Positions 1 through 38,995 of a stretch of 38,995 bases of DNA are shown in pieces. The translations under genes were made by a program, and so were the position numbers. The stretch is taken from IMG/VR virus record IMGVR_UViG_3300024581_003864, positions 1 through 38,995 of that record. One strand, 5' to 3'. The notes beneath the pieces are model-generated. The model was not told the origin of the DNA, searched no databases, and worked only from the letters and a program-made list of their open reading frames with translations. The stretch comes from a virus. Position 1 is the first letter of the stretch. Each line of letters starts with the position of its first letter.

Positions 1-99
1 CAATCTGCAACTCTAACTGGAACATCTTTAAAATATAAATCACGAATTTCTTCTTCTGGCTTGTACATTAGCCTATCTATTGTCTCATCGATTAACTTT
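1..99. repeat. Terminal direct repeat, copy 1 (circular-closure or assembly overlap, or a true DTR)
   Basis: Bases 1-99 (caatctgcaactctaactgg...catcgattaacttt) recur base-for-base at 38897-38995. Confidence 0.95.
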
Positions 100-641
100 A
101 GTTCATTACAATGAAAATCTCCTAAATCTGGTTCCCTAAAAGGACCATCTTCAGGTCTTTTAGGAGTCACTTGAGAACTAAAATTATTGATAATTTCATG
201 AAAATAAGTAGGTCCCATTTTAAAACATTTCTGACATTTATCTACACAGCATGTTTTTATATGATTTGCACCGCAAAGCTTTCTAGAAAATGCCTCATAA
301 AAATCAAACTCAATAAAATAAACAAAAATTTTACACAAATCGTGTACTTTTCTCAATAAAACTCTACTATGTTTCATTTTTTTCAAGATATAAAGAATTA
401 ATTCTTCAAATCTATATTTATTAAAATAACGTTTCCCATCTTCCTCATATTTCATCTGAATGGCAAATTCTCTTAAACATCTATCTATCCAATATGGAGA
501 TAGATCTTTCCATCTTCCACCCCCTAAATAAACTGTCATTGTATCCTCATCATAAAGTTTTCCATTAAAATATTCATCTCCATCTAGGAGGACAATACAC
601 TCTTTACCAGTAAATTTACTCCAATAATCCTTAAAACTCAA
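1..641 (-). CDS. DUF4065/Panacea-domain protein (PanA-like antitoxin candidate), N-terminal and central part; the gene wraps the window ends
   Basis: I checked the minus-strand frame by hand from 641 to 3 and found no stop. A TTG at 641 overlaps the stop of the upstream 43-aa ORF (TTGA). The translation contains ...FEELILYILKKMKHSRVLLRKVHDLCKIFVYFIEFDFYEAF...CFKMGPTYFHEIINNF..., which fits the Panacea pattern (KLxKLLYxx...GP..). The ORF track misses it because it runs off the window. Confidence 0.6.
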   Translation of the reverse strand, partial: MSFKDYWSKFTGKECIVLLDGDEYFNGKLYDEDTMTVYLGGGRWKDLSPYWIDRCLREFAIQMKYEEDGKRYFNKYRFEELILYILKKMKHSRVLLRKVHDLCKIFVYFIEFDFYEAFSRKLCGANHIKTCCVDKCQKCFKMGPTYFHEIINNFSSQVTPKRPEDGPFREPDLGDFHCNELKLIDETIDRLMYKPEEEIRDLYFKDVPVRVAD

Positions 642-769
642 AATTCTTTTCCATCAAGCCATATCAAAACAGGTATAAAAATAAAAAAAAATACGAGACC
701 GAATACAAAATCTAGCGAACGAAGACAAACAAAATACGTAAATAGTTGTTTAATAGTTAGTTCATTCAT
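638..769 (-). CDS. 43-aa hydrophobic peptide (candidate membrane toxin partner of the Panacea gene)
   Basis: An ATG at 769 is preceded by aagggtga. The translation is MNELTIKQLFTYFVCLRSLDFVFGLVFFFIFIPVLIWLDGKEF, with one clear TM segment. Its stop overlaps the TTG start of the downstream Panacea gene. Confidence 0.5.
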   Translation of the reverse strand: MNELTIKQLFTYFVCLRSLDFVFGLVFFFIFIPVLIWLDGKEF

Positions 770-823
770 AATCACCCTTACAAATTCATTTATAATTTTA
801 TTTATATATTAATAATAATTTCA

Positions 824-852
824 TTGCAATAAAAATTATTTTAAAATAGCAT
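824..852 (+). promoter_or_regulatory. Putative sigma70-type promoter, copy 1 (ttgcaa-N17-tagcat)
   Basis: ttgcaa at 824-829 and tagcat at 847-852 have 17-nt spacing. They are part of a 62-nt block (824-885) duplicated at 1668-1729. Confidence 0.4.
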
Positions 853-881
853 GAGATTTTAAACCAAGTAAGGAGAAAATT

Positions 882-1385
882 ATGGTTTACAAGACACACC
901 TCGTTGCAAAAATATTCAAATTCAATGCTGAAAAGGCTGGGATAACAATTGAAACTAAAAAAATGAATCAATTAATTTACATTGCTAATGGTATATGTTT
1001 AAGTAAAAAAAGCGTACCATTAGTAGATGAAGCACCGATAGCCCACATAAGTGGCATGTTCTTCCCTATGCTTTGTATAGCAGAATTTAACGACCCCAAA
1101 CTTGATAAGGGTTTCAAACAAGCATCTTATTTTTGCCATTCCGATGATCCCATTTATTCAAATACCTATACAGAACAATATACCTCAACAGAAGATTCAA
1201 AGATCATAAATAATGTTTGGATTGATTTTGGAAATCATACTGTTGCAGATCTAGAAAAATTTACTATGGACACAACCAGTGCTTGGTATCAAACAAGGCT
1301 AAACTATAGAGGACCATTACCTATAAATGCAGTGATTAGTACTGATCTAATAAAAGAGGAATTTAAAAAAAAAGCGTGGAGCTAG
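882..1385 (+). CDS. DUF4065/Panacea-domain protein (PanA-like), paralogue 1
   Basis: SD aaggag lies upstream. Motifs: VAKIFKFNAEKAGITIETKKMNQLIYIANG...PLVDE..., and C-terminal TSAWYQTR, which resembles the Panacea C-terminal 'sPW' motif. It is a paralogue of 1726..2247. Confidence 0.7.
   Translation: MVYKTHLVAKIFKFNAEKAGITIETKKMNQLIYIANGICLSKKSVPLVDEAPIAHISGMFFPMLCIAEFNDPKLDKGFKQASYFCHSDDPIYSNTYTEQYTSTEDSKIINNVWIDFGNHTVADLEKFTMDTTSAWYQTRLNYRGPLPINAVISTDLIKEEFKKKAWS
1365..1373 (+). promoter_or_regulatory. A9 homopolymer; candidate -1 frameshift or transcriptional-slippage site
   Basis: The sequence is ttt aaa aaa aaa gcg, 10 nt before the stop. The -1 frame is open from 1367 to 1657. Confidence 0.35.
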
Positions 1386-1657
1386 CAGATCTCTGGAAAC
1401 GAGAAGTGCACAAAGGGATGCGTGAGTACTTCAGAACTAAAGAGTTAGCACCTTATGATTCTTTAGGATCTGAAACCATTAAATTTGTACGATTCAAGCG
1501 GATAGATGATTCATGTAGTGGTAGGGAGAATAGGGAACATGTAAACGACATTCCCCCTAGTGATCTCCTCCCTATTGTAAGTAAAAGAGTTGTAAACGAG
1601 TTTGAGGAGTGCTTTGCATTACTTGAAGAAGAAATAGAGACACTTGAAGAAGACTAA
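1376..1657 (+). CDS. 93-aa ORF in the -1 frame of Panacea paralogue 1: either a C-terminal extension by frameshift or a coupled partner gene
   Basis: GTG start overlaps the upstream gene by 10 nt, and no SD lies at a usable distance (the nearest gagga is about 17 nt upstream). The C-terminus is acidic (EEEIETLEED). Confidence 0.45.
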   Translation: MELADLWKREVHKGMREYFRTKELAPYDSLGSETIKFVRFKRIDDSCSGRENREHVNDIPPSDLLPIVSKRVVNEFEECFALLEEEIETLEED

Positions 1658-1667
1658 TCAGCAGTAG

Positions 1668-1696
1668 TTGCAATAAAAATTATTTTAAAATAGCAT
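1668..1696 (+). promoter_or_regulatory. Putative sigma70-type promoter, copy 2 (ttgcaa-N17-tagcat)
   Basis: Same hexamers and spacing as 824-852. The 62-nt blocks 824-885 and 1668-1729 match at 58 of 62 positions (hand alignment). Confidence 0.4.
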
Positions 1697-1725
1697 GAAA
1701 TTTTAAACAAAATGAGGAGAAAATT

Positions 1726-2247
1726 ATGGTAGTTTCAGTTAGTACCGTGGCAAAGGAATTCAATAAGCTAGCATGTAAAGAAGGCATGAAATTTGATAAT
1801 AGATTTAAATTGCATTTTCTATTGTATCTAGTGCAAGGAAGATCTTTAGAAGAACAAGAAATCCCCATGATAAATGATCTTGTCTATGCTGGTCCAAATG
1901 GGCCATTTTTTATGGTGCATGAAATTAATCATCTAATGAATGAATTTTATCTCGATGGAGTTGCGATAGATCCAGAGGGACTTTTCTGTACTACTCGCAC
2001 CATAACAAATGATCCGCTTGTGCCCCATTATAAAAACAATGATAATTTGTTAGATGAAGATTTTCAAAGGATACGATGTATTTGGAACGATTTTGCAAGC
2101 TATAGTACTAAAAAATTAAAAGAAACCTTAACTGAAATTGGGAGCCCATGGCACCAAACAAGATATAACTGGAAAGGATCATTGCCTAAGTTCGTTCCAA
2201 TTGATAATGATTTAATTAAAGACTGGTTTAAAAAAAAAGACCTCTAA
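1726..2247 (+). CDS. DUF4065/Panacea-domain protein (PanA-like), paralogue 2
   Basis: Motifs: VAKEFNKLACKEGMKFDNRFKLHFLLYLVQGRSL...AGPNGPFFMVHEI...GSPWHQTRYNWKGSLP...DLIKDWFKKK. The C-terminus aligns with paralogue 1. Confidence 0.7.
   Translation: MVVSVSTVAKEFNKLACKEGMKFDNRFKLHFLLYLVQGRSLEEQEIPMINDLVYAGPNGPFFMVHEINHLMNEFYLDGVAIDPEGLFCTTRTITNDPLVPHYKNNDNLLDEDFQRIRCIWNDFASYSTKKLKETLTEIGSPWHQTRYNWKGSLPKFVPIDNDLIKDWFKKKDL
2230..2238 (+). promoter_or_regulatory. A9 homopolymer; candidate -1 frameshift site (same position as in paralogue 1)
   Basis: The sequence is ttt aaa aaa aaa gac ctc taa. The -1 frame is open from the run to 2399. Confidence 0.35.
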
Positions 2248-2399
2248 GAGATAACACAACATTAGGATCAACATTTAAGGCAACTGTGATTGATGAGGTC
2301 CGCTCAGTTCCCGAAAGCGTCATATTTTTTAATAAGATAGATCTACAAAAAGAAAAACACAGAAAGATGCTTGAAGGAGATACATTTAAGAGTAACTAA
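2238..2399 (+). CDS. 53-codon open -1 frame following Panacea paralogue 2 (possible frameshift extension)
   Basis: Hand translation: RPLRDNTTLGSTFKATVIDEVRSVPESVIFFNKIDLQKEKHRKMLEGDTFKSN, then stop. There is no ATG before codon 44 (an internal GTG sits at 2286), so the ORF track does not list it. Confidence 0.3.
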   Translation, partial: RPLRDNTTLGSTFKATVIDEVRSVPESVIFFNKIDLQKEKHRKMLEGDTFKSN

Positions 2400-2416
2400 T
2401 GGATAGGAGGCGATAA

Positions 2417-2680
2417 ATGATTCATGAACGAATAAGATGCTTGAAATCGGATGACTCAGTCATTGAGATTGACAACTTTAGTTATGTATGCTCTATTTCT
2501 GAGTTTGATGATGATCCAATATTTAAAGATATATATGAAATCATTGATCAAGACGAACTAACAGACAAGGAAAAACAGATCCTTGGAAGAAGAATATTAG
2601 CACAGGCTGTTCTTGGTGATCCTATCAAACATTTTGGTAGTATATATGCATTTGAAAATGCTCTTAGGGAAGGTCTATGA
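2417..2680 (+). CDS. Hypothetical acidic protein (87 aa)
   Basis: SD ggaggcg lies 5 nt upstream of the ATG. I recognised no motif. Confidence 0.55.
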   Translation: MIHERIRCLKSDDSVIEIDNFSYVCSISEFDDDPIFKDIYEIIDQDELTDKEKQILGRRILAQAVLGDPIKHFGSIYAFENALREGL

Positions 2681-2682
2681 GT

Positions 2683-2973
2683 TTAACCAAATAGATCCTC
2701 TTGAAGCAGTAGTTTTTCCATCCCACGCATGTCTTTTATACGTCTCTTTTTAGCAATTATATACCTATTGTATCTAGTTGAACTTCTTGTACCAAATAGA
2801 TCTTTCATTTCTACTGCACCTTCACTTTCTTGATAAATTGCATATGCAAGCCATAGATGGGGCGTACCCTCCCCCTCCAGTAAACGATACGCTGTAGGCT
2901 TTGTGATAGTAAATATATCTACAATTCTATCAACATTCAACATAGATCCTTCTGCCCATTCCTTGAACAACAT
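2683..2973 (-). CDS. Putative helix-turn-helix DNA-binding protein
   Basis: VDRIVDIFTITKPTAYRLLEG looks like an HTH. I prefer Met22 (2973) of the tracked ORF because ggagg-tttaaa-ATG precedes it and this removes the overlap with the upstream gene. Confidence 0.45.
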   Translation of the reverse strand: MLFKEWAEGSMLNVDRIVDIFTITKPTAYRLLEGEGTPHLWLAYAIYQESEGAVEMKDLFGTRSSTRYNRYIIAKKRRIKDMRGMEKLLLQEDLFG

Positions 2974-3013
2974 TTTAAACCTCCGCCAAATATGAATATT
3001 TTGCAAAGAATCG

Positions 3014-3289
3014 TTATTTTTGTCCAGTTTTATCATCTAGATCTGCCAATACATTTATTTTTGGCTCTATTTTTGTCTCGATTATCAATCTCATCCTTTC
3101 AATAGAATATGCAAGTCTATCTAACTTTTCAACAGTCTCATTCATTCGATCGGTACCTAGACCATCTAATTTTTCAATAACCTTATTTATTTGATCCTTG
3201 CTTAGACTGTATGAATGAATTGAAACTAAACATAGAAAAATATCTAAACCTAATAACACCCCAATAGTCAATAACAAAAAAATAATCAT
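3014..3289 (-). CDS. Small single-pass membrane protein with a coiled-coil tail (TM-CC family)
   Basis: N-terminal TM MIIFLLLTIGVLLGLDIFLCLVSI, then heptad-like EKLDGL...EKLDRLAYSIERMRLIIE. The ATGA overlaps the upstream mini-gene. Confidence 0.6.
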   Translation of the reverse strand: MIIFLLLTIGVLLGLDIFLCLVSIHSYSLSKDQINKVIEKLDGLGTDRMNETVEKLDRLAYSIERMRLIIETKIEPKINVLADLDDKTGQK

Positions 3290-3435
3290 TCTACACTCCT
3301 TTCTACTTCTATGATTTCTGAATTTCTTTCAATTCTATCCAATCTTTTGTTAATGATTTTGAATGATGTATCCGACCACATAAATAAAGAAATTAGTGCA
3401 ACTATAATAACAGGTGCATAAATTTCAAAATCCAT
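3286..3435 (-). CDS. 49-aa membrane mini-protein (TM-CC family), not in the ORF track
   Basis: Strong SD (gaaaaaggaggtgaaagta-ATG). Translation: MDFEIYAPVIIVALISLFMWSDTSFKIINKRLDRIERNSEIIEVERSVE. The stop overlaps the start at 3289. Confidence 0.55.
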   Translation of the reverse strand: MDFEIYAPVIIVALISLFMWSDTSFKIINKRLDRIERNSEIIEVERSVE

Positions 3436-3523
3436 TACTTTCACCTCCTTTTTCTGACTAATATCATACTTAATATTTTAATAACCAAATTTTTCTCGCA
3501 ATCGACCTTAGGGGAAAAACTGT

Positions 3524-3552
3524 TTGCACATTAACGATCTAACTGCTATAAT
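3524..3552 (+). promoter_or_regulatory. Promoter ttgcac-N17-tataat giving a probably leaderless recombinase mRNA
   Basis: The -35 is at 3524-3529 and a perfect -10 at 3547-3552. The ATG at 3559 is 6 nt after the -10, and there is no SD. Confidence 0.55.
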
Positions 3553-3558
3553 TTACCC

Positions 3559-4242
3559 ATGAAAATTTACGCATATTTGAGAGTTTCAACAAGTCAACAA
3601 GAAGAAAGTGGAGCAGGGAAAGCAGCTCAATTAAAATCTTGCCAAGATTGGGCTAGAGCTAAAAAGGAAACAATTGAAAAAGTTTTTACCGAGAAGGCGA
3701 TAAGCGGATCAGCTCCACTAGAAAAAAGAAAAGCTCTAAAGAATGCCATTGAAGCCCTTAAAAAGGATGACGTTCTTTTAGTTGCAAAAAGAGATAGGCT
3801 TGGAAGAGATATATTAAATTTGAATTTAATAGAATCTTTAGTTGAGAAGAAAGAGGCAAAGATTATCTCCTGTGCTGGCGAAGGTACAGACTCTACAAGA
3901 TCATCCGATAAACTGATACGAAGCGTCATTGATGCAATTTCAGAGTTCGAAAGAAACAGGATAAGAGAAAGAACACGAGAAGCACTTGCAACTAAAATAG
4001 CCAAGAACGAACGAACAGGACGTATACCATTTGGATTTAAGCTTTCTGAAGATGGAATTCATATAGAGGTGTGCGAGATTGAGAAGGAAACTCTTTTGAT
4101 GATAGGTCGATTAAGATGGTCGGGAATGAAACTTAGAGAGATTGCTGGGGCTATGAATGAAACAGAATTCCTTAATAGAGGAAGAAAATGGAGAATATCA
4201 TCTATACATAATATGCTAAAAAAAACGCAGATTAAGTTTTAG
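3559..4242 (+). CDS. Small serine recombinase (resolvase/invertase family)
   Basis: N-terminal MKIYAYLRVSTSQQ catalytic-serine motif, VAKRDRLGRD, SEFERNRIRERT, and a C-terminal HTH-like region. At 227 aa it is too short to be a large serine integrase. Confidence 0.9.
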   Translation: MKIYAYLRVSTSQQEESGAGKAAQLKSCQDWARAKKETIEKVFTEKAISGSAPLEKRKALKNAIEALKKDDVLLVAKRDRLGRDILNLNLIESLVEKKEAKIISCAGEGTDSTRSSDKLIRSVIDAISEFERNRIRERTREALATKIAKNERTGRIPFGFKLSEDGIHIEVCEIEKETLLMIGRLRWSGMKLREIAGAMNETEFLNRGRKWRISSIHNMLKKTQIKF

Positions 4243-4270
4243 ACCGCTAACTCTCTCTCCTAAAACAGTT

Positions 4271-4311
4271 TACCCGTCATTTTAACACAGCTACCCCGTC
4301 ATTTTAACACA
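4271..4311. repeat. Tandem 19/20-bp direct repeat (tacccgtcattttaacaca / taccccgtcattttaacaca)
   Basis: Copies sit at 4271-4289 and 4292-4311, in the 71-bp gap between the convergent recombinase and array gene P1. Confidence 0.85.
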
Positions 4312-4313
4312 AA

Positions 4314-5126
4314 TCAACCTTTAGCGTCACCTTTGCGTAACTCTCCCATTAATTTAGTGGCAAGTGCATTGGCGTCACGATATCCTTTACTATCTACATT
4401 GGTGAATTTATTTAATTTGTCTCTAAATTTAGAAGCTCTTTCCTTTTCTCGTTCTAGACTTTCAAGAATACACAAACGAGTTACTGAAATGTTCAAAAGT
4501 ATTGGAGATTCTAATTTATAACCTATCAATAGCAAATCATCCTCATGAAAATGATTGGTGAATGCAAATGAACACTTAGATAATAATACATTAACATCTG
4601 AAGTTGCTTTTTTAAAATCTATTGTTTGTAGTGACCTAAAATAACTTCTTAATTCAATAATCCTATCTCCTTCAACATATTCCTCTAGCGATTCATATTC
4701 CCTTTTTGGCTTTAAGAAGTCTAATACATCATAAGAATTATTAAATTCCTTAATAAGGTGAGTGAATTCTTTTCCGCTTGTTCCGTTTCCGTGACTATTC
4801 AAAGCATTTTGTACTGCACTATTAAATTCTGCCGCACGATCATTATCATTAAAGATATGTGTAAAATATGAGTACCTAATGACTAAGCTCTTAAGAACAG
4901 TTCTTAGCGTGTCTATTGATATTGTATCAATACATTCTTTATCATTAAGAGCCATAAAGCAACTATCATACATATTGTATGCTACTGAAAGGACATCTTT
5001 ACAATAAGGATTACCCCTACAACTATCATCAAGGTTGTTTATGGTACGTGCCATATTGCAAACAAGTCTAACCTTCCCCCTTTCTGCAAGCTCTTCAAAT
5101 GTTTCTTTTTCGGTTTCTGTTTTCAT
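4314..5126 (-). CDS. Array family member P1 (acidic helical protein, two repeat modules)
   Basis: SD aaggag. Modules: ...MALNDKECIDTISI...LKSLVIRYSYFTHIFNDNDRAAEFNSAVQNAL and ...FHEDDLLLIGYK...LLNISVTRLCILESLEREKERASKFRDKL. Confidence 0.8.
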   Translation of the reverse strand: MKTETEKETFEELAERGKVRLVCNMARTINNLDDSCRGNPYCKDVLSVAYNMYDSCFMALNDKECIDTISIDTLRTVLKSLVIRYSYFTHIFNDNDRAAEFNSAVQNALNSHGNGTSGKEFTHLIKEFNNSYDVLDFLKPKREYESLEEYVEGDRIIELRSYFRSLQTIDFKKATSDVNVLLSKCSFAFTNHFHEDDLLLIGYKLESPILLNISVTRLCILESLEREKERASKFRDKLNKFTNVDSKGYRDANALATKLMGELRKGDAKG

Positions 5127-5225
5127 CTATTATCTCCTTTAATCATGTTGACAAAGTGAACATATTTCCTTCATATGTTTAAATTTTTAAGAAAAATGAA
5201 CATATTTTCGCACCATCATGCACAA

Positions 5226-5305
5226 GAAAAGCCTGTTTTGTGTGCACGATACACGAGTCATGCACAAGAAAACGCTATTTTGTGTGCACGATACAACTAT
5301 TTGTT
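5226..5305. repeat. Two 38-bp direct repeats, each an imperfect palindrome, plus a third partial copy to 5334
   Basis: tcatgcacaagaaaaGCCTGttttgtgtgcacgataca (5226-5263) and tcatgcacaagaaaaCGCTAttttgtgtgcacgataca (5268-5305). A partial copy tttgtgcatagataca lies at about 5319-5334. Confidence 0.85.
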
Positions 5306-5528
5306 ATGTTTGTGCATAGATACAATCATATAAAATACGCCCCATGTCATAGAAACGCACATCACGCATGCCACTATAGACTCGCATATACATTTAGCTA
5401 TTTCAACATTCTCACTCATACCAATCTACCCATTTTCGTGCCCTCATGCAAAAGGTTCAATCTCTTATTAAATACGCAAGAAATAAAGAAAAAATAATTA
5501 TTACAATTGTTTCTCCTGTTTCACTCAT

Positions 5529-6371
5529 CTATAGATCGTCCCACCTAATTCCACATATCTTCTCGGCCAAACTGGTTAAAGCAATATAAAGCTCGTGAAC
5601 TTCTTTAATAAGAATACACTTCAAGCTCTTCTTAAGCTCGGAAGCCCTTTTTCTTTCCCCTTCTAGTCTTTCGAGAATGCACAAACGAAGAATTACCATT
5701 TGTAAAAGTTGTGTTGATTCTACACGAGAAAACGCACTTAATAACTCATCATCTGAAAAAAAATTAGCATAAGGCAACGCACACCTTCGTATCAATGTAG
5801 ATATAGTTTGTTTTGTGTCTCTCTCCTTTACTTTTACTGTACCTAAAAGATTTCCCTCCACTATTTCTATTGTGTCTAAAAAATTTCGTTCCATTTTTTT
5901 ACATCTAGTTTTCGCAATGAATTGTTCTAAAGAATCATACCTCTCTGGCGACTCTCCCATTGAATAGAACATATCCTCTTCATACTCTGTTTCTAGAAAA
6001 AAATTCAGAGCTTTAGAAAATAGATTATTGTCAAAACATCTCTTCTTTAAAACGCCACGTATTCCCGAATTAAACTCCATTGCACGATCAGCATCGTTGA
6101 AAAAATGAGTAAAATATGTGTATCTTATAACAAGTGCCTTGAGCACTGCGTCATTTATAACACCTGATAGCAGTTTGAGAGACTCATTGTCACTGAGTAA
6201 CATAATACAATCATTAAACATCGAAATGGATGCACGTACAACAGTGTTAAGATAAAAATCCATTGAACGGTTTTTTATGGCTTTGTCTACCGTTAAACAC
6301 GCATCACATATAAGGCGTAAATTGACTTTTTCTATAAACTCATCGAATGTTTTAAGTTCTGTTTTGCTCAT
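5529..6371 (-). CDS. Array family member P2
   Basis: Closest paralogue of P1: LKALVIRYTYFTHFFNDADRAMEFNSGIRGVL and FFSDDELLSAFSR...LLQMVILRLCILERLEGERKRASELKKSL. Confidence 0.8.
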   Translation of the reverse strand: MSKTELKTFDEFIEKVNLRLICDACLTVDKAIKNRSMDFYLNTVVRASISMFNDCIMLLSDNESLKLLSGVINDAVLKALVIRYTYFTHFFNDADRAMEFNSGIRGVLKKRCFDNNLFSKALNFFLETEYEEDMFYSMGESPERYDSLEQFIAKTRCKKMERNFLDTIEIVEGNLLGTVKVKERDTKQTISTLIRRCALPYANFFSDDELLSAFSRVESTQLLQMVILRLCILERLEGERKRASELKKSLKCILIKEVHELYIALTSLAEKICGIRWDDL

Positions 6372-6403
6372 AGCTCAAGATCCTTTAACAGTTCCCCAAC
6401 ATT

Positions 6404-6625
6404 TCATTTATCTTTTTTATCCATCTGTTCCCTCAAATATAAAAGCTCCTTCTCTAGATCATTCATTCTGGACTTGTTCATTTTTATAAAATCGTAGTGA
6501 TAATCAAAAACCTCTAAAATTGATTTGGTTGTATCAATAGTGTATTTGTGGTTTCTATAAACGATTGCATTAAGAACACAAAAAGAAATTGATGACAATA
6601 GAGCACAAAAACAAATATCAACCAT
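6404..6625 (-). CDS. Small membrane plus coiled-coil protein (TM-CC family)
   Basis: TM ICFCALLSSISFCVLNAIV, then MNDLEKELLYLREQMDKKDK. There is an 8-nt overlap with the upstream gene. Confidence 0.5.
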   Translation of the reverse strand: MVDICFCALLSSISFCVLNAIVYRNHKYTIDTTKSILEVFDYHYDFIKMNKSRMNDLEKELLYLREQMDKKDK

Positions 6626-6884
6626 CCCTTTGATTCTCCAAAACGTTAACTCTTCCCTCTAACTTAACAATCATTCTCTCCAACTCTCTATTTTCTTTCT
6701 CTAGTTCATAAGTCTTATCCTTCACCCTATAGAAAAATTTAAGTTCGTCCATTATAAAGTCCATATCTTTTTTTATCACAAGCCTATCTTCTTTGAACAG
6801 TCTAGAAAGTGATCTGCGGTTATAAATCAAATCGCAACACTGAATAAACACCACCAACACACAAACTATATTCACAAACATCAT
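6618..6884 (-). CDS. Small membrane plus coiled-coil protein (TM-CC family)
   Basis: TM MMFVNIVCVLVVFIQCC, then YELEKENRELERMIVKLEGRVNVLENQ. I chose the start at 6884 (Met13 of the tracked ORF) because aaggtgg lies 9 nt upstream. Confidence 0.5.
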   Translation of the reverse strand: MMFVNIVCVLVVFIQCCDLIYNRRSLSRLFKEDRLVIKKDMDFIMDELKFFYRVKDKTYELEKENRELERMIVKLEGRVNVLENQRDG

Positions 6885-6885
6885 T

Positions 6886-7176
6886 TTACTCATCCACCTT
6901 ATTTTCAAGCTTCTTCTCAAGAATTTCTATTACACGATCTAGTTTAATTGTAGCAAACTTCTGCTGAGTCAAATAAAAAGAACCCAGTAGCAATATAGCA
7001 ACTACACAAAGAGCCCTATTGATAGAAACCAACGCCTTACATGTTGAATGTACGGAATTTTTAACCAAACGTGCACCGCAATGCCTACACACATTATCGC
7101 CCTTATCAATTTCCCCCTCGCAAAACCAGCACCACACTTTAAACCATCGGTACATTTTATTGATAAATTTACACAC
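6886..7176 (-). CDS. Zinc-ribbon plus TM plus coiled-coil small protein (TM-CC family)
   Basis: GTG start with strong SD gggaggtg 6 nt upstream. CWFCEGEIDKGDNVCRHCG (CxxC-x10-CxxC), TM ALCVVAILLLGSFYL, then IKLDRVIEILEKKLE. Confidence 0.55.
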   Translation of the reverse strand: MCKFINKMYRWFKVWCWFCEGEIDKGDNVCRHCGARLVKNSVHSTCKALVSINRALCVVAILLLGSFYLTQQKFATIKLDRVIEILEKKLENKVDE

Positions 7177-8032
7177 TATTCACCTCCCATCTATCATTTA
7201 AACTTTTTAACATACTGGCAGATTGCTCATATAATCGTTTAAACCCATCTTCATCCATACCATCACCAAGAATTTTCTTAAGTTTCTTTTCAAAAATAGG
7301 TATACTATCTATCTGTATCTCAAGCTCTTTCATCTCCTGCAAACGAATTCCTATTGAGTTAAAAATAACGACATTTTTTTTAGATTTGAATATATCTAAC
7401 AGTGAATCAATGTTAAAAAAATCTATATAATGAGATATGCATATCTCATATACGTTGTACACTAATTCATTTAATGATCCATCATGTTCAGAAATTTCAG
7501 TAATTATATGTGATAACGCATCCAAACCAGCTAAATTGCCATTCTCATTAAGGGTAATGAACCCTACAGCACTTGATACATTTCTTAAAAGTGTGACGTT
7601 AACTTCCTCTATGTTTTCTAAGACATTTCTCAAAGGAACAAAGAACATTTCTTTTGGTTTTTTATGTTTTTTTAGTATACTGTAAACACCATTACATAAT
7701 TCACGTGTCCTTTCATTATTTTCAAGAGCCTTATCTAAATACACATATCTAGTAACAGCGAACTCAATTGTTTTATCATTAAGACACCCATCCAATACCT
7801 CTAAAAAATCTTTATCACTAATGAAGACATAGCAACAATTCAATATAATTCTTGTATATTCATGCATCTTTAAATTAGTACGTGCGTCTTTTTCATTATA
7901 ACCAATTATATCGCAAAGTTTTTCCTTAGAAGAACGAAACAATAAATCAATTTGACAATATCGCTTTGTTAGTATAGCTATTCTATCCATACAACGAGAT
8001 TTCGCAAGTTCTTCAAATGTCTTTTGCTTCAT
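7169..8032 (-). CDS. Array family member P3
   Basis: N-terminal MKQKTFEELAKS (compare P1 ETFEELAE, P2 KTFDEFIE). Module FISDKDFLEVLDG...IEFAVTRYVYLDKALENNERTRELCNGV. I prefer the ATG at 8032 (SD ggag, 6-nt spacer) over the tracked TTG at 8044. Confidence 0.7.
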   Translation of the reverse strand: MKQKTFEELAKSRCMDRIAILTKRYCQIDLLFRSSKEKLCDIIGYNEKDARTNLKMHEYTRIILNCCYVFISDKDFLEVLDGCLNDKTIEFAVTRYVYLDKALENNERTRELCNGVYSILKKHKKPKEMFFVPLRNVLENIEEVNVTLLRNVSSAVGFITLNENGNLAGLDALSHIITEISEHDGSLNELVYNVYEICISHYIDFFNIDSLLDIFKSKKNVVIFNSIGIRLQEMKELEIQIDSIPIFEKKLKKILGDGMDEDGFKRLYEQSASMLKSLNDRWEVNSV

Positions 8033-9056
8033 CTTCTTCTCCAAGGTATAAGCACATAAAATAATCTTCTTTCACAAGTGCATCTTTCACACCATTTTCA
8101 ACAAGCTTTGCCTGTTTCTCTATATTAGGCTTATTTACCTTATCAAAAAATTCTCTCAAAGTCTCTTCACTTCTTCCAATATCCTCCCAAGCCTTTATCA
8201 AATTCTTGCTAAGTTCAACAGCTCTTTCTTTCTCTTCAAAATATGTTAGTAAATAAATCCTGTTCCCGATAATACGTGAAATCTTATCAACAAAATCAAT
8301 TGAGAATTCATTTTTATGCAAAGAATTATTGTCGAGATCCTTGTTAGGCACGATCAAAGATCTAATAAGTTCATCATCTGAGAAATTCAATATACAATCA
8401 GCTAGAACACCCATTGTATTCCAGAGAAAACACCCAATTTTTTGAAGGACAAAACAACGGGAGAATTCGAACTTACTATCAGATTCTTTAATAAAAGATA
8501 CGTTCTTTTCTATTAGTTGTAAAAAAAGATCTAACATAGTCAGCGTCATTCTTTTTGAATGATTCCTATGATCTTCTTCACACTCAACACCATACCAAGG
8601 ACGTGCGAAATACCTATCCCCACCCTCATGTAATCTATACTCTTTTTTAATCTTTTCAATTTTATCTATGGTTTCAATGGGATCTTTCTTACCCTCATAT
8701 TCAATAAACATCTTCTCTAGTCTTCTCGCTCTCTCATAATCATTAAAATCCAGATCAGCCCTGCATATTCTATCAAAGAACGATTGCCAAGCAAGCTCAT
8801 GATTAGTTTCTTTCAACAGGAGAAACGCATTGTCATCAGAAAGAATTGTGAGAGCTGAAAAAAGAGATATTTTTACATTCTCCTCATAGGTCGATAACGA
8901 TTTTTCATCTGTAACAAGTTTCTTTACTATTCCTAGATTAATAAAAAGATCTGTATACATTGGAGCAATCCAGCGAACAAGAACATCTTCAATCATATTC
9001 TCGTATGGATCTGATCGACCCTTGTACTTTGCGTAATCAAACGCTTTATTAAACAT
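8013..9056 (-). CDS. Array family member P4
   Basis: Modules ILSDDNAFLLLKE...FFDRICRADLDFNDYERARRLEKMF and NFSDDELIRSLI...ISRIIGNRIYLLTYFEEKERAVELSKNL, with an acidic tail GEEDEAKDI. The ATG at 9056 overlaps the P5 stop (ATGTTTAA). Confidence 0.75.
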   Translation of the reverse strand: MFNKAFDYAKYKGRSDPYENMIEDVLVRWIAPMYTDLFINLGIVKKLVTDEKSLSTYEENVKISLFSALTILSDDNAFLLLKETNHELAWQSFFDRICRADLDFNDYERARRLEKMFIEYEGKKDPIETIDKIEKIKKEYRLHEGGDRYFARPWYGVECEEDHRNHSKRMTLTMLDLFLQLIEKNVSFIKESDSKFEFSRCFVLQKIGCFLWNTMGVLADCILNFSDDELIRSLIVPNKDLDNNSLHKNEFSIDFVDKISRIIGNRIYLLTYFEEKERAVELSKNLIKAWEDIGRSEETLREFFDKVNKPNIEKQAKLVENGVKDALVKEDYFMCLYLGEEDEAKDI

Positions 9057-9939
9057 CTTCTTCCTCTTCCTGTCCCCAATACATCTCATTCACGTACTCA
9101 ATTCCACGTGTCAGCTCACCCATACCAAAGCATTTATAAAACTCTGTTTTCATAATTATATTATGTACACTAGCATTACTTAAAAAAGCCCTTAACTTGT
9201 GCCTATCCATACCGTGCTTTACAAGCATGATCGTAATAAGTCCAGAAGATAAATTCAGTGCCCTGTCTAATTGCTTAGTCCACACAAGCCCATCAACTCT
9301 AAATCCAATAATTTTAGCGATTTTTCTTGCTAAAACATCATCCATACAACCTTTTAACGCCCCGATCATCTCTTCATCAGTAAACGAAAGTAAAGATTGC
9401 TCTACGAGCTCGTGAACAAGCATACCAGCATTTAAAATATTCTTACTACACCTGCCTTCACCAATTTCAATCATTTGCGTTGCTGTTTCTAGCAATCTCA
9501 AATCTTCAAACTTCCTTGTCGATACCCATTCATCATACGAATTTGCACCATATGTTTGAAACTCATTTACATTTGTTGCTTGATCAAGCGTACCGAGTAG
9601 CCCCTCAAACTCACCGTCTGATTTTTCAGTGAACGCTTTGTTAATTGAATGGGATCTTTCAACCTCATTGAAAATCTTTTTAAGAACAACCACTCTATCA
9701 TAAATAGGGACTGGGTGGCCTAAATTGATTAGATCCTCATCATTGAAAAGCCTTTCTCTATTTGATACGGCAGTCCCTACCACCTCACATATATTAGAGG
9801 GGCTTTTTATACCATTTATCGGAAATGTTAGCATTTTATATTCTAAGATATCAGATTTTAAAACATCCCAAATATCGTGCAGATGCTTGAAGCTTTCCCT
9901 TAATTCCTTTTTATCCTCAAATTTATAATCCATACTCAT
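9049..9939 (-). CDS. Array family member P5
   Basis: SFTDEEMIGALKG...KIAKIIGFRVDGLVWTKQLDRALNLSSGL, with an acidic tail GQEEEEDV like P4. SD aaggag. Confidence 0.7.
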   Translation of the reverse strand: MSMDYKFEDKKELRESFKHLHDIWDVLKSDILEYKMLTFPINGIKSPSNICEVVGTAVSNRERLFNDEDLINLGHPVPIYDRVVVLKKIFNEVERSHSINKAFTEKSDGEFEGLLGTLDQATNVNEFQTYGANSYDEWVSTRKFEDLRLLETATQMIEIGEGRCSKNILNAGMLVHELVEQSLLSFTDEEMIGALKGCMDDVLARKIAKIIGFRVDGLVWTKQLDRALNLSSGLITIMLVKHGMDRHKLRAFLSNASVHNIIMKTEFYKCFGMGELTRGIEYVNEMYWGQEEEEDV

Positions 9940-10065
9940 GTTACATCTCCTTTAATTCTACAAAGATCCCTTTTGTCTTTTTTTTGTCGTTTAAATGGTT
10001 AATGGGCTACACAACTTCAAAGTGTAACCCATACTAACATTAAATTTTATTTAAATGTATTTTAA

Positions 10066-10800
10066 TTATTTAGATTCATCCATAAGTTTATCTAACTCCC
10101 TCATAGACTTATTATAACAGGACATTGCTTCACGTTCTTCATCATAATCCATAAACGCATCTAGCAAGTCAATTGCCCCACGAAAGACATATAAACCAAA
10201 TTCATACATCTCACTGAATTCAGCGTTTTTTGGCATCTTAGATTTTTTTAGATGAACCTTATATTCGTCCTCACGTAATTCATAACAATCACCAAGCCTT
10301 GCTACGAAAAAATCATCAAAAGAATATAGACCACCATCAATCGTTTTACGGATAACATTAAAATTATAAAGGTTTTTTTCTACTTCAGCTCTTATAAACT
10401 TAAACCTTTTTTTTACCCCTTCGCAAAATGCTTCTCGCTCCTTAAGTATATCATCTAAAACGTTTTGCAATTCTTTTGCCCTTTCCTTCTCTTCAAATGC
10501 CACATCCAAAAAAACGATTCTGTTTACAAGACTAGCCAAAATCACCGTATCTGAAGACTCACACTCAAGAAGAGCAAGCCTTTTCAAATCATGATCTAAA
10601 ATCACATCTAACGAATTGCTCAGACATGTTACAATATCGTCCCTTATTTTTTTAGCATCCTTATTATATTTGTAGTGGTTAATAAATGTACTAGTGTAAA
10701 CGCACCATTTGTAAATCTCCCCACACATTTCATCAGTGAAACCCATTGTATCGCATATTTCCTTTAACACATCTATGTTAACTTTCGGCATATTCTTCAT
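10066..10800 (-). CDS. Array family member P6
   Basis: VILDHDLKRLALLE...ILASLVNRIVFLDVAFEEKERAKELQNVL. SD aaggag. Confidence 0.75.
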   Translation of the reverse strand: MKNMPKVNIDVLKEICDTMGFTDEMCGEIYKWCVYTSTFINHYKYNKDAKKIRDDIVTCLSNSLDVILDHDLKRLALLECESSDTVILASLVNRIVFLDVAFEEKERAKELQNVLDDILKEREAFCEGVKKRFKFIRAEVEKNLYNFNVIRKTIDGGLYSFDDFFVARLGDCYELREDEYKVHLKKSKMPKNAEFSEMYEFGLYVFRGAIDLLDAFMDYDEEREAMSCYNKSMRELDKLMDESK

Positions 10801-10823
10801 ATTTAATCTCCTTATAATTTCAA

Positions 10824-11498
10824 TTAACTCTGTTCCAGTTTAATGAAGAGAGCTATCAAATCACGCAAGATAACAACACCTTCTTCAAACGATTTATCTA
10901 ATTCCTTACCGCTCCTGTTACCCTCCTTAACGATAGCTCTATAATCTCTAATTAGCTCTAGATACGTGTTATAATGAATTCTCTTCTGCCACATCTCTAA
11001 TGTATATGATTTTGATGTGAACTCATTCAATTCATCATCATCATATTTTTCTGAGTATCTTTTGGAATAATCGCCACATCTATAATTAAACTCCTCAATC
11101 TCATCTTCAACGCTCCAATATCCTTTAAGATATTTTTCTATCATAGAAGTAAATTCACGATATCCATCCGACCATTTATAAACAGTTTTGAATAGTGCTA
11201 GGCGGTCAACCACCTCATCAACAATAATCTCTTTATATCTGTCTTCACAAATAAACGACTGTAAAAGTGCATATACTAACTCATGATTACTGAAAAATTG
11301 AACAACACATCTTATTGAACTGTCAATTTCATCACACAAGTAATCAAGTTCATCACACACTTTTTCAGACATAATTTTTTCTACTTTGCTTATGATCCTT
11401 GCGTATTCTATGTAGTCTGCTGAAAGCTCAATAGCCGTACAGTTGACTTTATCTTGAACGCACTTCATAAAATCTAAAAAAGTTTTTTCTCCACTCAT
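10824..11498 (-). CDS. Array family member P7 (most divergent)
   Basis: N-terminal EKTFLDFMKCV, then FFSNHELVYALLQ...VVDRLALFKTVYKWSDGYREFTSMIEKYL. SD aaggag. Confidence 0.6.
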   Translation of the reverse strand: MSGEKTFLDFMKCVQDKVNCTAIELSADYIEYARIISKVEKIMSEKVCDELDYLCDEIDSSIRCVVQFFSNHELVYALLQSFICEDRYKEIIVDEVVDRLALFKTVYKWSDGYREFTSMIEKYLKGYWSVEDEIEEFNYRCGDYSKRYSEKYDDDELNEFTSKSYTLEMWQKRIHYNTYLELIRDYRAIVKEGNRSGKELDKSFEEGVVILRDLIALFIKLEQS

Positions 11499-11522
11499 AT
11501 TTACACTCCTTATAATTTTAAG

Positions 11523-11687
11523 TTATTTTTTATCTTCTTCTTTCAAGTCTCTATCCATCTTCTCTAAGATAGCCATCTGGACAAAATGCTTAATACTAAT
11601 CTCGTTGTCAGCACAATGAATCTTTAATTTTCTATGGAATTCTTTCTTTAGAAGGATTGATATAATTTTTTCATCTTTGCTTTGCAT
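11523..11687 (-). CDS. Ribbon-helix-helix (CopG/Arc/ParG-like) DNA-binding protein, 54 aa, not in the ORF track
   Basis: SD aggag. Translation: MQSKDEKIISILLKKEFHRKLKIHCADNEISIKHFVQMAILEKMDRDLKEEDKK. This fits the pattern of a beta strand followed by xxLHxKLKxxAaxxxxSxxxxhxxAI. It is the first gene of the array operon. Confidence 0.65.
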   Translation of the reverse strand: MQSKDEKIISILLKKEFHRKLKIHCADNEISIKHFVQMAILEKMDRDLKEEDKK

Positions 11688-11720
11688 TGAACTGATCTCC
11701 TATTCTTTAATTTTTCCAGT

Positions 11721-11749
11721 AGTTTATATGTTAACCTATTTTCATGCAA
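11721..11749 (-). promoter_or_regulatory. Promoter ttgcat-N17-taaact for the RHH gene and paralogue array
   Basis: On the minus strand the -35 is at 11749-11744 and the -10 at 11726-11721, about 35 nt upstream of the RHH start. Confidence 0.45.
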
Positions 11750-11966
11750 GACTATTTTGTTTTTTATTTTTTTTCATTTTAACAGACATTCTTACCAAGG
11801 GAATGGGGATGACCCCCAACCCTAAAAAGGGGGGCATTCCCTCTTAAGAACTCTTATAGATTCTTAAAATTATCTTGTCCTTGTTTTAAAGTTTTTTTTT
11901 AACATGAAAAATTGACTTCACATATAGTTGAGAAGGCTAAAATTGAGAAATCCAAAAAATACAATT

Positions 11967-12051
11967 TTCTCCATGATCAACGTGGGTTTTCTCCATGATC
12001 AACGTAAATTTCTCCTTGATCAACGTAAATTTCTCCTTGATCAACGTAAAT
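11967..12051. repeat. Four 21-22-bp iterons (ttctcc[a/t]tgatcaacgt[ggg/aaa]t); candidate replication origin
   Basis: Units start at 11967, 11989, 12010 and 12031, and the last two are identical. They sit immediately 3' of the Rep-like gene and next to an A/T run. Confidence 0.8.
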
Positions 12052-12068
12052 CTTTTTTTGAATAGGAT

Positions 12069-12857
12069 CTATTTTAACTCTTTGTTTACATGAAAAACCC
12101 ATTTAATCCCTCCTGTTGCATTTGGATGCTTTTCCCAATTTAGAAGAAGTCCAAGTTTGATGAGGATGTTAATATCTTCTAGTATCCTATTATTTGTTCT
12201 TGTTTTACGTGCCTTTAGATCCTTTTCAAGTCCAAGAATGGTAGGTAAATTCTCTTCATTGATCTCAACCCTATATCTTTTTGAACTGATTTCCCTAAAC
12301 ACCCACTCTAACAATATGTTAAGACTTTCTGTTACCCTGTTGTGATGTCCAGCTGAAGTAATAAGCCTCCTATTGAGATCAATGGGAAACTCTACAAATT
12401 TTGAATCTATTTGATCCGTGAAGATTGGGTTTAATGAGATATCTATTTCGTTTGGGCTGAATTTGTTTAGGGTGATTAGTGGTTGGCAATACTTTATCGT
12501 TCGTTTATCTTCTTTTTCAATATGCCTGTTATATTTTATTAAGAAACTTTTGTTGGCAAGACTATAGGTAACATTCTTGATAATTTTCATACTAGCACCA
12601 GAATAACCAGATTCCCCCAAATAAGCCTTACAGAGATCTTTTTGCGTGGTAATTAGGGTATAGGATAGCAATTCTTCTCTTCCACAACTCACCAACTTAT
12701 TAGGTTTTTCGCTTGGGTCTTTGGCATGAAGAAGAAGGGCTAGCGTGTGCACAAGCTTGTTCTCAGAGGGGGACAATTTTATCCCCCCAATTTTCAACTT
12801 CTGATCAATCAGATGGCCAGATACCCTATACGAGTTTTTATTTTTCGAGGATTCCAA
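12069..12857 (-). CDS. Putative replication initiator / origin-binding protein
   Basis: The call rests on context only. The gene is translationally coupled to the helicase gene upstream and abuts the iteron array. It has a TTG start and no motif I recognise. Confidence 0.45.
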   Translation of the reverse strand: MESSKNKNSYRVSGHLIDQKLKIGGIKLSPSENKLVHTLALLLHAKDPSEKPNKLVSCGREELLSYTLITTQKDLCKAYLGESGYSGASMKIIKNVTYSLANKSFLIKYNRHIEKEDKRTIKYCQPLITLNKFSPNEIDISLNPIFTDQIDSKFVEFPIDLNRRLITSAGHHNRVTESLNILLEWVFREISSKRYRVEINEENLPTILGLEKDLKARKTRTNNRILEDINILIKLGLLLNWEKHPNATGGIKWVFHVNKELK

Positions 12858-14301
12858 GAATATTCGTCCAATTTACTGGTTTAAACTTATTCTCCATAAA
12901 ATGAAATTCCAACATAGTAGAAAACTTTTTCATTCCATCACGTGCTTTCGAAACTGTCAAACCGCAAAGCGAAATGCCATTGTCTGCAAGATCTTCTATT
13001 ACAAGAGGCGGTACATCTTTATGCCTCCCTACTAAGCCCCTACTTTTCAACATATAACATACCTCATCAGCTGAAGCTTTAGAGAGAAGGGTCACAACGT
13101 CAGGGGTATAAGATCCTCTGGCGGAGCCCATAACATCGGACATATCACCCCCCCACTTCTCCTTACTTGTCGGCTTTCTTGCCTCAGAGATAACGATTAC
13201 AGGTTCTTCAATGTAGTTAAGTGAATTTCTAATTTTCTTCACCTCTCCTATCCTCCATTTATCAAGTTCATTTTCATTAAAAATTTTGAGTGAGGGATCT
13301 GCTGGAAATACTTGAAGATAATCGATAACGACGATAGCTTTAGAGGTTCCCGATCTCCTCTTAACTTCCTCGATGTAATTGATAATCATGTTAGAATCTA
13401 TGAAGGGGCATTCTGTTTGATCGATAATTTTCAACCTATCGCCAAAACCCTCTAGGATTGCATCTGCCTCTTTCATTCTTTCTATTTCTTCACGTGTAAA
13501 AAATGCTCCGTCAATGGTTGCTTGTTCCAGAGTGCCGAATAAATATTGCCTATAGGTCATTTCTGACAAATTTAACGACATTCTCATAAAAATTTCTTGA
13601 GAAGACATCTCTAACGACACGTAGATTAGGCATGCGTCTTTGTTTTCAAGCAATGCCTCTAATCCCATTTGAACAGTCAAGGCAGTTTTCCCCACATTAG
13701 GAGCTGCCGCAAGAAGCATCAACCCCCTAAGACCAAGAAGGTTTCTGTTGAACATCTCCAAGGACTTTAAGGACAGCCCTAAACGATCATTTCCCCTGTG
13801 TTTTTTGAGCATGTCATTTTTATCTTTAATCCTGTCTGATACATGCGTATCTTGAATGGAAATGCTAGCTATCTTCTTCTGCTTTTCAATTTCTTTGGAA
13901 ATCTCTTCTAATAACACCAATCCATCAATATTCTCCTCTGAAACCTTTAATTGGGCTTTTTGAGCAACATCACCAATAGATCTAAGAACGGTCTTATCCT
14001 TCAAAATAGCAATATATTCCTTTATGTTTGCTGAAGTTCCGCAATATTGTGCTAATCCAACAAGATATCCAGCTCCACCGCACTTATCTAACGTTTTCTT
14101 AGATTTTAGGGTTTCTAATAGCGTGACAGTTTCTACAGGTTTCCCCTTTTCATGCAGTGTTTCCATCGCCTTGAAAATACTCTGATGTTCTTTCATGACA
14201 AAATCACATTCCTTTAGGGTTTCCATCCCATACTTTAGGTTTTCTTTATCAATGATCATAGCCCCGAGGGTCATCATTTCCGCTTCTTTCGAATAGTTCA
14301 T
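12838..14301 (-). CDS. dnaB: DnaB-family replicative DNA helicase
   Basis: N-terminal EAEMMTLGAMIIDKENL, Walker A AAAPNVGKTALTVQ, Walker B VVIDYLQ, and a size of 487 aa. Confidence 0.9.
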   Translation of the reverse strand: MNYSKEAEMMTLGAMIIDKENLKYGMETLKECDFVMKEHQSIFKAMETLHEKGKPVETVTLLETLKSKKTLDKCGGAGYLVGLAQYCGTSANIKEYIAILKDKTVLRSIGDVAQKAQLKVSEENIDGLVLLEEISKEIEKQKKIASISIQDTHVSDRIKDKNDMLKKHRGNDRLGLSLKSLEMFNRNLLGLRGLMLLAAAPNVGKTALTVQMGLEALLENKDACLIYVSLEMSSQEIFMRMSLNLSEMTYRQYLFGTLEQATIDGAFFTREEIERMKEADAILEGFGDRLKIIDQTECPFIDSNMIINYIEEVKRRSGTSKAIVVIDYLQVFPADPSLKIFNENELDKWRIGEVKKIRNSLNYIEEPVIVISEARKPTSKEKWGGDMSDVMGSARGSYTPDVVTLLSKASADEVCYMLKSRGLVGRHKDVPPLVIEDLADNGISLCGLTVSKARDGMKKFSTMLEFHFMENKFKPVNWTNILGILEK

Positions 14302-14438
14302 CCTATATCTCCTTTATTTATACATAGAAATTATTTGAAAACACAAAAAACCTCCCATGACTGGAAAGTTTTTGCGAATTTTTTGTTTGGGTTTGATTTT
14401 TTTTGAGATTTTTCATTTATCCGTTCTTTTTTTGTTGT

Positions 14439-14514
14439 GCTAATCCAACAGAACGGTTAAACTACTTTTCAGTTTATTGTTGTAGTTTTGTTTTTTCGGT
14501 TCTGTTGGATTAGC
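14439..14514. other. Long extended hairpin (16-bp perfect stem plus 7-bp inner stem)
   Basis: gctaatccaacagaac (14439-14454) pairs perfectly with gttctgttggattagc (14499-14514). The inner stem is aaactac (14459-65) with gtagttt (14482-88). ccgttct (14421-27) can alternatively pair with agaacgg (14450-56). Confidence 0.7.
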
Positions 14515-14529
14515 AAAACGCATATTAAA

Positions 14530-14558
14530 GGGAAGTTTTACCGCTTCCCTTTTTTTTT
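14530..14558 (+). terminator. Rho-independent-type terminator reading on the plus strand (possibly bidirectional)
   Basis: gggaag-ttttaccg-cttccc followed by T9; A3 lies upstream. Confidence 0.55.
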
Positions 14559-14699
14559 GTAAAAACCAAGGTAAAATAAACCAAAGATATTTATCAAGAA
14601 GTTTACTTTTTCTGTGCGGAAAAAATCTAAATTTTGTATAATTCAATAGTATTTGAAAATGCAATCGTTCATTGTGCATCGCATTTCTCATATTTACGT

Positions 14700-14730
14700 G
14701 GGGGCGTTCATTCGTCCCCCTCCTTTTTTT
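14700..14730 (+). terminator. Rho-independent-type terminator reading on the plus strand
   Basis: gggggcg-ttcatt-cg(t)ccccc, then tcc and T7. Confidence 0.5.
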
Positions 14731-14839
14731 GTTTAGATAAATGTTTTGGTGTGATAATTTACTTGAGTCGTTGGGAGTAAAGGTTATGTTTAATTTCCAA
14801 GTTAGGTCATGACGTTTAACCCATCGCATTATCGATAGT

Positions 14840-14863
14840 GGGGTAGGCTTTCTACCCCTTTTT
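14840..14863 (+). terminator. Rho-independent-type terminator reading on the plus strand
   Basis: ggggtag-gcttt-ctacccc followed by T5. It lies 3 nt from the ssb stop, but the U-tract is on the opposite strand to ssb. Confidence 0.5.
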
Positions 14864-14865
14864 AA

Positions 14866-15225
14866 CTAGAATGGGACTTCTTCTTTCTCATTATTTTCTT
14901 CATTGGAATCAGGTTTTTTCTCTGAAGGAGCAAAGGTTATGTAGAATGGGTTCACCTTAATATCAGCTTTTGGCTCTCCAGATTTTGACAAATATGCACT
15001 CAAAACAAATTCACCCATCACAATTATACTGCTTCCCTTTTTCAAGTAATTCAAGATGGGGAACATTGTCCTTTTGTCCTCCCATATGATCACCTTCACC
15101 CAAACAGGGTCTTCATCCTTCCGTATTTTTGTAGCCATCGAGAACGTGGTATATGATCTTCCGTTGTTTGTTTGCTTAATATCGGGATCTCTCCCTAAAA
15201 ATCCGATAAGTGTAGCTGTTCGCAT
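14866..15225 (-). CDS. ssb: Single-stranded DNA-binding protein
   Basis: OB-fold N-terminus MRTATLIGFLGRDPDIKQTNNGRSYTTFSMA, and an acidic tail ending EEVPF (like the canonical D-D-D-I-P-F tip). Confidence 0.9.
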   Translation of the reverse strand: MRTATLIGFLGRDPDIKQTNNGRSYTTFSMATKIRKDEDPVWVKVIIWEDKRTMFPILNYLKKGSSIIVMGEFVLSAYLSKSGEPKADIKVNPFYITFAPSEKKPDSNEENNEKEEVPF

Positions 15226-15345
15226 AATCTCCCTCTATTTAATCTTAAAATCTCACTGTAATTAAATTGGGTTTTTTGATCTACATAATAAAAAGGGGGC
15301 ATATACAATACGCCCCTAACATGATCATATTAATCAATAAAATGT

Positions 15346-16245
15346 TTATATTACTTTTGGAGATTTAAATTTCCATACAATACTTTTTTCCTTTCTGTAC
15401 TGATCCAAATCTATTGCAGAGAGCTCAGGGATTTTGGTATAATCAACGCTCCCCTTTCTCTCCGTCTTGCTGAACACAAAGCCATTTCTCGAGCAATTTT
15501 GCCCATCAGACAAATTGATAAGCTCCTCTCTAAGCTGTGCCTCTCTATCAGCCCATTCTTTTTTTTCTTGTGAGGCAACATCCAGAGCTTTTGCCACTGT
15601 TAACCACTCATCAGTTCCAAGGGAAAAATCATCCTCAGTAGCTTCAGGTTCAACACCCTTTTCCATACAGTCAAAGAATTTCTTTTCTTTCTTGATAAGC
15701 TCCTTGATATATTTCTCATCTCTATTAACTTTAACAAGAACGCCGTTCCCCTTATGATAAGACCAGTAGTACATGAATTCGTGCCCTGTGCATGCTAACT
15801 GGTGCTGTAGCTGGGGGTAGTAGTGTTTCGGAACCTCTCCCATTTCTGCCGTAAAGTGATCCTCAGAGCCACAACATTTTATTTCAACTGCAACCTCTCC
15901 TGATTCACTAAGACCGTCCAAAGAAGAAAGCATGAAAGGGTGTTTTGTTGAAACGATCACCGCAGGACTGCATACGATTCCTGTTCTCTCAGTAAAAGCC
16001 TCTCTTGCGACTGGCTCAGTTTCCCTTCCAAATTGCATAGCCTTGTTATCTGATTGCAACTGAATATCTTCCATCTTTTCTTTATATAAGGTTAATGGCG
16101 TTTTTCTTCCTCCACCATCATTGCGAAATTTGCAAACTCCCATGATAATAGGGGCTTCAGAGGCACAAACGTGCCCCTTTCTCAAATTAAGCCATTCCTC
16201 AGAGCCCTGTTCTAGATTTTTCTTTACGATATAGTTATTTTTCAT
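15346..16245 (-). CDS. YqaJ-type (lambda Exo-like, PD-(D/E)XK) recombination exonuclease
   Basis: LEQGSEEWLNLRKGHVCASEAPIIMG matches the YqaJ N-terminal signature, with SLDGL...EIK-like nuclease motifs. It pairs with the annealase gene upstream. Confidence 0.8.
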   Translation of the reverse strand: MKNNYIVKKNLEQGSEEWLNLRKGHVCASEAPIIMGVCKFRNDGGGRKTPLTLYKEKMEDIQLQSDNKAMQFGRETEPVAREAFTERTGIVCSPAVIVSTKHPFMLSSLDGLSESGEVAVEIKCCGSEDHFTAEMGEVPKHYYPQLQHQLACTGHEFMYYWSYHKGNGVLVKVNRDEKYIKELIKKEKKFFDCMEKGVEPEATEDDFSLGTDEWLTVAKALDVASQEKKEWADREAQLREELINLSDGQNCSRNGFVFSKTERKGSVDYTKIPELSAIDLDQYRKEKSIVWKFKSPKVI

Positions 16246-16993
16246 TCTTCACACCCTCCGCTATCTTAAGCTTGATCCACTTTATGGACGATACGACATC
16301 TTGATCGATCAGATCGTCAACAGTTTTTTTATTTCTTTCCTTTAAAATTTTAATCAGCCATTTTTTCCCTATTTCGTGACTATTGGCAAGAGCGATCAGT
16401 TGTTTTTTCATCCCATCAATTTCGCTAGATTTTGGTTGGGTTTTATTTTTTTCTTGCTCTCTAAGTGGTACAGAAGCACGGTTACCGTCATCATCCTCCT
16501 CCCCAAACCTTTTCGCATCCTCAGACCCAAACTGAAACATGCTCATCAAGTGGTACCTAATTGAATAAGTTATGCAGGTTCCGTTGCGTTGAGGGTCTTT
16601 GGGATCAATCTTTGGCATAATTCCAGTACAACTGATACTTTTTAGCGTTGGGATATGTTTTAGAGTTGTGGTTAACACCCTCTCACCATCTACAATCGAA
16701 TCACATGTGTACTTCACAAACCCATATTTTTTTAAAAATGGAGCGATATGATCGTTCAAGGATTCAAGTTTAGAATATTTACTTTTGTGGTATGGGTTAA
16801 AGGATTCCTTTTTAACCGCCATTACGTCCATTTGCAATTTTGAAAGGGCAGTAAAAAACTTTCTCTCTTTTTCATCTTCAGAAACCTTAGCTTCTAATTC
16901 TTTAATCCTGTCATGATCGTCAGGGTTTGGTTTTAGGGTGAAATTTGCATGAACATCCTCTTCAGGAATTGATTGTTCCATTGTTGCCTCCAA
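16235..16993 (-). CDS. ERF-family single-strand annealing protein
   Basis: ALSKLQMDVMAVKKESFNPYHKSKYSKLESLNDHIAPFLKKYGF fits the ERF core (K..N..f.skYa.L..v......L...G.). Confidence 0.75.
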   Translation of the reverse strand: MEATMEQSIPEEDVHANFTLKPNPDDHDRIKELEAKVSEDEKERKFFTALSKLQMDVMAVKKESFNPYHKSKYSKLESLNDHIAPFLKKYGFVKYTCDSIVDGERVLTTTLKHIPTLKSISCTGIMPKIDPKDPQRNGTCITYSIRYHLMSMFQFGSEDAKRFGEEDDDGNRASVPLREQEKNKTQPKSSEIDGMKKQLIALANSHEIGKKWLIKILKERNKKTVDDLIDQDVVSSIKWIKLKIAEGVKNEK

Positions 16994-17121
16994 GTTTAGG
17001 TTTTAAATATCACCTTTAATGATGATTTACAAATATAATAACTTTTACGGTATTAAATGTATACATAAAAACAACTAAAATAAACATTGCTATAAATTCA
17101 ACTAAAATTAAAATAAGTTTT

Positions 17122-17571
17122 ATGGGTAGCGAATTAAAGTTAGTCTTTCGGGGGAAGCCTATAAGCTGGAAAAGGCCGTGTCCAGTAAGACCAGTGAAGT
17201 TTTTCGACTCTCAAAGAAAAGAGAAGGAAACGCTTAGAGATTCGGTTAAACGCCAGTCAAAAAAGCATTTTGGCGATTGCCCTATAGAAGTTCTCCTTTT
17301 GTCATTTAAGGAAGGCCGTCCAGATCAAGAGAACCATTTTGACACGAAGATACCCGATGCGGATAATTATGTAAAATTTTATCTTGATGCTCTTTCAAAA
17401 ATTTCTTATACAGATGATAGGTTCATTGTGAAATTGACCGTAGAGAAGAAGTTGAGTGCAGACCCAAGGGTTGAGTTGTTGATTAGACCAGCCATTAGCA
17501 CTAATAAAATCCTATCAATACAAGATTTTTTAAACAAAGAATCGGTGGGAACAAAATTAGATGCAAATTAA
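17122..17571 (+). CDS. rusA: RusA-family Holliday-junction resolvase
   Basis: GKPISWKRP..., and PDADNYVKFYLDALSKISYTDDRFIVKLTVEKK matches the RusA D-x-D-N..K...D.L......DD motif. Confidence 0.75.
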   Translation: MGSELKLVFRGKPISWKRPCPVRPVKFFDSQRKEKETLRDSVKRQSKKHFGDCPIEVLLLSFKEGRPDQENHFDTKIPDADNYVKFYLDALSKISYTDDRFIVKLTVEKKLSADPRVELLIRPAISTNKILSIQDFLNKESVGTKLDAN

Positions 17572-17647
17572 CCCCTGTAAGGCAATAAATAAGGATGAGC
17601 AATAGAATCACCCTAGTATTAACAAAATCCCCTTAGAATGGATTTAA

Positions 17648-18076
17648 ATGGGCAAAAAAAAGAAATTAGAGAAAAATGAGCAATTTGACGTTATCATTGA
17701 GTCTGGACTTGTCAAAACGATTGACGCATTAGAATTTGACGTAGACTTTTTGTTCGAAGACCCTCTATACCAGATTTATAGGCCTAATATTTATGAAATT
17801 GCTCTGTATGGAGTTGTGAGATGTGATGCGGATCTTGTTTTCTGGAGGAAGGAATATGAAGCTCATCTGTGGAGCGTGTTTGGAGAGACAGTTACATTTA
17901 AAACAATTAAACTAAAGGCAGATAATTCAGTATTGGCTATACAGGAAAAGTACTGGGGGGACTCTTTAGATTTGTTAGATTTGACGGTGGGGGCATCTTT
18001 GATTGCTCTATACAGGCAACCAAGAATCAATGTATTTTCATGGTACTACGATTTTACCGATAATATCAGACGGTAA
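17648..18076 (+). CDS. Hypothetical protein (142 aa)
   Basis: ORF only. It converges on the virion operon with an 11-nt overlap. Confidence 0.5.
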   Translation: MGKKKKLEKNEQFDVIIESGLVKTIDALEFDVDFLFEDPLYQIYRPNIYEIALYGVVRCDADLVFWRKEYEAHLWSVFGETVTFKTIKLKADNSVLAIQEKYWGDSLDLLDLTVGASLIALYRQPRINVFSWYYDFTDNIRR

Positions 18077-18584
18077 TATAATTTCCCGACTGGACTACAT
18101 AGTTGTCCCCTGTCTGTCTTAGGTTTGATTTTTTGATGACGGCGTTTTCAATCCCTTGCGTGTTGATAATCCAGCTCTTGGTATGGTCTTGACTGTCCGA
18201 TTCGCCAATTTGGCAACTAATCCAAGCAAACCCACTTCCGCCCCCCCATGTATGTCCGTCGTAGACGCTGTTAATCGCACGTCTTCTGCCTGTGCCTCCC
18301 TCAAAAAGAACGGGAAGATATAGCCCGAACTCCGATGCTGAGCTAACAACGCTCGAGCTAATGTCAAATTCAACTTCCATAGCGAATACACATAGCTTTC
18401 CAATGTGCACGTAGACACCGTTCTGGATCGAGTAGCTGACATTTGGATCGATAGTCCCATTAAATGTTACTTGCGGATTGAAAGAGACTTTTTCGATTGT
18501 GTCAAGTGGATCGGAGGCATTGACAGTAATCGCCTCTGCAACAAGGTTTTCTAGTCTATTATTTGCTGAATTTTGAAACGTCAT
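18066..18584 (-). CDS. Receptor-binding-like tail protein, paralogue C
   Basis: FNPQVTFNG...YSIQNGVYVHIGKLCVFAMEVEFD...GLYLPV shares the W/FxP...Y..xGxY..hGxh...LP pattern with 18581..19072, 19082..19591 and 26590..27105. Confidence 0.55.
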   Translation of the reverse strand: MTFQNSANNRLENLVAEAITVNASDPLDTIEKVSFNPQVTFNGTIDPNVSYSIQNGVYVHIGKLCVFAMEVEFDISSSVVSSASEFGLYLPVLFEGGTGRRRAINSVYDGHTWGGGSGFAWISCQIGESDSQDHTKSWIINTQGIENAVIKKSNLRQTGDNYVVQSGNYITV

Positions 18585-19072
18585 AGGATTAAGGTACCTC
18601 CACTTTCGAAAATAGGGACAGAGAGTAAATCTTGTTTTTGAAGATTCTCAGGAGCGATTGTTTTCTGTGTCTTCTTTATCAAGCAATAATTTGAAACACC
18701 AGATTCATTGAACAAAAGAGGTTGTACGAACCCTGTCAAATCTATATTTTCAAATCCTAGAGAAAAGGCCTGCGGTACCATGGTTTCAACAGGAACAGGA
18801 AGACTGATTCTAACGCTTGCTGTTGCTGGTGCTGGGTTTGAGGAGAAGCTTTCAATCTCAATTCTAAAAGTATATTTGCATATTTTTCCTACCACACTAT
18901 ACAATCCTTCTTGAACTACATAATTAATATTTGAACTATCACCATCAAACGAAAGAATTGGTGTCCAAGAGGTTTGCGTTTGTAGGGTATCTATGTTGGA
19001 AGACCCCCCGAAAGAAAAGCTTTCTAGCGTCAAGTCAGTAAAATGATTATTTGTCTTCGTTTGTCTAACCAT
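18581..19072 (-). CDS. Receptor-binding-like tail protein, paralogue B
   Basis: MVRQT... N-terminus shared with paralogue A. SWTPILSFDG...YVVQEGLYSVVGKICKYTFRIEIE...RISLPVP. Confidence 0.55.
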   Translation of the reverse strand: MVRQTKTNNHFTDLTLESFSFGGSSNIDTLQTQTSWTPILSFDGDSSNINYVVQEGLYSVVGKICKYTFRIEIESFSSNPAPATASVRISLPVPVETMVPQAFSLGFENIDLTGFVQPLLFNESGVSNYCLIKKTQKTIAPENLQKQDLLSVPIFESGGTLIL

Positions 19073-19081
19073 AAACCCCCT

Positions 19082-19591
19082 TTAAATAGGATCTTTAAAA
19101 TAATCTGTTGAACTGTCGAATTTCACGGCTGAGACTCCGTCAGTGAGCAAATTAGCTTTGTCGATAATTTTTGGAGGAGCTCCACTTTTATACACCTTCA
19201 AACGCCCCGAAGTTAATAGAGTAAATTCAGTTGCAACAGTGTGTACATCCGTTTCGTGTAAAAACCCTCTTTGCGTGGTGCTTCCTAAACACCCATAATC
19301 AGAGCCAGCTTTTACGGCTGTTGGAAGAGTAAAAGTAAGTTCTCCAGCCATACTTGCATTGCTAACATGCATACGTACATTGACAGAGTTTATCACGATG
19401 TTTTGTAATATCAAATACCTGCTTAATTCTGGTGAAGTGTGCACAATTCCAGTAGTACTACCGCCCAATTCGATTACAGGAGTATGGCTTTGGGGAGCCT
19501 TATACTCATTGAAAACACTTGTCCCAATTGTAATCTGATTATCTACAACCACATTTCCGCCCTTTCCAGAGCAACAATCTTGCCTAACCAC
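19082..19591 (-). CDS. Receptor-binding-like tail protein, paralogue A
   Basis: MVRQD... N-terminus. HTPVIELGG...SRYLILQNIVINSVNVRMHV...LTFTLPTA. Confidence 0.5.
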   Translation of the reverse strand: MVRQDCCSGKGGNVVVDNQITIGTSVFNEYKAPQSHTPVIELGGSTTGIVHTSPELSRYLILQNIVINSVNVRMHVSNASMAGELTFTLPTAVKAGSDYGCLGSTTQRGFLHETDVHTVATEFTLLTSGRLKVYKSGAPPKIIDKANLLTDGVSAVKFDSSTDYFKDPI

Positions 19592-19599
19592 AATTCCCC

Positions 19600-22404
19600 C
19601 TATACGACGTCAAATGAACCCTGCTCAATACAGGCATAATAAACATTATTTCCAGAGTAGATTATTTCGAGCCCGTCTCCTGCCTCAAAATTCTGTACAT
19701 AACCAGAAATAGCTGTACTCAAAAGATTGCCTACTCGTATTTGCTGTGAAAAAGCAGATACCCTGAACAGACCTGTATTCATTGAAACCACCCTTAGCCT
19801 GTCCCCTATATTTGGCGTGGGAGGAAGAGTCAAGGTTATTTCAGAACCGCCTGTATGGTTAACAAAGTAGCCAGTTCCGAAGGAGAGAGCTCCTGAAGTG
19901 GTTTGTTCTTGCCAAGTCAACCCTGCGGTATTTGTAGAAGAAATGACGATGCCTCGATCACCGAATGCGTTGACAACACTAATACCATCTCCGCCCTTTA
20001 TTGTAAGTTTATTCGCAAATGGTGTTGCTGTTGGTGTCACCGTATCGCTTTCTATTTCTTCAATTGCCGACGAAGCCAGACTTGAGCTGATTAAAACAGA
20101 ATTTCCCGATCCATTAACAGTTATCCCACTTCCTGCGGATATGTTAATATTTCCAGAAACTGGCGTAACTGGCGAACCAGTAGAAGGGGTAACTTGAAGA
20201 ATGGCTGTAGAATCAATTAGCAACTCATTTCCTGCTGCGTTCCCTTCTACAGATATTCCTGAGCCTACTTTACCGATAAGGTGTAGCAGTCCGTTCCCAT
20301 CTGGGCTCACGTCTCCGCCTGAATCGCCTTGTATTTGAAGAACAGAATTTGGGTGAGTTACGGAGAAATCTATCGTAGAATTATTAGGGTCTCCTGTGAT
20401 TACAACTCCATTAGAGCTGGTAAAGGAGATGTTGTTCGCTGTTGAAAAAACAGCCCCTCCTGTAGGAGCTGTAATACTATTCAATAAAGTATTTGAAAGT
20501 GTGCCTGTATTCGTTGCAGGATTGCCAACCAGACTGAGCCCATTTCCAGATGTGACAATGTTTAAATTTCCATTATTTGGACTAATTTCTCCCCCACTGT
20601 CAAATGTGACGGTCTCAATTGCTGTCTGAGGAGTTGCCGTAGAGCTTATTGTTAATTTATTATTGGTTGGGTCTGAAACTACAGATATATCGCTTCCTCC
20701 CTCAATCGTGAATTCTCCTGAGGCGTTAGGATTTGCGGAACCTCCGCTATCACCGTTCATTGAGAGTATAGCCGCCGTCGAAATGGTAGCCAAATTAGAT
20801 CCTACATTTGGTGTGATCGTGATTCCCTGACCGTTGTTCAGCGATATCGTACCACCACTCGCAGGAAGAACTTGCACTCCATTAAACGTCAAACTTAGCA
20901 CTCCAACATCAACATTGCTATCTATAGTCAAGGTGCTGTTAGCAGGGTTGCCAAGCACATTGATTCCATTTCCACCTATTATAGCAATCTCATCAACCCC
21001 ATTCGCAGGAACTTGGATAGAATTGTTTCCTGAGAGAAATTTTACAGAGCCAGCGGCTAAATTATCAACGTTTATAGTAACGGCATCACCGCTTGCGGAA
21101 GTACTACAATTCTGCCCTCCCAATACCCTAACAGCTTGATTTAACGCCACTGCGGTGCCACTGTCAGAGGCAACACTTCTAGCAGCATCTGAGGAAATTC
21201 TAAGAGTGCTGTCTATTTGAGTGCCGACCACGGTCACACCGTTTTCGCCAATTATGCTTAATGAGTTTCCAGCAGCCTCAACCGCTGAACCACTGTTTCC
21301 TTGCATAGAAAGTACAAAATTTCCAGTAAGATTTATGGTATTTGACCCTACATCCCCTGAAAAGGAAAGTCCCACACCACCATTAAAATTAATGTTATTA
21401 CTCCCATCTGGGGGAACTTGAATCGAATCATCTCCTGTAATAAAGGAGAGACCACCTCCACTACCACCGCTGCTCGAAAACGTGATTGTGTTTCCTGCGG
21501 AACTTATTTGTATCCCCGATCCTTCAGCAAAGGTAACTGTATTATTTAAATCGCTACCAACGGTGCCGCTAGGAGTAATAATTTCTTTAACAACATCTGC
21601 AGATATAAATAATGTACTCGTCGCAGGGTTTACCTGAGTGCTTATGCCTGAATTTGGCTGTCCTAGTATATAAACGGAATCAAGGCCATTTTTTTCTATA
21701 TATGCGTTATCGTCACCATAAGCACGAACTATCCCCCCTTGGTCGTCTATCTCAATAACAATTTGATTAAAATTGTTTGAAATGACATTTCCTCGTGTAG
21801 CGAAGACCTCTACGTTTCCAACCAAAGGGTTTCCTCCATTCCCACCTACAATCGATTCTACTGCGGAGGTTATGGCAGAAGCTGAAATAATAACTTTGTT
21901 GCTATTAACATCGGAGGATGTACTGATGATCCCTTGACCCTCAATATTTAACACACCTTGCAAATCTGCCTTGACTGGCTGGCCTGCATCTGTATGGATT
22001 TCACGGATAGCGTCAGAACTTATAAAAATCTCATTTGTATTAATAGAGCCATTTGTTGAGATACCCCCCAAACCACCTATTAATATATTCCCAGCCACAT
22101 TTGCTGGTACTTGATTCCCATCTTCCGCCTCTATGGTTAAAATTGGCTCTAAGGCAGCTACCTGCCCCACTAACTTCAACCAAATAGCATTTCCATTTGT
22201 TTGATCAAATCTCGCTAAATAGTACAGATCTCCTTGAATCCCATTTTGGGGGTTCTTGTCGATGATAACAACTTGTCCTACATTGAAATTTTTATCTGAT
22301 GTTAAAGGAATTCTTTTAAACGCCTGTATCGGTATATGATTATTCCTTTGCCCTGTATACGCTGGTTTTTCAAATCTAGATTCGCCTAAATCCCCCGACC
22401 CCAT
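19600..22404 (-). CDS. Tail fibre / spike protein with at least 14 degenerate repeats of about 45-50 aa
   Basis: Recurrent units include LSIIGENGVTVVGTQIDSTLRISSDA, IAIIGGNGINVLGNPANSTLTIDSN, FTIEGGSDISVVSDPTNNKLTISST and LTIKGGDGISVVNAFGDRGIVISST. It is G/S/N/T-rich and 934 aa long. Confidence 0.8.
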   Translation of the reverse strand: MGSGDLGESRFEKPAYTGQRNNHIPIQAFKRIPLTSDKNFNVGQVVIIDKNPQNGIQGDLYYLARFDQTNGNAIWLKLVGQVAALEPILTIEAEDGNQVPANVAGNILIGGLGGISTNGSINTNEIFISSDAIREIHTDAGQPVKADLQGVLNIEGQGIISTSSDVNSNKVIISASAITSAVESIVGGNGGNPLVGNVEVFATRGNVISNNFNQIVIEIDDQGGIVRAYGDDNAYIEKNGLDSVYILGQPNSGISTQVNPATSTLFISADVVKEIITPSGTVGSDLNNTVTFAEGSGIQISSAGNTITFSSSGGSGGGLSFITGDDSIQVPPDGSNNINFNGGVGLSFSGDVGSNTINLTGNFVLSMQGNSGSAVEAAGNSLSIIGENGVTVVGTQIDSTLRISSDAARSVASDSGTAVALNQAVRVLGGQNCSTSASGDAVTINVDNLAAGSVKFLSGNNSIQVPANGVDEIAIIGGNGINVLGNPANSTLTIDSNVDVGVLSLTFNGVQVLPASGGTISLNNGQGITITPNVGSNLATISTAAILSMNGDSGGSANPNASGEFTIEGGSDISVVSDPTNNKLTISSTATPQTAIETVTFDSGGEISPNNGNLNIVTSGNGLSLVGNPATNTGTLSNTLLNSITAPTGGAVFSTANNISFTSSNGVVITGDPNNSTIDFSVTHPNSVLQIQGDSGGDVSPDGNGLLHLIGKVGSGISVEGNAAGNELLIDSTAILQVTPSTGSPVTPVSGNINISAGSGITVNGSGNSVLISSSLASSAIEEIESDTVTPTATPFANKLTIKGGDGISVVNAFGDRGIVISSTNTAGLTWQEQTTSGALSFGTGYFVNHTGGSEITLTLPPTPNIGDRLRVVSMNTGLFRVSAFSQQIRVGNLLSTAISGYVQNFEAGDGLEIIYSGNNVYYACIEQGSFDVV

Positions 22405-22415
22405 GTGCTCACCCC

Positions 22416-24434
22416 TTAATCTTTTTTCTCTTTTAATAACTTAGGAAGCCTTTTCCATTCTTCTGCCGCTTCTTCCCAATTTCTATTTTTTAAGTGTTTT
22501 AACAGTTTCCTGACGGCTAATTCTCTTTTCTGTTTGCCTAAACGCCATGATCTTAATAGCGTTATCCCCTTGCCTCCGTACAAAAATGGAACCGTCATGG
22601 GGAACTTTGTTGAAATGATTGCTTTAACTGTGCTCCCTTCGCTGCTAAATAATTTTGTTCGTTTCATATATTGGATCTGATTTTTCATTCTCCATAGATC
22701 CTCTAGGAGATTGATCATTTTTTCTCCCTCAGACTTACCAATAAGACTGTTTATTTCTTTTCGGCCGTTATAGGATAGAAGGTTTTCTAAAGCTTTGAAG
22801 TCAATCTTGTTGTCTTTATTATTTCCGTAGACCCCTTCTAATCTAGGCATGAGTGATTCATAGTTTTTCATATCGGTATAAGCTTTGTTTGCGGTGACAA
22901 ATCTTTTGCCAAAATCTGTATGTTTTGTTGCTTTTAGAATTTCTGCTTCTACCGCTCTATTAATCTGTCTTGTCGCTTTTTCTCGATACCTTTCTTGAGG
23001 AGTTTTCTCAAGATCTTTAACCTTTTCTCCTCTCTTGATCTTCATAATAGGTTTTCGCTCTTCGTTGGTGGCTCTATAAATCCTCTCTAAGTCTGACAAT
23101 GAAAATGTGTTTGGTATTTTTTCTGGTTCTTTAGGTTTTTTGGGAAAAATCTCTTTTCCTAAAAATTTTTCAAGATTTTTCTTGAACTCAGCTATTCCCT
23201 GATCAGATTTCCCTAAAGACTCTTCAGTCCAGCTAGAAGGCTCTGACGCTCTAACTTTAAGTTTTTTTCTGGGAGGTCGTTTTGGTGGCAGATAATCCTT
23301 TTCTCCAATGAATTTGTTCATCATTCTTCTATATTCTTTTTGAAGGGGGAAGTTTCCTCGTGCAAGATTTTCCTTTTTCACATCAGCCTTTAACCGATCC
23401 TTGATATTTTTCACTGGAACTTTGATATCTTTGAATTCTTCGCTAGCCGCTAGTTTTCTGATATCCTCAATTTCTTTTTTTATCCCCTCTTTAAATCTCG
23501 GGGTTTTTGCTGTTCCTTTCCCTATAGGAGTTTCAGATAACTCTTTTTTTAGTGGTTCAATAAAATCTTCTGCAACATCCGCCATGATCTTGTCATACTG
23601 ACCTTCAGAAACTTTTGTATTTCTTTTCAATTTCTCAAAATTTCTAACAGGAGCATTTGTCCCCTTTTTCACCACTTTTCTTGTCAATTGTGGTGTAGAC
23701 TCCCCAACATTTCTTGCTGCTTTCCCTGCTGCTCTAGAAACAGATCCACCAGCTAGAATTCCTGCAATATCCGAAAAAGGTTCGGGAACTCCTAATTTTT
23801 CTGAGCCTGCTTTTACAGCCGTGGCGGCGAGTACTTTTTTTGCAACTGCTTTAGCACCCTCTTTTACAGTACCAGATCCCACCTCTGTGGCGAATCTAAC
23901 TCGTTTTTGTCCCTTTGTTCTCGCTTCTAATGGGAGACCAGTAACTTTTTCTAAATTTTCAAGAATTTCAGAGGTATAGGGAATAACTCTTTTCACATTA
24001 TTAGGGTTGATCATTTCCTTAGCGAAATTGGGAACATATTTTTGGAAAAATGCGTTTAATTGTGGGTTTTGTTCGATTGCTTCATTTAACTTAGTCAGAC
24101 CCTTCTTCTTAAGTGCCACCTCTCCACTATTCAATAGAGCAGCAATGTCAAGTAGCCATGCTCGAGATGCCACATAACCAGTAGCAACAGGAACCTGAAG
24201 GGCTGTCCTAGCCCATGATTTAGCTGTTGAATCATATTCTTTTCCAACAAAATCATTAGGAAGGGGTCGAAAAGAGTTTGCAGTCTTCTCCTGATCCCGA
24301 ACATTTTGTATACTTAATTCTGGCCTAGGGACGATAGGCGGTAAAAGAGAATTGGGTTGTTGTGTTTGAGGAGACTGCCCCTGAGTGTTTTGCTGGTTAA
24401 AATAATCATCTCCAAGTGGTATAAAAGAAGTCAA
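22416..24434 (-). CDS. Large lysine-rich virion protein (candidate internal/ejection protein)
   Basis: 672 aa with a Q-rich N-terminus and a long K/E-rich region. It sits between the tail fibre and the other low-complexity proteins. I recognised no enzymatic motif. Confidence 0.4.
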   Translation of the reverse strand: MTSFIPLGDDYFNQQNTQGQSPQTQQPNSLLPPIVPRPELSIQNVRDQEKTANSFRPLPNDFVGKEYDSTAKSWARTALQVPVATGYVASRAWLLDIAALLNSGEVALKKKGLTKLNEAIEQNPQLNAFFQKYVPNFAKEMINPNNVKRVIPYTSEILENLEKVTGLPLEARTKGQKRVRFATEVGSGTVKEGAKAVAKKVLAATAVKAGSEKLGVPEPFSDIAGILAGGSVSRAAGKAARNVGESTPQLTRKVVKKGTNAPVRNFEKLKRNTKVSEGQYDKIMADVAEDFIEPLKKELSETPIGKGTAKTPRFKEGIKKEIEDIRKLAASEEFKDIKVPVKNIKDRLKADVKKENLARGNFPLQKEYRRMMNKFIGEKDYLPPKRPPRKKLKVRASEPSSWTEESLGKSDQGIAEFKKNLEKFLGKEIFPKKPKEPEKIPNTFSLSDLERIYRATNEERKPIMKIKRGEKVKDLEKTPQERYREKATRQINRAVEAEILKATKHTDFGKRFVTANKAYTDMKNYESLMPRLEGVYGNNKDNKIDFKALENLLSYNGRKEINSLIGKSEGEKMINLLEDLWRMKNQIQYMKRTKLFSSEGSTVKAIISTKFPMTVPFLYGGKGITLLRSWRLGKQKRELAVRKLLKHLKNRNWEEAAEEWKRLPKLLKEKKD

Positions 24435-25483
24435 ATTGCTCTACCCCCTTGTTTGATGTATTGCGGAAGCTCATTTGTATTGACTAAGCCTACTTGACCA
24501 TTCAAGGCCAAATAACTCTTTCCTTGTGGTGGTTCCTGTTTCTGTGCTTTCCGCATTTGAGCGAGATAATTATTTTTTATTTTTCCATTTTTGATGTCTT
24601 TAACGGCAATGTCCAAATCTTTTGCAAGTTGATCATTTTTTTGTTTTGTCAATTTTTGTACCTCTAAACGCATATTTTTGGGTGGAAGCCTTCCGCCTCT
24701 TGCACTAATTTCGTCAATGGCTTCTAAATAGTTCTTTTTCATCTGCAATGCAATACGAGCTGCTTCTAAAAATTCTTGGTTAGCTGCTTCGCTTTTACCT
24801 ATCCCTGCAAGGGAATTTAACAGAACCCTTTCAATTAATTGGTTTGCTCGCTGTCCAACCATGCCCTGCAAGTCTTTTAAAAATAATGTTTTAATCGCAG
24901 ATTTTAGTAGCTGAGCATCATCTGTTTCAAATAGTCTTGCGTATTGTTCTGGAAGAAGATTGGCGAAGGAATTCCACCACCCACTTGTTTGGCCGCTTTC
25001 TAGAGCTCTTTCTACTCTATCAAGAGCAATTTCTGTTTCGGGGATAGTTTCGCCAAATTCTAAGGCCTTTTCTTCCATTTTTTCGGCATTTTTTTCTCGA
25101 AGTGAGTAATCAACTTTATTTTGTGCTTGCCTATCTTTGTAAATGCTTTCCGCAAGTGCTTTTACTGTAGGGTTTTTTGACCCTAGACCAGTAGCTAGTA
25201 CAGCATCACTAATTTCTTCGGGAGCATTCATCATAGTATTCTCTAACGTTCCCTGTTGCATAGAATTTTCCTGAGGTGCATTTTCCATAGCATTATTGAG
25301 AGCTCCTCCTTGTGTAGGCTGCATAGGCAAGCCGCCTAATGCTGTTAAAATTTGATTATCAAGAACCTGTTGATTCGCTTCTCTTTGCTGTTGTGCTAGG
25401 CGAGAAAGAATCCCCCCTAAACCTTTTGCTATGCCTTCTCTAATATATTTGTCTTCGTCTACAACCGTAACCATTTCTTTCAC
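24431..25483 (-). CDS. Virion-module protein (candidate internal/ejection protein)
   Basis: 350 aa, Q/N/A-rich and helical-looking, translationally coupled with its neighbours. Confidence 0.4.
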   Translation of the reverse strand: MKEMVTVVDEDKYIREGIAKGLGGILSRLAQQQREANQQVLDNQILTALGGLPMQPTQGGALNNAMENAPQENSMQQGTLENTMMNAPEEISDAVLATGLGSKNPTVKALAESIYKDRQAQNKVDYSLREKNAEKMEEKALEFGETIPETEIALDRVERALESGQTSGWWNSFANLLPEQYARLFETDDAQLLKSAIKTLFLKDLQGMVGQRANQLIERVLLNSLAGIGKSEAANQEFLEAARIALQMKKNYLEAIDEISARGGRLPPKNMRLEVQKLTKQKNDQLAKDLDIAVKDIKNGKIKNNYLAQMRKAQKQEPPQGKSYLALNGQVGLVNTNELPQYIKQGGRAI

Positions 25484-25486
25484 CCA

Positions 25487-26098
25487 TTATTGATATTGTT
25501 TCATTGGAATTGGACTATACATTTGACCTACAGCACTAAGAATTGCAGGAAGAATACCCGATTTTTGATGCACTATCGGTTCCTGTGTTCTAGCCGTTCC
25601 AATACCAGAAAACGTGTTCAAAGCCCCTAAACGATTTGTTTGAGATTGATTATATTGGTTCAACATATTTTGCCCCAAGCCAGTTGCAACACCAGAGGAC
25701 GCCTGTGTTAAAGCCCTATTCAAGGCTCCTGATGAGGATTGATCCTGCCCTAAAGCTTCCTTTAATTGAGGGATGATTTGTTCAGCTAATACTTTTTGAG
25801 CTGGTTGCACAAATGATTCATTGTAAAAATCGTTATATTGGCTCGGGCTGTATTGTTGAAAAAAATTACCAAAGGCATTATTTGCATTTTGCGTCTGACT
25901 ACCTAATAATTTACTAAGAAATTGTTGCTGTTCTGGGGAAAGAAGATTCAGAAGCTCAGAATTCGTTCCACCTAGCAAAAATTCGTTAACAGACTGCTTC
26001 TGCTCTTCGGGTAGAAGTTGATAAAGCCCCGCTGTCCCTGTCGAGTGATTCATCAGCGTTTGCCATATGTCCTTTCCTTCCGCCATCATTATCTCCAT
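25487..26098 (-). CDS. Q/N-rich virion-module protein
   Basis: 203 aa and low complexity (QQ, NQ, SQ runs). The real start is probably Met5 (26086), 6 nt after ggag. Confidence 0.4.
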   Translation of the reverse strand: MEIMMAEGKDIWQTLMNHSTGTAGLYQLLPEEQKQSVNEFLLGGTNSELLNLLSPEQQQFLSKLLGSQTQNANNAFGNFFQQYSPSQYNDFYNESFVQPAQKVLAEQIIPQLKEALGQDQSSSGALNRALTQASSGVATGLGQNMLNQYNQSQTNRLGALNTFSGIGTARTQEPIVHQKSGILPAILSAVGQMYSPIPMKQYQ

Positions 26099-26597
26099 TT
26101 AAAATCGTTTCTGCACTCTCGCCACCAGATTCTGGCAATTCATATTTCATTAAAACACCCCTGCTTTGCTCAAACCCATGAGTTTTACTGTGATTGGGAC
26201 AGTCGGTTACCCAATAAACTTTTTTTAATCCTGAACTTAAAAGGATTTTTTTGATAAAATCTTTCAAATAACCTACAGCTCCCTCAAACTGATACTCTTT
26301 ATCTACTGAAAATAATTGGATATGAATTGATTTTGATAAAGTATCAATCGTAAACCACAAAGCCCCTTTTGGAAGCTTATCTTTTGTCGCTAGAAGATAT
26401 AAATGGGACATAGGATTTAATGACATTGATCCATTTACTTCCCTAAGACAGATACTTCTTTGCAAGGCAAACCAGTCCTCCACCTCAAACTCACGCCGTT
26501 TTATTTGTTCAATCAAATAGCTCGGAATATGATCGGGTGTAATGAGTCTTATCCAATCAAGCTCTCTAATTTTTTCATTCTCTTTTTCTTTAGTCAT
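25986..26597 (-). CDS. GNAT-like acetyltransferase-fold protein (tentative)
   Basis: FSVDKEYQFEGAVGYLKDFIKKIL...VTDCPNHSKTHGFEQ resembles GNAT motif A (Q/RxxGxG/A) plus the N.....GF element. The last approximately 37 codons overlap the next gene. Confidence 0.4.
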   Translation of the reverse strand: MTKEKENEKIRELDWIRLITPDHIPSYLIEQIKRREFEVEDWFALQRSICLREVNGSMSLNPMSHLYLLATKDKLPKGALWFTIDTLSKSIHIQLFSVDKEYQFEGAVGYLKDFIKKILLSSGLKKVYWVTDCPNHSKTHGFEQSRGVLMKYELPESGGESAETILNGDNDGGRKGHMANADESLDRDSGALSTSTRRAEAVC

Positions 26598-27105
26598 CGC
26601 TAACTCCTATATAAGTAAAATGTCCCGATAATGCCCCCGATGCAGGAACTGTTACCCCCTGTTCTGGTAGTGTTGGACTGTATTCAAAAAATTTTGCTTC
26701 ATTATCATTTGAAATCCCCTTAATCGAAATCCCTGTATAATTCGCACTTAACGGAAAATCTATGAGATGAATATGACCAATAAAAGGCTGTCCACTTGTC
26801 TTCATTATTTTTGAGGGAAGATGTAAGCCAAGAAAGCCGCTAGGATTACTATGGTTAAATTGAATGTGAAAAAATAGTTCGTTAACAATCGATCGCCTCC
26901 AATAGACACCACACCGTGTTAAATAATTAAATGAGCCAAGGTCTGTAGATGTTAGGGTAGGTTCCCAATTAAACGGTTTAGTATCTGAGTCAGTGAAAAA
27001 GTTTCCATTTGCACAAAAATAGATATCCCTGTATATCTCTTGCAGAGATATAGATAAATCTTCGTTTAAATCGGTAGGTAGTATAGGATAGATAGGCATG
27101 CTCAA
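26590..27105 (-). CDS. Virion protein related to the receptor-binding-like paralogues (paralogue D)
   Basis: FNWEPTLTSTDLGSFNYLTRCGVYWRRS...FFHIQFN...LGLHLPSK follows the same pattern as 18066..19591. Confidence 0.45.
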   Translation of the reverse strand: MSMPIYPILPTDLNEDLSISLQEIYRDIYFCANGNFFTDSDTKPFNWEPTLTSTDLGSFNYLTRCGVYWRRSIVNELFFHIQFNHSNPSGFLGLHLPSKIMKTSGQPFIGHIHLIDFPLSANYTGISIKGISNDNEAKFFEYSPTLPEQGVTVPASGALSGHFTYIGVSDD

Positions 27106-28961
27106 TTGATTAACCTCTCTTTCCCTACAGGGCTGAAAACAGGTTTTAGGGCATGGATAATAATTTGATCATTTAGAGCATTAAAAGTTGCTGAAATTTG
27201 ATGACGGCTTCCAACGCCACCAGCAAACGCTCTAATCCAAGCCTTTTCTTTTCGATAAGCACGCTCATATAATTTCCCTCCACTTTTATATTCCCCTAAA
27301 TTCGTTCCGTCTACCCCAACTAAGCTAAGCGTATTTTCATCCATTACGACAAAATCGTAGCCACCGCCTATTCCCACTCCCCTAACACCATAGACATAAA
27401 CAATTCCCCCTAAATCAAGCCCATGATCGGGAGCTGTAATAAGGCAGGGGTCAGTATTTTGAATACCTGTAATATTGCAAATATACCCTAAGTTAGGAAG
27501 AAGATCGATGAACTGTTCTTTATAGGGAGCAGTTTCAGAATCCTTAAAAAAGTATACAACTCCTTGAGCATTCTCTACTGTTGTAACTAAAAAATCTACA
27601 TATAAAAGTTTTGCTTCAAGTCCATCTTCTTTGTAGGGGTTCCATGCACTCGTTATAAAGCTACAAGGAATAGGTTCTTCACCATCATATGCCCCAAAAT
27701 TCAATTCAAGAACTCTTCCGTCAACAGTTCCTCCGATGAGGATGTCAGCGTTTTCTTGCCAACTAAAATCAGAAATTTTCATGTTGCCAAAATCTGAAAT
27801 CTTTACACCAGCAGGAAAATCTGAAATACGAAGGCTAAGGCTTGTATTCGCATACCCAAGACATGTTAAAGAGAGATCATATTTAGAGAACGCTCTTGAA
27901 TCATCGTCATTCACTAAAACTTTATTATTCTCACTAGAGTTATTTGCATAGAGCGTCAAAAATCTAAGATTTTGAAAATCTCTAAAACAAAACATTTTAT
28001 CAAAAGAACCTTTATCCACTTCATCAGTCACAAAATTAGAAATTTTGTCATCAATTCTTTGCGATCCATTCGAATTGGTAGCAATAATTCCAGTTGTGCC
28101 AATAGAAATCGCCATATCATCAAACCCAACAGAAGCTTGCCTGCCATCACAAGAGCGAAAATTATTTAATCTTTTCCATTGAAATGCACGATTTGGATCC
28201 CCTGTAGGGACGAGCTCCCAAACAGAATTGGAGAAGAAAACAATCAAAGAATTCTTTTTAGGTACGGCTGATATAATATGCTCCCCTGTGCTTGCATCCG
28301 CAAAGTCTCCTTGTCCTGCAACAATGTCAGACCACAATTCAGGATTTTGTTTCGCACACCATCTGGCCCTCTGGGGATGATAATTGACATTCGGCCCTTC
28401 TAGCTCTGCTGTACTTAGAACAACTAACCGTTGATTTAATGTAAAAATTAACTTACATCCGTATAGGGTTGCACCCCCCAAATCAGGAATAAGAAGTTGT
28501 GTAGATGGAGAACCATTATAAAATCTTATGCCATTTCTAGAATTAGGATCTGATAACCCATTCCATGCAAGCCCATTCGTGAAATACAATCTATTAGGCA
28601 AGTTTTGCGATTGCCAATTTGCAGAAACTACAAAATCTTTTTGACCACCAGAAAAAATTTGAATAGGGTCTAATTGATCATATACATTAGTAGAAGAATT
28701 GAACCTGTAGGCTGATGTTGTATCAAAGGCAAGGTTCTCATTAAACTCTTCTGTATCAAAATAACGAGCAAGCCCCATAACACGATCATTAGAAGGAAGA
28801 GTACCAAAAACTCTATACCCCCTTCTCTTCTCTAATCTTCCATGGGTTACATGAAAATTCCTTAAATCAGGAAAAGCGTCTGGGGGCGAGATCCAAGGCT
28901 CTGTTTCCGTAGTCAATCCGCTTTTAAACGGAGCAATAAGCATATTCGTTGTCTCTGTCAA
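27102..28961 (-). CDS. Large virion structural protein (possibly tail tubular / nozzle-like)
   Basis: 619 aa. The N-terminus ...PPDAFPDLRNFHVTHGRLEKRRGY resembles the opening of podovirus tail-tube proteins. This is a positional inference only. Confidence 0.4.
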   Translation of the reverse strand: MTETTNMLIAPFKSGLTTETEPWISPPDAFPDLRNFHVTHGRLEKRRGYRVFGTLPSNDRVMGLARYFDTEEFNENLAFDTTSAYRFNSSTNVYDQLDPIQIFSGGQKDFVVSANWQSQNLPNRLYFTNGLAWNGLSDPNSRNGIRFYNGSPSTQLLIPDLGGATLYGCKLIFTLNQRLVVLSTAELEGPNVNYHPQRARWCAKQNPELWSDIVAGQGDFADASTGEHIISAVPKKNSLIVFFSNSVWELVPTGDPNRAFQWKRLNNFRSCDGRQASVGFDDMAISIGTTGIIATNSNGSQRIDDKISNFVTDEVDKGSFDKMFCFRDFQNLRFLTLYANNSSENNKVLVNDDDSRAFSKYDLSLTCLGYANTSLSLRISDFPAGVKISDFGNMKISDFSWQENADILIGGTVDGRVLELNFGAYDGEEPIPCSFITSAWNPYKEDGLEAKLLYVDFLVTTVENAQGVVYFFKDSETAPYKEQFIDLLPNLGYICNITGIQNTDPCLITAPDHGLDLGGIVYVYGVRGVGIGGGYDFVVMDENTLSLVGVDGTNLGEYKSGGKLYERAYRKEKAWIRAFAGGVGSRHQISATFNALNDQIIIHALKPVFSPVGKERLIN

Positions 28962-29594
28962 TTAATTGTAGCCCCCAAAAATATTACAAACACCAGCACT
29001 ATCAGCGAAAGAACCATTAGACGATCTAAACCTAACTTCAAATTGATTGGGGTTTGTCAATCTAATTTCATGAGAACGTAGACTTTCAGCAATAGGAGTT
29101 GGACAAGGATAGAGTGGTCCTTGAGGTGTTTCAGAGAGTGTAATTAAATAAATTCCAGTTCCAGTTCTTAGAATAGTACATCCAAATGAACTAATAGTTT
29201 GGCCGTTTGCTTGCCAACGAATAGCAGCAATCATTAGATTTTTTGGAGAAAATGTTTCAGTTGTTAGAGAGGGAAAAGAAATGTTGGAGCAAGATAATAC
29301 GGTATTTCTTGAACCAATTCTTCCACCTTCAGTTAGTTGGACAATATTCCCTTGAGTATCCCTTGTGAATAGCTCAATATTCCCTTCCCCATCTTCTTTC
29401 GCATAAACTCTAGACATTCCTACAGGTGTTTCAGGGTCATTATCATCAGGAAGAGTGGTTCTATTACTTATGTTAATTTGGTCTTGTGAAAATGAAGGGT
29501 CTCCAGATTGAATTGCTTGAAAATTTGGTCGTGTTTGAAGAGATATATCCTTTAATTCTACATCATCAGAGGGTTTCGTGTTGTCGTATACCAA
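28962..29594 (-). CDS. Virion structural protein (210 aa)
   Basis: The call rests on its position in the virion operon. I recognised no motif. Confidence 0.4.
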   Translation of the reverse strand: MVYDNTKPSDDVELKDISLQTRPNFQAIQSGDPSFSQDQINISNRTTLPDDNDPETPVGMSRVYAKEDGEGNIELFTRDTQGNIVQLTEGGRIGSRNTVLSCSNISFPSLTTETFSPKNLMIAAIRWQANGQTISSFGCTILRTGTGIYLITLSETPQGPLYPCPTPIAESLRSHEIRLTNPNQFEVRFRSSNGSFADSAGVCNIFGGYN

Positions 29595-29611
29595 TGTTTA
29601 AAGCTCCTTAA

Positions 29612-30505
29612 TTACCATGATGGAATTGATCTACCTTCCATAATCTCTTCATGTGTTCGAGACATGGCTGTTTCTAAATGTTTTTGATAGGCGGCATTTG
29701 CCACCGATGCTTTTTGCTCTTCTCCATGATCAAAAAATATTTCTCTTGATGAACCATATGCTATAGCAGCTCCCCATTCCTCTTGTTCAGGTTGATCTGT
29801 AGAAAGGATCATATCTTGAAGTTTTTTGTTTCCCTGCATACGAATTAAATAGGTAGAGTCAGGGACTGGATAAAGCTTGATAAAGTTTTCATGCAATAAT
29901 AGGGCCCTAGGTCTAGAAGCAACAAATTTGATAAAATTAGAGCTTACCTTATCCCCAATGGCTGGAGGCGTAGCAAAGTTAAAGACAATTGTCCCTAAAG
30001 AATAATTCAGAACAACTTGTCCTCCATTACTCCCCTCAATTGTTACATCAGTGGTTGACCAGTCTTTATTTTTATCAAGAAATGTTTCCCCAAACGATCC
30101 TCCTGTAAATGTAGAGGGCATAATAGGAAATCCCGAAGAAGTAATAGAGAATATCGTCTTTACTCCATCACCATCACCAACAGCGAGCTCTTGATATTGC
30201 TCAGGATACAATTCATTAAAAAACGAGGCATCAACACTAAAATCAAGATTATAATTGTTGCATGTTGCATTTGGCTCGATTAGTGAAAAAACATCCCAAG
30301 GGGCTGGATAGTAGGCTTGGTTAGGTTTGCAAGCAAATGAAAAATATGTCCGCAAACCAGTTACTTTCGCATCATTCGGAAATGTCACCGTATAAAATCG
30401 GTTGATGATTTCCTTTAACTCAAGATCGGAGAGGTCATTTGGCGAAAAACGCCCTGTAACCTCTCGAACCTTTTTTTGGATCTTTTGAAAGGTCCAATGT
30501 GTCAT
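29612..30505 (-). CDS. Virion structural protein (possible head-tail adaptor)
   Basis: The N-terminus ...KKVREVTGRFSPNDLSDLELKEIINRFY is typical of adaptor/neck proteins, and it lies downstream of the capsid genes. Confidence 0.35.
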   Translation of the reverse strand: MTHWTFQKIQKKVREVTGRFSPNDLSDLELKEIINRFYTVTFPNDAKVTGLRTYFSFACKPNQAYYPAPWDVFSLIEPNATCNNYNLDFSVDASFFNELYPEQYQELAVGDGDGVKTIFSITSSGFPIMPSTFTGGSFGETFLDKNKDWSTTDVTIEGSNGGQVVLNYSLGTIVFNFATPPAIGDKVSSNFIKFVASRPRALLLHENFIKLYPVPDSTYLIRMQGNKKLQDMILSTDQPEQEEWGAAIAYGSSREIFFDHGEEQKASVANAAYQKHLETAMSRTHEEIMEGRSIPSW

Positions 30506-31089
30506 TCAACCTCTCGAACGCTATAAGTATACTTTTTCCCTACAATCTTGTTTTGTACAGGTCCTTTAGAAGTCGGTACAAATTCACGTCTTAAGGTATG
30601 GACCTCTGCTAAATGCTTGGCTAAAAAAACAGGGAGAATTGTTTTTTCTCCACAATCAACAGAGATTGGATAAGTTTGATAAAGAATAGTATCTCTCATT
30701 CCTTGATGCCTAACATTATGAATTTCATAGACCTTCAACTCACGCATCTTCTCCTTTTCTTCTTCAGAAAGACCATGATCAATAAAAGCGGCTCTGGAGA
30801 CTTTTTTTGCTAAACGAAAAACTTCTTCTTGCTCCTCACTTAGTTTCTTGATCTCCTTCCCCTCAAGCTTAGAAAAAAGTTTTAGAGCTAACTCCTTATC
30901 TTTTTCTTTGCTTGTTTCTTGAGGCTTTTTTATGATATGTGTCTTAGCAAGCAACGTAGCCTGTTCTAAAAGGGCTTTTTGCTCATCAGTCATCTCTGAA
31001 GGTGAGGTATTTTTCAGTACTTTCAACGCATGGAAAATATCCTTCTTTTCTTCAGAATTAACTGATTTGGATTTTTGGTTTTGTCCCAC
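30502..31089 (-). CDS. Lys/Glu-rich head-module protein
   Basis: I moved the start to the GTG at 31089, which has a perfect aaggag SD upstream and lies just after the upstream stop at 31113. The tracked Cys/Trp-rich N-terminus overlaps the upstream gene and looks like an artefact. Confidence 0.5.
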   Translation of the reverse strand: MGQNQKSKSVNSEEKKDIFHALKVLKNTSPSEMTDEQKALLEQATLLAKTHIIKKPQETSKEKDKELALKLFSKLEGKEIKKLSEEQEEVFRLAKKVSRAAFIDHGLSEEEKEKMRELKVYEIHNVRHQGMRDTILYQTYPISVDCGEKTILPVFLAKHLAEVHTLRREFVPTSKGPVQNKIVGKKYTYSVREVE

Positions 31090-31112
31090 CCAATCTCCTT
31101 TTTGGTTTTCAG

Positions 31113-31706
31113 TTAAACAACGCTTTCTTCGCCATACACAACCGCAACCATCTCTGAGCCAGCAGCACCAACAATAGAAGTGCCAAGTGTGCATCCAGAA
31201 ATAGCCACATTTTTTCGGCTATATGGGCGTCCATCTTTATTTTGAATTCTGTTCAGAAGGCCATAACTTACATACGTATTAAAGCCCGAACTTGTGTCAT
31301 CAGAGCATGTGATTTGATTTCCAGAAACAGAGGTAACTGTATATTCTCTGTTCAAGGTTTCAGCAGCACCTGTATCAACAATCGAAACAGCCCGAACCTT
31401 GTCTCCTTCTACATATTCAAAACGATCCTCAAATGCGATTGTAATAACTGTAGTAGCTCCTTTTGTGAGAGCTGTAATAGGAGCTCCAAAGATCGCTTGC
31501 TCGTCTAAAGGTGTTACCCCATTTGTTAACGTGACGGTACCATCGGCAGCTTGTAATGAGCCTACAGGCATACCAAATACCCATTCTCCTTTAGCCCCTG
31601 CGGTGACGTCGATAACTTCTATTTTTGTGATGTCAAATCCTATATCTAAAGTTCGTACAACTGTAGGAGAAGGGTTTGTCCATGAAAAACTTTTTACTTG
31701 TGCCAT
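31113..31706 (-). CDS. Head-module protein (possible decoration protein)
   Basis: 197 aa, G/T/V-rich and beta-like, immediately downstream of the capsid gene. Confidence 0.4.
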   Translation of the reverse strand: MAQVKSFSWTNPSPTVVRTLDIGFDITKIEVIDVTAGAKGEWVFGMPVGSLQAADGTVTLTNGVTPLDEQAIFGAPITALTKGATTVITIAFEDRFEYVEGDKVRAVSIVDTGAAETLNREYTVTSVSGNQITCSDDTSSGFNTYVSYGLLNRIQNKDGRPYSRKNVAISGCTLGTSIVGAAGSEMVAVVYGEESVV

Positions 31707-31716
31707 GATCTACCTC

Positions 31717-32682
31717 CTAAGCTGCTTTCAGTGTGCATTTGACGTTTTCGATGAAGTTGCTATTTAGAATGGTGCAAGCGTAGTACCAGCCAAAGCCAAC
31801 GGATGCTCTTTGATTTAATGGGTCAGCAGAGCCTTCAGAACCTCTTGGTTTGACGTAAAATTCCCCTGACTTGTTGCCTAAATGAACGGCAGCATAAGCT
31901 TCTCTTCCAAAAACAAAGTTGTTGTAAACAGAGTCTCCGTTAACATCGATATATTTAGACCCAATAGTCGTCTTTAAAAATCTAATTTGGTTAAACGCCC
32001 CGTACTCGCCGCTCATAATGGTATCTCTAGGGTCTCCAGCGTACTGGTTTGTTTTCACAAATCCTGCTAATGCCTCAAGATCTTGTAAAATGTCTGTATG
32101 GACAATCCCTATGTAGGCTTCTCTAATTGGTGTAGTTGCATATTGATCTGTAGCTGTAATAACTTCTTTTATGGGATAGCAATCCTGACCAATTAAAGAA
32201 TGTATTACATTGTTTAGATCTTCTGCAGATACGTCACTAGGGTTCTTTGCGTTTTGGCCTCCTTGGCATAGATAGGTAGAGGCAGTTGATGCCAAAACAT
32301 CCCTTGTAACTATATTCAAACTTTCTGCAGAATTCATTGCCAAAATTCTTGAAGCCTGATTTAATGTATCATCTTCAACTGTAAGGAGGACGTCATTATC
32401 TAGCGTGACATAGTTACCATAGAATTCGATTGTAGCCTTAATGTCCTCCACAGATAGCTGTGAGCCCGCTGGTGTGATGCCATTTTTCAACGGTATGGTG
32501 GCTGGAGCTAACCGTGGGTAACGTCTGAAGACAATTGTGCTTCCACTTCCTTCTGGTATTGATTGCACCATAGCAAATCGCTGAAAATGCAGATCGGGAT
32601 ATGCAGTTAATAGTATCGCCCTACAAAAATACTCATCAACAGCAGGCGGTAACTGTCCAGTCGTAGTAATATTTCTTGCCAT
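31717..32682 (-). CDS. Major capsid protein
   Basis: Position after the scaffold gene. The N-terminus ...EYFCRAILLTAYPDLHFQRFAMVQSIPEGSGSTIVFRRYPRLAPATIPLKNGITP resembles the opening of N4-gp56-type capsid proteins as I recall them. The family assignment is unverified. Confidence 0.75.
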   Translation of the reverse strand: MARNITTTGQLPPAVDEYFCRAILLTAYPDLHFQRFAMVQSIPEGSGSTIVFRRYPRLAPATIPLKNGITPAGSQLSVEDIKATIEFYGNYVTLDNDVLLTVEDDTLNQASRILAMNSAESLNIVTRDVLASTASTYLCQGGQNAKNPSDVSAEDLNNVIHSLIGQDCYPIKEVITATDQYATTPIREAYIGIVHTDILQDLEALAGFVKTNQYAGDPRDTIMSGEYGAFNQIRFLKTTIGSKYIDVNGDSVYNNFVFGREAYAAVHLGNKSGEFYVKPRGSEGSADPLNQRASVGFGWYYACTILNSNFIENVKCTLKAA

Positions 32683-32731
32683 GTTTCTTTATTCCTTTTT
32701 CTTTTTCTTTTCTAAATTTCGTTGTTCAAAA

Positions 32732-33418
32732 TTAATCTCTAATTCCTGCAGCACGTTTTCTAACCAATTTCAAAAAATCATCATCATTTAGATGAGACCC
32801 TGACTGAACCCCATCAACAACTCCAGTAGAGGAGCTAGAAGAGACGCTAGACAAGCTTCCTGCCTCTTTTGCATTACTGATAATTTTGTTAGTTTCTTGA
32901 ACTTTTTTTGCTTGGCTATTTGACTGCTTTGCATTTCTATAGCTGTCTGAATTTTTTGCTAGGTGATATGCTAACTCATAATCTTGGGTTAACTCTAATG
33001 ACCTTCTAAGAGAGGGATTTTGTTTGATGACATCGGGAAGATGTTGTTCAATAACTTCTTGATAATCTTTATACTTTTGAGCAACTCGAAGTTCTTCGTA
33101 TGTTTTTTCAAACTTTTTTTCTTTTTCAGACACATAACGCTTCACCTCAGCCCATGAAGGAGCTTCATCGTCACTAAGATAGTCTTCTGTATTAGCTTGT
33201 GGCTGTTGAACTTGCTGTTTTTGAGATTGCTGAAGAGCTAAATGATCTTTGAAGATCCTATTTTCTTCCTCTAGTCGTGCAGCTCTCGCTCTTTCTTGCT
33301 CTAGTTGTTGATGAAAGTCATTATTTGAACTTTCTTGTTCTTGATGTGCAGCACTATTTTCATCAACAATAGGCTGCTCCTGTGATTCAGGTATTTCTGA
33401 ATGTTGTTGCTCTTCCAC
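32732..33418 (-). CDS. Scaffolding protein
   Basis: 228 aa, Q/E-rich and coiled-coil-like, lying between the portal-side genes and the capsid gene. Confidence 0.6.
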   Translation of the reverse strand: MEEQQHSEIPESQEQPIVDENSAAHQEQESSNNDFHQQLEQERARAARLEEENRIFKDHLALQQSQKQQVQQPQANTEDYLSDDEAPSWAEVKRYVSEKEKKFEKTYEELRVAQKYKDYQEVIEQHLPDVIKQNPSLRRSLELTQDYELAYHLAKNSDSYRNAKQSNSQAKKVQETNKIISNAKEAGSLSSVSSSSSTGVVDGVQSGSHLNDDDFLKLVRKRAAGIRD

Positions 33419-33443
33419 GAGATCCCCACCCCTTTTTTTTCAT

Positions 33444-33812
33444 TTAACCAAAGTTGTAAAATGCTCCTAATTTCTCAGTAGCGATCAAATTATCGTCACT
33501 TTCTCTGGCTCCTTCTACTTTTGAAAAGTCAAAATTTACATCTTGAAGATGAATATCCCATTTAACTTCTCCTTTTATGTTGTCTACTTCAGCGATAACA
33601 GTCCCAACCATATCTAATGGCCTTTTATCAAAATAAGCCTTGATAAATGTTGACAATATAGGACGACCGTCTAACGTATTTTTTGTAGGTTTGTAGACCA
33701 TCACAATCCAATACTTTTCTCGTCTGTGTTTGTTCTTCTTGTAGATTTTATCAAATCTTTTTTGAGCTTTTTCCCTCATAAGAGGAAGAGTATCACCAAT
33801 TTCTTGAGCCAT
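33444..33812 (-). CDS. Head-module hypothetical protein (122 aa)
   Basis: ORF in operon context. Confidence 0.45.
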   Translation of the reverse strand: MAQEIGDTLPLMREKAQKRFDKIYKKNKHRREKYWIVMVYKPTKNTLDGRPILSTFIKAYFDKRPLDMVGTVIAEVDNIKGEVKWDIHLQDVNFDFSKVEGARESDDNLIATEKLGAFYNFG

Positions 33813-33813
33813 T

Positions 33814-34050
33814 CTAGTAGTTCCACCCTTCAGCAGGAACGCCTTTATTGTCTATTGGTCTTATTCCTTTTAAATCGTTAGGATGTGGAGAAAAATTCTC
33901 TAGGCTATGGATATATCCATTTTTGCTTTGTTCATAATCTGAAGTGCTGAAAGTAGAGCCTTTTCCCATTGTATCAAAAGAATATCTTGATTTTACTTTG
34001 GGACCACCTTTAGCCATTCGGTTCATTGTTTTGGCCAATGTTTTCTTCAT
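33814..34050 (-). CDS. Small basic hypothetical protein
   Basis: The tracked ORF 33814..34098 overlaps the portal 3' end. An internal Met (34050, 34026 or 34017) is the more likely start. Confidence 0.4.
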   Translation of the reverse strand: MKKTLAKTMNRMAKGGPKVKSRYSFDTMGKGSTFSTSDYEQSKNGYIHSLENFSPHPNDLKGIRPIDNKGVPAEGWNY

Positions 34051-35890
34051 TAGAAACTCCTTGGGTTTTTGTTTGTTGCTGGTTTGCTTTTTGTACATTT
34101 TCCTCTTGCTGAACCATCATTGATTCTAACTGTTGAATCATGGTAATGTATTTATTCAGCTTTTCTTGGTCCATGGACTCTAATTCTTTAATTGCCTTTG
34201 CCTTGTCAAGAATGGCACTTGCCCGATCATCACTGGCTTTAGAAAATTTTTCTTGAGCTGTTGCTGCTCTCTCTAAAGAAATTGCCTTAGCTTGCTCTAA
34301 TTCTGCTTCAAGAACTTTTGCTTGTGCCTGCTCTGATGCTTTCTGTACCTGCTGCTGCTGTTTCTCATTTTCCGCAATTTCTCTATTTAACTTACTCAAT
34401 CCCTGCAATGGAGCTGCTTGCACGAGCATATTTGCGGTTATCGGGCTTCTACCCTCTGGACCACCAGTCAAGTTGTACAACTCCATCATTTGAGCAAAAT
34501 GTAACTGCCTAGAATTATTGGTTAAAAGTCCCTCTTGAAAATCAATAGAATGCTCTATATACTCTTTAGAATAGATTTGAGGTGAAGGTTGCCTTCCTAA
34601 AACTTTAGCAATTTTTTCAGGGGTCCATTTCGCTTGAATAATTTTTAGCACTTTTTCGGCTAATAATGATTGTGAATGTCTTAAATTATCTAAAGGACCT
34701 TGAAGGTTGTTTTCAGACGAACCTTGACGAAGCATCATCAATAAACCAGATTCATGGCCGCTCTCAACCTCTCCAAAATTTGCTTTGTTCAAACCTGCTA
34801 TATCTAATAGCTTCTGCTCAAACAGCGTGACGATTTCAAGCAAACTGCTATCAACAGGACTTACAGGAAGAGGGGTTAGGCAGTCAGCCGCAGTTCCCTT
34901 TTTTCTAAAAATCTGTCTTCCAGCTCCTGTTTTATGCAAAGCCATTGGATTAACGAGGGAGCCATCTTCAACCAAAAATCCTGCGTGTATTTGCGATTCA
35001 ACGATTGCCTTCATCTGAGAAACTGACTTATTCATTTCTTTTTGAATGTCAAGCAAAGGACTGATCATAGATTGTAACTTCAGCCCCCAATCAAGCCCCT
35101 CTGGATCATATTGATACACAAATGGGACAAAGGGATATTCATTCAAACCAAACTGATTCACTTCAGTTTTCAAATAAATATTATTTACCAATATATGGCA
35201 TTCTATTGATTTTTCAGATTTTGTAATGATTTCAATATTTAAATTTCTTTTACGGATTTCCTTTAAATCTTTCTCACTTCCTTCCCATCGTTGAAAATCT
35301 CCTGTACCTTTATCGGCAATGTAATGAACATCATTAAAGACTTGTCTGTAGTATTCGTCGTATGAGACTAGGTCTCTTTTTTGCCCTTCTCCAAGCCTAA
35401 CCTGAGGAAGCCACGTAAACTTTTCATCCCTCTTAAATCCTTCTGCAGCTAAAGCTTTAATATCCTTTCTAAACTCTGGAAGCAACGCACATGCTTGCCC
35501 TGAAGAGATGTATTTTCGTCTAATTGCAAATCTACAATCACTTAAAGACATTTGGGTAAAAAATGGATCTAGAATAAATCCAGAATAAGGTTCTCTGCCG
35601 AATTTAATAGACCCATTGATCGGATCATCGTTGTAGTCAATATAAACTGTAGCAAGATTCCACGCTGTTTTCAAAGCACCTTCAAAGCAATCACTAATTG
35701 TTCTCAGTGCATCAGCTTTTGAAAATACATGCAAAAGAAGGTCTGTAATCTCATCAGCAGCCTCTTGATCTGAAAAATGAGCTGGAATGGCTATGGGTGA
35801 CAATCTAGATTTACGTTGAAAACCGCCGACTTGTGCTACAACTCTTCTCAGCGAGTTGAACGTAAATATCGTACGACCCTGTCTCAGCAA
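34010..35890 (-). CDS. Portal protein (minimal call; the frame stays open upstream to 36073)
   Basis: Size of 626+ aa and position. A portal-like motif ...RCYGGDQFSNREKEDLLRQGRTIFTFNSL straddles the tracked TTG start. The C-terminus is a Q/E-rich coiled coil. Confidence 0.8.
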   Translation of the reverse strand: MLRQGRTIFTFNSLRRVVAQVGGFQRKSRLSPIAIPAHFSDQEAADEITDLLLHVFSKADALRTISDCFEGALKTAWNLATVYIDYNDDPINGSIKFGREPYSGFILDPFFTQMSLSDCRFAIRRKYISSGQACALLPEFRKDIKALAAEGFKRDEKFTWLPQVRLGEGQKRDLVSYDEYYRQVFNDVHYIADKGTGDFQRWEGSEKDLKEIRKRNLNIEIITKSEKSIECHILVNNIYLKTEVNQFGLNEYPFVPFVYQYDPEGLDWGLKLQSMISPLLDIQKEMNKSVSQMKAIVESQIHAGFLVEDGSLVNPMALHKTGAGRQIFRKKGTAADCLTPLPVSPVDSSLLEIVTLFEQKLLDIAGLNKANFGEVESGHESGLLMMLRQGSSENNLQGPLDNLRHSQSLLAEKVLKIIQAKWTPEKIAKVLGRQPSPQIYSKEYIEHSIDFQEGLLTNNSRQLHFAQMMELYNLTGGPEGRSPITANMLVQAAPLQGLSKLNREIAENEKQQQQVQKASEQAQAKVLEAELEQAKAISLERAATAQEKFSKASDDRASAILDKAKAIKELESMDQEKLNKYITMIQQLESMMVQQEENVQKANQQQTKTQGVSNEENIGQNNEPNG

Positions 35891-36186
35891 ATCTTCTTTT
35901 TCACGATTGGAAAATTGGTCGCCTCCATAGCAACGAAGGCCTTCCTCAGAAAGAGAAAATAATGGATTCCAAGCTTCCCAACCGCTGTCATAGTCTCTGT
36001 TGAGTTGCGAAACAATAGATTCAGAGAATTCACGTTGTGCCAGATTATCACCCCAATTAAACCTGTGCCATAATTATTATTATACATAATTAATAATTAA
36101 TATAAATAAAAATCTTTATAATTATGAATTAAAATATTTATTGTTAAAATATCGTGTGATCTATACAGTGAAGAAAAGGGGGTTTA

Positions 36187-36411
36187 ATGGGTTTTGCATT
36201 ATCGTGGATTATTACCCATCTAATGGCATTAGTGGTAATTATTATCTATTCACTCGCAATGATTTTTATTTTTTTTACGGGGATGGTTTATGGTTATACA
36301 TTTTTACGAAGATTCTCAAAACGATCAAAATGGTTTAATAGGTGCGTTGGTTTTTTTGCTAAATGGCTTAATAAATGGCTTGATCTATTATATAAAAAGT
36401 TAGATGAATAA
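36187..36411 (+). CDS. Two-TM small membrane protein (holin-like by position)
   Basis: MGFALSWIITHLMALVVIIIYSLAMIFIFFTGMVYGY, then a basic tail. SD aaggggg. Confidence 0.5.
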   Translation: MGFALSWIITHLMALVVIIIYSLAMIFIFFTGMVYGYTFLRRFSKRSKWFNRCVGFFAKWLNKWLDLLYKKLDE

Positions 36412-36695
36412 TGAAGATGAACTTTAGCCCACGTGTTGCCGCCGCCTCTTGTGTATGGTTATTCTGTATGGGCATATTGATCTTTGCAGAGGCAACCATT
36501 GAATCCTCACGAAACCTCCTAAAAGCATCAATCATACTAATGCCAATATATTTGATTATGGTCTATATCCTAATTGCAAATAGAAAGGAAAAAAAGTTAG
36601 ATGATCTTTTGTTTGAAGGATCTATTTGTGTCATAGCAATAAACTTCACCATAATAACATTATTATTTTTAATGTACATATTATCTATCCTTTAA
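36411..36695 (+). CDS. Three-TM small membrane protein
   Basis: There are three hydrophobic segments, and the start overlaps the upstream stop (TAATG). Confidence 0.5.
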   Translation: MKMNFSPRVAAASCVWLFCMGILIFAEATIESSRNLLKASIILMPIYLIMVYILIANRKEKKLDDLLFEGSICVIAINFTIITLLFLMYILSIL

Positions 36696-36769
36696 TAAAA
36701 AATATTTCACTTTTATTACATTTTAATTATAATAAAGTTTAGGTTATTATAATTAGGTGGGGTGAAATT

Positions 36770-37162
36770 ATGCCGAAAGGGCGTCCAAAAGCTAAAATAG
36801 ACAAGAAAATATTTGAAAACCTCTGTAAAAAATTCGCACGAAGTGGAGAAATCGCAAGCATACTCGATGTTCATAGGACAACATTGTATTCATGGGCTGA
36901 ACGAGAGTACAACAAACCATTCAAGGAAGTTTTTGAGCAGTTCACAAATCATGCGAAGGTCTCATTGAGAGCTATGCAATTCAATCTTGCAAAGTCAAAC
37001 GCTACAATGGCGATCTTTCTAGGAAAGCAATACCTAGGCCAAACAGATAACCCAATTTCAGAAGATTCAATTAATGATAGTCAAATATCAAATTTATTTA
37101 ATCAGTTAGATGGAGCGATAAGGAAGCAGCATGATGCAACCATTGAGTCCAAAGCAAGCTGA
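36770..37162 (+). CDS. terS: Terminase small subunit
   Basis: MPKGRPKAKIDKKIFENLCKKFARSGEIASILDVHRTTLYSWAE (HTH) ...MAIFLGKQYLGQTD. It overlaps terL. Confidence 0.8.
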   Translation: MPKGRPKAKIDKKIFENLCKKFARSGEIASILDVHRTTLYSWAEREYNKPFKEVFEQFTNHAKVSLRAMQFNLAKSNATMAIFLGKQYLGQTDNPISEDSINDSQISNLFNQLDGAIRKQHDATIESKAS

Positions 37163-38405
37163 AGCTTATGTTAATTCGGATGCACGGTTTAATCTGTTTG
37201 AGGGTTCTATTCGTGCAGGGAAAAGTTACAGTGCTCTATTAAAATTTTTAAAATGGTCGGCAGAAGATGCTCCAGCTGGACCCCTTTTACTATCAGGGAA
37301 AACAAGGGAATCTATCTACAGGAATGTAATCACTGAAATTATGTCTATTGTTGGTCATAGAACAATTAGTTATAATTCTACTAGAGGTATCCTTAAGTTC
37401 AGGAATAAAGAATACTTTATAATTGCTGGTAAGGATGAGAGAAGTTACAGTTCATTATTAGGATCAACTTTTGCAGGGGCTTTAATTGATGAAGTCTCAT
37501 TACTTCCAGAAAACTTCTTCACTACACTTTTAGGCAGGATCTCTATTGAAGGAGCAATGATTATTGCTACAACTAACCCAGAATCACCTTTTCACTGGTT
37601 GAAGAGAAAATTTATCGATCGAATTGAAAGTGATAAACTCCCATGGAAGGTTTTCTCATTCAGAATTACCGACAACCCCTCATTATCTCAAGATTATATT
37701 GATTCAATTTGTAAAGAACATACAGGATTGCTATATCAAAGACGTATTTTAGGGAAATGGGTTGCTGCGGAGGGGTCAATCTTTCCTTTTTTTGATAGAA
37801 CAGTACATACCATTGACCATCCAAATGAACGACCGCATGGTCATATTGTTGGTATTGATTATGGCTCATCAAATCCAACTTGCTTCATGCTGATAGGATT
37901 TGCGTTAATTGAAGGAAATCATGAAATTTGGTTAGAGAGGGAATACTACCATGATTCTATAGAAGTAGGGCCAAAATCTGATTATCAATACACCCTAGAC
38001 TTTTTAGAATGGAGCAAAGATGTGCATCTAGAAGCCATATATATGGATCCATCAGCAAGAAGTTTAGAAGTGCAATTTCAAGAATTAGGTATTAATGGAA
38101 TCGTCAAGGCAGATAATTCAGTTATTGAAGGGATTCAATTCATGTCCTCGCTACTGCATGACCGTGTGTATAAGATAAAAAAAACTTGCACAAAAGCAAT
38201 AGAGGAGATTGAAGGGTACAGATGGGATCCAAAAGCCTCCCAACGTGGTCTTGACCGCCCTATCAAAAGTGCTGATCATAGTATAGATGCTCAACGATAT
38301 GCATTGTTTACCCACTTTTTCAATAAACTCAATAGAACAGGATATAGTCAACAAACTATTGATACCCTTAATTTTAATTATAGACCAGAACGAATGAGGT
38401 TTTGA
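37131..38405 (+). CDS. terL: Terminase large subunit
   Basis: Walker A-like GSIRAGKSYS, Walker B ALIDEVS, and C-terminal nuclease-like GIDYGSSNPT...DPSA...DAQRY. Confidence 0.9.
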   Translation: MMQPLSPKQAEAYVNSDARFNLFEGSIRAGKSYSALLKFLKWSAEDAPAGPLLLSGKTRESIYRNVITEIMSIVGHRTISYNSTRGILKFRNKEYFIIAGKDERSYSSLLGSTFAGALIDEVSLLPENFFTTLLGRISIEGAMIIATTNPESPFHWLKRKFIDRIESDKLPWKVFSFRITDNPSLSQDYIDSICKEHTGLLYQRRILGKWVAAEGSIFPFFDRTVHTIDHPNERPHGHIVGIDYGSSNPTCFMLIGFALIEGNHEIWLEREYYHDSIEVGPKSDYQYTLDFLEWSKDVHLEAIYMDPSARSLEVQFQELGINGIVKADNSVIEGIQFMSSLLHDRVYKIKKTCTKAIEEIEGYRWDPKASQRGLDRPIKSADHSIDAQRYALFTHFFNKLNRTGYSQQTIDTLNFNYRPERMRF

Positions 38406-38680
38406 TGAAAGACAAAAAAATTACTAAGAAAATCGCTGTATCAAAAGATGCTCTAAAAAGGATGCGATCTTCTAAAGGTGGATCTAATGTAGGAAAGTAT
38501 AGTAATGTATCCCGAAAGGATTTTTCTGGAACAAGTGGCGGAGCTCCCCAAGGAAGCTACCCTATCAACACGAAGCAAAGGGCTAAGAGTGCTCTAGAAC
38601 TGGCACACAACGCCCCCAATCCACAAGGAATCAAGAACAAAGTATATTCAAAATATCCTTCATTAAAAAAGGAGAGGTAA
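38405..38680 (+). CDS. Small basic protein with a YPI...A.SAL motif
   Basis: The ATG overlaps the terL stop (ATGA). GSYPINTKQRAKSALELAHNAPNP resembles a small conserved phage protein family whose name I cannot recall with certainty. Confidence 0.5.
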   Translation: MKDKKITKKIAVSKDALKRMRSSKGGSNVGKYSNVSRKDFSGTSGGAPQGSYPINTKQRAKSALELAHNAPNPQGIKNKVYSKYPSLKKER

Positions 38681-38762
38681 GAATAAGGTTATTACCAATC
38701 TATCTGTTTCTCTTGAGAAATCTTCATATTTTAGCTCAAATCTTAACGCATTTATTTTAATG

Positions 38763-38790
38763 AAAAAGCCATCAGTACGGATCTGATGGC
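38763..38790 (-). terminator. Rho-independent terminator for the wrap-around Panacea gene (possibly bidirectional)
   Basis: gccatcag-tacggat-ctgatggc forms a perfect 8-bp stem. On the minus strand TTTTT follows it, about 30 nt after the stop at 38824. Confidence 0.65.
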
Positions 38791-38823
38791 GGCTACATAG
38801 TCGAACTATATAGGATGCAATTT

Positions 38824-38995
38824 CTAATTGTCATAATCTCTAACAGAGTATTCATCGGTCCGATAAAAGACGTTCTGATATTCTATAAAATCATTGCAAT
38901 CTGCAACTCTAACTGGAACATCTTTAAAATATAAATCACGAATTTCTTCTTCTGGCTTGTACATTAGCCTATCTATTGTCTCATCGATTAACTTT
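38824..38995 (-). CDS. C-terminal part of the wrap-around Panacea-domain gene (same gene as 1..641)
   Basis: The frame continues through the 99-bp repeat: ...KDVPVRVADCNDFIEYQNVFYRTDEYSVRDYDN, with the stop at 38824-38826. On the circle the gene totals 714 nt (237 aa). Confidence 0.6.
   Translation of the reverse strand, partial: KLIDETIDRLMYKPEEEIRDLYFKDVPVRVADCNDFIEYQNVFYRTDEYSVRDYDN
38897..38995. repeat. Terminal direct repeat, copy 2
   Basis: Identical to 1-99. It lies inside the coding sequence of the wrap-around gene. Confidence 0.95.

Follow-up and report, generated by a model that had tools for sequence, protein, structure and literature searches.

Gene content of the operon

The window, that is, the whole stretch of 38,995 nucleotides analysed here, represents the complete, circular genome (38,896 bp, ~38.9 kb) of a tailed phage, which is possibly a phage-plasmid. 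On its minus strand lies an accessory operon consisting of a short first gene, seven genes for related proteins (P1 to P7) and three small genes (S1 to S3). The features are, in the direction of transcription:

11774..11784, minus strand: candidate promoter/operator 11-mer, TGTTAAAATGA when read on the minus strand, ~85 nt upstream of the start of the first gene
11523..11687, minus strand: 54-aa protein, possibly RHH-type (weak matches), first gene of the operon; AGGAG motif upstream
10824..11498, minus strand: P7, 224 aa; one module, aa 47-125 (nt 11124-11360)
10066..10800, minus strand: P6, 244 aa; one module, aa 44-122 (nt 10435-10671)
9049..9939, minus strand: P5, 296 aa; modules aa 41-109 and 164-240 (nt 9613-9819 and 9220-9450)
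8013..9056, minus strand: P4, 347 aa; modules aa 48-124 and 216-292 (nt 8685-8915 and 8181-8411)
7169..8032, minus strand: P3, 287 aa; module aa 47-123 (nt 7664-7894) and a weak second one, aa 195-255 (nt 7268-7450)
6886-7176, minus strand: S3, zinc ribbon (sub-threshold in Pfam) and transmembrane segment (read from sequence)
6618-6920, minus strand: S2, N-terminal transmembrane segment (read from sequence) and coiled coil
6404-6625, minus strand: S1, N-terminal transmembrane segment (read from sequence) and coiled coil
5529..6371, minus strand: P2, 280 aa; modules aa 32-111 and 180-257 (nt 6039-6278 and 5601-5834)
5127..5528, minus strand: non-coding gap between P2 and P1, with palindromic repeats and a hairpin
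4314..5126, minus strand: P1, 270 aa; modules aa 35-112 and 168-244 (nt 4791-5024 and 4395-4625); AAGGAG motif upstream
4277..4309, minus strand: two further copies of the 11-mer, in 22-bp tandem repeats (D11, D17) between the P1 stop and the stop of the recombinase gene

A sequence-only reading of this DNA had described an uninterrupted array of seven minus-strand ORFs between 4314 and 11498. All seven are present, and public gene calls give the same lengths (270, 280, 287, 347, 296, 244 and 224 aa for P1 to P7). The array is nevertheless interrupted: three unrelated small membrane-protein genes (6404-7176) split P3 from P2, and P2 and P1 are 402 bp apart. The claim that the array takes up about 7 kb holds for the whole operon (7.4 kb), but the seven family genes amount to only 5.9 kb, ~15% of the 38,896 bp. 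The P5 ORF overlaps the start of P4 by 8 nt, the P4 ORF overlaps the start of P3 by 20 nt, and the ORFs of S1, S2 and S3 overlap one another and P3 by 8-35 nt. The products of the latter are small single-pass membrane proteins that do not match the family module profile; S3 has sub-threshold matches to Pfam DZR and Zn_ribbon (E 2e-5 to 1e-4). A Shine-Dalgarno-like purine-rich motif precedes 10 of the 11 operon genes, including all seven family genes, and is missing only upstream of S2. Since all seven ORFs (224-347 codons in a 33%-GC region) are intact and each has such a motif, every copy appears to have been kept functional.

Kinship and predicted fold of the seven proteins

Judged by their sequences, P1 to P7 are a true paralogue family, deeply diverged, with 16-32% identity among copies. 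Similarity is far above chance, as the sequence-only reading had expected, although for P7 the support is moderate only; P1 to P6 are linked strongly by BLASTP, profile and leave-one-out tests. The BLASTP E values are 1e-36 for P1-P2, 3e-9 for P2-P3, 3e-5 over 255 residues for P4-P5 and 1e-3 for P3-P6. P6 is the bridging member, found by a profile of P1, P2 and P3 at 4e-8 and by one of P4 and P5 at 1e-4. The closest pairs (P1-P2 and P4-P5) are adjacent on the DNA, and the upstream ribosome-binding regions are duplicated as well (repeat families D12 and D20), both being compatible with tandem duplication.

Every member is built on a four-helix module of ~75 aa. In leave-one-out tests with an HMM of the 78-aa module against 2,280 decoys (best decoy 7-10 bits), P1/P2, P3, P4 and P6 score 16-32 bits. 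The individual values are 16.1 and 5.6 bits for P1, 29.1 and 16.1 bits for P2 (with both P1 and P2 left out), 16.5 and 16.3 bits for P4 against a decoy maximum of 7.7, 29.2 bits for P6, and 32.1 bits for the first module of P3 with 8.8 bits for the second. The per-module scores of P5 are weak (9.2 and 7.9 bits), with both modules in register and a whole-protein leave-one-out E of 3.8e-5. P7 is the weakest and most divergent member. Its HMMER score of 9.9 bits equals the decoy maximum; in hhalign against a profile built without P7 it scores 27.2 (P 2.7e-4, 76 columns), compared to at most 19.7 in 100 shuffles, and it also carries the KTF motif at the N-terminus. Profiles of the N-terminal and C-terminal modules align with each other over 68 columns (hhalign probability 89%, E 2e-6). 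The internal duplication previously noticed in P1, P2 and P4 is statistically clear and extends to P5; P3 has a weak second module (8-9 bits), and in P6 and P7 a second module does not reach significance by HMM.

The residues common to the members are hydrophobic core positions, an [ST]-D-D/x-E motif where a helix begins (in keeping with a classic N-capping box), an Arg that is almost invariant, and an [ED]-R-A-x-E helix start. These residues look like a scaffold, outside which the sequences vary. Conservation of core and helix caps is also what any helical protein family would show. The proteins are cytoplasmic and all-alpha; neither a signal peptide nor a transmembrane segment can be read from their sequences. 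AlphaFold2 confidently predicts P2 (pLDDT 81.6, pTM 0.81, 13 helices) and the isolated module (pLDDT 92.5, four helices) as all-helical; the alignments behind these models are shallow (7 and 12 rows).

The seven proteins show neither a catalytic signature nor one of a known domain, and their description as an uncharacterised family is borne out by searches of Pfam, PHROGs, NCBIfam, PADLOC and PDB sequences, none of which gave a match. An exhaustive profile search of 1.84 billion representative proteins returned only the seven themselves and artefacts from repeat proteins, some of them TPR-like with "LERAKELL"-type helices, and the family looks private to this contig. Family matches are equally missing for most of the other phage proteins tested, so the orphan status of the array is unremarkable by itself. 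Foldseek found no match for the models in PDB, nor for the full-length model in BFVD; the best hits (E 0.2-0.5, TM ~0.2) were designed helical repeats, LpnE (Sel1) and SNAP and are not significant. With such values and no Pfam match, a TPR or Sel1-like repeat protein was rejected. Phage antirepressors (ANT/KilAC, Bro-N) were dismissed likewise, as none of the seven matches them in Pfam or PHROGs. P1 to P6 match no known defence protein in PADLOC-DB; the single match of P7, to a CARF model (20.8 bits, E 5.6e-5, 49 residues), was judged spurious, CARF being a different fold class. The proteins had also been called acidic, and they are, but only mildly (pI 4.7-5.9; net charge -2 to -15 for lengths of 224-347 aa); together with the lack of a structural match in PDB, this speaks against DNA-mimic anti-restriction proteins of the Ocr or ArdA type.

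Helical proteins that are packaged in the virion and injected into the host are another conceivable identity. P22-like podoviruses inject several helical proteins, which provides a precedent, and most structural proteins of this phage are unannotated. On the other hand, the structural genes form a contiguous block at 18-36 kb and the array lies outside it, behind replication genes and with its own regulator, and BFVD contains no virion protein that matches. We regard internal or ejection proteins as very improbable.

The first gene, candidate regulatory sites and the genomic slot

The size and hydrophobic pattern of the 54-aa first protein fit RHH, and its weak matches are consistent with that type. 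They comprise a PHROG Arc-like repressor (E 0.005), Pfam HicB and RHH_10 (E 0.03-0.06, 14-15 bits, below cut-offs), and 43 residues of PDB 2KEL ("Uncharacterized protein 56B", E 0.0044), which we take to be the SIRV1 RHH regulator SvtR. A pairing of RHH antitoxin and toxin was rejected, since neither P7 nor the other members match a toxin family. A promoter formerly proposed at 11749 fails a consensus scan; a better candidate is the extended -10-like motif at 11775-11783. The 11-mer listed above occurs three times in the genome (0.10 expected), with the further copies at the far end of the operon; it was not found beside homologous recombinases in other loci. The gap between P2 and P1, where a folding z-score of -2.9 was obtained, contains two imperfectly palindromic 42-bp tandem repeats (5216-5295, 92% identical, family D6). 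It also contains a hairpin at 5335-5360 with a terminator-like match (5360-5335). Because of these palindromic repeats and the terminator-like hairpin, P1 may be a separately regulated unit.

The operon directly follows the recombination and replication genes and runs in the same direction. Some 280 bp separate its start from four upstream iteron-like repeats of 21-22 bp (11966-12061), and it likewise lies downstream of a DnaB/X12069 replication pair that is a conserved module of plasmid-like elements of Chlamydiae. To judge from this replication module and the recombinase, the phage probably infects a member of the Chlamydiota/PVC group (Chlamydia-like). The host call is based on three genes common to the phage and elements of Chlamydiae MAGs, and these genes could be mobile themselves. 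In the related element L032, the slot after DnaB/X12069 holds an RHH gene and a Gp49/HTH_37 toxin-antitoxin-like pair in place of the array, suggesting that the array occupies a variable accessory (cargo) slot; its supposed location in an accessory region thereby gains support. The RHH proteins of the two elements have no detectable similarity. A search of ~20 related DnaB/X12069 loci, a small space in which hits at E < 1 were still admitted, found no family member, so the replication module works without the family.

The position would suit a role in replication or plasmid maintenance. The helical proteins would then load the helicase, organise the replisome or act as partition adaptors, and the RHH protein would regulate copy number or partition in the manner of CopG or ParG. 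Copy-number control in plasmids is often the task of RHH proteins, the iteron-like repeats and the conserved DnaB/X12069 pair are close by, and none of the window proteins that were scanned was recognised as a helicase loader or as ParA/ParB. However, the ~20 loci that lack the family and the dissimilarity of the two RHH proteins weigh against such a role, and seven diverged copies are hard to square with housekeeping; we consider it improbable.

Proposed function and comparison with known systems

These results lead us to propose, with a probability of roughly 35%, that the seven are diversified non-enzymatic binding proteins that serve host takeover or anti-defence. The ~75-aa module was duplicated internally, followed by serial tandem duplication of the gene and divergence to the present identities. 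One stable helical scaffold could then present seven different surfaces, each copy sequestering or redirecting a different host or competitor protein, while expression is probably limited by the RHH protein through repression of the promoter of its own operon, as modelled by Arc on ant in P22 and Aca on anti-CRISPR operons. No homologue of known function exists, and the putative role as binders or antagonists derives only from architecture and context. The arms-race reading of the array is plausible. There are no orthologues in other genomes, and the observed range of identity could equally mean old duplications rather than fast divergence. The three membrane proteins are not explained by the binder model.

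It is conceivable, if rather unlikely, that the array and the three small membrane proteins are prophage cargo that shields the cell carrying it from other phages or mobile elements, through superinfection exclusion or defence, instead of attacking the host's functions. In the left arm of the genome are further genes of maintenance or conflict, namely two that resemble Panacea (SocA) antitoxins and one for a small serine recombinase, and the same slot in L032 is occupied by the toxin-antitoxin-like pair. Single-pass membrane proteins are typical of exclusion systems, and here their genes overlap P3; P1, preceded by a gap of its own that contains operator-like palindromes, is placed as a moron expressed in the lysogen might be. 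Against carrier protection, PADLOC gave no match of note (the CARF match of P7 concerns a different fold class), effector domains such as a nuclease or NTPase are missing, the phage was not found to encode a repressor or a tyrosine integrase that would indicate lysogeny, and the operon is co-directional with, and directly after, the recombination and replication genes.

The proposed binding proteins resemble several known systems in part. They share with TPR, Sel1 and SNAP-like proteins an all-alpha structure of repeated helical units, but the unit has four helices and ~75 aa and occurs at most twice, whereas TPR-type proteins are arrays of 34-36-aa hairpins. Immunity islands of polymorphic toxins also consist of tandem, strongly diverged, small helical paralogues, and a recombinase gene adjoins here; in contrast, neither a toxin gene nor a known immunity family was detected, and the array sits in a phage directly after replication genes. 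Viral multigene families have been described chiefly in jumbo phages and large eukaryotic viruses and are not known from 39-kb podovirus-like genomes. Like gene accordions and such families (poxvirus K3L, ASFV MGF360/505, T4 tifA), the locus is an array in an accessory region formed by tandem duplication of what would be a host-interaction gene. Amplification of tifA in T4 is an example of a gene accordion (PMC9391042). Accordion copies are recent and near-identical, whereas 16-32% identity with each ORF intact implies that the duplications are old or the divergence very fast.

Anti-CRISPR and anti-defence operons with the autorepressor Aca likewise occupy accessory slots and pair a small DNA-binding regulator with non-enzymatic orphans. 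Acr proteins, however, typically have 50-150 aa and are mutually unrelated, and aca is usually HTH and downstream; the present operon has 224-347-aa paralogues behind an RHH-type gene. The immI region (arc-ant) of P22, in which an RHH repressor gene comes ahead of an antirepressor gene, differs in having one gene instead of seven paralogues; no Mnt-like second repressor was identified here, and no antirepressor family (ANT, Bro) was matched in Pfam or PHROGs or by fold. The likeness to immI is that a phage with a P22-like portal carries a candidate Arc-like RHH gene of ~54 aa as the first gene of a small accessory operon, the downstream products of which are non-enzymatic and presumably protein-binding.

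The array, its relatedness and its surroundings

The seven open reading frames reported by the sequence-only reading exist, and independent gene calls give identical protein lengths. These family genes (P1-P7) form an operon headed by a ribbon-helix-helix-type (RHH) gene, and the features of the locus are as follows.

Features of the array region (window positions)
3559-4242: serine recombinase gene
4277-4309: two copies of the 11-mer TCATTTTAACA
4314-5126, minus: family gene P1
5216-5295: two 42-bp tandem repeats, 92% identical, imperfect palindromes (GTGCACACAAAA..TTTTCTTGTGCA), folding z-score -2.9
5529-6371, minus: family gene P2
6404-6625, minus: small membrane-protein gene S1
6618-6920, minus: small membrane-protein gene S2
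6886-7176, minus: small membrane-protein gene S3
7169-8032, minus: family gene P3
8013-9056, minus: family gene P4
9049-9939, minus: family gene P5
10066-10800, minus: family gene P6
10824-11498, minus: family gene P7
11523-11687, minus: putative RHH gene, 54 aa
11774-11784: third copy of TCATTTTAACA (3 in genome versus 0.10 expected); the minus strand reads TGTTAAAATGA, extended -10-like
11803-11845: GC-rich hairpin (GGGAATG...CATTCCC) in the AT-rich spacer from the putative iterons to the RHH promoter region, z-score -1.45, energy not unusual
11966-12061: four direct repeats of 21-22 bp, TTTCTCC(T/A)TGATCAACGTAAAT, directly downstream of X12069, between it and the operon
12069-12857: X12069, gene beside DnaB, 262 aa

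BLASTP joins P1 with P2 (1e-36), P2 with P3 (3e-9), P4 with P5 (3e-5) and P3 with P6 (1e-3), and P6 connects both subgroups by profile, being found by {P1,P2,P3} at 4e-8 and by {P4,P5} at 1e-4. The shared unit is a four-helix module of ~75 aa, present once or twice per protein, with the consensus ..FSDxELLxxL....VxRxxxLxxxFxxxERAxELxxxL. In leave-one-protein-out HMM searches of a 78-aa module cut around the motifs first described, with 2,280 decoys (other window ORFs and shuffles), the left-out P1/P2, P3, P4 and P6 scored 16-32 bits per module compared to 7-10 bits for the best decoys. P5 has weak per-module scores, yet both of its matches are in register. P7 scores at the decoy ceiling in this test; hhalign against a profile built without P7 gave 27.2 (P 2.7e-4, 76 aligned columns), compared to at most 19.7 for 100 shuffles. 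By profile comparison, the internal duplication claimed earlier is real, because the N-terminal and C-terminal module profiles align with each other (hhalign probability 89%, E 2e-6).

Family similarity follows gene adjacency, and the ribosome-binding regions 5' of P7 and P6 and of P5 and P1 are themselves repeated; serial tandem duplication leaves such traces, which therefore point to it as the origin of the array. Every copy is intact with a ribosome-binding site, several overlap neighbouring genes, and the copies are old, not recent amplifications. It is rare for a small phage to retain a gene in seven old and diverged copies, and here the array uses ~15% of a 39-kb genome.

While the seven paralogous genes are real, the array is not contiguous. 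It is broken at 6404-7176 by three overlapping small genes inside the operon, which encode single-pass membrane proteins unrelated to the family. S3 has a putative zinc ribbon; S1 and S2 each have an N-terminal transmembrane segment and a coiled coil, and may be mutual paralogues. As lysogen-protective cargo, the family would act together with the three membrane proteins, a scenario that we regard as rather unlikely.

Besides a hairpin, the 402-bp gap before P1 holds the two palindromic 42-bp repeats, which have no Rfam family and look like operators. The RHH assignment at the operon head is concordant among searches and weak in each (PHROG Arc-like 0.005, PDB 2KEL 0.0044, Pfam below threshold). 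A promoter proposed at ~11749 was rejected by the scan criteria, and an extended -10-like TGTTAAAAT, part of the 11-mer at 11774-11784, precedes the RHH start by ~85 nt. The other two TCATTTTAACA copies are each contained in tandem repeats of 22 bp where the operon ends, beyond the P1 stop and adjoining the recombinase stop. The motif may serve as a promoter/operator or mark a recombination site, and nothing like it was found beside homologous recombinases. The serine recombinase adjoins the array, and we considered and rejected an invertase or shufflon, as no convincing inverted repeats flank any segment.

Fold of the family and searches for relatives

The AlphaFold2 model of P2, built from the seven paralogues only, is all-helical with 13 helices (pLDDT 81.6, pTM 0.81); each module is modelled as four helices, with a helical linker between modules and flanking helices at the N- and C-termini. 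The isolated module was modelled with pLDDT 92.5. Foldseek found no match to the full P2 model in PDB and BFVD (best E 0.2-0.5, TM ~0.2) or to the isolated module in PDB (best E 1.3), so that the predicted fold, itself confident, resembles no solved structure. Conservation falls on hydrophobic positions and on helix starts, among them a capping-box-like S-D-D-E motif, a single Arg and a helix start of the form [ED]-R-A-x-E. Cysteine content is 1.4-3.3% compared to 1.0% in the other long ORFs of the phage; several of the cysteines lie in the first helix of the module. The proteins had been called acidic, which holds only mildly (pI 4.7-5.9).

Library scans bear out the claim that the family lacks a catalytic or known-domain signature: Pfam, PHROGs, NCBIfam and PADLOC gave nothing credible for any of the seven proteins, and neither a catalytic motif nor a signal peptide or membrane segment was found in them. 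PDB sequences searched with module and full-length profiles gave no credible match; a dynein linker 'FYFLSNDELLEIL' (E 0.05) and a PI3K (E 0.16) were judged chance matches. A word-indexed homologue search with P2 returned only P2 itself. hmmsearch, run exhaustively with the module profile on 1.84 billion (1.84e9) representative proteins, a size at which a relative with the divergence seen between P1 and P4 falls below threshold, returned only the seven window proteins and seven artefacts. The latter are repetitive proteins with scores summed over many partial matches, namely TPR-like proteins, simple repeats and one protein with a DUF1641-like C-terminus. Pattern scans of IMG/VR, GTDB genomes and JGI metagenomes, with single proteins and the P1-P3 alignment, found no relative. 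The family is absent from ~15 billion predicted proteins apart from this contig and is, on present data, private to it. It is uncharacterised, falling outside every named protein family for which membership could be tested, and its orphan signal partly reflects poor sampling of this phage lineage.

Genome, probable host and the cargo slot

The first 99 nt of the window recur exactly at its end (1-99 = 38897-38995), and the contig is therefore a circular or complete assembly of ~38,896 bp. It encodes head and packaging proteins (P22-like portal, large and small terminase subunits, capsid protein), recombination and replication proteins (ERF recombinase, YqaJ exonuclease, SSB, RusA, DnaB helicase) and the 227-aa serine recombinase. 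Most other window proteins tested match neither Pfam nor PHROGs, and the window has no Rfam match and no tRNA gene that we could find. There is no close GenBank phage, the best portal match having only ~27% identity over one third of the portal length. In phage and plasmid collections P2 and the window DNA had no match, and DnaB had no plasmid match at 1e-20. Of ten proteins looked up in a collection of 15 billion proteins, seven form singleton clusters and three are absent. The scanned window proteins included no recognisable endolysin or holin; a 619-aa virion structural protein (phrog_3287, 27102-28961) has a weak amidase-family match at its N-terminus and might act as a virion-associated lysin. 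A 93-aa ORF (1376-1657) is flanked by two plus-strand genes, paralogues with Panacea (SocA-like antitoxin) domains (882-1385 and 1726-2247), and the region 882-2247 possibly represents toxin-antitoxin modules carried by the phage.

Homologues of DnaB have 40-52% identity, and the named ones come from MAGs of Chlamydiae, Parachlamydiaceae, Verrucomicrobia and Victivallaceae; the elements in which they lie have integrase, ParA, HTH_17 and YhcG genes as well. X12069, which together with DnaB spans 12069-14301, is homologous to the gene after DnaB in ~20 of those loci, whose GC of 37-40% is similar to that of the window, and a Chlamydiae MAG contig encodes a 222-aa homologue of the serine recombinase (E 2e-59). 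These three shared genes and the similar GC suggest that the host is probably a Chlamydiota/PVC bacterium. Genes held in common with plasmid-like or integrative Chlamydiae/PVC elements perhaps indicate a phage-plasmid lifestyle, and the repeats at 11966-12061 look like iterons of a replication origin. To our knowledge, phage isolates for Chlamydiota are limited to small Microviridae, with no tailed phage among them; neither a tailed Chlamydiae phage nor the seven-member family turned up in our literature search.

One related element fetched via the DnaB homologues, L032 (Ga0315284_10006658), shares DnaB, an X12069 homologue and two structural proteins with the window; within its positions 1-16448 the X12069 homologue has 419 aa and the two structural homologues correspond to the window genes at 22416-25483, in a gene order unlike that of the window. 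Other L032 products, labelled from their ORF sequences, are a terminase large subunit-like large ORF (no Pfam match), an SNF2-like helicase, and tyrosine-integrase-like and ParA-like proteins. After its replication pair L032 has a CopG-type RHH gene, with no detectable similarity to the window RHH gene, and a Gp49/HTH_37 toxin-antitoxin-like pair, with no array. A module HMM search in the small space of 76 loci around DnaB homologues found no family member even at E < 1. With other genes in this position in L032 and family members in 0 of 76 loci, gene content argues that a variable cargo slot follows the conserved replication module and that the array fills it here. The absence of the family from all related replicons also weakens the notion that its members are replication or maintenance accessories, which we consider unlikely; if they were such factors, they would be informative on the workings of chlamydial plasmid-type replicons.

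A possible function and its parallels

These results lead us to speculate, with a probability of about 0.35, that the family is a stable helical scaffold with seven different surfaces, where each copy would be a non-enzymatic binder of a different host or competitor protein and the RHH protein would autoregulate the operon. The arms-race interpretation made from the sequence is a plausible hypothesis. That the proteins are instead internal components of the virion seems to us very improbable. Diversified binders would provide a compact natural case of one scaffold with many specificities in phage-host conflict, and an entry point to the virtually unexplored biology of tailed phages that infect Chlamydia-like bacteria; the basis is one metagenomic contig.

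A bolder version, to which we give low odds, is a tailed phage or phage-plasmid of an obligately intracellular Chlamydiota carrying diversified effectors of a new fold, each copy with its own target in the bacterium or even in its eukaryotic cell. The family would then be to a phage what multigene families are to large eukaryotic viruses. Among known systems, the operon layout resembles P22 arc-ant and Aca-controlled anti-defence operons, and the evolutionary pattern of the array resembles that of viral multigene families. Gene accordions such as T4 tifA (PMC9391042) show a similar pattern, but there the likeness is limited by the age of the copies in the window, which are not recent amplifications.
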